Below, one piece after another: positions 1 through 64,000 of a stretch of DNA of 64,000 nucleotides. This DNA comes from Eledone cirrhosa (Eukaryota). Each line of letters begins with the position of its first letter. The stretch's first letter is position 1. Location of the stretch: assembly GCA_964016885.1 (NCBI GenBank), contig OZ024745.1, positions 57,970,001 through 58,034,000 on the forward strand. Reading direction: 5' to 3'. The notes under the pieces were generated by a model. The model saw only the letters and a list, made by a program, of their open reading frames with translations, was not told where the DNA came from and did no database searches. The translations under genes and the position numbers were made by a program.

Positions 1-1126
1 CAAATAGTGGAATCAGTTTGCTGTGGCAGTGTAGTAGTTTAAACTATATACCACTTGTTTTTGTCCCTATTATTTAGTTGCTGGTGCTGCATGTCTTCAG
101 TAGTGACACAAATAATTTAGTGGTGTTGTTGCTATTGTTTACTTGTAGTCTACTTTCAAAGAACACAGCCATAGCCACGACCTGTTCTAACGATGATATC
201 AAAGTCTTTTTTATTCAGCTGTATTTTCTCTAGGTTCCAATGAAGCGTATTCTTCATTTTTCCGACATCTTGAGTTTCCACATTGATTCGTAGCATGAGA
301 GGCTATATTACTCATGTTTCTTCCTACTGAAATATATACTAAGTGAAAGAAATACCAACACACCTTGATACTACGTCGAATTCTTAACTTGCCGGAAAAT
401 TGCCTAATGCTCTTATGCTTCAAATAAGATTTACAGTAACAGAAATAACCATGGAAATATTACAAATATGATTTATTAACATTTTCATTCAACGTTCTTA
501 AATCACTCTATGTCGCGCTTTGATGCTAAATTTACCATAGGCCGATTAGGAATCGAAACCACATCCCAGTCATTGACCCACACCAAGTATGTCTCATGAA
601 ACTATAACACATATATAAAGAGATTTTGTAGCGTCTACAGAATTCTAATCTACCAGAGTCTTATATATATCGTTCTCATTCTATAAATATATAGTGCTTT
701 GCGTTCACAGAAAAATGCCTGCGTATTATAATTTAATTTCTAATAACTACACACTTACGTATCTGCGTTTCACCAACATATAAATAAAGGAACTTAAAGT
801 TCCATATTTGCACCAAATGAAAGAATAATTGTATTGCATTTGAAAATATAATTGTACACCATCTCAGAAACAGCAATGTACAACATTCAATTATCTATTG
901 TTTGTTTTATGAAGTAACCAAACATAATCAGCATAAGATAATAAAATATTTCTCTTCAGAATGTATTAGAATTGTTTGACTAGAGGGTAGGTCAAATTTA
1001 TTCGATGTTTACTTATATAGAATAGGTGAATATTTTATTGGAACTATTTCGAATGTAACAAGCAATTTAAATTGACGTTTTATTGACATCATGAAAGTAC
1101 GAATTTTTACACATTCCAGAACACAA

Positions 1127-1178
<52 letters not shown>

Positions 1179-1334
1179 TTTTTCTTCTTCTTCTTCTTCT
1201 TCTTCTTCTTCTTCTTCTTCTTCTTCTTCTTCTTCTTCTCCTTCTTCTTCTTCTTCTTCTTCTTCTTCTTCTTCTGCTACTCCTACTACTACTACGACTA
1301 CTACTCCTACTGCTACTACTACTACTACTACTAC
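1127..1334. repeat. Compound (CTA)n/(CTT)n microsatellite
   Basis: Directly visible triplet runs; explains the poly-T/L/S/R/V/E ORFs. Confidence 0.97.
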
Positions 1335-2007
1335 TTGAAGACAAGGGCATCTCATAAGGTTACATCTTGGAGAAGATTTCTTCAATATTTTAATAAGAGA
1401 GGAAGGGAAGTCATGTCTTGTCACATGTTTTCTTTTGAAGGGCTGAGGCGGAAGAGCCGGAATCTATGCCACGAATGCTCTAACGAATTCACCTTTCCAC
1501 CTTTTTATTTATCAAACCCGAGAGGATGGTGGGCAATGTGGACATTGGCTGGATTTGAATTCAATGCTCTGGGAGTCAAAAACAAACTCCGTCATTATTT
1601 GAAATGAAGCGTTAACGAATCCATCAGTTCCCTGATTCAATATTTCGCGAGTTATATAGATTTATGTACAATAGTGACCGGGTCAATCTTTATAGAGTGC
1701 TGACACAACAGATACAGATAAGCCAGCATATTTTTTTCCATCTAGTTTGATAGATTAATATAAGCCAAAAGTAAAAGAAGAGAACATCTAGAAAATGTAC
1801 AGAGAAGTGTGAGAGATCGACGGAAACAAAAAGTGTCAAGCTTGTCACTATATATTAATTTATTTAGACAAGGTCTACAGTCACTTTTGCTAGAGAGAGA
1901 AGTCGAAATCTATGTAAGTGGTGTTCAAAATTATATATTGAAAGGTATTTAATTTCGGTTTTTACTCTCTGTACCAGAATGTCATCTACTTTACACACAC
2001 AGAAACC

Positions 2008-2206
<199 letters not shown>

Positions 2207-3102
2207 CGAGTTGTGTCAGAAAAGTTCCAGGACTGATGTCACAAAAGATTTATTTCAAACCCAAACTTCACACTAAGTGTTTTCTCCTTCAAAGTAATCC
2301 CCCTGGAGTCTAATGCACTTTTCCATCCTTTTCTGCCCCGCTTGCATGCACTCCTAGAAGGATTCGTCCGGGATCTTCCGCAGTTCCGTTGTCACGGCCT
2401 TTTTGATGTCGTCCACGTCTTCAAAACGAGTCCCCTTGATGACCGCCTTGAGCATCCATGACTCATCACCGGTGATGACTGTCCCTAGCAAGTCTGGTAC
2501 GGTTTCAAGAAGCTCGAGGATGTCCTGGCACACTTGCATGCGTCGACCTTTCTGGTCATCGTTCAGCAGTTTGGGCACATCTTCGCGCAGACTTTCCGCA
2601 TGTCCAAATCTTCTGTGAGAATCTTCAAGACGCTGTCTCGATTCATGCCCAGCTCATTTGCCAACAGTCGAACAGTCAGCCGACGATCGCTACGCACCAT
2701 CTGCTTGACGCGCTCAACGTTGACCTCAGTCCTGGTTGTTGAGGGCCTTCCGCTCCTGGGGTCATCTTCCACGTCCTCGCTTCCTTCTTTAAACCTCTTG
2801 CACTACTCAAAAACACGTGAGCGTGACATCGTCTCATCTCCATAAACTTGCTGCAGCAATTCCAGCGCTTCTGACGGAGTTTTCCCCAACCGTTCGTTGC
2901 TCTGTGCTCATTGCATGACGACCTGAAACAGAGGACATGTATATAAAAGTATGAAGAAAAAAAGTTTGATCGCTGCAGAAAGCTAATATTAAAGTTATAT
3001 ACGCCAGTGGGATTACTTTGAATGAGAAAACTCTTAGTGTGAAGTTTGGGTTTGAAATAAATATTTTGTGACATCAGTCCTGGAACTGTTCTGACACACC
3101 TC

Positions 3103-3103
<1 letters not shown>
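2207..3103 (-). mobile_element. Internally deleted mariner (Tc1/mariner) DNA transposon with ~100-bp TIRs
   Basis: TA|CGAGTTGTGTCAGAAAAGTTCCAGGACTGATGTCAC at 2207 is mirrored by GTGACATCAGTCCTGGAACTGTTCTGACACACCTCG|TA ending 3103. Minus-strand fragments EDDPRSGRPST, RKVCAKM/PKLL, VITGDESW and KGTRFEDVDDIK are mariner transposase motifs; frameshifted, with most of the DDD core missing. Confidence 0.93.
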
Positions 3104-3170
<67 letters not shown>

Positions 3171-3175
<5 letters not shown>

Positions 3176-3573
3176 AAAAATAAAGATAGATGGCATGACA
3201 GGCCTTAACTATTGGGGTCGACTAGAAAAGCTCAAACTTTATTCTATCCAGCATCGCCGCGAGCGCAACATCATCTACATGATGTCGAAAATATTCCATC
3301 AGCATTGCCCAAATGATGCTGGCATCACCTTTAAGGTACACTCAAAGTTTAGGCCCCGTGCTATCCACTCCCAACAAAAATCACACTCGCATCTCATAAC
3401 AATACGACACAATTATTTCACCTCAATTAGCCCCGCTCTCTTTAACATTACACCAAAAGACTTTAAAACGGAAACAAACCCCATAAAGTTCAAGAAGTCT
3501 TTGGACAAATTCCTTCAAGAAATCCCGGATAAATCTCCTATACCAGGATATGTCTCCGTAAACAATAACTCTC

Positions 3574-3576
<3 letters not shown>
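3171..3576 (+). mobile_element. 5'-truncated CR1/L2-group LINE fragment (ORF2 C-terminus)
   Basis: [21 protein letters not shown]...[17 protein letters not shown]...NNSL resembles the C-terminus of CR1-like RT proteins; sits between (TA)n tracts. Confidence 0.75.
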
Positions 3577-3607
<31 letters not shown>

Positions 3608-3681
3608 TATTTATATATATTTGTGTGTGTGTGTGTATGTTTCTATGTGTATACATATATATATATGTGTGTGTGTATATA

Positions 3682-3755
<74 letters not shown>

Positions 3756-3842
3756 TGTGTGTGTATATATCTATCTATCTCTCTCTATATATATATAAAA
3801 TTGAAAACGAAGAATCAGTGATGCATCCGAACTCAATTTATT

Positions 3843-3937
3843 ACGTGTCATAATTGTTTCCCCGGCGAACAGCTCGAGGTTCGATCTCTGTGTGTGGATC
3901 TAACCTGACTCTGGATTCGCAAGTTCCTCAGACACGT
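3843..3937 (-). ncRNA. Degenerate Penelope-type hammerhead motif with long stem II
   Basis: Minus strand ACGTGT-CTGAGGA-long stem-GAAA-CAATTA-TG-ACACGT-AATAAA; G at the cleavage position suggests it is inactive. Confidence 0.55.
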
Positions 3938-4076
3938 CTAGTGGTTTAGGAGCAAATCCTCTTTGTCTCGGGTTCCGACGTTACGAGTCTATATCATCCG
4001 CCTTCATCCTGTTTGCACGTCCTTAGATTGGTCAGTGGTTAGTGACGTCATCATAGTTCTGACCAGAAATTAGTTA

Positions 4077-4581
<505 letters not shown>

Positions 4582-7500
4582 TATAAATATATATATTAAG
4601 ACAATATACTATGGGAAATCATCAGAAACATTAGAGCGTGTGATGATATGCCTTTATGGCTATGTTAGAAATATATTAGATGCACCTTGTATCAACATTA
4701 GAGAACCCACTATGATAATTATATTACCATATTTATTGCTGATTTCAAAATAATTCACTTCAAAAAGGGCACATATAATTTATAACATCCAATTACACAA
4801 TCATACATATTTTAAAATATCTTTATGTATTCTGTTTTTTTTTATATTGTAAACAGTAATTTCAGAGAACGTTTACTACTTTTATAGTGGTTTGATCGAG
4901 AAAGCAATCGTCCTCATTGGCTCATTTTAATTTTTATTGTACTGGGGAATATTTTAATATTGCTATCACTGCTAGAATATCAATAATATTAAAAGCTGAT
5001 ATTAAAGTTAATACTAATGTCATTCTTTGTGTTTCTAGCTTAAGCTATATCTCTAACACTATTCCTGCTGCTACTACTGTTACTGGTGCTGCTGTTGTTG
5101 TTGCAATTGACGTAGGAGATTACTACAACAAATTATCAATTGCATTGAATTCTACAGATGTTGGTCAAGAATGCGATCCTATGTGTTGATACCTTTTTCA
5201 AGTGAATTATAAAGATGTTAAGAGAATCCTATCATGTATCCATACCAGCTAAAAATGAGAGCTCATCCTACTTAAATTTGACGTCTTACAAAAACAAGGA
5301 ACATACTGGATAAAAGGGTTGTGCAATCATAGTTGACCTATGTCGAATTATCAACAGCTACAACAGGTACTAGACTGCCATATACAGCATGATAAATCAA
5401 TAATTAAACGATGATTTCGTATGGTGTCTCTATAAGCTAAAATAAGAGCCACATTCGAACCCGAAAAGCTGAAATACAAACATGACATCTGCTGGTCTTG
5501 AATTCCAAATGTAAAAAGAGTTAACGAAATGCAGTTTGTCAAATTTCACTCGGAGTAATTTATCCACCCTCGGTGACATCAAGTTTCGTGAAGATTTAGA
5601 AGTGTGGAGACTTTTCTGTAACTGGATCATCTTACATATGGCACTGACGTCGTTTTCAATCTTGACAATGTGCATAGAACTGTTGGACCTTTTGAATTCT
5701 TCCTCCTGAAATTCTCAGCAGTTGAGCATTCCACAAACATGTGTACGCTTAACAAGATTTTCTGGTCGAATCAGTCTGACTGGATTTTTAAATTAGAGGA
5801 ACAAGGCAAATAGGAATACAGATCATAGTACAAGTATTCACTTTACTTACGGATTCTAAACCAATGAACGTCAACGTTAAACTCGGAATTGTTTGAATTC
5901 AGAGAGCCGGAAAGACATTTTATCTAACGTTCCAACGCTTTTTGCCAATTCAGCGTCTGTGTCAATGAAGTAGACTAGCAACTACACATGATAGGCCAGT
6001 AATCTAACTGGCGTTCGTTTTAGTTAGACCAAGTTTTCTCAGCGTGGAGAAACCTATGATAAAGGGCATTCCTGTTATGATAGTTCTGCATCTTTTCGTT
6101 CAGACATATCTCCTTATCCAATGTGTGTTTCTTTGTTTAAATCGATAGAGCGGGATTTGGGATATATGGCTACACATTCTTCCTAGAGTAGCAGTAGCAA
6201 TGTTGCTGATATTGTTTTTGCTCTTGTTGTTGTTGTTCTTCTTCTTCTTGTCCAGGTCAGCTCTAATCAAGTAAACTTACGATAAGATATTTCAAGTAAT
6301 GATCTTTTCTATTTGAAGATGGTTTAATGTTTTTCAAGGAGAACTGGCAACTATATTTATCAAGTCTAACAGCCAGCTAAGGGCTTGCTAGTTACCTGGA
6401 GGATGGTTAAAATGATACTGTAATGGATTATCAACAATAAATTCTATAGCAAATGTAGGTGCTAAAATAATTAATGTAGTGATCCAATACTTTTTTATTA
6501 TTTGAAACTATACACAGCATGATGTAAACATCATTAGCTTAAAATATAACCCTAGTTAAAAAAAGACAGGGAAGAACATGAGATGATATAAGATTAATTG
6601 TAATTACTTTGATAACTTCAGACATATTTCGATGTTATTAGATCTCAGACATAAGATTTGCTGCAATGATTCCCAATATTTAAAGTTCTTCAAAGCTTAC
6701 CCCAGCTAAGCCTTGTTCAAATAAAAAAAAATGATTAAAAGTCGTCTAGTCAGAAATACCATTTCATTTTTCTTTTTTCAGTCATTTGATTTAGTACTAT
6801 ATCATCAAATGCGTACATAACATGTTAAAGATGGTACAGTTTGTTTTCAGTGATATTTTACATTTAATTTTAGGTGGGTCTGTCATCTTCAACAAACTTC
6901 TCTAGTTCTTTTCTGAAATGTTTATGTTATCTAATGAGATTGCCTTTAGGAAATGTTTTACCAAACTTAATCACGACCTTTTGCTTTGAATTTCCTTTCA
7001 AAACTATAGAAACAATACATTTAGTTATCAATAAATTAACCGTGATAATCCACACATCTCTACTTTTTCCCATTATATAAACCTTTATCATTTGAATTCT
7101 TAACAGCAACGATCCATGCCATTTTATTTCTCCGTGATTCTCAAATATTTCCTACAGCTGAATTCTCTAACTAAGCCGAATCTCATCTTTAATGTTCTAT
7201 ATCCTATACAATTAATCAGTTGTCTAAGTTACGTCATACCATCGGATATAATAGACGCAGAATTGCGAGGGTGAATAATTAACGTTTGAAATGGTTTCTT
7301 TGAATCTGCTTGCTCATATTACTACAAGGTATCTGATGACCAGTAGCCATCTAATTCAGCACGTAAGTTGCTAATTATTTATTTGTTGTACGACTTGTAC
7401 ATTTCAATTAACCTTTCTGGAAAACTAGACGGAACTTCCATTGGTATCGCTCTTTTAGTTGTCAAATGATTACAGCATCCAACGGGAAACTGACGCGTTT

Positions 7501-8580
7501 TCGTTACATTCAAATTACTGCTTCTGTTACTCTTATCATAAATTCCTTATGGCCCATTTCACTAAGCAGATAACACCTGTTATAACAATATTCTGTGTCA
7601 GGAAAAGCACACAAGTGTTCCCTTCTCATTTGTTTATTTTTTGTTTTATTTTTTTGGTGGGGTGAGTTAATGGGTCTGGAAATTACAGTGATTGCATTTA
7701 GAATGATCTGCATATCTTATTTTTCCAGTTTTGTATTTGTTGTTTGATAAGCAAGATATATTACTCGGAGTATAGAACAATTAACCTGGTTTTAAATAGA
7801 TATTTATAATCATAATTCATAACGGCTGACAGAGGGAACACTGGCTAGCTTCATTAGGTGCAGTGTTCATATTAAATTTGCCTTGCATGTGATTTTTGGA
7901 AGGGCGTGTGTTACGCATGACTGGTGAAAATTTGCAACATTATTTTAATTGAAGCGTCTGATAGATTGCCTTGCAAAATTGAATCTGGTTGAAAAGACTT
8001 TCAGTCTTCAGAGACGAATAAAAAAAATACCAACCTAATACTAGGACTGGGTCTGATCTACCTCTCTCGCCCTACCTTTCTCTCTCCCTCTCCCTCTCTC
8101 TCTCTCTGTATATATACGTATATATGTGTGTGTGTGTCTGTGTGGGTGTGTATGCATGTATCTTAGTACCACGATGGTCATTACTGAGTTCCCCTTGTAT
8201 TATGATAATCCTGGAGAAAATAAGAGGTGTGCTTATTAATTCCACGCACGCAAATGCCCATTTCTTCAGTTGTAGGAGTTCACAAGCCATAATATTAGAT
8301 TATTTCTAAGCGCTGATTCAGTTCACGAATTACTTTACACGGATATGGTTCTGTGAAATATTCAGTCGCCTACACGTAAATTCCATGAGTATGGATTAGA
8401 TTGGTCGTATGATGAGAAACTCCTTCATATGAATATATCAAGAACTGTGGGCAGCAATTCATTCCTCTATACTATGTGTGTATGTATATCTTCCAATTAT
8501 TATTATTTTTTTTTTTTTTTTTTTACTATTCTTTGTCTCTTCCTTTCGCTCACTATCTCTTCTCTCTATCTATTCATCTG

Positions 8581-8642
<62 letters not shown>
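8581..8642 (+). repeat. (TCTA)n tract at the 5' boundary of array 1
   Basis: Pure TCTA run immediately before element A1. Confidence 0.95.
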
Positions 8643-8875
8643 AATCTAGCTGTCGTCTGTTCTACAGTGTGGATGTCATTCACTTCGCACAGAAGTTTTG
8701 TTCAAATTTATTGAGGAAATTTTGTGAGTTCAAACTTAATTTTGATACAATTGTGTAGCTTGACCCTCCGTCTGAACTGTCAGGCGGTGGGTCAGCTCAT
8801 CTTTACCCCTCCTAGAGGTGAAAAACCTGTTTTAAAAAAAAAATTTGTGTAAAAAATTTCAATCGTCTAACAGAA

Positions 8876-10777
8876 ATGTTAAACGTAGCGAACGAAAATA
8901 GTGGTGGGGGGACAGCGGTAAGAGTTGTAAGCTCGCACGCTTTAGTCCTCCCTTCCTTCCCAACTAACGTCATAGAGAAGGAAGGAAAAATTAAAATAAA
9001 AACAGACGAATCTGCGGAGAAAAAATTAAATGACGAAAACACAAATCTGGACTTGGATTCCAACAACGAAAAAAAAAAATTTGAAAAATTGCATGACAAT
9101 ACTAATAACACAAACAAAGACACAACAAACACAAAAATAACAGTTGAAAATAACACCATATCAGAAAACAAAGCAGACGACAAGATTTCATTTGCACAGA
9201 AAACAAAGAAATCTTTGACTTATATAGCGGAAAACATTTCAGATGTGGTACGAAGGATCACGGACGCCAAACAATGCATAAGTGAAGGAGAGAATGGTAT
9301 TTTATCGGTAAAAATACCTCAAGAATTCACGAAAGACATTGAAAGCCGAACGGTCAAGTTTCGGACCATCAACAACAGTACAAAAAAACCTGAACAGCCT
9401 TCTCAAGCAGACATCAAAACAGTACTCACAGAAGTACTTAATGAAACCACTTTCATAAGAAAAGACAGACTGTATGGAAGCCTAGCAATTATCATGAAGA
9501 ACGAATCGGCGGCAAAAAAATGTGCTTTGTCACCGATTCGTTCGAAAAATTTCACCTTTTATCCATCTTATATGGGGAAAAGAACTCAACGCATATGGCT
9601 GGATGCAATGATGCCAGATGTGGACTACTGCTGGCTCATAGCTGGCTTCATCGATCCAGTGAATGACAACGTGATTTCCATTGGGAAAACCACAGGCAAT
9701 GCGTTCAGTGGAACAGGTATAGAGCTGGTAGTACAAATGAAGCCTGAACGCATCGCCCAAATACCCGACAGAATCCTATTAGAGGACCACGGGTATATAA
9801 ACATTAGCGTGGAGGGGAGAAGGCCGTCCTGCCATATCTGTGCAGGCAGAGGGCACCTGAAGGCCGCTTGTCCCCAACTCAACAAAAAGAAAACCCTGCT
9901 ACCAACACCAGCTCCACCACCACCACCACAACAGATAAACAAACAACAAAACTCAGTCCCACCCAACCCGTCCCTCAGTAAAACCACAACACCACCACAA
10001 CACAAACAGTCACAACACATTACCCCAAAACAAAATACAGGCCCACCCAACCTCTCACTCAATAAAACAACACAACCACCGCAGACACAACACACAACAC
10101 AGTCTAACATAGTGACATCCATCTCCCCCACAAAGAAAACCAGCACGGAAACATTACCAGCAAACATACCTCTTCCCTCCAACACTGAAGATAACCCAAC
10201 GAATTCGGAGGAAGAAACGGAGTCCTTCAGACAGATTAAAAGGAAAAAAAGAAAACATGTGCAAAACACACAAGGACAAACAACCCCCACCCAAATCTCA
10301 ACACAATCCAACAAAACAGAAAACACCCCTCCAGCAACAAACAAAACCAAACCTGCCCCTCCCCTCTTCGAAACACTCACACCATCGGAAAAATAGACAT
10401 TACACTATACTTACATCAACAGAAACAATAATAAATTAAATGAACTCATATACAATAATCCTTCGGTACAAACCGAAGGTGTAAACTTTGTTTCGTCAGA
10501 AAACTACCCACATTTAAAACTAATAAAGATCCCAATGAACCTCTACCAAAAACTAAAAAAGGATTTTAAGGAGGACGTAGGACCACCCTCTGTCAAACCC
10601 ATAAACCGCGTCCTACTAAAAAGCTTTCCCCCTCCCCTTCCCCTCCCCAACACAACTCCAAACACCCCAACCCCACCACACACTGACGACCCCACACCAC
10701 CACAAGACACCCCTTCACCCAACACCCCCGACCCCATGGAAGTCGTGCAACCCGAACCCCGGGAAGCGGAAAGGTAG
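8876..10777 (+). pseudogene. A1 ORF1 (gag-like, one CCHC zinc knuckle) with a single premature stop
   Basis: CHICAGRGHLKAAC = CX2CX4HX4C; TAG at 10394-10396 is AAG in copy A2, and the frame continues to ...PREAER*. Confidence 0.88.
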
Positions 10778-10810
10778 GTCTCTACACTCTCCTTTGGCTC
10801 TGCCGCCCAC

Positions 10811-13800
10811 ATGGATGTGTTAAGAGTAGGATGTTTGAATGCACGTGGCCTGGGCTCAACTTGGAAGCAAGCAAAGCTTCTAAATGACCTCAGGTCATAT
10901 AGTATAAATGTAATGGTTATCTGTGAGACTCGAATCAGCGTCTTGCGGCAGCTGGCCCCCACCTTCGATGACTTTGAGGTGCATGCATCTCTCTGTCAAC
11001 CTGGAGGTGGGGGTGGGGTTGTCGTACTGCTGCAAAAACACCTGGGTCTTGCCGTACAGGTTGTGCACTCGGACCCGGAGGGTCGTTTGTTGGTGCTAGA
11101 CGTTGGCAGTAGTGAAAGTGCGGCCTTGAGACTGGTCGTCGTCTACTCCCCTTTCGGAGCTGAACGGCCCGACTTCTTCCAGCGTTTGGAGACTTTCCTG
11201 GGAACGTCGCGTTCCCTGCTTCTAGCGGGGGATTGGAATGACATCCTGGATGCACGTTGGGACTATGCAGGAGCATGTCCTAATAGAGGGGGGTGTAACA
11301 GCCTCAAGGGGTTACTCGACCGTTTTAACTTGGTCGATAGATATCGACTAGATTTTCCAACTGTGCCTACCTGGACTTGGAGAAACCACAGTGGTCAATC
11401 TAGATCGTACTTAGATAGATTCTTAGTTAGAAGTAAGGATAGGGACATATTAAGCTGTCCAGAAATGCGCACGGTTGGCTACACGGATCACAAATTAGTG
11501 ACCTGCGTGGTCAATCTCGAGAAAACACATAGACAGGGTCCCGGTTACTGGAAACTTAATTTGTCTTTACCGGCAAAAGAGACTTACAGAAACCGGATTA
11601 GCAGATTAGTTAAGGAGAGGTTGACGGGTGCAATCGTCAACAACCGATGGTGGGCATCTCTCAAAAGAGAGATTAGAACAGAATCAATAAGTTATAGCAA
11701 GATGTTAGCTGCCGATAGGAATAGAAACGAGAAAGAATTAACAGGTAAATTAGAAGAGGCAATCAAGAGCGAAGATGTGGCCAGAGTGCTGGCATCGAGG
11801 ACGGCCTTGAACCAGTTTTTCGATGCAAAGCACGAAGGCTGCGTCATTCGAAGTAAAATACGTGCTCTAGGTAATGAGGGGGCCAAAGCCGTTGGATGGG
11901 CCCGCGTGACAGAAGCTAAGAGTGGAAATCGATCCACCATCCGGTCGTTGCAAGACGAAGATGGGCGGGTGATCCGGGAGCCTAAGCAGATGTGCGAGGC
12001 CTTTCAAAGGCACTTTGCCCGATTGTTCGGGGGAGGCGAAGGTCCGGGCGGGGGCGTGGATTTCGGTCCATACCTCGACGGCCTGCCGCGTCTCTCGAAT
12101 GAAGACGCAGAGTCCTGCGAGGGACCAATCTCGGCTGATGAGATCGGAGATGCGCTGAGCCAATGCAGCAGACGCAAATCTCCAGGTCTCGATGGTATAC
12201 CTTACGAACTTTATTTAGCAATGCCGGTCTTCTTCTCCGAACTCCTCGAAGCGGTCTACTTCAATTGGCAGCAGAACGGGAGAATTCCTTGTTCTGTAGC
12301 CAAGGGCGTAGTCACGCTGGTGAGGAAGGACGAGAACAAGGGGGATAGTATAAATAATTTTCGGCCCATAACCCTGCTAAACACAGAGTTAAAGATTTTG
12401 GCCAAGGTGTTAGCAAAGAGGTTGGCGCTTGTCGTGGGTGGCCTGGTGGGAGATGCGCAGACATGTGCTATCCCATCCAGGTCCATTCACGATAACCTCC
12501 ACCTCATGCGATACATCATAGAGAGGGTTGGCAACAAACCCGGCTTCGGTGGGGCCCTGATCAACTTAGATCAGTCTAAGGCCTTCGATAGGGTCGACCA
12601 TGGTTACCTGGATGCGGTGCTAGCGGCGGCTGGGTTCGGTCCTGTTTGCAGAGGCTGGATCACTGCCCTACATAGCAACCACATCTGTTCTAGGATCAAG
12701 GTGAACGGCTACCTTTCGAAGCCGTTCGAAATCACACGATCCATTCGACAGGGGTGCCCTCTCTCCTCCCTTCTGTACGTATTGACTCTCGAGCCTTTAC
12801 TGAGGAAGTTGGAGTTGTTGCAGGGTATACCCCTGGAACCAGGATTGAGCAAAGCGGTGTCGGCCTACGCCGATGACGTAACAGTAATGGTATCAACCGA
12901 CTCGGAGATCGAGGCGATCGGTACCTTACTGGAGGAGTACGAAAGGTTGTCAGGAGCGAAACTGAACCGGGAAAAATCCATCGGGCTGCAACTCGGAACG
13001 TGGAGAGGCAGACCGATGCCTCCTCACGGTGTCGTCGGACACTGGACGGAGGGCCCGGTAAAGTTGCTTGGGGTCTGGTTTGGACCGGACCTCCAGGTGG
13101 AAAAGAACTGGAACGAGGTTACGAAAAAGGTGTTTGCACTAACCCAGAAATGGGACAAGTGTAAGCTGTCCCTAAAAGGCCGGGCGGAGGTGGCGAACAT
13201 TTACATAGCGTCCGTCACTTACTACCGCCTGACTGTCGTGTCTTGCCCTAAGGAAACACTCACCACCATGGAACGCATGCTCTTCCAATTTCTTTGGAAG
13301 AAGCGTCCTCCTATGGTGAGAAGATCCATCTGCTGCCAACAACCTTCGAAAGGAGGGCTGGGGATGCTGTGGTTGATGATGCGTAGGCACGCATTAAGGC
13401 TACGGCACCTACAGGTATTCCTCACTGGTCAACCGGTATGGGCTCCGTTCGTGAAACGAGCCTTTCCGAGACTCGTCTCGCTCACCGAGCTACAGTCCTG
13501 GGTCAAGCAAAGATCTGGAAAACTGGGAGACTGGCACACTGAGTGTGCCCAGGCGCTCAGGGCTCTCTGGCAAGCGGGCCAGGCCATCGGTGGAGAATCC
13601 ACCTCATCATTCTATAGAGGGCTGGTGGCTAGCAGGGGCGATGACACCCTTGGAGAGTCGCTGGACATGGAAGAAGACGAACTGGCCAGCCTGTTCGGTA
13701 GGACTTTCGGCCCAGGACCAATGGACAACTTCCAGAAGTCACTGGCCTGGCAGTGCTTCCGGGGGGCTCTACCCGTTCGAGAGAGGCTCTACAGACACGG

Positions 13801-14248
13801 GCGCCCGGGCAGGGATCCCTCAAAAAAGATTTGCCCTAGATGCGTGCGTCACGAAGAAACCGTTGCGCACGCATTGGTGCAATGTCCGGGCGTGGCTGAT
13901 CTGTGGGGCTACGCCGAACGACTGCTGTCGCGGGTGGCGCCGATTAAATTGACCGCCGAGTCCGTGTTGACAATCAAACCGCCTCCCCTCTTCACAAAGG
14001 AAGCAAAGGCGGTTTTTCTGTGCGTAATAGCCATGTTGAAAGAGGTTGTTTGGTGGACACGATTGAAAGGTCTGAGGTCAGGCAACTTCCTCTCTGGCCA
14101 TAATCTGGTCTACTTCTTCCGATATCACTTCGGAAGAAGGATAAGAATGGAGAGAGAGGTGCTTGGCCACAGGCAGTTTTATGAAAGGTGGGTGATAGTG
14201 GCGAGAATGGCTCGTGTAAATGGGCCTTCTCTGTATACCATCCTGTAG
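10811..14248 (+). CDS. A1 ORF2: APE endonuclease, reverse transcriptase and C-terminal CCHC zinc finger (1145 aa, intact)
   Basis: CET, GDWN, SYLDRF and TDH (APE); KSPGLDG, FRPITLLN, LDQSKAFDRV, QGCPLS and YADD (RT); CPRC..ETVAHALVQC. Confidence 0.97.
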   Translation: MDVLRVGCLNARGLGSTWKQAKLLNDLRSYSINVMVICETRISVLRQLAPTFDDFEVHASLCQPGGGGGVVVLLQKHLGLAVQVVHSDPEGRLLVLDVGSSESAALRLVVVYSPFGAERPDFFQRLETFLGTSRSLLLAGDWNDILDARWDYAGACPNRGGCNSLKGLLDRFNLVDRYRLDFPTVPTWTWRNHSGQSRSYLDRFLVRSKDRDILSCPEMRTVGYTDHKLVTCVVNLEKTHRQGPGYWKLNLSLPAKETYRNRISRLVKERLTGAIVNNRWWASLKREIRTESISYSKMLAADRNRNEKELTGKLEEAIKSEDVARVLASRTALNQFFDAKHEGCVIRSKIRALGNEGAKAVGWARVTEAKSGNRSTIRSLQDEDGRVIREPKQMCEAFQRHFARLFGGGEGPGGGVDFGPYLDGLPRLSNEDAESCEGPISADEIGDALSQCSRRKSPGLDGIPYELYLAMPVFFSELLEAVYFNWQQNGRIPCSVAKGVVTLVRKDENKGDSINNFRPITLLNTELKILAKVLAKRLALVVGGLVGDAQTCAIPSRSIHDNLHLMRYIIERVGNKPGFGGALINLDQSKAFDRVDHGYLDAVLAAAGFGPVCRGWITALHSNHICSRIKVNGYLSKPFEITRSIRQGCPLSSLLYVLTLEPLLRKLELLQGIPLEPGLSKAVSAYADDVTVMVSTDSEIEAIGTLLEEYERLSGAKLNREKSIGLQLGTWRGRPMPPHGVVGHWTEGPVKLLGVWFGPDLQVEKNWNEVTKKVFALTQKWDKCKLSLKGRAEVANIYIASVTYYRLTVVSCPKETLTTMERMLFQFLWKKRPPMVRRSICCQQPSKGGLGMLWLMMRRHALRLRHLQVFLTGQPVWAPFVKRAFPRLVSLTELQSWVKQRSGKLGDWHTECAQALRALWQAGQAIGGESTSSFYRGLVASRGDDTLGESLDMEEDELASLFGRTFGPGPMDNFQKSLAWQCFRGALPVRERLYRHGRPGRDPSKKICPRCVRHEETVAHALVQCPGVADLWGYAERLLSRVAPIKLTAESVLTIKPPPLFTKEAKAVFLCVIAMLKEVVWWTRLKGLRSGNFLSGHNLVYFFRYHFGRRIRMEREVLGHRQFYERWVIVARMARVNGPSLYTIL

Positions 14249-14462
14249 GTAAAGAAGTAAAGGAGAGGGGAGCATCTTCTCCATGTGCCCCCCGGGCAAA
14301 GGATTGCACACTTTTTCGGGGGTGTGTGCAACCCCCATCACGTCCCCTCCCTTTTGAGGTTATTTTCGATTATTTTCATGTTACACCCTTTTTACTCGAT
14401 TATATGTAAACTCCCCCTTTGTATTTGTCCCTTCTTTTTATGCCTTTATGGTAAATAAAGAA

Positions 14463-14497
<35 letters not shown>

Positions 14498-14715
14498 AGA
14501 CGTGTGTAACTTCGCGGAGAAGTTTCCGGTAATTTATGTAAGAAAAAAACGTGAGTTTTTAGTTAAATGTTATATCATTGTGTAACTTGACCCCTCGTCT
14601 GAACATTCAGGTGGTGGGTCAACGCATTTTCGCCCCTACAGGGGCGGAATATCCATTTGAAAATTTTTTTCTCCATCGAATCTTTGAAAAAATATTGTAA
14701 AATTTTGATTACGTT

Positions 14716-16635
14716 ATGAACGCTGCGTCCAACGATAATGGTGGTGGAGAGGCGGTAAGACTACAAAGCTCGCAGTCAACAACGTCTTCTTCACTAGATA
14801 CTATAGAGATGGAAAGACGAAATGAAAATGTAAAAACGAATTCATATTCAAACAACACAAATGACACCAAACAATTCAATGACAACAAAAATAACAGCAA
14901 CACCAATAATGATGATAAAAGCAACAATGATAACAACAACAAAGAAAAAAATAAAGACAACACCAATAACACCAGCATCAAAGACAACAACAACACCAAG
15001 GAAAATACGGATAATACCAACATCGGTGACAACAAGAATAACAACAACAATAACAACAATAATGACAACACCACCAATACGGATTCCACAAAGAAATCAA
15101 AAATCTCCTTTGCAGAGAAAGTTCAAAAAAAGGAAGAATTGATATATCTAGACATAACAAATTCTGAACAACTTTTAAAGGACGCTAGGAGATATGTCAC
15201 TTTCGATAAAAATTGTGCTTTCATCATCAATTCTCCGGTAGAAATTCGCAAGGAAACTGCTCCCAAAACGATAGTTTTTAGGACAGTTTCCAATTCTACC
15301 CGAAAACCAGTCCAATTGTCACAGAAAGAAATTGGGCTGGTTTTCAAAAATTCAATGAATGATATTGCATTCATTCAAAGAAGCAAACTTTTTGGGAGTA
15401 TTTCGGTACCCATGAAGGATCAATTGACGGCCCAAAATTACTCTTACTCTGTGTCGCCAATTGTATCCAACCTGTACACCTTTTTCCCTACATACATGGG
15501 AAAAAGGACACAAAAGATCAGAATCACGAGTGTCACACCAAAGGTGAACATATGGTGGGTACTGTGCGGCTTCATCAATTTTGATGAAGACAGTATACTG
15601 TCAGTAGGCAAGTCCCCCAGAGATGTATTCAATAGGACTAGCATTGAAGTTCTGGTGCAAATGAGCCCAGAGCGAATAGCTATGATCCCACAGTGTGTAC
15701 TCCTGGACGGACTCACCTACATAAACTTTTCAGTTGAGGGTAGGCGGCCTTCATGTTACCATTGCTTTAGCAGCGGTCACCTGAGGGCTTCCTGTCCTAA
15801 ATTAATGAACCAAAAAAAGGCTCTTTGCCGACACCCATCAAAACGACACAACCACCAACACCACCACAACAACAACACCAACACACAAAAATAACAATCA
15901 ACAAACACAGTCCCACCCGACCCCACTCCACCTAAAACTACTGCAAAATCACATACAGACACAATAGTTCCTCAAGACATACCCCTCCCCAATCACACAG
16001 ACGATACAACAGATGAGGCTATCTCGCCATCACCCAGTGAAGACGAGGGAGAACCCCATCGTTCGAAAAGAAAGAAAAGACATCACAAAAACAAAAAACC
16101 AGCAAACACTACCACAAACATACAACCACCAACACAAACAACAAAAACATCACAAACAAAACCCCCACCTCCTGAAAACAAAATACCTACAACAAAACGA
16201 AAGCACACACAAGAACTACGGACAAAAACAAACACAACACAATAAAATTACACTTACACTTACATAAACACTGAAAACAAAACACTAATGGAGACCATCA
16301 CGAACGACCCTTCGGTGAAAACCGAGGGGAAAACTTTCGCCCACTCCATTAAAAATAGCAAAAATCTGAACCTAAAACTGATTAGGGTCCCTATACAAAC
16401 TTATAGGTCCCTAAAAGAAACATTTGAGAAGGATGTGGGGAATTCCTGCGTGAAACCACTCAACCGCGTCCTTCTCAAATGTCTCCCCACCCCAGACACC
16501 CCCATCCCACCAGACCCCACCCCACCAAACATCTGCGTCCCCACCCCGCCGGAAACCACCACCCATCCAGACAACCCCTCCAACACCCCCATGGAAATCG
16601 TGCGGCCTGGTCCCCAGGAGACGAAGGGTGAGTGA
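14716..16635 (+). pseudogene. B1 ORF1 (zinc knuckle protein), frameshifted with a stop
   Basis: CYHCFSSGHLRASC; colinear with the intact 638-aa ORF at 56023-57939. Confidence 0.88.
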
Positions 16636-16668
16636 TCTCTTTTCCTCTTTTAATTTTTCAGCACCAAC

Positions 16669-19600
16669 ATGGCCAATATAAGAGTTGGATGTGTGAACGT
16701 ACGCGGCCTGGGGATGCCCTGGAAACAGGGCAAACTCTTAAACGACCTCAGGTCGCAAAGTATGGATGTGGTAGCCATTTGCGAGTCCAGGATCCACGGC
16801 GAGCGACAGCTGGCCCCCATCTTCGATGACTTTGAGATCTATGCATCTCTCTGTCAACCGGGGGGTGGGGGCGGAGTTGCCGTTTTGCTGCGGACACCTG
16901 GTCCTCGTAACACAGACGGTACATCTGGACCCGGAGGGTCGACTGGTGGTCCTAGACGTTGACGGTAGTGAAGGTGGAGCCTTCAGGCTGGTGGCCGCAT
17001 ATGCCCCATCCGGGACACCGCGGCCAGACTTCTTCAAACGTCTAGAGAATTTTCTGGGAATGTCCCGCTCCTTGCTTTTAGAGGGGGACTGGAATGGAAT
17101 CCTAGATGCACGTTGGGACTATGTGGGAGCATGTCCCGATAAAGGGGGGTGTAACAGCCTCAAACAGTTAATCGACCGATTTGACCTGGCCGATAGATAT
17201 CGACTAGATTTTCCGACTGCGCCACTGTGGTAGTGGAGTAATCGTAGCGGAACATTTAGATCGTACCTAGATAGGGTTCTAGTTAGAAATAAGGATACGG
17301 ACATATTAAGCTATCCACAAATGTTCATGTTTGCCTATTCAGATCACAAACTAGTGACCTGCATGGCCAACCTTGATAGAACCCATAGAGAAGGATCCGG
17401 ATACTGGAAGCTGAACTTGTCGTTACCGACAAGCAAAGCCTACAGTAGACGGATTAGCACTTTAGTTAAACAGCACTTGACAGGGGCCATTGTCAACAAC
17501 AGATGGTGGTACTCTCTCAAGAGGGCAGTTAGATTAGACTCGATAGTTTTTAGTAAAGAATTAGCGTTAGATAGAAATAGAACCGAGAAGGAACTGGTAG
17601 ATAAAGTAGAAGAGGCAATTAGAAGTGGCAACGTAGCCAGCGTGCTAGCAACGAGATCGGCCTTGGACCAGTTCTTCGACGCAAAGCACGAGGGCTGCGT
17701 TGTCAGAAGTAAAATACGTGCTCTGGGAAACGAGGGAGCCAAAGCTGTTAGCTGGGCCCGAATTACGGAGGCAAAAAGTGGCAACAAGTCCACGATTCGG
17801 TCTTTGAAGGACCAAAACGGACGCGTGATACGTGAGCCGAAGCAGATGTGTGCGGCTTTTCAGCGGCACTTTGCTCAGCTGTTCGGGGGGGGGGGGGCAG
17901 GGAGAGGCTATGGATTTCGGTCCATACTTCGACGGCCTACCGCGACTCTCGGACAGCGAGGCAAAGTTCTGCGAAAAGCCGATTTCAGCCACTGAGATAG
18001 GGGACGCGCTGAGCCAATGCGGCAAACATAAATTTCCAGGTCTAGACGGTCTACCCTACGAATTTTACGTAGCAATGCCGGACTTAATCTCCGGTCTCCT
18101 GGAAGCGGTCTACTGCAAATGGCAACAGAACGCGAGAATTTCCAGTTCTGTAACCGGGGGCGTGGTCACACTAATCAGGAAGGACGAGAATAAGGGGGAT
18201 GACATAGGCAACTTCCGGCCCATAACTCTGCTAAACACAGAGTTATAGATTTTGGCCAAGGTGTTGGCAAAGAGGCTGGCGCTTTATGTCGAGAACCTAG
18301 TGGGAGAAGCGCAGACATGCGCGATCCCGACCAGGTCCATACACGACAACCTCCACCTCATGCGATACATCATAGAGAGGATAGGGTGTAAACCCGGCTT
18401 CGGTGGGGCCCTGATCAACTTGGATCAGTCTAAGGCTTTCGATAGGGTTGACCATCGTTACCTGGATGCGGTGCTCGAGGCGGCAGGCTTCGGACCCGTG
18501 TTCAGGGGCTGGATTGCTGCAATGCACAACAGCAACATCTGCTCAAGGGTCAAGGTGAACGGTTACCTCTCGGAGCCGTTCCATATTACGCGATCCATTC
18601 GACAGGGATGCCTTCTCTCCTCCCTTCTGCACGTACTGACTCTCGAACCACTACTGCGGAAGCTGGAGCTATTGCAGGGAATCCCTCTGGAACCGGGACT
18701 GCGGAAAGCGGCGTCGGCCTACGCCGACGACGTTACAGTAATGGTGTCGAGCGCCTCGCAAATCGAGGAAGTCGGCACCTTACTGAAGGAATACGAAAGT
18801 CTCACAGGAGCGAAGCTGAACCGGGACAAGTCCATCGGTTTGCAACTCGGATCGTAGAGAGGCAGACCGATGCCTTCCGATGGCGTCGTCGGACGCTGGA
18901 CGGAAGGACCGGTAAAGCTGCTCGGGGTCTGGTTTGGTCCGGACCTCCAAGTGGAGAAGAACTGGAACGAAGTGACGGCCAAGGTGTTTGCACTCACCCA
19001 GAAGTGGGCCGAGTGCAAACTATCCTTGAAAGATCGAGCGGAGGTGGCGAACACTTTTATAGCGTCCGCCATCTACTACCGCTTGACCGTCGTGCCTTGT
19101 CCAGCCAAAACGCTCGCCAAAATGGAGCGCGCGCTATTCCGATTCCTTTGGAAGAGGCGGGCTCCTTTGGTGAGAAGATCCATCTGCTGCCAATACCCTT
19201 CTAACGGAGGGCTGGGGATGCCGTGGTTGACGATGCGCAAACACGCCCTCAGGCTGCGGCATCTCTACGTATTCCTCACCGGACAACCGGTGTGGGCCCC
19301 GTTCGTGAAGCGAGCCTTCCCACGACTCGTCTCGCTGACCGAGCTGCAGTCCTGGGTCAAGCAGAGACCGAGGAAAATGGGCGACTGGCACATCGAATGT
19401 GCTCAGGCACACACAGCCCTCTGGCAGGCGGACCCGGCGATCAGTGGAGACTCCACTTCGTCATTCTATAGAGGGTTGGTCCGCAGCAAGTGCGACGACG
19501 CGCTCAGTGAAACTCTAGGCGTAGAGGAAGATGAACTGGCCAGTCTGTTCGGTAGGACCTTCCGCCCGGGACCGATGGACAATTTCCAAAAGTCCCTGGC

Positions 19601-20102
19601 CTGGCAGTGCTACCGAGGAGCTCTACCAGTTCGAGACAAGCTCTACAGGCATGGGCGCCCGGGCAGGGACCCTGCAAAAAAGATCTGTCCGAGGTGCGTG
19701 CGAGACGAAGAAACCGTCGCGCACGCATTCATACACTGCCCGGGCGTCACTGACCTGTGGGGCTATGTAAAACGACTATTGTCGCGGGTGGGACCAATCC
19801 AGTTGACCACCGAATCCATTGTCATGATCAAACCGCCACCCTCCTTCAAAAACGAAGGAGAGGCGGTTTTCTTTTGTGTGATAGCTATGGCGAAAGAGGT
19901 TGTATGGTGGACAAGGTTGAAAGGGCTGAGGTCAGACACCTTTCTCTCCGGCCAACAACTGATTCTTTTTTTTAAATACCACTTTGGAAGAAGAATCAGG
20001 ATGGAGAGAGGGGTGCTGTACCCCAGCAAGTTTTATGAAAGGTGGGTGAAAGTGGCGAGAATGGCCCGAGTGAATGGGCCTTCTCTCTATATCAGCCTGT
20101 AG
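16669..20102 (+). pseudogene. B1 ORF2 (APE-RT-ZnF), multiple stops and frameshifts
   Basis: Consecutive ORF fragments carry GDWN, SDH, FRPITLLN, YADD and CPRC. Confidence 0.93.
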
Positions 20103-20726
20103 GTTGAGGAAAAGGAGGAGGAGAGGAAAGGAGTACAAGCTCTTCGTACTCCTGGAGATGAGGGTTGCACATTTTTTTTCGGGGGTATGTGTTACCCATA
20201 TAAACTGTCTCCCTCTATTGGGGAAAATCGACTAACTTTTAAATTCCATCTGTAATAACATTTTACACGTTTTTATTGTATGTAAACTTCCCCCTTTGTA
20301 TTTGTCCCCTTCTTTTGTGCCCCTGTGGCTAATAAAGAAATATATCTATCTATCTATCTTTGTGTCTGACGCGTGGAACATCGCCGGTAAGCTTTTTTGT
20401 TAATTTCTATACAAAAAACCGAACTAATTGTTTGAAAAAACATAACATTTTGTAGATTAGCCCCCCCCAAGCTGAATTGTCAGCTGGGTGGTAATCCCAT
20501 CTTTCGCCCCGATAGGGCCGAAAATTTTATTTAAAAAATTTGTTTTAAAATATCAGATTTTACAAACTAAATAACTTGAGCAACACAAGCACGCTGGAGA
20601 ACGTTAATAGAGAAAAGAGAGAGAAAGAGGCAGATATTAACGTTATATCTGCTTTTGCTACTATGGACGTCGCCATAGATACCACTGTCAACAAAGAAAA
20701 AAAAATTACCACTTGAAGATTTAAAA

Positions 20727-22408
20727 ATGTCTACCGTCGAAGGAGAAAATAACAATAACACACAAGAAAACACAGGAATTAAACCCTTTAAAATACATAC
20801 ACATGAAAAAGACATCAACAACTCTACAGATACATCTACACATAATGTTTCACCTCGACAAGGAACTGAGATTTCCAAGACCGAGGCTAACAACGATAAC
20901 AACAACAACAGCAACACCACAGAAAAAAAAGAAAATGTCTTTCGCTGAAACAGTGGACAAAAAACAAGATTTTATAAATCTTGATATCTCCAACGCAAGA
21001 GATATGCTCCAGCAAGGGAGAAAATGTGTAACTTTCGAAGAAAGAGGTGTGTTTAGAATTAACTCACCCCTTGAAATAAAGGAAGACACAATTCGCAGAT
21101 CAGTCACCTTTAGGACTGTGTCAAATTCCACAAGAAAGCCGACATTTGTTAACCAAGCAGATATAGAAGATACTTTCAAGGAAATTCTAGCAAATGTCGA
21201 TTTTCGCCAGCGAGGAAAAGAGTACGGAAGTGTTTAAAAGCGAGGCACTCGCCCAAAAACACCCTGTGACACCAATGGTGTCAAAAGCATACACCTTCTT
21301 CCCTACATAGATGGGAAAAAGGACACAAAAAATAAAAATAAAAAACAAACCTCCAAACATTAACATCTGGTGGATCTTGGCTGGCTTCGTAGAGCCAGAA
21401 ACTGATATGATTCTTTCGATACGAAAATCTATTCGACAAAGGTGGGCGGGTACAGATTTGGAGATTATGTTGCAAATGAAACCGGAGAGAATCTCCAAAA
21501 TACCCGAAAGAGTCGTTATCGATAATAACAACAAAATAAACATTTCGGTAGAAGGACGAAAATTTCATTGCTTTCGATGTGGTAGCACAGCACACCTAAA
21601 AACCTCTTGTCCACAAACACACAACAACAACATCATTAAAAAAACATTATTACCAACACCAAAACAACCAGCACCACCACAAGTACAACGACAGACGAAA
21701 CGAGGAACCACACCAAAACAAACAGACACTCAACCAACAACAACAGAAAAAACAGAGACAGCACCCCTGAAGAACACAGCCCCACTCCATCCCACTCCAT
21801 CAAACACTACCACAAACACAGACACTGAACGATGATTATTCATCGACGGATGAAGCTGCTTCTCCTTCTTTAAGTGAAGAAGAGGGAGAACCGCGGAAAT
21901 CTAAAAAATAAAACAAGAGACACCACAAAACCCCCAAAACTCCAATCACCAATACCAACACACAACCACAGACACAAACAACAACACAAACAACACCACA
22001 GTCAAACATCCCCCTATCAGCAAAACCAGCACCAACACCACCCAAACACAAGCACCCACCATAAAAAGAAAACTCAAGTACGAACAACAAACTAAAACAA
22101 CACAGCAAAAACACAAACAACAATACGCATGCATCAACACAAACAACAAGAGTTTGATGGAGGTCATCTCCCAAAACCCGAAGGTGGAGACGGAGGCAAA
22201 ACTTTCGTCAAGGCAGAATCGTCTCCACATATTAAAATTATAAGGGTTTCTATAATGACCTAAAAAATAAATTTTCACAGGATGTGGGCAACCCCTACCA
22301 CAAACCCATCAACCGCGTCCTGTTAAAACGTTTCCCCACCCCACCCAACACCCATCCAGCACCCAAATGGAGATTGAACAACCCGATTTCCAGGAAACGA
22401 AAAGGTAA
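20727..22408 (+). pseudogene. C ORF1 remnants (start uncertain)
   Basis: SFAETV, FRTVSNSTRKP, MGKRTQKI, CFRCGSTAHLKTSC, KPINRVLLK and MEIEQPDFQETKR* are homologous to A/B ORF1. Confidence 0.8.
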
Positions 22409-22449
22409 GTGCACCTTTCGTCCTTTTTCTCCAACTTTTCTTCACCAAC

Positions 22450-25400
22450 ATGGCTAGTTTACGAGTTGGAACCGTGAATGTACGTGGCCTAGGGATGCCC
22501 TGGAAATAGGGCCAACTTTTAAACAACCTTAGGTCACGCAGTTTGGATGTGATAGCCATCACCGAGTCCAGGATCCACAACAGGCAGCAACTAACCCCCA
22601 TCTTCGACGACTTTGAGATCTACGCATCTCTCTGTCAGCCAGGAGGTGGAGGTGGAGTGGCTGTCATGTTTCGGAAGAACCTGGACGTAGAAGTACAGTA
22701 AGTACACTTGGACCCGGAGGGTAGACTGGTAGTCCTAGACGTGAACATATTGGAGGTGGAGCCTTCAGACTGGTGGCCGTTTATGCCCCGACCGGGCAAT
22801 CGCAATCACGGCCAGACGTCTTTAAGCGTCTAGAGTCTTTTCTGGGAACGTCTCGTTCCTTACTTTTAGTGGGGGACTGGAATGGTATCCTAGATGCACG
22901 ATGGGACTATGTGGGAGCATGTCCCAGTAGAGCGGGGTGCAACAGCCTCAAAACTTTAATCGGCCAATTCCAACTGGCCAATAGGTATCGACTGGATTTC
23001 CCCACTGCACCACATTGGACGTGGGCAAACCGCAGTGGGACATCTAGATCGTATTTAGATAGGTTCTTCATTAGAGAAAGGGACAAGGAGATGTTAAGCT
23101 GTCCACGATTGAACATGGTTGCCTATTCAGATCACAAGTTAGTCGTCTGCTTAGTCAACCGTGATAGAATACATAGACAGGGTCCCGGATACTGGAAGCT
23201 GAACGTGTCGTTGCCGGCACGTAAAGCTTACAGTGAACGGATAAGTAGACTAGTCAAGCAACAGTTAACGGGAGCCATCGTCAACAATAGATGGTGGTAC
23301 TCTCTCAAGAAAGGAATTAGAATAGAATTGATAGGGTATAGCAGAGAGTTAGTCTTAGAGAAAAACAGAATAGAAAGAGAACTTGTTGCCAAGGTAGAGG
23401 AGTCACTTAGAAGTGGCAACGCGGCTAGAGTGTTAGCGTCGAGAACGGCACTGGACCAGTTCTTCGATGCGAAACACGAAGGTTGCGTGGTCAGAAGCAA
23501 AACAGGTGCTCTAGGAAACGAAGGAGCGAAAGCTGTCAGCTGGGCCCGAGTAGCGGAGGCAAAAAGTAGCAACAAGTCCACAATTCGGTCTTCGAAAGAC
23601 CAAAACGGACGCGTGCTACTTGACCCCAAGCAAATGTGCGCGGCCTTTCAGCGGCACTTTGCGCGACTGTTTGGACGGAACGACGGTGAGCCGAACGAGG
23701 CAATGGAGGTTAGTTCATACCTCGACGGCCTGCCGCGTCTCTCAAACACGGACGCCGAGTTCTGCGAAAGACCGATCACGGACACTAAGATACGGGACGC
23801 TCTGGGCCGCTGCGGGAAACGCAAGTCACCCGGTCTAGATGGTCTACCCTACGGGTTTTACATAGGCATGCCGGACTTCTTCTCTGGCATCTTCGAAGCC
23901 GTCTACTGCAATTGGCAGCAGAACGGGAGAATTCATAGTTCTGCAGGTAAGGGCGTAGTAACGCTGATCAGGAAAGACGAGAACAAGGGGGACGAAATTA
24001 ACAACTTCAGGCCCATAACTCTGTTCAACAGGAATTAAAGATTTTGGCCAAGGTTCTAGCGACGAGGTTGGCGCTTGTCGTCGAGAACCTGGTAGGGAAA
24101 GCGCAAACGTGTGCAATCCCGACCAGCTCCATACACGACAACCTCCACCTCATGCGATACATCATAGAGAGGGTGGGTAGTAAACCCGGCCTCGGTGGGG
24201 ATCTGATCAACTTGGATCAGTCTAAGGCATTCGATAGGGTCGACCATCTATACTTGGAAGCGGTTCTCAAGGCGGCCGGTTTCGGTCCCGTGTTCAGAGG
24301 ATGGATCGAGGCGATGCACACCAGCATCTGCTCGAGGGTCAAGGTGAACGGCTAGGGGTCCCCTCTCTCCTCCATTCTGTATTATTGACTCTAGAGCCAC
24401 TACTGTGGAAATTGGAGCTGTTGCAGGGCATCCCTCTAGAACCGGGACTGCGCACAGCGGCGTCGGCTTATGCCGACGACATGACGGTAATTGTGTCGAG
24501 CACCTCGGAAATCGGGGTGATCGGCGACTTACTGAAAGAATACGAAACGCTGACGGGAGCAAAACTAAACCCGAACAAGTCTGTCGGTTTGCAATTCGGT
24601 ACGTGGAGAGGCAAACCGATGACGTCCGACAGCGTCGTTGGACGCTGGACGGACGGACCTGTGAAATTACTCGGGGTTTGGTTCGCTCCAGACCCCCAGG
24701 TGGAGAAAAACTGGAACAAGGTCACGGCCAAGGTGTTTGCACTCACCCAGAAGTGGGCAGAGTGCAAACTGTCCTTAAAAGGTCGAGCGGAGGTGGCGAA
24801 CACTTTCATAGCGTCCGTCATCTACTACCGCTTGACTGTCGTGCTTTGTCCCCGTTAACACCTCGCCAAGATGGAACGCATGAAGTCCTGGGTCAAGAAA
24901 AGACCAAAAACGATGGGCGCCTGGCACATTGAATGCGCTCAGGCGCTCACAGTCCTCTGGCAAGCGGGCGCTGCAATCAGTGGAGACTCCACTTCGACAT
25001 TCTCTAGACGGATTGTACGTTACAAGGGCGACGACAATTTCCAGAGGCCCCTGGCCTGGCAGTGCTACCGAGGAGCTCTACCGGTTCGTGACAAGATCTA
25101 CAGGCAGGAATCCTTCCAAGAGGACGTATCCAAGATGCGCGGAGAACATTGAAACAGTCCTGCACGCAATTGTACACTGCCCGGGCGTAACTGACCTGTG
25201 GAACTATGCAGAACAACTGCTGTCGCGTATGGGACAAATCCAGTTGACTGCCGAGTCCATAGTAAGGATCAAACCGCCAGCCTCTTTCAAAACCGAAAGA
25301 GAGGCGGTTTTCCTCTGTACGGTAGCTATGGTGAAAGAAGTTATATGGTGGACTGGGTTGAGAGAACTGAGGACATATGCCTTTCTCTCCGGACAACAAT

Positions 25401-25543
25401 TGATTCCCTTCTTTAAGTATCGCTTTAGAAGGAGAATCAAGGTGGCGAGAGAGGCACTGCACCCCATTAAATTTACTGAAAGGTGGGTGAATGAAGCAAA
25501 AATGGCCCGAGTGATTGGGCCTTCTCTGTTTACAAGCCTGTAG
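22450..25543 (+). pseudogene. C ORF2 (APE-RT-ZnF) with stops, frameshifts and internal deletions
   Basis: GDWN, SDH, KSPGLDG, YADD, terminal GPSLFTSL*. Confidence 0.9.
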
Positions 25544-25778
25544 GTTGAGGAAGAGAGCAAAAGGAAGAAAGGAGCACTTGTACAACACGCTCCTGGAGTT
25601 GAGGGTTGTTCTATCGACGGGGTATTAAACACCCATTTGTGGCGCCTCCCCCCTATTGGGGATTTCGATTGTTGAAATTGTTTGTTTTTATATTTTTTAC
25701 ACAGCTGTATGTAAAATCCCCAGCATGTCTTTGTATTGTCCCTTTTTCTTGTACGCCCTGGTGGCTAATAAAGAAATA

Positions 25779-25833
<55 letters not shown>

Positions 25834-26069
25834 ACTATAATCTAGCTGTCGTCTGTTCTAGAGTGTGGATGTAATTCACTTCGCGCAGAAGCTTTGTTCA
25901 AATTTATTGCGGAAATTTTGTGAGTTCAAATTTAATTTTGATACAATTGTGTAGCTTGACACCCGTCTGAACTGTCAGGCGGTGGGTCAGCTCATCTTTA
26001 CCCCTCCTAGAGGTGAAAAACCTGTTTTAAAAAATTTTGTGGCAAAAAAATTTCAATCGTCTAACAGAA

Positions 26070-27976
26070 ATGTTAAACGCAGCGAACGAAAATAGTGGTG
26101 GGGGGACAGCGGTAAGAGTTGTAAGCTCGCACGCTTTAGTCCCCCCTTCCTTCCCAACTAACGTCATAGAGAAGGAAGGAAAAATTAAAATAAAAACAGA
26201 CGAATCTGCGGAGAAAAAAAATGACGAAAACACAAATCTGGACATGGATTCCAACAACGAGAAAAAAAAATTTGAAAAATTGCATGACAATACTAATAAC
26301 ACAAACAAAGACACAACAAACACAAAAATAACATTTGAAAATAACACCATAACAGAAAGCAAAGCAGACGACAAGATTTCATTTGCACAGAAAACAAAGA
26401 AATCTTTGACTTATATACCGGAAAATATTTCAGATGTGGCACGAAGAATCACAGACGCCAAACAATACATAAGTGAAGGAGAGAATGGTATTTTATCGGT
26501 AAAAATGCCTCAAGAATTCACCAAAGACATTGAAAGCCGAACGGTCAAGTTTCGGACCATCAACAACAGTACAAAAAAACCTGAACAGCCTTCTCAAGCA
26601 GATATCAAAACAGTACTCACAGAAGTATTTAATGAAACCACTTTCATAAGAAAAGACAGACTGTATGGAAGCCTAGCAACTATCATGAAGAACGAATCGG
26701 CGGCAAAAAAATGTGCTTTGTCACCGATTCGTTCGAAAAATTTTACCTTTTATCCATCTAAATATGGGTAAAAGAACTCAACGCATATGGCTGGATGCAA
26801 TGATGCCAGATGTGGACTACTGCTGGCTCATAGCTGGCTTCATCGATCCAGTGAATGACAACGTGATTTCCATTGGGAAAACCACAGGCAATGCGTTCAG
26901 TGGAACAGGTATAGAGCTGGTAGTGCAAATGAAGCCTGAACGCATCGCCCAAATACCCGACAGAATCCTATTAGAGGACCACGGGTATATAAAGCGTGTA
27001 TATATTAGCGTGGAGGGGAGAAGGCCGTCCTGCCATATCTGTGCAGGCAGAGGGCACCTGAAGGCCGCTTGTCCCCAACTCAACAAAAAGAAAACCCTGC
27101 TACCAACACCAGCTCCACCACCACCACCACAACATAAACAAACAACAAAACTCAGTCCCACCCAACCCGTCCCTCAGTAAAACCACACCACCACCACAAC
27201 AAAAACAGTCACAACACATTACCCCAAAACAAAATACAGGCCCACCCAACCTCTCACTCAATAAAACAACACAACAACCGCAGACACAACACACAACACA
27301 GTCTAACATAGTGACATCCATCTCCCCCACAAAGAAAACCAACACGGAAACATTACCAGCAAACATACCTCTTCCCTCCAACAATGAAGATGACCCAACG
27401 AATTCGGAGGAAGAAACGGAGTCCTTCAGACAGATTAAAAGGAAAAGAAGAAAACATGTGCAAAACACACAAGGCCAAACAACCCCCACCCAAATCTCAA
27501 CACAATCCAACAAAACAGAAAACACCCCTCCAGCAACAAACAAAACCAAACCTGCCCCTCCCCTCTTCGAAACACTCACACCATCCGAAAAAAAGACATT
27601 ACACTATACTTACATAAATAGAAACAATAATAAATTAAATGAACTCATATACAATAATCCTTCGGTACAAACCGAAGGTGTAAACTTTGTTTCTTCAGAA
27701 AACTACCCACATTTAAAATTAATAAAGATCCCAATGAACCTCTACCAAAAACTAAAAAAGGATTTTAAGGAGGACGTAGGACCACCCTCTGTCAAACCCA
27801 TAAACCGCGTCCTACTAAAAAGCTTTCCCCCTCCCCTTCCCCTCCCCAACACAACTCCAAACACCCCAACCCCACCACACACTGACGACCCCACACCACC
27901 ACAAGACACCCCTTCACCCAACATACCCGACCCCATGGAAGTCGTGCAACCCGAACCCCGGGAAGCGGAAAGGTAG
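26070..27976 (+). pseudogene. A2 ORF1, frameshifted
   Basis: Three ORF pieces colinear with A1 ORF1. Confidence 0.88.
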
Positions 27977-28009
27977 GTCTCTACACTCTCCTTTGTCACT
28001 GCCGCCCAC

Positions 28010-30877
28010 ATGGATGTGTTAAGAGTAGGATGTTTGTATGCACGTGGCCTGGGCTCAACTTGGAAGCAAGCAAAGCTTCTAAATGACCTCAGGTCATGTA
28101 GTATAAATGTAATGGTTATCTGTGAGACTCGAATCAGCGGCGTGCGGCAGCTAGCCCCCACCTTCGATGACTTTGAGGTGCATGCATCTCTCTGTCAACC
28201 TGGAGGTGGAGGTGGGGTTGTCTTACTGCTGCAAAAACACCTGGGTCTTGCCGTACAGGTTGTGCACTCGGACCCGGAGGGACGTTTGTTGGTGCTAGAC
28301 GTTGGCAGTAGTGAAAGTGCGGCCTTGAGACTGGTCGCCGTCTACACCCCTTTCGGAGCTAAACGGCCCGACTCCTTCCAGAGTTTGGAGACTTTTCTGG
28401 GAACGTCGCGTTCCCTGCTTCTAGCGGGGGATTGGAATGACATCCTAGATGCACGTTGGGACTATGCAGGAGCATGTCCTAATAGAGGGGGGTGTAACAG
28501 CCTCAAGGGGTTACTCGACCGTTTTAACTTGGTCGATAGATATCGACTAGATTTTCCAACTGTGCCTACCTGGACTTGGAGAAACCACAGTGGTCAATCT
28601 AGATCGTACTTAGATAGATTCTTAGTTAGAAGTAAGGATAGGGACATATTTAGCTGTCCAGAAATGCGCACGGTTGGCTACACGGTCCACAAATTAGTGA
28701 CCTGCGTAGTCAATCTCGAGAAAACACATAAACAGGGTCCCGGTTACTGGAAACTTAATTTGTCTTTACCGGCAAAAGAGACTTACAGAAAACGGATTAG
28801 CAGATTAGTTAAGGAGAGGTTGACGGTATACCTTACGAACTTTATTTAGCAATGCCGGTCTTCTTCTCCGAACTCCTCGAAGCGGTCTGCTGTAATTGGC
28901 AGCAGAACGGGAGAATTCCTTGTTCTGTAGCCAAGGGCGTAGTCACGCTGGTGAGGAAGGACGAGAACAAGGGGGATAGTATAAATAATTTTCGGCCCAT
29001 AACCCTGCTAAACACAGAGTTAAAGATTTTGGCCAAGGTGTTAGCAAAGAGGTTGGCGCTTGTCGTGGGTGGCCTGGTGGGAGATGCGCAGACATGTGCT
29101 ATCCCATCCAGGTCCATTCACGATAACCTCCACCTCATGCGATACATCATAGAGAGGGTTGGCAACAAACCCGGCTTCGGTGGGGCCCTGATCAACTTGG
29201 ATCAGTCTAAGGCCTTCGATAGGGTCGACCATGGTTACCTGGATGCGGTGCTAGCGGCGGCTGGGTTCGGTCCTGTTTTCAGAGGCTGGATCACTGCCTT
29301 ACATAGCAACCACATCTGTTCTAGGATCAAGGTGAACGGCTACCCTTCGAAGCCGTTCGAAATCACACGATCCATTCGACAGGGGTGCCCTCTCTCCTCC
29401 CTTCTGTACGTATTGACTCTCGAGCCTTTACTGAGGAAGTTGGAGTTGTTGCAGGGTATCCCCCTGGAACCAGGATTGAGCAAAGCGGTGTCGGCCTACG
29501 CCGATGACGTAACAGTAATGGTATCGACCGACTCGGAGATCGAGGCGATCGGTACCTTACTGGAGGAGTACGAAAGGTTGTCAGGACGAAACTGAACCGG
29601 GAAAAATCCATCGCGCTGCAACTCGGAACGTGGAGAGGCAGACCGATGCCTCCTCACGGTGTCGTCGGACACTGGACGGAGGGCCCGGTAAAGTTGCTTG
29701 GGTCTGGTTTGGACCGGACCTCCAGGTGGAAAAGAACTGGAACGAGGTTACGAACAAGGTATTTGCACTAACCCAGAAATGGGCCAAGTGTAAGCTGTCC
29801 CTAAAAGACCGGGTGGAGGTGGCGAACATTTACATAGCGTCCGTCACTTACTACCGCCTGACTGTCGTGCCTTGCCCTAAGGAAACACTCACCACCATGG
29901 AACGCATGCTCTTCCAATTTCCTTGGAAGAAGCGCCCTCCTATGGTGAGAAGATCCATCTGCTGCCAACAACCTTCGAAAGGAGGGCTGGGGATGCCGTG
30001 GTTGATGATGCGTAGGCACGCATTAAGGCTACGGCACCTACAGGTATTCCTCACTGGTCAACCGGTGTGGGCTCCGTTCGTGAAACGAGCCTTTCCGAGA
30101 CTCGTCTCGCTCACCGAGCTACACTCCTGGGTCAAGCAAAGATCCGGAAAACTGGGAGACTGGCACAATGAGTGTGCTCAGGCGCTCAGGGCTCTCTGGC
30201 AAGCGGGCCAGGCCATCGGTGGAGAATCCACCTCATCATTCTATAGAGGGCTGGTGGCTAGCAGGGGCGATGACACCCTTGGAGAGTCGCTGGACATGGA
30301 AGAAGACGAACTGGCCAGCCTGTTCGGTAGGACTTTCGGCCCAGGACCAATGGACAACTTCCAGAAGTCACTGGCCTGGCAGTGCTACCGGGGGGCTCTA
30401 CCCGTTCGAGAGAGGCTCTACAGACACGGGCGCCCGGGCAGGGATCCCTCAAAAAAGATTTGCCCTAGATGCGTGCGTCACGAAGAAACCGTTGCGCACG
30501 CATTGGTGCAATGTCCGGGCGTGGCTGATCTGTGGGGCTACGCCGAACGACTGCTGTTGCGGGTGGCGCCGATTAAATTGACCGCCGAGTCCGTGATGAC
30601 AATCAAACCGCCTCCCCTCTTCACAAAGGAAGCAAAGGCGGTTTTTCTGTGCGTAATAGCCATGTTGAAAGAGGTTGTTTGGTGGACACGATTGAAAGGT
30701 CTGAGGTCAGGCAACTTCCTCTCTGGCCATAGTCTGGTCTACTTCTTCCGATATCACTTCGGAAGAAGGATAAGAATGGAGAGAGAGGTGCTTGGCCACA
30801 GGCAGTTTTATGAAAGGTGGGTGATAGTGGCGAGAATGGCTCATGTAAATGAGCCTTCTCTGTATACCATCCTGTAG
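28010..30877 (+). pseudogene. A2 ORF2, deleted and frameshifted
   Basis: 279-, 247- and 415-aa pieces match A1 ORF2. Confidence 0.92.
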
Positions 30878-31110
30878 GTAAAGAAGTAAAGGAGAGGGGA
30901 GCACCTTCTCCATGTGCTCCCCGGGCAAAGGATTGCACACTTTTTCGGGGGTGTGTACAACCCCCATCACGTCCTCTCCCTTTTGAGGTTATTTTCGATT
31001 ATTTTCATGTCACACCCTTTTTACTCGATTATATGTAAACTCCCCCTTTGTATTTGTCCCTTCTTTTTATGCCTTTATGGTAAATAAAGAAATATATCTA
31101 TCTATCTATA

Positions 31111-31306
31111 CTATTTGTGATAGTATTTCATACGTTTTTATTGTATGTAAACTTCCCCCTTTGTATTAGTCCCCTTCTTTTGTGCCCCTGTGGCTAATAA
31201 AGAAACATATCTATCTATCTATCTATCTAACGCCCCTGTGCCAAATAAAGAAAGATATCTATCTAACGCCCCTGTGCCAAATAAAGAAAGATATCTATCT
31301 ATCTAT
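31111..31306 (+). mobile_element. Three ultra-short 3'-end stubs of the same element group, each followed by TATC repeats
   Basis: 31111-31205 ends TGTGCCCCTGTGGCTAATAAAGAAA; 31230-31253 and 31266-31289 are ACGCCCCTGTGCCAAATAAAGAAA. Confidence 0.85.
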
Positions 31307-33205
31307 GCTTATTCTCTTTGCTCTCTTTACTATACTGGCCCTCCTTACTCTTTTTGCTCACCTTGATCTCCTTGCTCTCTATTCTCTCCTTGTTCACTGC
31401 CACTCTTACTCTTTTTTTACTATACTAGCTCTCCTTACTCTTCTTGCACACCTTGTTCTCCTTGCTCTCTATGCTCTCTTTGCCCACTGCCACTCTTACT
31501 CTTTTTACTTCCCTTGCTCTGCTTGCTCTCAGCCATCATGCTCTTTTTGTTCTAATTATTACCTATTCTCTCCTTGCTCTTCTCTCACCTTTCTTCCATT
31601 AATCTAAATGCAGTTCATGCTTTCCCTGTTCTCTGTGCCCACCTCAAGCTCTTGGGCACTTTTTCACTTTTCCTCTCCTTCCTCAAACTCTCCCTCTCCT
31701 CCCGATCCTCAACTTCTGCTTCCACGTTTCCTGCGCTACTTGCCCCCACTTCCCCACTTCCTACCTTATTCCATTCATCTCTTACCAACCTCTCTTCGTC
31801 TTTTCACCATTTTAACCCTCGATTCAACTTTTCCCTTCTTGCCTTCTTCTTCCTCTCTTGCCTACTCTTTTTTGTCTTTTCTTTTCCTTCTTTCCCATAT
31901 TTTCTCCTATTACCCCATCTTTCCCCCTCTTTCCTCTTTTCCTTTATATCCCATGTTTCTTATTTTTTGTTTGTGTTTGCGTATCTTTGTATATGTGTGT
32001 GGTTCGGTTTCTGTATTGCCAACAGTGGTGTGCGTCCGTGAGTGTTTGTGTGTGTGTGTGTATATATATATATACGAGGGAAGCTACCAGGCATAGTCAT
32101 GTCTCCAGCATAGAAACTGCGGATATATTCGATTGATAGCTGACCAACAGTAAAATCCCTTCTTTTTTGTTTTATTTGTTTCCCTTTATCCGCACACGTT
32201 TATAAATGATGTTATGCAACTTCTTCCACCCATATGATGAATTTGTTTTTATTACTGACAGAAATTCTCTATTCTTCCATTATTTCTCACTATAATCCTC
32301 GCAATCCATACTTCCATTTGTGGTTAAATCTTCTTCCTACTTCGCCATTTCCTGTTCCATTAATATCTTATTTTCTAGCGATTGCCATCTTCATTCTATA
32401 TCTTTGTTTTTTCCTGATTCGGGATATTGGATATGAAATTTGTATTTATGGAATATTCTGAGAAAGATTCTTGATCGCTGTGCCAAATTACATGATGATT
32501 CAATGTGCAATAGAGACGTTATTACAAGAAACACACAGACACGCGCGAACACCCACACAACACATACATACGTACATGATTATGGCTGCAACTCGATTTA
32601 GAGTAATGCCATCGCTTGATACATAAGCATGAGTATTACGGACGTAGCTAGGGACTTGCTTATGGCCAGCAATGTCAGCATTGCAACAAATATCATATAT
32701 CAAGTGATGCCTGTGCTTAAAGCATTTTTAAGTGAGTAAAGGCTTTACACGAGTCCAGTCTGACTTTCTGAACATTGAATGCATTTCCGTAATAAGTAGA
32801 ACTGGTAAACATCATTGGATGCAAACGAAGTCATGGGTTTTATGTCAAAATGACCTTCTCCTAGAGAGATGGATTAATGAAGACTAGGAGCCTCTCGCTC
32901 CACAAAGGAAAAACAATCTATTGGATGGTCCTTGACTCTCTAGAGTTCCTCCGCCTTTTGACGGGCTTTGTTTTTAATCCCACAGGGTATCCAAAATGAC
33001 CTTCCTCAACAATCAAGCTTGGTGGGTTGCCGGTTTAGTGGTCGATGACCCGATCATGGACAGGTTGTACTAGGTTACATGTTACCCGTAACGTTGCAGA
33101 GCGTTGAAAGAAAACATACATACATATATACACATATATGTGTATATGCGTATATATATATATATGACAGTTGAAAATTGCAAACTTGACTGTCACCACA
33201 CATTA

Positions 33206-33244
33206 TGAACCTGAAGATTGCGAAAGCATGAAAGTACTTGTTCA
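33206..33244 (+). ncRNA. Minimal type I hammerhead ribozyme motif
   Basis: TGAAC-CTGAAGA-tTGC(GAAA)GCAt-GAAA-GTAC-TT-GTTCA. Confidence 0.7.
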
Positions 33245-33400
33245 ATTAACACTTAACATTTAATATTCTATCATACTATTTCATTATAATACCATTATAA
33301 ATTTTAAAGGATTGTAAATAAAACGAGTAAATCAGACACAGTTGGAATTCCTCTTATTAATATAATCTTCTATACACAATCATACACACCCGTGTATATT

Positions 33401-33461
<61 letters not shown>

Positions 33462-33866
33462 AGATGGCGTAGGACAGAACAAAGGAGAGGCACAAAACAA
33501 AGAAAAGAATACCCAGTCACTGAAGAGGTCTCAGAATGTGTGACGAACGAACTTTGAGAATATATGAAATATATGAACAACAGTCCGGTTGTGGAACCAA
33601 CCAACCAACCGGAAATTTATTAATTTTTTTAATTTTTTTTAATTTATAATTTAATTTATAATAAATTGGAGTGAAAGCAAGTGGTGCGTGTGTTTCTTAT
33701 TGGCAACATGACGCTCCCAAAGTATAACAATATCGGTTTCAACACACGTTTTCAAATAAAGAATCTTGCTAAACAAATTCAGAAACGATATATATATATA
33801 TGTGTGTGTCTGTGTGTCTTCGTATATACGCATATATGAATGTTTGTATGTATATATTAGATAATG

Positions 33867-34375
<509 letters not shown>

Positions 34376-34556
34376 ATATATATATATATATATAGTGACG
34401 AAACATAAGTCAATTGCATGAACTCATAATCCTTTATTTACTGCTATATATATTTCGATGATAGCCATTGAATGTCTATGACCTCATCAGGCAGATAGTC
34501 AGTTCTTAGATATGCCAGCTCTGTGTGTATAGTGTTGATGGTATCAGAGCCTTGGG

Positions 34557-34672
<116 letters not shown>

Positions 34673-35986
34673 ATGTGTTTGTGAGCAAATTGTGGTGTGA
34701 GTGGTTACGAGCTTGTGTGTGTTTGTCTATCGTTGGCTGATGTGTATTAGTGAAAGTTGTTCTGGTTGGATAGATTATCGATAAATAAATGAGTGTGTAA
34801 AATCTATTTTGTATCTATGTATGTCTAATAGCACAGCTAGTGGCCATAGGAAAATAAGTGATTGCATCATTGCAAACCTTTAACCAACGATGATGTTTTT
34901 CGCACGTCATAGATATATAAGTATAAATGCTGACCACCTCCAAATTTCAGTTTTTCCATTGGAAAACACAATATTACATATATTTTGTTTACGATTGATG
35001 AAGTCAATTTTAGAACCATTTATTTGTTTCCTCATTTTAAATGTATTTTTATTGTATTCACTATTTCTATAAACTTGGCACTCATATTAAACAAAATAAA
35101 TAAATGATAACCAGTCTTCTCTAATTCCATCATGTGAAATTTGAAAATTAATGAGGTTGCCATTAATAGATATATTTGTTTTGCCATGTTTTACTAGAAT
35201 TCATCATGTAATGGCTGGAAAGCATGTTTGTATTTTACAATATATCACATCAAATTAAAAAAATTAATTAGAAACCTTAACACAATATATTTAAATTCTA
35301 GAAACCAAAAAAACATTTTATTTACTTTTCCCTTTCTCATATTTAATTTATGAAACTAATGATTCCTATTTTGAATTATTTCCTGATGCGCAAAATTTCC
35401 TGATGAGAATAATTTCCTGGTTTGTATAATTTCTTAATCACTCAAATCTTTTCAATAAAATTCAATATTCTATTAGGCTCCTTTGGAAGCTGAAAATAAT
35501 CCTTCAATGAGTTGCTCTTGTGTGGTTTCTACACATTGAGTTGAAGGTTAATTATAAAAAGGATCTTAAAAACAAAACAGATATGAAAGCAATATCAATT
35601 CTGTTCTTCTCGACTCTGCTTTGATCTCAGGCTTAAGTTCAGTACAAGTCAATATTATAAAATAATCTTTCACACTACCTTTGTTCTAAAGAATCTGGTT
35701 TAGCACCAAACATCGTTTGTGCTTAAATTATTTCAAAGCGCAAGACTTTTATGATAAATTATAAAGCGTATGATCAAACGTCTTTGCATATTAGGTTCCG
35801 TTCTTCGTAGCTGATATTTCATATCCTACCAAGTTCTATATGGTTTTTAGCTGTTGAAGAGAATATAAGTATAAATATAAATAATTTTCGTGAATACGGA
35901 AGCAATGTAATTACGAGTTGGGTCGGTTATATTTCCTTTTTCAGCATATGCAAAAGAGTAAAATTTACTGATTTCTTTTGGACAGC

Positions 35987-36273
35987 GATCTTGTTGGAGG
36001 TCTGATTAGATGAGAACACGAAAAACCTTAATCATTATCAATTTTATTTAGTGTTATTAGCTGTCAACATACAAACAAACATTCTTTTTATAAGGATATA
36101 GATATAGAGAGATAACGGATGAACATACAGCATCTCCGTGCTAGAAAGAGCTGTTAAATCTGCAGCAAATCACTCCATTTCGAGAAATAAGTCGACGATG
36201 ATCTTGTTGGAGGTCTGATTAGATGAGAACACGAAAAGCCTTATTAATTATCAATTTTATTTAGTGTTATTAG
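35987..36273. repeat. ~75-bp direct duplication
   Basis: GATCTTGTTGGAGGTCTGATTAGATGAGAACACGAAAA...GTGTTATTAGC at ~35987 and ~36200. Confidence 0.85.
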
Positions 36274-36891
36274 CGGTAATATAAACTAAATGTACAAATG
36301 ATTTTTTCGATATAAAACATGAAAGTTGAAAGTGTAAATCGGGTGGATTTTGAAATAAGATTGTAGACAGACAAATACTATACTGGATTACGCATTTATG
36401 TTCCAAAATTGATGCCGAGTGAATAACTCTATAAGTTTTAATTCTATATTAAACTTGCAAAGAAATCGCTTGAGAACATCAAATGTGCTGCTGACCTCCA
36501 CATTAATAAGACTAAGACATCTTGGTACGATTGACCAAATACCCTAAATTCCTACAGACTGACACGTACTCTATCGATTTTCTCGCGGAAAATGCAAAAA
36601 CTGGAAATTCCTTCTGACAGCAGATGAACCTATTTCTGTTAAGATTACAGTCTGGTGCACAACAACTGAACCATAAAAGTTGTGTAACTATGAAACGTAA
36701 AAGTTGTTTTAGGTTGATTACACAAATTTATTGATGCTGCTACTTATGATGATTATGATAATGGAAATGATAACAATGTCTTGCCTATTTGCTACTGTAA
36801 AAGACTGATAAAAAATATTGTATTATCAAGAAACATTCGGAAGAAGGATATATGTACGCACCCATATTCCTACACACATCGGTATATATAA

Positions 36892-36946
36892 ACTGCCTGA
36901 AGAGGTCACAGCCAAAGATGGCTGTCACTGAAATATATGTAGCAGT
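36892..36946 (+). ncRNA. Minimal type I hammerhead ribozyme motif
   Basis: ACTGC-CTGAAGA-GGTCACAGCCA(AAGA)TGGCTGTCACT-GAAA-TATATG-TA-GCAGT, then AATAAA. Confidence 0.72.
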
Positions 36947-37138
36947 AATAAACGAAGCTAAATTTTAATCATTTGACTTTTATTTAACTTTATTTTACAC
37001 TACTCCGGAGTAACCAAACCAACCTGCGCACTTCGTCGAGTGCTCCAGCCTGCATACTGAGGTGTTGGTATACAACCAACATAAACTCAAAATCTATATA
37101 TATATATATATATGTTATGCGTATGTGTGTGTGTGTGT

Positions 37139-37282
37139 AATACATAGCAGAGTATAAATATTTAATATAGAAATGGCTTCTACAGGACTAGAACTGTTCC
37201 ATTCGAAGGAAACCACCAGGAATGTTTTCCCGATGAATTCCTTTGAATGAAACAGTTCTAGTCCTGTAGAATCCATTTTTAT
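37139..37282. repeat. Short inverted-repeat element; another arm copy at ~45778-45845
   Basis: AAATGGCTTCTACAGGACTAGAACTGTT is mirrored by AACAGTTCTAGTCCTGTAGAATCCATTT. Confidence 0.75.
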
Positions 37283-37284
37283 TA

Positions 37285-38916
37285 TCTATATATATATATA
37301 AAACTGAAGATGTCTGTCTGTGTGTATGTGAGTTTGAATCCCTAAAACTCGAGAAGCACCCAGCCGACTGTTTTCAAACTTTACGCATGTATTACTTATG
37401 TTTCAGGGAGTGTTCTGAGCAAATAAAATTCAAATTACCAATGCCCCAGGGACCGCATAGGGCGATTTAGCGATCTCGTTCTATAATTCTTAGTCTTTCT
37501 CTTTTTAGATAGATACATACATATAACGTCGTGCCCTTATAATATCTGTCTGTATCTCTGACAGTCTGCATTACGTCACTTCCCACAATCCCCTCTCCGT
37601 CCAGAAAGCGCCCTTATAATATCTGTCTGTATGTCTAGCTGTCTGCTGCCTCCGGTTATTCTGCCACTCTTGCTCAAGACAAATCTCACACTCATTCCCC
37701 AAACAGTTGGTAAGTGCACACAAACGTTTTAAGCCACAGTGTTGCTTACTTACATACCACCAGACCCTTACTTATTTGCCAGCCGTGGTTGTGGCAATAC
37801 TAAGCTTAGCTAAGGCGGTTATATATTTCACACAACACTAAAAATGAAAGCCGGTAACTATGAATTAGTCAGTCTCTTCTTCATACCGTGAGCAAAGCAA
37901 ATCCAACTTTTAGTGGAGCGAGTGAAATAAAGTCGACCCTGCTGCGATTCAAAAATCAGGTTTGCAGGTTATATATTTCACACAACACTAAAAATTAAAG
38001 CTGGTAAAGAAAAACATCGCTGTAGTAGCTTCAGTTTGCTTACTTACGTGCTTTTACGAGAACAACAGTTACTATTTTACCGCTTAGTATTGTAGAGAAG
38101 CACCAAACCGACTGTTTTCAAACTTTACACATGTAATACTTATGTTTCAGGGAGTGTTCTGAGCAAAAGAAATTTCAAATTTTCAATGCCCTAGGGACTG
38201 GATTAGGCGATTTAGCGATCTCTCTCTATAATTCTTAGTCTTTCTCTTTTTAGATAGATACATACATATAACGTTACGTCACTTCCCTGAGGATGTGTGT
38301 GTGTGTGTGTGTGTTTCTGTGAGTTTGACTCCCTAAAACTCGAGAAGTACCCAACCGAATTTTTTCAAACTTTACATGTGTATTACTGATGTTTCAGGGA
38401 GTGTTATGCACATAAACAATTCAACTTTTTGATCTCCTAGGGCCCGCATTAGGTGAAAAACTGCGTTTTTAAAGATTGTTAGGGTTTTTTTCAGGCGTTA
38501 CGTCAGACCGATTTCCTTGAAATTGTAACTATGTATTAGTCAGTCTCTTCTTCATACCGTAAGCAAAGAAAATCCAACTTTCTTATGGCCTAGGGCCTCT
38601 ATTAGGGGAAAAACTTCATGTTTAGGCTTCTTAGGGCTTTTTGGAGGCGTTACGTCTAGCCGATTTTGCCGAAATTTAAAGGCATATTATGCACATAAAA
38701 GAAATTCATTTTCTTGATCCCCTAGGGCCCGCATTAGGTGAAAACCTGCATTTTTCCTGCTTCATCGGGGAAAATCTTAAAGATTATCCAGCCATCAGAG
38801 TATTCGGTTTATTTTCTTTACATATTGTCCAGGCATGCAGTGTTTCCACGATTAAGTCTGTTGGCGGCCCGCGTTCCAAAATACCTTATCCCGTGCAATG
38901 CCGTGTATAACTGCTA

Positions 38917-38917
<1 letters not shown>
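37285..38917 (+). mobile_element. Non-autonomous Helitron with internal repeats
   Basis: A|TC 5' end (TCTATATATA...AAACTGAAGATGTCTGTCTG); 3' CCCGTGCAATGCCGTG subterminal hairpin remnant then CTAG|T; internal blocks repeat at ~37325, ~38095 and ~38320. Confidence 0.78.
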
Positions 38918-38954
<37 letters not shown>

Positions 38955-39096
38955 TCAGGTTTGAGGTTCTCCACTGTATAGAGCTGGTCTATTCCGTATG
39001 GTCAATCGCAATGTAATAATATAGAGAGTACTCAACGTAAGGCAGTTCAACCGTCTTTGTTTTTGTAGTTGGTGGTGCTATTACGGAGTTAGATAT

Positions 39097-40056
39097 TATA
39101 ATGAAATGACAGGAGGCTGGATTTGTGTAAATCCTTGAAAGGTTTATTATACTATGATCATTTCAATGACCGGGTTCCGTATGAATCCGGTGATATCATC
39201 AGGTATTCAAAATATAATACGTGAATGTAATAGATAAAATCCATGGGGCTGAAAATCGAGGACCCGAGGGCGACCGCTATTCTGTTCCTTCAACCTCAGC
39301 CGGTCGCCCTGGAGTGACGTGGCTAAAGTTTATAGTATGCTACTGCCGGTCAGATAAACGAAAACAGAAAGGGATGGGAACATAAGTTAACGTCAATCTC
39401 ATGACACAAGGTAAAAGAAAGAAAGAAAGGAAGGAGAGAGAAGAAGGGGGAAGAAAGAAGAAGAGAAGCCAGGGTTAATGTCAGCTAAAAGAAGAAAGGC
39501 AACTACTACCGGTCAGATATAGGCAAGCAAGAGGGGGAAGGAAGATAAGTCTGCGGGAGGAAGACAGGAAGAGGGGAGAAGGGAAGGAAGAGAAGAGAGA
39601 AGTAGAAAAGTAAGGGTTGATGATTACAAGAAGGAAGATAGAAAGAAAGAGGAAGAAAGGTCGATATTAATGTCAGACCACACTCAGGCCAGGAGTGGCG
39701 CGAGAAAATGTTCACAGGGACCCGCATCTTAGCAGAGATGAATATATTGGGAGTCAGTGTGTTACAGTGTTTAGACTTCTAGGATGAAGTTTAAAAAATT
39801 AATAATCAATATTCAATATTAAAGAGGTTAGAAAATTTAAAGTTCAACAGTTTAACATTTTATTATATAATAGTTCCGAATTGTTCTGTAATTTAAAGGT
39901 ACTATGTGGCGGTTAAAACACCGGCCGCGCCCCGGGCCCCATGGCCGAATTAAGCTCGGCGTAGCTTAATTGATCATAGTATAATAAACCTTTGATCATA
40001 GTATAATAAAGCTTTCAAGGATTTACACAAATCCAGCCTCCTGTCATTTCATTATA
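39097..40056 (-). mobile_element. Penelope-like remnant with inverted terminal ~60-bp repeats and a hammerhead
   Basis: 39097-39160 is the reverse complement of ~39993-40056; hammerhead adjacent to the left repeat. Confidence 0.6.
39149..39206 (-). ncRNA. Minimal type I hammerhead ribozyme motif
   Basis: Minus strand ATAC-CTGATGA-(ACCGG..CCGGT stem)-GAAA-TGATCA-TA-GTAT-AATAAA. Confidence 0.72.
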
Positions 40057-40534
40057 TATATATAGAGAGAGAGACAGAGAGAGAGAGAGAGACAGAGAGA
40101 GAGAGAGACAGAGAGAAAGAGTGAGAGACAAACACATACACACCAGCGCACACATATAATTAAGTTTATATCCGCCTGCACTTCAATGTTTGCTTATACT
40201 GAAGGGAAACATAATAATAGCAAATTTTTCAAACAACGAATTCTCTCGCTACTATTTATTTCTGTACAGAAACAAACACACATGCGAGAACAAACCTAAC
40301 TCTACATAAACACAGTCCCGAAATACATTGACGGAAACATAAATGTATATGAATATAAATAAGTAATATAAATAATTATTTTACTTATTTAGATTCATAT
40401 ACATTTATGTATGAACATAAACAAATAATATAATAATATATCATCTCTCTTCCCGATTGCTTTTTCACACCTACATATATTCCTTACGCACTCCTATATA
40501 CATACACACACACACACATTCATATATTAATAAC

Positions 40535-40720
40535 TGTTTTTACTTTTGGCACAAGGCCAGCAATTACCCAGTGTATTATTGGTACTTTATTTTATCGACC
40601 CTGTAAGGATGAAAGGCAAAGTTAACCTCGGCGGGATTTGAACTCAGATCATAAAGGGCCGTAACTCTTTGCTGCAAATAATGGCGTCCGACCCTCTACC
40701 GATACTGTCAATCCACCACA
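40535..40720 (-). mobile_element. SINE-like interspersed repeat fragment
   Basis: TTTATCGACCC...AGGATGAAAGGCAAAGTTAACCTCGGCGGGATTTGAACTCAG includes a reverse B-box-like ATTTGAACTC; fainter copies near 1500-1570 and 5860-5900. Confidence 0.6.
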
Positions 40721-42405
40721 TTCATATATTAATAACATTGTTTAAATAGGTAGATATTCTTGCGCGTAGAGCAACTCGGTCTCCATTATGGAACTTGTAG
40801 TCACTTTACCGATCTCACTGATATTTGAACTCAGGGCATAAATGGATACAACTAAATGCAATATATCTGTTATTTAATTGTTCCTGTAATTGATAATATT
40901 GTTTAGACAAGGAGTTAAGGACGACATCCATTCGCATTTTGAATGTCCCCGAAAATAGGGAGACGTAAGACGGATAATATCCTGAAAAGAAAGAGTTCGA
41001 ATTCTTGCTGAAAATATGATCTCTGCTAAAAGTAAGCAAGTGCCAGCTGTCAGTGTTAACGACGTGAATGTATCGAACGCAAATAAATGTATTTTATGAG
41101 CTACGAAATTATTGAAAGTGTCGTTCCATATTTAAGGGGCTTAGTTGAGAACGTCTCATCTTAAACACCTTTTCCTCGACTGCAGTTTTAACAAAATTCT
41201 TTCGATTAATATGTTTAAATTTTTTTTTTAACCTTTACTGAAATTATGATTCTCGTTAAAGTTACATATGTGATTATGTTAGTTTGATTTGATGTGTAAT
41301 CAGGGAACTGCACTGATGTTGGGGAATATTCTTAATTAATCGAAAGCAGTACTTCACTCGTCTTTATTTTATTGGTCCTTAAACGATAAAAAACAATATT
41401 GGCTTCGACGGTATTTGAAAATGTCGAAAATAGTCTTTTCATTCCAGATAGGCACAGGACCAGAATTAAAGAACGAAAAGGTCTTTTGATTACACGAATC
41501 TGCACTTTACAGATGTACTGTACTTTACAGATGTATTGATATCGAAGAAGGTTATAATGCAAAGTAGAGATCTGATGAATTATAAAACGTACACAAATAT
41601 TAGAAACAAGAAATAATCAGTTGGTGTTGTCAGTTATTCCCCTTGTTTCACTGAAAGGTTTCCTCAGACAAAGATTTTTATTTAAGCTGAGAAACATTTA
41701 TAGAGAATCTAGGTGTATGGACTCAGTAATGACGTCCCGAATGAGTATTCGGAGACTGAAAAATTTGTCGCCAAAAATATATTAATGAAATTAGTTTCAA
41801 GCCAACCAAACATTGTAAAACTGGCTAATGATGCCTACAGTCATTCAAATCAGCCCATAATTGCATGTTCATTAAATCATACGAAATGAATGACTTAATT
41901 CGATCTATATATATTGATTATGTCTTTAATCCAAGTAATTTAATTATATATAATTATTTATTATTAATTACTTCGGTAAACTGAATAATATCTTATTTAA
42001 ACCTTTTCCATTTGCATTTAGCATTGCGAGTCAACATTTCCTGAACAGCAAATATAATCATTTCGGTTTAAATTTCTTTCTTAATAATAAGGATTCTATG
42101 ACGTAGTTTAGTAGTGGGGACAGCTTGCCAAATTAACTGTTCTTAATTTTCCTTAACTGGCTTTCCTTAATTGCGCATCTTTAGCCACTACTAAAAGGGA
42201 AAGTTCCGCGGTGTTTTAATTTAATAGAAACTGGAATTATATAATTGCTGGTGTTAAAACAGAGAGGGATATGTGGTTAAAATGTTCGCTACACAGTAAC
42301 GCCACTCCAGATTCTTTCAAAATAGAAATGAACGTCTTCAGTACTTATGGTTTGATCACGTCAGTGTGAGTGAAATTTAGTAGACCGTTACTCTGAAGAA
42401 TCCTG

Positions 42406-42690
<285 letters not shown>

Positions 42691-42711
42691 AGTTGAGATG
42701 GAGGGTCTGTG

Positions 42712-42762
<51 letters not shown>

Positions 42763-42910
42763 CACCGGCTTAATTTGGCTACCGCTAAGTATTTTTAGTT
42801 AATGAAAATCACAAGATCACATGAAAAAAATTCACTTCGCAAAATATTCTGGTATTCTCAACCAGCTTCTTTGTAGAAGAATTACAGAATTATGAATATC
42901 AATTCTCCTA

Positions 42911-42955
<45 letters not shown>

Positions 42956-43224
42956 AATATTTCCATGAAAATCACTCTGACTGACACACACACATTGATA
43001 ACACCCACAAACACACATTAGCAATGGAAGAGACACACGCTGTTTTTATTAAGGATTTATTTATAGACCCTTGGGTCTTGACTTTAAAATATCATTGATA
43101 GCGTTCCCTTATTTGGTATACCAATTTCCAATAATGTGGTAAATGTAACCATTCTACAATTAATTGAAACTACATCATGTATACAGATCAGTCTTCTGTA
43201 TAAAAAAACAAAGACCTCTCTTCG

Positions 43225-43538
43225 TTCAGGGATGCCCATGGGATTTGCAGCTAAAAAGTTTCTCCCTGAGGCACAAGTCCGGACAAGGTTGTTTGTGGAA
43301 GACCAGCAGTCGCCCATGCATACCAGCCTCCCCTCTTCACGCCACCGACAATGTCCAAGGGAAAGGCAATGGCCGATACAGCTTGACACCAGTGACGTCT
43401 AAACTCATTTCTACAGCTGAGTAATCTGGAGCAACTAAAGTGTCTTCCTCAAGGACACAGCGCATCGGTCCGAGAATCGAACTCACAACCTTCCGATTGC
43501 AAGTCCAATGCTCTAACCACTAAACGATTTGCCTTCAC
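43225..43538 (-). mobile_element. tRNA-derived SINE
   Basis: Minus strand GTGGTTAGAGCATTGGACTTGCAATC..GTGAGTTCGATTC (A/B boxes) then TGTGTCCTTGAG; same family as 44914-45240. Confidence 0.8.
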
Positions 43539-44292
43539 TTTGTATATTAGTCTAATATAATATCTTTCATTTCACGTTTCCACATATATTTGAGGATGTG
43601 TAAAATTATATATATGAAGGTAGGTTTCTTTGCTACAATATTGAAATTATGAAGAGGGGCAGAACCTTTAAATCGTCCTACTATTAAAACTATTGAAGTT
43701 GCGTTTTTGTACAGAAATTAACACCGCTGAGGGGATGAAAAGACAGACAATGGAGAGGGCACTAACTGTTTTCTTGGTTGTTATTCAGCCCACGTCAATT
43801 TGATCGAATAGATGATGTTCGAAGACATTCTAAACTACACATGCAGATATTATATAATATCATCAATAATAGGGAAATTTGATAGGAAAAAAAGCATATG
43901 ACCTGCTATAATGACTTGCAATTATCCGCATTCCCGAGAAAAGGGTATTCTCAGGCAAACGTACATTTGTTATATACTTATTTATAAGCGTGTATCCCAT
44001 GAAGAGACGAAAAGAATATATTAATATATTACAATGTGTGAGAATGGACAATCTTCGGTCGCAACCCTATTTTCAGGGGTGGCTGACAATAATCTGCTGC
44101 AAAGAAATTCCTCCGTGGGATTCTCTGCAGCGTTGGCAAGTAGATAAGCATATATATTCAAATAATCACACAACTATATTCATGCTACAATATGAGAATA
44201 CAATGACATAAAGGAGCAAGTCACCGATTATTCAGCAATCCCTGCAGGGGTTATACTATAAGAGATGAATAAATCAGGATTTTTCTATAGGT

Positions 44293-44392
44293 AGTTATAG
44301 ATAAAACAAAATAACTGCATGTGAAAGCCAAGATATATATATATATATATATCTTGGCTTTCACATGCAGGTGTTTCGTTTTATCTATAGCT
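44293..44392. repeat. Palindrome centred on (TA)n
   Basis: TATAGATAAAAC..CTGCATGTGAAAGCCAAGA(TA)nTCTTGGCTTTCACATGCAG..GTTTTATCTATA. Confidence 0.85.
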
Positions 44393-44460
44393 ACTATATA
44401 TATATACATATATATATGTATTATTCATATATATGTATCCAATTATATGTATATATATAC

Positions 44461-44505
<45 letters not shown>

Positions 44506-44913
44506 TATGCATGTATGTATGCGAGTATATTTCTGTGTGTAGATGTATGTGTGAGTGTGTGTCTGTATAATGGAATATCATAATACTGTGATGCTGAGAT
44601 ATTTTTCCCAACGAGACTTGCTTCTCGTACAATTTATGTCTATTTCTAAATGTCTCTGAAGATATATATGAGATGTCGAATATATGTGGTAAGTTTTGTT
44701 TTATGCTCAAATCCTAGTATATAGATTAAAAAAAAAGAATCTTCCATTAACCGTATTCTTTTCAATTCGTTCTGTGAAATGCACGGAAGACCTAATAAAA
44801 ATGTCATAAATTTTAATGAATTCCTGGATTTATTATTTAAATACTCTCATAAAATATCCTGGATTTGTTTATACAATATTTTAAGCCTTGACTTCAGATG
44901 GATTACGCCATCA

Positions 44914-45240
44914 GGGAGGGCACGTGATTTCGTGGTTAGAGCGTTGGATTCGCAATCGTAAGTTTGTGAGTTCAACCTCTGGAACAAGTGTTTCGTTGTG
45001 TCCTTGAGCAAGGCACTTTATTTCCCGCTGCTTCTGTTCACTTTGCTAGAAGAAATGAGTTGCAGCGTCACTGTTTCCAAGCTGTATTAGCCTTTGCCTT
45101 TCACTTAGACAAGTCCGATGGCGTTGTCAGAGAAGACTGGCATGGTCTTCCACAAAACAACCATGCCCTAACCGGGTTTGTGATCCTGAAGAGCGAATTT
45201 CTAGGTTCAAAACCCATGGTCATTCGTGACCTAACCCTTT
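44914..45240 (+). mobile_element. tRNA-derived SINE
   Basis: GTGGTTAGAGCGTTGGATTCGCAATC..GTGAGTTCAA head followed by TGTGTCCTTGAGCAAGGCACTTTATTTC body. Confidence 0.8.
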
Positions 45241-45974
45241 TTATGGATAACTATTCGTTTTTCGCGTTGGCTGTTAAACCACATTTAACATCTTCGCAAA
45301 ACTTACCCCTATTAAAACTTCGTATAATTTACCCCTATCGTGTCCTTTCTGAATAGTCAGAACTAGCTTACCTTCATTTCAGTGTCAGGTCACATGACAT
45401 TGAAGGTCGAGTTTACTACTGCAATGGCCGAGTTACATCGGAGTCGTTTGTTGATAGATGACTTGTTCAAGAGGGGTTAATTCCCCACTGGTCACGCAAC
45501 TTCGTAGCCAATTACCTAATGCTTAATGGCAGTACCTAATTTCTGTGCACGGTAATTTCATATGGACTGCCGCTATCAGTTGGAGTCGAAAAACTAATGC
45601 ATTGGTCCGAAGCCGGAAAATCAAATTTTCTACCCACATGAAATCGTATTTCTCATTGTGTAACGTATATGTGTGCATTTTACTTTACTTGGGTTGGTGT
45701 CTTAATGATACTGACTTAATTAAATTATTAAGAGAGTGGCAAAACGACTAACGGTGTGTCGGTCCTATTAGATAGCTTCGAATGAAACAGTTCTAGTCCT
45801 GTAGAAGCCATTTCTATATTAAATATTTATACTCTGCTATGTATTGAGTCCCTTACTGTGGTTACCTCCGATTGAACCCTGGATACATATGTCTCTCCCT
45901 CTCTCGCTCTCTCTCTCTATATATATATATATATATCTTTCTCTCTCTCTCTCACTCTCTCTCTCTCTCACTCA

Positions 45975-46083
<109 letters not shown>

Positions 46084-46125
46084 AAGATATTAATAAATGG
46101 AAACTATATTTATAAAATCATATTT

Positions 46126-46188
46126 ATTTTATTATATATATTTCAAGGGCGACCAAGCCCATCTTGGTGCGCTTTCATCAGATAAAAT
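46126..46188 (-). ncRNA. Minimal type I hammerhead motif (left arm)
   Basis: Minus strand ATTTTAT-CTGATGA-stem II-GAAA-TATATA-TA-ATAAAAT. Confidence 0.68.
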
Positions 46189-46197
46189 ACAAAATTT

Positions 46198-46260
46198 GTT
46201 TTATCTGATGAAAGCGCACCAAGGTTGGCTTGGTCGCCCTTGAAATATATATAATAAAAT
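46198..46260 (+). ncRNA. Minimal type I hammerhead motif (right arm)
   Basis: GTTTTAT-CTGATGA-AAGCGCACCAAG(GTTGG)CTTGGTCGCCCTT-GAAA-TATATA-TA-ATAAAAT. Confidence 0.68.
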
Positions 46261-46398
46261 AAATATGGTTTTATAAATATAGTTTCCATTTATTAATATC
46301 TTGGAATATTTACTCCAGTAAACTGTTGAGTGCTCTATATCAGTTATAAACATTTATGTTTGTCGGAATTCCAACAAATTAAATACAACTTCTACACA

Positions 46399-46536
<138 letters not shown>

Positions 46537-46564
46537 CATATCATATATATATATATATATATAT

Positions 46565-47227
46565 ATTAATATATGATAAACATTTACATGTTTTTGTTGC
46601 AACTGACAATAAATAGCTAGAATGAAATATCTTAATTCAAATACATATAGTCTGCCTGTACAGATCTAAAAAATAGTAAATCAATACTCACAAACACATA
46701 TGGGCAAAAGGCCTTGGTACCTAGACACGTTTAAATTTCAAAATACAAACTTTTTCACAGATCAGTCCGAACTTCAAAATTTAAACGTGTTTCACAAAGG
46801 ATGGTATAATAGTGAAATAATTAATTAATTAGTAGTGAGTTAATTAATTTTCTGTGTTTATCAATAGGTACCCAGATAAATTAAGTAACTTCACCTCGGA
46901 AAAATATCTAAGGTCTGGTTAACGTAGCGAAAATACACGAGGTTTTGCACACGACTTATTCCAATCCTCTAGCCTCCCACACTCGTGATAGAAATAACAG
47001 CCGTTTATATGGGATTACAAATTCAGCTCAACTGAGGGAGCAGTAATATAATATAACTTAGAGTTTACACTCAATGGGGTCATTTACAATTATTTTAGCT
47101 CTAAGAATCACTTCTGAGCAGTATAAATTAATATATGATAAACATTTACATGTTTTTGTTGCAATTGACAATAAATAGCTAGAATGAAATATCTTAATTC
47201 AAATACATATAGTCTGCCTGTACAGAT
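46565..47227. repeat. ~100-bp direct repeats flanking ~460 bp, embedded in (TA)n
   Basis: ATTAATATATGATAAACATTTAC...GTCTGCCTGTACAGAT at ~46565 and ~47127. Confidence 0.85.
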
Positions 47228-47248
47228 AATAACAGATATAACTTAATA

Positions 47249-47338
<90 letters not shown>

Positions 47339-49899
47339 GTAAAGTTTTTTTAGAAAATGAAAAATAACCGAGGTGTTCTACACGAGTGAAAGTATAAAGA
47401 AAAATAGATGAACTCGAAAATGCAACTGGAGTCTTATTTAAAACAAAAATATATATATATTTTTTATAAAAAATATATATATTTATTTGGTTCCAAATTT
47501 GGAACGAAATAAAAATATATACCGTCTTAAATTACATATATCTATATTTATACGCGTATCATCTGTGTCATCACTGACATTTGTTGAAATGGAATATAAT
47601 AGAGCTAAACAACAGAGTGCAGCACAGTGACAAGTCTAGTTCTCCACCCAATCAAATATTAAACGTTAAGACTGTTATCCGAAGCTTGGGTAGGAATTAA
47701 TAGGGGAGCTTGCATCACAACGACAAATACAGCACACAAAATATCATGGGACGAGCGATAAAGGAAGTGTAGAAGAGGATTATACAAATGATAAAGGATT
47801 ATATAAGGGAGAAAAAGAAGTAGAAAAATTATTGCTGCACATGGAATTGACTCTTTGGCTGTAAATGCTAACTACTGCTCAACAAATCTATAATTGAAAA
47901 CTGTAAAAGGCAACGGGAGTGTTTGGGATATTTTCTTTTTCGTTTTAGAGAATTCTTCTCATAAAAGTCCCGGAAACATTTAACATGTGTAAATTAATAT
48001 GAATAATTAGCAAATGCTTTAAACAATCTTGTGTTCCTGGTAAACAAATATGAAAACAGAAGAAATTGAAATAATGATAAATGCCTAACCGTAACAAAAT
48101 AAATGAAAGTAATATAAATAATTAGAAATAGATATAACAAGAATCTTATGGGAACTAAGATCAAACATAATCTATATAATTAGAGGAAATTCGGAAATGA
48201 TTTAAAAAAACATGCAGACAAACGCCTAACAGAAACATCACAACTTACATACAGAATATCTTTCTATTAGGTATTGCACACTTTATTACGTAAAGTACTT
48301 TCGAAACAATAAACGTGTACAGACCATTTACACATATTCAATTCGTACAGACTTCCATGTGGTTATAAAATGAAAATATGACTACTGAAATATAAGAACA
48401 ACACAAATGAAATATAGATAATAGTAGCATTGTTCTTTTTCTTTTTGCGATTATTTCAAAATAATTGAATAATACATAATAATTACTTTACTAACGACAA
48501 TAGGAAACGTCAAAAGTACTTAATGTTTATCATTATCACGCAGCCCTTGCAATATTGATTAACGTATTTTATCGAAATGTTTCCAAATGAATTAATCAGA
48601 CGGTGTTTGCCTTTCGTTTACGTAGACATTGCAAATACACTTGTTAATCGTACAACAATTGTCTTCGTATTATGAGTTTGGATGAGGAAAGTAGCTCGAT
48701 TTAGACTGTGTTTGCATAACTGACCACTTAACCTAATCACTTAAGTGCATGATTGATATGCAAATATTTGATAAACATTTTGTCTGAAGTAGTGAATGTA
48801 GTTCAAGTAGAATATGCTGCTTAGTAATAAAGCCCTATACGGATGTGTCTAAGTGGTCGGCCAGCCTGCTCGAAACAATAACTAGCTTTCACCTAATTCT
48901 TAGGTTACATTATTCAAAAGAGGGTGAAATTCCTGGAAAATGACGTGGTGCTATGAAATGACCAATACATCCACAAATTCCGGATGAACTGAAGTTAAAC
49001 AAACATTTAAATCGTTCTTATAACATCGACTATTGTGATTTCTGTATATATTTTTTATTATTTTGACATTTTGATTGTTTTACTTTAATATTCAAGAATG
49101 AATTTAAATAGCCTTGCAACATCAATGTCACATGGACAAAATTGGATCTCCTTAATGTTAACCTCCAAATATAAAGTCTTCAATACATCTACACTTATAA
49201 CAGCAGCATAACTATTGTTTAGGACATATATGGAGGAGTTGAAATAACAATAGAACCACGTCATTTGGTTCCCAAACAACGAATATTAAAGTAAAGTAGA
49301 AGTGCCAGGCTCGAAGATCAGGAATACACTCAATATAGGGTCAGTACTTGCTGGATTTGAGGTATCACAGCTTCACTATTATAGACATTGATTTAGAATG
49401 TTTAAGTCACAGAACGACAGGTGCCCCAGATTCAGAACCCGAGTATGATGGTTGGATATATATGAAGAAGGATGAGTAGGAGGAGGAAAAGAAGAAGAAA
49501 GACGATTCTATATCTGTTGACAACGTTTTGTTGCATCCTTTTTGTAATCAGTGTAAGTGTTACATAATCAATTAATTCTGTTAGGAGGATAGGTGGAATT
49601 TTTCTTCATTTCGAATTAGGAAGAGTAGGAAAGAAAATAGAAATATAAAGAATTCCCTTATCTTTTACTTCATTGTGAGATCATAATGGTAATCATCACC
49701 GCACTTACTCAACATGATCAACTATCGCAATCTTTTTGTCCTGCTGTTGATCCCACTTTTTCTCTTCTAATTCTTTTTCTCCATCCCCTAACCACCTTCC
49801 GGTAGCTTCAATTTAGTTTCACATCCAACTATTTCACATCCCTTCTATTCTCACTGTGATATTCCTCTCATTCTGACACATTCATCCCCACCACCGTTG

Positions 49900-50000
49900 C
49901 CTTCACCATCACTATCTTCCTCATCATCATCATCATCATCCACATCATCATCAACATCATCAACATCAACATCATCATCATCATTATCATCATCATCATT

Positions 50001-50057
<57 letters not shown>

Positions 50058-50249
50058 GCCATCATCATTATCATCATCATTATCATCATCATCATCATCA
50101 CCATCGTCATTATCATCATGATCATCATCATGATCATCATCGCCATCATCATTATCATCATCATTATCATCATCATCATCACCATCACCATCATCATTAT
50201 CATCATGATCATCTTCATCACCTCCACCATCATCAGCCGCATCTTCCAT

Positions 50250-50293
<44 letters not shown>

Positions 50294-50535
50294 TATTAAC
50301 ATCACCACCAACATCATCATTATCATCATCCTTCTTTGTTGTTTTTATTTACATATTTCCTTAATAGATTTTTGTTTCCTAATTCTGTGGTTAATTTAAT
50401 GTATTGTTTACTGAATGCCATCACACCGGCCCTCCTCCTTTTCACTCTCATCATCATCATGGGCATCATTACCATCATCATCACTTCATCATCTGCATAA
50501 TCATCATCCTCATCACCACCATCACCATCATCATA
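49900..50535. repeat. Degenerate (CAT)n microsatellite
   Basis: Directly visible; source of the poly-D/M/S/I/H ORFs. Confidence 0.95.
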
Positions 50536-50744
50536 TTTTTTTATTATCTCCCTCTCATGCCTACTCCACTTTTTCTCTTATATCTTACCTCTTACTTCCA
50601 CTCTTCACCGCAATCCTTATTCTACTCGTATCTCTGTGTTCTGCTCTGCATTGTTTTATACCCATATAGAACAAAGGAAATAAGGAAACAATAGATTCCA
50701 AGAAGGAATCAACAGAAAATAATCACATTAGCGTATAAAACAAA

Positions 50745-51681
50745 GTGCATATATACACACACGTACAGGCGCAAATTTACACTCTCACATATACAACGTT
50801 AAAATATATATACGCATCTGGAGGTGTAAACATACGCATACACTTTCACATATTCAACGTTAGAATATATATACACACACGTACATGCACAAACATACAC
50901 ATACGCTCTCACATAGTCAACGTTAAAATATATATACACACACGTACAGACACAAACATATACATACACTCTCAAATATTCAACGTTAAAAAATATATAC
51001 ACAAACGTACATGCACAAGCATATACATACACTCTCAAATATTCAACGTTAAAATATATATACATACACGTACAGACACAAACATATACATACACTGTCA
51101 AATATTCAACGTTAAAAAATATATACACACACGTACATGCACAAACATATACATACACTCTCAAATATTCAACGTTAAAAAATATATACACACACGTACA
51201 GACACAAACATATATACACTCTCAAATATTCAACGTTAAAAAATATATACACACACGTACATGCACAAACATATATATACACTCTCAAATATTCAACGTT
51301 AAAAAATATATACACACACGTACAGACACAAACATATATACACTCTCAAATATTCAACGTTAAAAAATATATACACACACGTACATGCACAAACATATAC
51401 ATACACTCTCAAATATTCAACGTTAAAATATATATACATACACGTACAGACACAAACATATACATACACTCTCAAATATTCAACGTTAAAAAACATATAC
51501 ACACACGGACATGCACAAACATATATATACACTCTCAAATATTGAATGTTAAAATATATATACATACACGTACAGACACAAACATATACATACACTCTCA
51601 AATATTCAACGTTAAAAAACATATACACACACGTACATGCACAAACATATATATACACTCTCAAATATTCAACGTTAAAAT
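50745..51681. repeat. ~61-63-bp minisatellite with alternating unit variants
   Basis: Unit CTCTCAAATATTCAACGTTAAAA..ATATACACACACGTACA(TG/GA)CACAAACATATACATACA, about 14-15 copies. Confidence 0.95.
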
Positions 51682-52551
51682 ATACTAGAAAGATAAAATG
51701 AATCAAAATCTGAACCAAAATCTTTGTTTTGATTTTATCTCTAACATTGCCTACTGATCTATCGATTGATTACAAACCGCTGTTTGATTAATCTAACTGT
51801 TTATTTATTACTGTCTTTAAGTCACATGGTCGGGATTGATGTGTAGCAACAGCAACAGTAGTAGTAGTAGTAGTGTTTTTGTATTGTTGTTCTTGGTGGG
51901 GTCAAGAAAGAGGTCAGCTCTGATCCAAGAGTTCTACGAGTAAAAATACATTGTATGCAGAATCTTTTCGCGGATATCAAAGAATACTTTCCCTTATATA
52001 TTTTTTTCTCTTTTATTCGAATGATGGGGGTGTATTGAAGAGAGATTGTTACTTCTAACTGCCTAAATAATTGTTTCTACGTACGGGGTGCTCAGTACAA
52101 CAAGTAATATTTGGAATTTTTGTTGTTGTCGTTATTGGTGATATGACGAATTTCCAATTAAAATATACAATTTTATACCTTTGTTATGTGATCAGTAGAG
52201 AGCTGTTCTGGAAAGTGTCAATAGTATCGTGGTATAGTTACTTTCCATTTATCCCTGAGTGTTTGTATATACGCGATAGAGTTAGGGATGAATAGATAGA
52301 TAGATAGATATATTTCTTTATTAGCCACAAGGGCAAACAAGAAGGGGACAAATACAAAGAGGGAAGTTTACATACAATAAAACGTGTAAAATGTTATCAC
52401 AAATGGAATTTAAAAAGTTAGTCGATTTTCCCCAATAGGGGGAGACAGTTTATATGGGTAACACATACCCCTGAAAAACAAATGTGCAACCCTCATCTCC
52501 AGGAGTACGAAGAGTTTGTACTCATTTCCTCTCCTCCTCCTTTTCTTCAAC

Positions 52552-55500
52552 CTACAGGCTGATATAGAGAGAAGGCCCATTCACTCGGGCTATTCTCGCC
52601 ACTTTCACCCACCTTTCATAAAACTTGCTGGGGTACAGCACCTCTCTCTCCATCCTGATTCTTCTTCCAAAATGGTAGTTGTAAAAAAGAATCAGTTGTT
52701 GGCCGGAGAGAAAGGTGTCTGACCTCAGCCCTTTCAAACATGTCCACCATACAACCTCTTTCGCCATAGCTATCACACAAAGGAAAACCGCCTCTCCTTC
52801 GTTTTTGAAGGAGGGTGACGGTTTGATCATGACAATGGACTCGGTGGTCAACTGGATTGGTCCCACCCGCGACAATAGTCGTTCTACATAGCCCCACAGG
52901 TCAGTGACGCCCGGGCAGTGTATGAATGCGTGCGCAACGGTTTCTTCGACTCGCATGCACCTCGGACAGATCTTTTTTGCAGGGTCCCTGCCCGGGCGCC
53001 CATGTCTGTAGAGCTTGTCTCGAACTGATAGAGCTCCTCGGTAGCACTGCCATGCCAGGGACATTTGGAAGTTGTCCATCGGTCCCGGGCGGAAGGTCCT
53101 ACCGAACAGACTGGCCAGTTCATCTTCCTCTACGACTAGAGTTTCACCGAGCGCGTCGTCGCACTTGCTGCGGACCAACTCTCTATAGAATGACGAAGTG
53201 GAGTCTCCACTGATCGCCGGGTCCGCCTTCCAGAGGGCTGTGAGCGCCTGAGCACATTCCATGTGCCAGTCGCCCATTTTCCTCGGTCTTTGCTTGACCC
53301 AGGACTGCAGCTCGGTCGGCGAGACGAGTCGTGGGAAGGCTCGCTTCACGAACGGGGCCCACACCGGTTGTCCGGTGAGGAATACGTAGAGATGCCGCAG
53401 CCTGAGCGCGTGTTTGCGCATCGTCAACCACGGCATCCCCAGCCCTCCGTTAGAAGGGTGTTGGCAGCAGATGGATCTTCTTACCAAAGGAGCCCGCCTC
53501 TTCCAAAGGAATCGGAAGAGGGCGCGCTCCATTTTGGCGAGCGTTTTGGCTGGACAAGGCACGACGGTCAAGCGGTAGTAGATGGCGGACGCTATAAAAG
53601 TGTTCGCCACCTCCGCTCGACCTTTCAAGGATAGTTTGCACTCGGCCCACTTCTGGGTGAGTGCAAACACCTTGGCCGTCACTTCGTTCCAGTTCTTCTC
53701 CACCTGGAGGTCCGGACCAAACCAGACCCCGAGCAGCTTTACCGGTCCTTCCGTCCAGCGTCCGACGACGCCATCGGAAGGCATCGGTCTGCCTCTCCAC
53801 GATCCGAGTTGCAAACCGATGGACTTGTCCCGGTTCAGCTTCGCTCCTGTGAGACTTTCGTATTCCTTTAGTAAGGTGCCGACTTCCTCGATTTGCGAGG
53901 CGCTCGACACCATTACTGTCACGTCGTCGGCGTAGGCCGACGCCGCTTTCCGCAGTCCCGGTTCCAGAGGGATGCCCTGCAATAGCTCCAGCTTCCGCAG
54001 TAGTGGCTCGAGAGTCAGTACGTACAGAAGGGAGGAGAGAGGGCATCCCTGTCGAATGGATCGCGTAATATGGAACGGCTCCGAGAGGTAACCGTTCACC
54101 TTGACCCTTGAGCAGATGTTGCTGTTGTGCATTGCAGCAATCCAGCCCCTGAACACGGGTCCGAAGCCTGCCGCCTCGAGCACCACATCCAGGTAACGAT
54201 GGTCAACCCTATCGAAAGCCTTAGACTGATCCAAGTTGATCAGGGCCCCACCGAAGCCGGGTTTACACCCTACCCTCTCTATGATGTATCGCATGAGGTG
54301 GAGGTTGTCGTGTATGGACCTGGTCGGGATCGCGCATGTCTGCGCTTCTCCCACCAGGTTCTCGACGACAAGCGCCAGCCTCTTTGCCAACACCTTGGCC
54401 AAAATCTGTAACTCTGTGTTTAGCAGAGTTATGGGCCGGAAGTTGCCTATGTCATCCCCCTTATTCTCGTCCTTCCTGATTAGTGTGACCACGCCCCCGG
54501 TTACAGAACTGGGAATTCTCCCGTTCTGTTGCCAGTTGCAGTAGACCGCTTCCAGGAGACCGGAGAATAAGTCCGGCATTGCTACGTAAAATTCGTAGGG
54601 TAGACCGTCGAGACCTGGAGATTTGCGTTTGCCGCATTGGCTCAGCGCGTCCCCTATCTCAGTGGCTGAAATCGGCTTTTCGCAGAACTTCGCCTCACTG
54701 TCCGAGAGTCGCGGTAGGCCGTCGAGGTATGGACCGAAATCCATAGCCTCTCCCGGCGCGCCGCTCCCCCCGAACAGCCGAGCAAAGTGCCGCTGAAAAG
54801 CCGCACACATCTGCTTCGGCTCACGTATCACGCGTCCGTTTTGGTCCTTCAAAGACCGAATCGTGGACTTGTTGCCACTTTTTGCCTCCGTCACCCGGGC
54901 CCAGCTAACAGCTTTGGCTCCCTCGTTTCCCAGAGCACGTATTTTGCTTCTGACAACGCAGCCCTCGTGCTTTGCGTCGAAGAACTGGTCCAAGGCCGTT
55001 CTCGTTGCTAGCACGCTGGCTACGTTGCCACTTCTAATTGCCTCTTCTACTTTATCTACCAGTTCCTTCTCGGTTCTATTTCTATCTAACGCTAATTCTT
55101 TACTAAAAACTATCGAGTCTAATCTAACTGCCCTCTTGAGAGAGTACCACCATCTGTTGTTGACAATGGCCCCTGTCAAGTGCTGTTTAACTAAAGTGCT
55201 AATCCGTCTACTGTAGGCTTTGCTTGTCGGTAACGACAAGTTCAGCTTCCAGTAGCCGGGTCATTGTCTATGGGTTCTATCAAGGTTGGCCATGCAGGTC
55301 ACTAGTTTGTGATCTGAATAGGCAACCATGAACATTTGTGGACAGCTTAACATGTCCCTATCCTTATTTCTAACTAGAACCCTATCTAGGTACGATCTAG
55401 ATGTTCCGCTACGATTACTCCACGTCCACATTGGCGCAGTCGGAAAATCTAGTCGATATCTATCGGCCAGGTCAAATCGGTCGATTAACTGTTTGAGGCT

Positions 55501-55989
55501 GTTACACCCCCCTTTGTCGGGACATGCTCCCACATAGTCCCAACGTGCATCTAGGATTCCATTCCAGTCCCCCACTAAAAGCAAGGAGCGGGACGTTCCC
55601 AGAAAAGTCTCTAGACGTTTGAAGAAGTCTGGCCGCGGTGTCCCGGATGGGGCATATGCGGCCACCAGCCTGAAGGCTCCACCTTCACTACCGTCAACGT
55701 CTAGGACCACCAGTCGACCCTCCGGGTCCAGATGTACCGTCTGTGTTACGAGGCCCAGGTGTTTCCGCAGCAAAACGGCAACTCCGCCCCCACCCCCCGG
55801 TTGACAGAGAGATGCGTAGATTTCAAAGTCATCGAAGATGGGGGCCAGCTGTCGCTCGCCGTGGATCCTGGACTCGCAAATGGCTACCACATCCAAACTG
55901 TGTGACCTGAGGTCGTTTAAGAGTTTGCCCTGTTTGCAGGGCATCCCCAGGCCGCGTACGTTCACACATCCAACTCTTATATTGGCCAT
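52552..55989 (-). pseudogene. B2 ORF2 (1145 codons) with one in-frame nonsense codon
   Basis: THRQ*PGYWKLN at 55261-55263 (Gly in the other copies); the 242-aa and 895-aa ORFs share one frame; all APE/RT/ZnF motifs present. Confidence 0.93.
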
Positions 55990-56022
55990 GTTGGTGCTGA
56001 AAAGTTAAAAGAGGAAAAGAGA

Positions 56023-57939
56023 TCACTCACCCTTCGCCTCCTGGGGACCAGGCCGCACGATTTCCATGGGGGTGTTGGAGGGGTTGTCTGGATGGGTGGT
56101 GGTTTCCGGCGGGGTGGGGACGCAGATGTTTGGTGGGGTGGGGTCTGGTGGAATGGGGGTGTCTGGGGTGGGGAGGTATTTGAGAAGGACGCGGTTGAGT
56201 GGTTTCACGCAGGAATTCCCCACATCCTTCTCAAATGTTTCTTTTAGGGACCTATAAGTTTGTATAGGGACCCTAATCAGTTTTAGGTTCATTTTTTTGC
56301 TATTTTTTATAGAGTGGGCGAAAGTTTTCCCTTCGTTGAAAACCGAAGGGTCATTCGTAATGGTCTCCATTAGTGTTTTGTTTTCAGTGTTTATGTAAGT
56401 GTAAGTGTAATTTTCTTGTGTTGTGTTTGTTTTTGTCTGTAGTTCTTGTGTGTGCTTTCGTTTTGTTGTAGGTATTTTGTTTTCAGGAGGTGGGGGTTTT
56501 GTTTGTGATATTTTTGTTGTTTGTGTTGGTGGTTGTATGTTTGTGGTAGTGTTTGCTGGTTTTTTGCTTTTGTGATGTCTTTTCTTTCTTTTCGAGCGAT
56601 GGGGTTCTCCCTCGTCTTCACTGGGTGATGGCGAGATAGCCTCATCTGTTGTATCGTCTGTGTGATTGGGGAGGGGTATGTCTTGGGGAGCTGTTGTGTC
56701 TGTATGTGATTTTGCAGTGGTTTTAGGTGGAGTGAGGTTGGGTGGGACTGTGTTTGTTGTGGTTATTTTTGTGTGTTGGTGTTGTTGTTGTAGTGGTGGT
56801 GTTGGTGGTTGTGTTGTTTTGATGGGTGTTGGCAGAAGAGCCTTTTTTTGGTTCATTAGTTTAGGACAGGAAGCCCTCAGGTGACCCCTGCTAAAGCAAT
56901 GGTAACATGAAGGCCGCCTACCCTCAACCGAAAGGTTTATGTAGGTAAGTCCGTCCAGGAGTACACGCTGTGGGATCATAGCTATTCGCTCTGGGCTCAT
57001 TTGCACCAGAACTTCAATGCTAGTCCCATTGAATACATCTCTGGGGGACTTGCCTACTGACAGTATTCTGTCTTCATCAAAATTGATGAAGCCGCACAGT
57101 ATCCACCATATGTTCACCTTTGGTGTGACACTTGTGATTCTGATCTTTTGTGTCCTTTTTCCCATGTATGTAGGGAAAAAGGTGTACAGGTTGGATACAA
57201 TTGGCGACACAGAGTAATTTTGGGCCGTCAATTGATCCTTCATCAGTACCGAAATACTCCCAAAATGTTTGCTTCTTTGAATGAATGCAATATCATTCAT
57301 TGAATCTTTGAAAACCAGTTCAATATCTTTCTGTGACAATTGGACTGGTTTTCGGGTAGAATTGGAAACTGTCCTAAAAACTATCGTTTTGAGAGCAGTT
57401 TCCTTGCGAATTTCTACCGGAGAATTGATGCTGAAAGCACCATTTTTTTCGAAGGTGACATATCTCTTAGCGTCCTTTAAAAGGTGTTCAGCATTTGTTA
57501 TGTCGAGATATATCAATTGTTCTTTCTTTTGAACTTTCTCCGCAAAGGAGATTTTTGGTTTCTTTGTGGAATCCGTATTGGTGGTGTTGTCATTATTGTT
57601 GTTATTCTTGTTGTTATTCTTGTTGTCACCGATGTTGGTATCATCCGTATTTTCCTTGGTGTTGTTGTTGTCTTTGATGCTGGTGTTATTGGCGTTGTCT
57701 TTATTTTTTTCTTTGTTGTTGTTATCATTGTTGCTTTTATCATCATTATTGGTTTTGCTGTTATTTTTGTTGTCATTGAGCTGTTTGGTGTCATTTGTGT
57801 TGTTTGGATGTGAATTCGTTTTTTTATTTTCATTTTGTCTTTCCATCTCTATAGTATCTAGTGAAGAAGACGTTGTTGACTGCGAGCTTTGTAGTCTTAC
57901 CGCCTCTCCACCACCATTATCGTTGGACGCAGCGTTCAT
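56023..57939 (-). CDS. B2 ORF1, intact 638-aa gag-like zinc knuckle protein
   Basis: Asn-rich N-terminus, SFAEKV, CYHCFSRGHLRASC, Pro/Thr-rich linker, conserved YTYIN...KPLNRVLLK C-terminal block. Confidence 0.92.
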   Translation of the reverse strand: MNAASNDNGGGEAVRLQSSQSTTSSSLDTIEMERQNENKKTNSHPNNTNDTKQLNDNKNNSKTNNDDKSNNDNNNKEKNKDNANNTSIKDNNNTKENTDDTNIGDNKNNNKNNNNNDNTTNTDSTKKPKISFAEKVQKKEQLIYLDITNAEHLLKDAKRYVTFEKNGAFSINSPVEIRKETALKTIVFRTVSNSTRKPVQLSQKDIELVFKDSMNDIAFIQRSKHFGSISVLMKDQLTAQNYSVSPIVSNLYTFFPTYMGKRTQKIRITSVTPKVNIWWILCGFINFDEDRILSVGKSPRDVFNGTSIEVLVQMSPERIAMIPQRVLLDGLTYINLSVEGRRPSCYHCFSRGHLRASCPKLMNQKKALLPTPIKTTQPPTPPLQQQHQHTKITTTNTVPPNLTPPKTTAKSHTDTTAPQDIPLPNHTDDTTDEAISPSPSEDEGEPHRSKRKKRHHKSKKPANTTTNIQPPTQTTKISQTKPPPPENKIPTTKRKHTQELQTKTNTTQENYTYTYINTENKTLMETITNDPSVFNEGKTFAHSIKNSKKMNLKLIRVPIQTYRSLKETFEKDVGNSCVKPLNRVLLKYLPTPDTPIPPDPTPPNICVPTPPETTTHPDNPSNTPMEIVRPGPQEAKGE

Positions 57940-58165
57940 AACGTAATCAAAATTTTACAATATTTTTTCCAAGATTCGATGGAGAAAAATTATTTTAAAT
58001 GGATATTCCGCCCCTGAAGGGGCGAAAATGAGTTGACCCACCACCTGAAGGTCCAGACGGGTGGTCAAGTTACACAATGATATAAAATTGAACTAAAAAC
58101 TCACGTTTTTTCCTTACATAAATTAACGGGAAACTTCTCCGCGAAGTGACACACGACTGATAGAG

Positions 58166-58199
<34 letters not shown>

Positions 58200-58200
58200 T

Positions 58201-58270
<70 letters not shown>

Positions 58271-58272
58271 TG

Positions 58273-60884
58273 TTTCTTTATTAGCCACAGGGGCACAAAA
58301 GAATGGATCGTGTGATATGGAACGGCTCCGACAGGTAGCCGTTCACCTTGATCCTTGAGCAGATGTTGCTGTTGTGCATTGCAGCAATCCAGCCCCTGAA
58401 CACGGGTCCGGAGCCTGCCGCCTCGAGCACCGCATCCAGGTAACGATGGTCAACCCTATCGAAAGCCTTAGACTGATCCAAGTTGATCAGGGCCCCACCG
58501 AAGCCTGGTTTACACCCTACCCTCTCTATGATGTATCGCATGAGGTGGAGGTTGTCATGTATGGACCTGGTCGGGATTGCGCATGTCTGCGCTTCTCCCA
58601 CCAGGTTCTCGACGACAAGCGCCAGCCTCTTTGCCAACACCTTGGCCAAAATCTGTAACTCTGTGTTTAGCTGAGTTATGGGCCGGAGGTTGCCTATGTC
58701 ATCTCCCTTATTCTTGTCCTTCCTGTTCACACATCCAACTCTTATATTGGCCATGTTGGTGCTGAAATTTAAAAGAGGAAAAGAGATCACTCACCCTTCG
58801 CCTCCTGGGGACCAGGCCGCACTATTTCCATGGGGGTGTTGGAGGGGTTGTCTGGATGGGTGGTGGTTTCCGGCGGGGTGGGGACGCAGATGTTTGGTTG
58901 GGTGGGGTCTGGTGGGATGGGGATGTCTGGAGTGGGGAGACATTTGAGAAGGACGCGGTTGAGTGGTTTCACGCAGGAATTCCCCACATCCTTCTCAAAT
59001 GTTTCTTTTAGGGACCTATAAGTTTGTATAGGGACCCTAATCAGTTTTAGGTTCAGTTTTTTGCTATTTTTTATAGAGTGGGCGAAAGTTTTCCCTTCGG
59101 TTTTCACCGAAGGGTCGTTCGTGATGGTCTCCATTAGTGTTTTGTTTTCAGTGCTTATGTAAGTGTAAGTGTAATTTTCTTGTGTTGTGTTTGTTTTTGT
59201 CTGTAGTTCTTGTGTGTGCTTTCGTTTTGTTGTAGGTATTTTGTTTTCAGGAGGTGGGGGTTTTGTTTGTGATATTTTTGTTGTTTGTGTTGGTGGTTGT
59301 ATGTTTGTGGTAGTGTTTGCTGGTTTTTTGCTTTTGTGATGTCTTTTCTTTCTTTTCCAGCGATGGGGTTCTCCCTCGTCTTCACTGGGTGATGGCGAGA
59401 TAGCCTCATCTGTTGTATCGTCTGTGTGATTGGGGAGGGGTATGTCTTGGGGAGCTGTTGTGTCTGTATGTGATTTTGCAGTGGTTTTAGGTGGAGTGGG
59501 GTTGGGTGGGACTGTGTTTGTTGTGGTTATTTTTGTGTGTTGGTGTTGTTGTTGTGGTGGTGTTGGTGGTTGTGTTGTTTTGATGGGTGTCGGCAGAAGA
59601 GCCTTTTTTTGGAGGACAGGAAGCCCTCAGGTGACCCCTGCTAAAGCAATGGTAACATGAAGGCCGCCTACCCTCAACCGAAAGGTTTATGTAGGTAAGT
59701 CCGTCCAGGAGTACACGCTGTGGGATCATTTGCACTAGAACTTCAATGCTAGTCCCATTGAATACATCTCTGGGGGACTTTCCTACTGACAGTATTCTGT
59801 CTTCATCAAAATTGATGAAGCCGCACAGTATCCACCATATGTTCACCTTTGGTGTGACACTTGTGATTCTGATCTTTTGTGTCCTTTTTCCCATGTATGT
59901 AGGGAAAAGGGTGTACAGGTTGGATACAATTGGCGACACAGAGTAATTTTGTGCCGTCAATTGATCCTTCATCAGTACCGAAATACTCCCAAAAAGTTTG
60001 CTTCTTTGAATGAATGCAATATCATTCATTGAATCTTTGAAAACCAGTTCAATATCTTTCTGTGACAATTGGACTGGTTTTCTGGTAGAATTGGAAACTG
60101 TCCTAAAAACTATCGTTTTGGGAGCAGTTTCCTTGCGAATTTCTACCGGAGAATTGATGCTGAAAGCACCATTTTTTTCGAAGGTGACATATCTCTTAGC
60201 GTCCTTTAAAAGGTGTTCAGCATTTGTTATGTCGAGATATATCAATTGTTCTTTCTTTTGAACTTTCTCCGCAAAGGAGATTTTTGGTTTCTTTGTGGAA
60301 TCCGTATTGGTGGTGTTGTCATTATTGTTGTTATTTTTGTTGTTATTCTTGTTGTCACCGATGTTGGTATCATCCGTATTTTCCTTGGTGTTGTTGTTGT
60401 CTTTGATGCTGGTGTTATTGGCGTTGTCTTTATTTTTTTCTTTGTTGTTGTTATCATGTTGCTTTTATCATCATTATTGGTTTTGCTGTTATTTTTGTTG
60501 TCATTGAGCTGTTTGGTGTCATTTGTGTTGTTTGGATGTGAATTCGTTTTTTTATTTTCATTTTGTCCTTCCATCTCTATAGTATCTAGTGAAGAAGACG
60601 TTGTTGACTGCGAGCTTTGTAGTCTTACCGCCTCTCCACCACCATTATCGTTGGACGCAGCGTTCATAATTTAATCAAAATTTTACAATATTTTTTCCAA
60701 GATTCGATGGAGAAAATTTTTTTAAATGGAAATTCCGCTCCTGAAGGGGCGAAAATGAGTTGACCCACCACCTGAAGGTCCAGACGGGTGGTCAAGTTAC
60801 ACAATGATGTACAATTTAACTAAAAACTCACGTTTTTTTCTTACATAAATTAACGGAAACTTCTCCGCGAAGTGACACACGACT
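58273..60884 (-). mobile_element. Family B copy 3 with both termini but two large ORF2 deletions
   Basis: Junctions at ~58724/58725 (GCVN|RKDKNKG) and ~58301 (ITRSI joined to the last ~30 nt of the 3' UTR); (GATA)n on both sides. Confidence 0.92.
58787..60667 (-). pseudogene. B3 ORF1, frameshifted
   Basis: Pieces colinear with B2 ORF1. Confidence 0.87.
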
Positions 60885-60891
60885 GATAGAG

Positions 60892-60925
<34 letters not shown>

Positions 60926-60926
60926 G

Positions 60927-63900
60927 TTTCTTTTATTTGCCACTAGGGCATCAAAAGTGGGACAAGTACAAAGGGGGGAGTTTACACAAAAAGGCGTCCT
61001 CAATAAGGAGGAGGCAATAACAAAATATAAAAATAAAATAAGATATAACAAAAATAAAATTTTTAACAAAATCCTCAATAGAGAGGAGGCGCCTTGGGGG
61101 GTCGCACACACCCCCGAAAAAAGTGTGCAACCCTTTTCCTCAGGAGCACAGAGAGGGGGTGCTCCCTCGTTCCTTCCTCTTTTCCACCTACAGGCTTATG
61201 TAAAGAGAAGGCCCATTCACACGGGCCATTCTCGCCACTTTCACCCACCTTTCATAAAAACGACTGGGGTGCAGCACCTCTCTCTCCATCCTGATCCTTC
61301 TTCCGAAATGATATCGGAAGAAACGGACCAGTTGTTGGCCAGAGAGAAAGGTGCCTGACCTCAGTCCTTTCAGACGCGTCCACCATACAACCTCTTTCGC
61401 CATGGCTATTACGCACAGAAACACCGCCTCTGCTTCATCTTTGAAGGGGGGAGGCGGCTTGATCATTACAATAGACTCGGTGGTCAACCGGATCGGTCCC
61501 ACCCTTGACAGCAGTTGTTCGACATAGCCCCACAGATCGGCTACGCCCGAGCAGTGTACCAATGCGTGTGCAACGGTTTCCTCGTCGCACACGCATCTGG
61601 GACAGATCTTTTTGGCGGGGTCCCTACCCGGGCGCCCGTGTCTGTAGAGCCTTTCTCGAACGGGTAAAGCCCCTCGGTAGCACTGCCAGGCCAGGGACTT
61701 CTGGAAGTTGTCCATAGGTCCCGGGCTGAATGTCCTACCGAACAGGCTGGCCAGTTCGTCCTCCTCCATGTCTAGGGCTTCTCCGAGGGCGTCGTCGCAC
61801 CTGCTGCGTACCAGCCCTCTATAGAATGTTGCGGTGGAGTCTCCACTGATAACCGGATCCGCCTGCCAGAGGGCGGTGAGCGCCTGGGCACACTCAGTGT
61901 GCCAGGCGCCCAGTTTTCTCGGTCTTTGCTTGACCCAGGATTGCAGCTCGGTGAGTGAGACGAGTCTGGGAAAGGTTCGTCTCACAAACGAGGCCCACAC
62001 CGGTTGTCCGGTGAGGAATACGTAGAGGTGCCGTAGCCTTAATGCGTGTTTACGCATCATTAGCCACGGCATCCCCAGCCCTCCTTTCGAAGGGTGTTGA
62101 CAGCAGATGGATCTCCTCACCATAGGAGCCCGCCCCTTCCAAAGGAATTGGAAGAGCGCGCGCTCCATCTTGGTGAGGGTTTCCCTTGGGCAGGGCACTA
62201 CGGTCAGGCGGTAGTAGATGACGGACGCTATATAAGTGTTCGCCACCTCCGCCCGACCTTTCAGGGATAGTTTGCAACTGGCCCACTTCTGGGTCAGTGC
62301 AAACACCCTGTTCGTAACCTCCGCCCAGTTTTTCTCCACCTGGAGGTCCGGTCCGAACCAGACCCCGAGCAACTTCACCGGGCCCTCCGTCCAGCGTCCG
62401 ACGACGCCATCGGAGGGCATCGGTCTGCCCCTCCACGTGCCGAGTTGCAAACCGATCGACTTGTCCCGGTTCAGCTTAGCCCCTGTGAACTTTTCGTACT
62501 CCTCCAGTAAGTTGCCGACCGCCTCGATTTCGGAGGCCGTCGACACCATTACTGTCACATCATCGGCGTAGGCCGACACCGCTTTCCGCAATCCCGGTTC
62601 CAAAGGGATGCCCTGCAACAACTCCAACTTCCGCAGTAGTGGCTCGAGAGTCAACACATACAGAAGGGAGGAGAGAGGGCACCCTTGTCGGATGGACCGC
62701 GCGATTTTGAACGGCTCCGAGAGGTAGCCGTTCACCTTGACCCTAGAGCAGATGCGGCTGCTGTGCATAGCAGTGATCCAGCCCCTGAAAACGGGTCCGA
62801 AGCCTGCCGCCGCTAGCACCGCATTCAGGTAACCATGGTCGACCCTATCGAACGCCTTAGATTGATCCAAGTTGATCAGAGCCCCACCAAAGCCGGGTTC
62901 GTTCCCAACCCTCTCTATGATGTATCGCATGAGGTGGAGGTTGTCATGGATGGACCTGGACGGGATAGCGCATGTCTGCGCATCTCCCACCAGGTTGCCC
63001 ACGACAAGCGCCAACCTCTTTGCTAGCACCTTGGCCAAAATCTGTAACTCTGTATTTAGCAGAGTTATGGGCCTGAAGTTACTTATTTCGTCCCCCTTGT
63101 TCTCGTCCTTCCTCACTAGCGTGACTACGCCCTTGGTCACAGTACAGGGAATTCTCCCGTTCTGTTGCCAGTTGCAGTAGACCGCCTCGAGGAGATCGGG
63201 GAACAAGTCCGGCATAGCTAGATATAATTCGTAAGGAAGACCATCGAGACCCGGGGATTTGCGTTTGCCGCATTGGCCCAGCACGTCCTCTATCTCAGCG
63301 GCCGAAATCGGCTCCTCGCAAGACTTCGCCTCCCTGTCCGAGAGGCGCGGCAGGCCGTCGAGGTATGGACCGAAGTCCACGTTTCCAACCGGCTCCCCGC
63401 CCCTCCCGAACAGTCGGGCAAAGTGCCTTTGAAAGGCCTCACACATCTGCTTAGGCTCAAGAATCGCCCGTCCATCCAGGTCTCGCAAAGACCGGATGGT
63501 GGATTTAGTTCCACTGTTGGCCTCTGTCACGCGGGCCCAGCTAACAGCTTTGGCCCCCTCGTTCCCTAGAGCACGTATTTTACTTCGGACAACGCAGCCT
63601 TCGTGCTTCGCGTCGAAAAACTGGCTCAAAGCCGTTCTCGACGCTAGCACTCTGGCCACGTCGCCGCTTCTAATTGCCTCTTCTACTCTATCTATTAGCT
63701 CCCTTTCCTTCCTATTCCTATCCGCAGCTAGAACCTTACTAAATTCAATCGAGACTACTCTAATCTCTCTCTTTAGAGATACCCACCACCTGCTGTTGAC
63801 GATCGCTCCAGTCAACCGTTCCTTAACTAACGTACTAATCCGATTCCTGTAGGCTCTACTTGCCGGCAAGGACAAGTTGAGCTTCCAGTAACCGGGGCCC

Positions 63901-64000
63901 TGTCTATGCGTTCTATCAAGGTTGACCATGCAGGTCACCAACTTGTGGTCTGAATAGCCAACCATGAGCATTTCTGGACAACTTAAAAAGTCCCTGTCCT
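60927..64000 (-). mobile_element. Family D element, 3' part (continues beyond the window)
   Basis: Distinct 3' UTR ending GCCCTAGTGGCAAATAAAAGAAA followed by (TATC)n at 60885-60926. Confidence 0.93.
61188..64000 (-). CDS. D ORF2 (end of APE, RT, ZnF), open throughout the window; 5' part lies outside
   Basis: SDH, KSPGLDG, QGCPLS, YADD, CPRC..HALVHC, GPSLYISL*. Confidence 0.94.
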   Translation of the reverse strand, partial: DRDFLSCPEMLMVGYSDHKLVTCMVNLDRTHRQGPGYWKLNLSLPASRAYRNRISTLVKERLTGAIVNSRWWVSLKREIRVVSIEFSKVLAADRNRKERELIDRVEEAIRSGDVARVLASRTALSQFFDAKHEGCVVRSKIRALGNEGAKAVSWARVTEANSGTKSTIRSLRDLDGRAILEPKQMCEAFQRHFARLFGRGGEPVGNVDFGPYLDGLPRLSDREAKSCEEPISAAEIEDVLGQCGKRKSPGLDGLPYELYLAMPDLFPDLLEAVYCNWQQNGRIPCTVTKGVVTLVRKDENKGDEISNFRPITLLNTELQILAKVLAKRLALVVGNLVGDAQTCAIPSRSIHDNLHLMRYIIERVGNEPGFGGALINLDQSKAFDRVDHGYLNAVLAAAGFGPVFRGWITAMHSSRICSRVKVNGYLSEPFKIARSIRQGCPLSSLLYVLTLEPLLRKLELLQGIPLEPGLRKAVSAYADDVTVMVSTASEIEAVGNLLEEYEKFTGAKLNRDKSIGLQLGTWRGRPMPSDGVVGRWTEGPVKLLGVWFGPDLQVEKNWAEVTNRVFALTQKWASCKLSLKGRAEVANTYIASVIYYRLTVVPCPRETLTKMERALFQFLWKGRAPMVRRSICCQHPSKGGLGMPWLMMRKHALRLRHLYVFLTGQPVWASFVRRTFPRLVSLTELQSWVKQRPRKLGAWHTECAQALTALWQADPVISGDSTATFYRGLVRSRCDDALGEALDMEEDELASLFGRTFSPGPMDNFQKSLAWQCYRGALPVRERLYRHGRPGRDPAKKICPRCVCDEETVAHALVHCSGVADLWGYVEQLLSRVGPIRLTTESIVMIKPPPPFKDEAEAVFLCVIAMAKEVVWWTRLKGLRSGTFLSGQQLVRFFRYHFGRRIRMEREVLHPSRFYERWVKVARMARVNGPSLYISL

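Follow-up and report, generated by a model that had tools for sequence, protein, structure and literature searches.

Known systems and the present locus

Several questions about LINEs have long been open, among them the stability of a bicistronic RNA, the production of ORF1p far above ORF2p, and cis preference. Among known systems, those closest to the elements treated here include Tx1-type LINEs such as Kibi and Koshi, whose targets are (TC)n and (TTC)n (PMC4494074). For LTR elements, PMC5580714 describes in copia an intron of ~3 kb that spans the whole enzyme region, and in Arabidopsis EVD a conserved donor at which U1 binding lets a short RNA be made and keeps the full-length transcript from terminating prematurely. 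Splicing also marks human L1, for which PMC5860796 gives SpIRE-type spliced retrocopies at 131/6,609 full-length L1s, and PMC2896524 describes the spliced retrocopy type SpORF2. Finally, folding of a poly(A) tail near an upstream stop has been found experimentally to suppress NMD in human cells (PMC2689704), and PTBP1 bound near a stop codon shields retroviral RNA (PMC4764554).

The window, i.e., the whole stretch of 64,000 nucleotides of Eledone cirrhosa DNA that was analysed, consists of Tx1-like LINEs with two ORFs each, arranged in tandem, whose nearest named relatives come from octopods. A sequence-only reading had proposed that ORF2 lies within an intron, bounded by the ORF1 and ORF2 stop codons, whose removal generates an ORF1-only mRNA. 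In this young clade, a discrete covarying helix is predicted to link the ORF1 stop and ORF2 start to the ORF2 stop and 3'UTR, and is accompanied by an invariant U1-type site; what is new here is the ORF2-spanning, covarying complementarity of the spacer and the start of the 3'UTR, as read from the compared sequences.

The elements

The units of the array measure ~5.8-6.1 kb, lie head-to-tail and carry (CTAT)n, (CTGT)n or (ATT)n tails, and copies of the clade number in the thousands in the genome. The full-length family A element (8644..14462, +) comprises a 5'UTR, ORF1, a spacer, ORF2 and a 3'UTR, with AATAAA and a (CTAT)n tail or target at 14454..14496 (+). Its ORF1 (8876..10777, +), which encodes a CCHC knuckle, is interrupted in this copy by a premature stop at 10394-10396, and its ORF2 (10811..14248, +) is open. 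The latter exceeds the cutoffs of PF03372 and PF00078 (AP endonuclease and RT), reaches 27.1 bits against a cutoff of 27.5 for PF13966, and has L1 ORF2p as its best PDB match (E 1e-49). An ORF2 that combines AP endonuclease and RT with a C-terminal zinc finger, and a gag-like knuckle (CX2CX4HX4C) in 4/4 intact ORF1s, are features of the Tx1 clade. The 3'UTR of A has 966 candidate sites in the genome, of which the 40 scored are all 99-100% identical; among 29 A loci, eight are 5'-truncated in view, and seven of these adjoin a TCTA-containing simple repeat (three of them clear (CTAT)n), the simple-repeat target preference of Tx1-type elements. A quick RT tree covered relatives without a family name, with a U2-inserted element serving as its long-branch outgroup.

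Four ORF1 proteins share just 27-50% identity with that of A, and their C-termini align poorly. A profile search for ORF1 relatives retrieved octopod ORF1s, none with a recognisable spliced tail; a word-index search with ORF1 found no homolog, and a scan of viral contigs no relative of the element. Two octopod ORF1 proteins end in GK* or GKS*, which is compatible with a phase-1 donor at the level of protein sequence and is not used as evidence here.

The donor motif at the end of ORF1

The donors previously described at the ORF1 stop, namely AG|GTAGGT at 10774 in A, GG|GTGAGT at 16628 and 56030 (-) in B, and AG|GTAAGT at 22405 in C, are all present at these coordinates, the A motif AAG|GTAGGT occupying 10771..10779 (+) and overlapping the stop. 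Two further donors had been missed, at 27973 in a second A copy and at 58794 (-) in an internally deleted B derivative (58200..60893, -) that retains ORF1, the donor and scraps of ORF2. Family D, whose 3' part (60922..64000, -, ORF2 stop 61188) enters the window with its ORF1 just outside and its donor ~650 bp past the window end, provides independent confirmation through AG|GTAAGT at the ORF1 stop in locus L031. The pattern G|GTRRGT is found in 28/30 loci drawn by ORF2-start pattern and at the ORF1 end in 39/40 longer loci of the clade, two sets that overlap, as well as in 18/20 loci of the sister family Z, which were collected by sequence pattern.

The motif occurs in all three reading phases, and persists in F, G and B, where the ORF1 stop no longer coincides with it. 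It follows the U2-type consensus for a 5' splice site, and in 18/18 representatives no GT scores better (276-334 GTs per element; ties in 6). Donor G-1, G+1, T+2, G+5 and T+6 are invariant in the 18 representatives, while their helix partners and the remaining helix vary; across 12 representatives, only 27/164 fourfold-degenerate ORF2 sites (16.5%) are invariant. In 12/18 representatives, an A[AT]TAAA precedes the donor by 250-385 nt. Judged by these comparisons, the donor is more than chance and is held by selection at the nucleotide level, and such conservation points to a true U1-binding 5' splice-site motif.

A predicted helix around ORF2

In 18/18 representatives, the pyrimidine spacer that follows the donor is complementary, over 26-44 bp, to a purine tract located past the ORF2 stop. 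The predicted helix unites the ORF1-ORF2 spacer with the first 40 nt past the ORF2 stop, so that its loop is exactly ORF2. In A, the 5' strand (10768..10812, +) contains the donor, the pyrimidine spacer and the ORF2 start context, and the 3' strand (14244..14282, +) the ORF2 stop, the purine tract and a partial anti-donor; this helix (-34.8 kcal/mol, z -1.7) is among the weakest, as are those of the families A (z -1.8) and E (z -2.0) as a whole. The second A copy has its strands at 27967..28011 and 30873..30912 (+, ORF2 stop 30877). Stronger values are obtained for B (16622..16670 with its phase-1 donor, and 20098..20146 with the ORF2 stop at 20102, +; -44.2 kcal/mol, z -4.8), for C (22399..22451, and 25539..25582 with the ORF2 stop at 25543 and anti-donor GCACTTG, +; -42.8 kcal/mol, z -5.4), and for the second B copy on the minus strand (55988..56036, and 52508..52556 with the ORF2 stop at 52552; -41.2 kcal/mol, z -5.0).

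All families share one helix register, with ACA:UGU, A-A, CC:GG and A:U at the top, where 14-15 of 15 agree per paired position and an A-U pair becomes G-C in F2 and F3. Within its own element (~570 windows), the best partner of the spacer is the 3'UTR start in 14/18 representatives, the other four ranking 5-7, and the duplex reaches z -1.8 to -6.6 against dinucleotide-shuffled UTRs. Cognate pairs are 7.3 kcal/mol better than non-cognate ones after row and column correction in 12 representatives; this family-by-family covariation was matched in 0/100,000 permutations (p<1e-5, a value that overstates independence because the families are related). The anti-donor tracks the donor, with ACCTAC for GTAGGT in E, ACTCAC for GTGAGT in B2, and CACTTG matching GTAAGTG in C and Z. 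Masking of the donor would often be partial, since positions +1..+6 are fully paired in only 5/18 representatives and 2-3 nt are paired in 9/18. A whole-region MFE fold contains the helix in 3/4 cases tested, the full fold of A lacking it. Sense strands pair better than antisense in 15/18, a weak indication given that it was the sense strand on which the windows had been chosen. Spacer length and purine-tract length are not significantly correlated (rho 0.42, p 0.08), and local hairpin formation at the donor falls short of significance in most families (z +1.1 to -3.3). A local 3'UTR hairpin (in A at 14267..14292, +, of the GGAGCAC..GTGCTCC type) covaries across families and is in competition with the basal part of the long helix. 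Taken together, complementarity and covariation suggest that the helix folds in cells.

The acceptor-like site and the predicted join

The CTGTAG|G sites reported for the ORF2 ends are confirmed at 14248, 20102, 25543, 30877, 52552 (-) and 61188 (-); in A, pyrimidine-rich codons and TAG|G form an acceptor-like site at 14229..14249 (+). TAG|G closes ORF2 in 32/35 copies with the ORF2 end in view, the exceptions being L064, L088 and the chimeric L068. By pyrimidine count, the stop-site AG ranks 1-3, with ties, of ~260 AGs in 15/16 representatives; under T-weighted scoring it ranks 1-38. Its standing as an acceptor is uncertain because rank depends on the scoring scheme and the letters are confounded by pairing. 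These letters had been taken as a splice signal; they are indeed conserved, but base-pairing, which that proposal missed, accounts for it, and on the predicted structure the conservation of CTGTAG|GT is fully explained by pairing with the ORF2 start context. The expectation that both splice sites be kept in other families holds for the donor of Z, but its ORF2 ends in TAA, with no AG at the stop. The 3'UTR of Z has, ~160 nt downstream, a canonical T-tract CAG, ACACGCAG, that is top by T-weighted score and exact in 56/62 matches (from overlapping loci), and which could be a replacement acceptor.

The motif yUnAy marks branch points and was used for scoring. Within 18-40 nt upstream, 5-mers of this type occur in only 6/16 non-Z representatives, and no conserved branch point is seen, in agreement with the weakness already suspected from the window. 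The stop codon that the join was said to recreate appears within 3 codons in 9/16 representatives and only in those, tails of 7-79 codons being added in the other 7/16; with unmatched phases the figure is 8/32 (p 0.036, with kinship not corrected). All 5 phase-shifted representatives have a stop within 3 codons of the join.

Search for spliced products

Genome searches for retrotransposed copies lacking exactly the proposed intron, made for the families other than G, found no precisely joined copy, against 8,338 donor-intact junctions (3,847 + 4,491). Missing retrocopies can reflect cis preference, since an ORF2-less derivative is undispersed too: that of family B, whose first breakpoint is not GT..AG, exists in 5 copies, all inside 25 kb, and genome searches found no dispersed ORF2-less copy. 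This derivative is a partial control for trans-mobilisation, being local only and devoid of most of the 3'UTR. Locus L165 came close, with the C ORF1 end joined ~130 nt into ORF2, but is one base off GT..AG and was classed as a deletion. Contigs of four runs of unrecorded kind were compared to 8645-25775, and among the 15 of 557 joints listed none leads from donor to stop; X1 and X5 each have one contig that runs without a break through the acceptor of A, which speaks neither for nor against splicing, such contigs showing presence and not absence. Two other candidate products were rejected: a micro-intron that would end at an AG close to where ORF2 begins, in view of its size of 34-50 nt, the poor conservation of that AG and the disagreement of the phases, and an ORF1-ORF2 readthrough fusion, in that the ORF2 frame relative to ORF1 differs among families. 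What survives of the ORF1-only mRNA model is a selected donor and a layout that would leave the ORF1 mRNA intact, with the splice itself unsupported so far.

Interpretation

The explanation that we favour, though we place it somewhat below an even chance, is that the U1 site and the fold-back helix keep the RNA full-length. U1 would sit on the donor during transcription of ORF2 and guard the transcript from early 3'-end formation; the emerging 3'UTR would then zip onto the spacer, covering the acceptor-like site and, partly or fully, the donor, and the covered sites would leave the RNA largely unspliced. In space, the fold would set the ORF1 stop and the poly(A) signal ~230 nt apart, much as splicing out ORF2 would, and could in this way protect from NMD, while burial of the ORF2 start context would lower ORF2 output. 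Productive splicing from ORF1 to the 3'UTR would be little or absent, a reading supported by family Z, which keeps donor and helix without the AG, and by the lack of any spliced retrocopy found. Also in its favour are the A[AT]TAAA ahead of the donor and two precedents, the U1-guarded donor of EVD (PMC5580714) and the suppression of NMD by a folded-back poly(A) tail (PMC2689704). Against it stand the often partial masking of the donor, the weak helices of A and E, the possible replacement acceptor of Z and the perfect donor conserved for so long, which real splicing would explain most simply.

A less probable, but still serious, possibility is that ORF2 is a facultative intron of ~3.47 kb, that an important share of transcripts becomes ORF1-only mRNA, and that the helix over both sites sets the ratio; in the form to which we give the same limited credence, a self-encoded helix spanning 3.4 kb, with its U1-mimicking anti-donor, would choose between ORF1-only mRNA and genomic RNA. 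A donor kept in three phases despite such divergent ORF1s argues for it, as do the acceptor rank by pyrimidine count, the excess of early stops in matched phases, the T-tract of Z and the precedent of copia, from which an intron of ~3 kb covering all of POL is removed (PMC5580714). It is weakened by the absence of spliced retrocopies from the 8,338 junctions, though no more than ~200 nt would separate the junction from the 3' end, by the drop in acceptor rank under T-weighting, the missing branch point, the long join tails, and the acceptor letters being accounted for by pairing; moreover, splicing of human L1 is detrimental and mostly evaded (PMC5860796).

It is unlikely that the helix is purely a translational or RNP-assembly device, either controlling ORF2 reinitiation or being opened by the ribosome that ends ORF2, such that the 3'UTR hairpin becomes exposed in cis alone, with the donor's look resulting from stop codon and pairing constraints. 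The helix does close precisely at the start context and the stop codon of ORF2, its base competes with the covarying hairpin, family G has several copies with no ORF2 ATG, and a dispersed ORF2-less copy was not found; the five fixed donor positions, however, never change while their partners do, and the motif outlasts the displacement of the stop. Very improbable is an origin in chance or shared ancestry only, the motifs and the complementarity being side effects of codon use and of tracts rich in T or in purines: pyrimidine and purine tracts pair readily (mean non-cognate duplex -29 kcal/mol) and the families have one common ancestor, but family-specific covariation, which on the sequences compared largely refutes this view, the constant register, best-in-element rank, a donor far more invariant than fourfold sites, and two distant Tx1-like elements lacking either feature (z 0.1 and 1.1) all oppose it. 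We give least credit to back-splicing of ORF2 into a circle, in which AG|GT past the ORF2 stop would act as donor and the spacer would supply the pyrimidine tract. In its favour, complementary flanks around one ORF are a known circRNA-forming geometry, TAG|GTAGGT is present in F, and in the B group TTTTCAG immediately precedes the ATG; but most families lack an AG there, F2 and F3 have GC for GT, and the helix would bury both sites.

Should the RNA be spliced, the clade would bring a copia-like subgenomic strategy to a non-LTR element; if it is unspliced, it would represent a natural 'structural intron'. Host splicing could also be affected by >8,300 perfect donors in one genome.

Comparison with known systems

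The NMD fold-back system shares with the helix predicted for the present elements a pairing that brings the poly(A) region near an upstream stop; a literature search found no natural, covarying fold-back spanning a whole ORF in a LINE. Tx1 LINEs of the Kibi/Koshi type have in common with them two ORFs, AP endonuclease, RT and C-terminal zinc finger, a CCHC ORF1 and insertion in simple repeats, but the present elements differ in their (CTAT)n, (CTGT)n or (ATT)n tails and head-to-tail arrays. Neither an ORF1-stop donor nor an ORF2-spanning helix is present in two distant Tx1-like elements from metagenomes, of which one sits in a U2 gene. As in human L1, splice sites, here candidate ones, lie inside a LINE; L1 introns, however, remove the 5'UTR or ORF1, not ORF2, and are detrimental, and in the present LINE no spliced retrocopy was found. 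The elements are non-LTR and thus fall outside the copia/EVD class of LTR elements with trans-acting Gag. With EVD (Ty1/Copia) they share a conserved donor with a possible dual role of U1, but EVD couples a short intron to early polyadenylation, and the available text of PMC5580714 describes no long-range anti-donor for it. The resemblance to Drosophila copia lies in a donor where the structural ORF ends and a candidate intron that covers the whole enzyme region. Copia, however, belongs to the LTR elements, has a trans-acting Gag and undergoes a demonstrated splice, whereas the splice of this LINE is putative and, unlike in copia, both of its candidate splice sites lie within one predicted helix.

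The donor motif at the end of ORF1

All motifs that the sequence-only reading had described were found at their positions in the window, and the 5' splice-site motif (donor) that it had noted at the end of ORF1 occurs in each family with ORF1 in view, with family D, just past the window end, supplying a fourth. Its conservation was followed in 40 copies of the clade, picked for spread of motif variants among the first 100 matches listed, and in 20 loci of the sister family Z, reached via a chimeric copy; G|GTRRGT is present in 39/40 and 18/20, respectively. Eighteen representatives (16 plus 2 of Z) were compared further. The set excludes redundant members of the chosen families, five copies whose ORF2 end was out of view, the chimeric L068, L084 with its mutated donor, and three copies with variant ends (L064, L088, L098). 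The donor is the top GT site of the 276-334 per element in 18/18 elements (with ties in 6), on a simple consensus score. Its phase is 2 in most families, 1 in B and the F group, and 0 in G; it uses any of the three stop codons, or none, and four ORF1 proteins show 27-50% identity to that of A, with ends that align poorly. Because the motif is kept across phases, stops and diverged ORF1s, while only 27/164 fourfold sites in ORF2 are invariant, the donor is under nucleotide-level selection. Two ORF1 homologs from other sources, one of them Argonauta (P0044, P0046), end in GK* or GKS*, which, on the protein sequence alone, is what a phase-1 G|GTAAGT would encode.

A predicted helix that loops out ORF2

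The junction alignment reveals that the pyrimidine spacer between the ORFs is complementary to a purine tract past the ORF2 stop, with predicted spacer:3'UTR duplexes of 26-44 bp in a single register. At the top of the helix, ACA running into the ORF2 start pairs with UGU ahead of the stop, followed by an A-A mismatch, CC:GG and A:U; these positions are paired in 14-15/15 representatives (G and Z, without the top part, being outside the count), and F2 and F3 carry a two-sided change to G-C. Owing to this pairing, the acceptor-like CTGTAG|GT complements the context of the ORF2 start; in Z the two have changed in concert. Pairing in the middle of the helix differs from family to family. At its base the UTR letters vary with those of the donor in families E, B2, C and Z; donor positions +1 to +6 are fully paired in 5/18 representatives, over 4-5 nt in 4/18 and over 2-3 nt in 9/18. 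An element's own UTR is the best partner within the element in 14/18, the other four ranking 5-7 of ~570, and pairing scores z -1.8 to -6.6 against shuffles. The cognate residual of -7.3 kcal/mol over 12 representatives is reached by 0/100,000 permutations, which ignore kinship. The predicted helix beats local folds by 10-30 kcal/mol, loop cost not yet subtracted; in whole-region folds it forms in C, F2 and Z2 and is absent in A.

Neither donor nor helix is present in two distant Tx1-like elements. A protein tree from a quick, unfinished search, its root open, has three subclades (F; Z with an Argonauta protein and P0003; the rest), which dates donor and helix to their common ancestor. The 3'UTRs also contain two or three consecutive hairpins (window 14267-14345 and homologous regions) with compensatory changes across families, a candidate ORF2p recognition element.

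Acceptor, join and the search for spliced copies

ORF2 had been proposed to be an intron between the two stops, giving a spliced ORF1-only mRNA. The acceptor is weaker than the donor: TAG|G at the ORF2 end held in 32/35 copies, but family Z ends ORF2 in TAA. Acceptor rank is 1-3 by pyrimidine count, ties included, in 15/16 representatives and 1-38 by a T-weighted score; no shared branch point was found in the representatives, and Z alone has a T-tract CAG, ~160 nt past its ORF2 end. Recreation of a stop by joining the donor to the ORF2-stop AG was borne out in part, within three codons in 9/16 matched phases, compared with 8/32 unmatched phases (p 0.036, uncorrected); stops arise easily from GT plus purines, and seven representatives would instead gain tails of 7-79 codons.

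Precisely spliced genomic copies did not materialize, the exact A and B junction patterns having 0 matches in the genome. A general ORF1-end pattern, blind to joins in family H and to part of the alternative acceptors, gave 3,847 matches followed by the donor and 16 by other sequence, all 16 explained by small indels, point changes, duplications, deletions or an insertion, and none spliced. Family Z yielded 4,491 donor matches vs 26 others (14 by chance), with 0 spliced, and family F one donor-less match, a mutated donor (its donor total uncounted); family G lay outside the search. Cis preference could keep an ORF2-less RNA out of reach of such a search, because the spliced retrocopies of human L1 (~2%) all keep ORF2 (PMC5860796, in excerpt). 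An internally deleted, ORF1-only derivative of B lies at 58200-60893 on the minus strand (also L174-L178); its 5 copies, three spaced 2,726 bp, show local spread only.

Mechanism

What is established is that the donor motif is invariant, that the helix covaries and would loop out exactly ORF2, and that the search turned up zero spliced retrocopies. Our preferred reading, held tentatively, is that U1 would occupy the donor while the RNA is transcribed, guarding against premature termination as at the EVD donor, where bound U1 stops it (PMC5580714, in excerpt); poly(A) hexamers are found in ORF1 250-385 nt upstream of the donor in 12/18 representatives. The 3'UTR, once made, would then pair back onto the spacer, suppressing splicing, hiding the ORF2 start and setting the ORF1 stop close to the poly(A) tail (PMC2689704). 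The main rival, a copia-like splice that genuinely occurs and is controlled by the same helix, is plausible but less likely. A purely translational role for the helix is unlikely; chance is very improbable, and circularisation slightly more so.

Element identity and comparison with known elements

Head-to-tail two-ORF retrotransposon copies with (CTAT)n between them occupy 8.6-31.2 kb (plus strand) and 52.3-64 kb (minus strand) in a window comparison. The ORF2 of copy A (10811-14248, plus) is open and, by domain search, encodes endonuclease, RT and zinc-finger domains; its top PDB match is L1 ORF2p, ORF1 carries a CCHC knuckle, and Argonauta and Octopus supply the closest named homologs. The LINE clade is young and abundant, since the 3.0 Gb host genome holds 6,263 matches to the ORF2-start pattern and 4,286 to the family-Z motif, and family A 3'UTRs occur at 99-100% identity. 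Arrays often mix families, with a unit of 5.7-6.1 kb (window 8644-31226, 52292-64000; many other genomic loci), and were apparently formed by elements inserting into one another's tails. Related families bear different terminal microsatellites, (CTAT)n in A, B, C, D, E, G and H, (CTGT)n in D3 and (ATT)n in F and Z (L062-L101, L132-L151), a natural series for change of endonuclease target specificity. In family G, ORF2 lacks an ATG in 8/8 loci (L045, L047, L058, L059, L075-L078; some are one copy), its frame opening at an ATA overlapping the ORF1 TAG, which points either to initiation independent of AUG or to a non-autonomous family. Self-comparison also detects tandem minisatellites at 50749-51684 and 49882-50545 (periods ~63 bp and ~30 bp).

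Full-text literature searches, covering few subscription journals and no Repbase, returned no LINE with an intron or helix spanning ORF2; the element adds a new member to a known group, but its RNA architecture appears undescribed. In a metagenome Tx1-like element (L152:5815-5977), the poly(A) tail adjoins a U2 snRNA gene (Rfam RF00004), a Keno-like insertion. By domains and insertion sites, the Eledone element is probably Tx1-like; 7/8 truncated copies adjoin TCTA-type repeats, which fits the microsatellite-targeting Tx1-like elements described in the excerpted part of PMC4494074.
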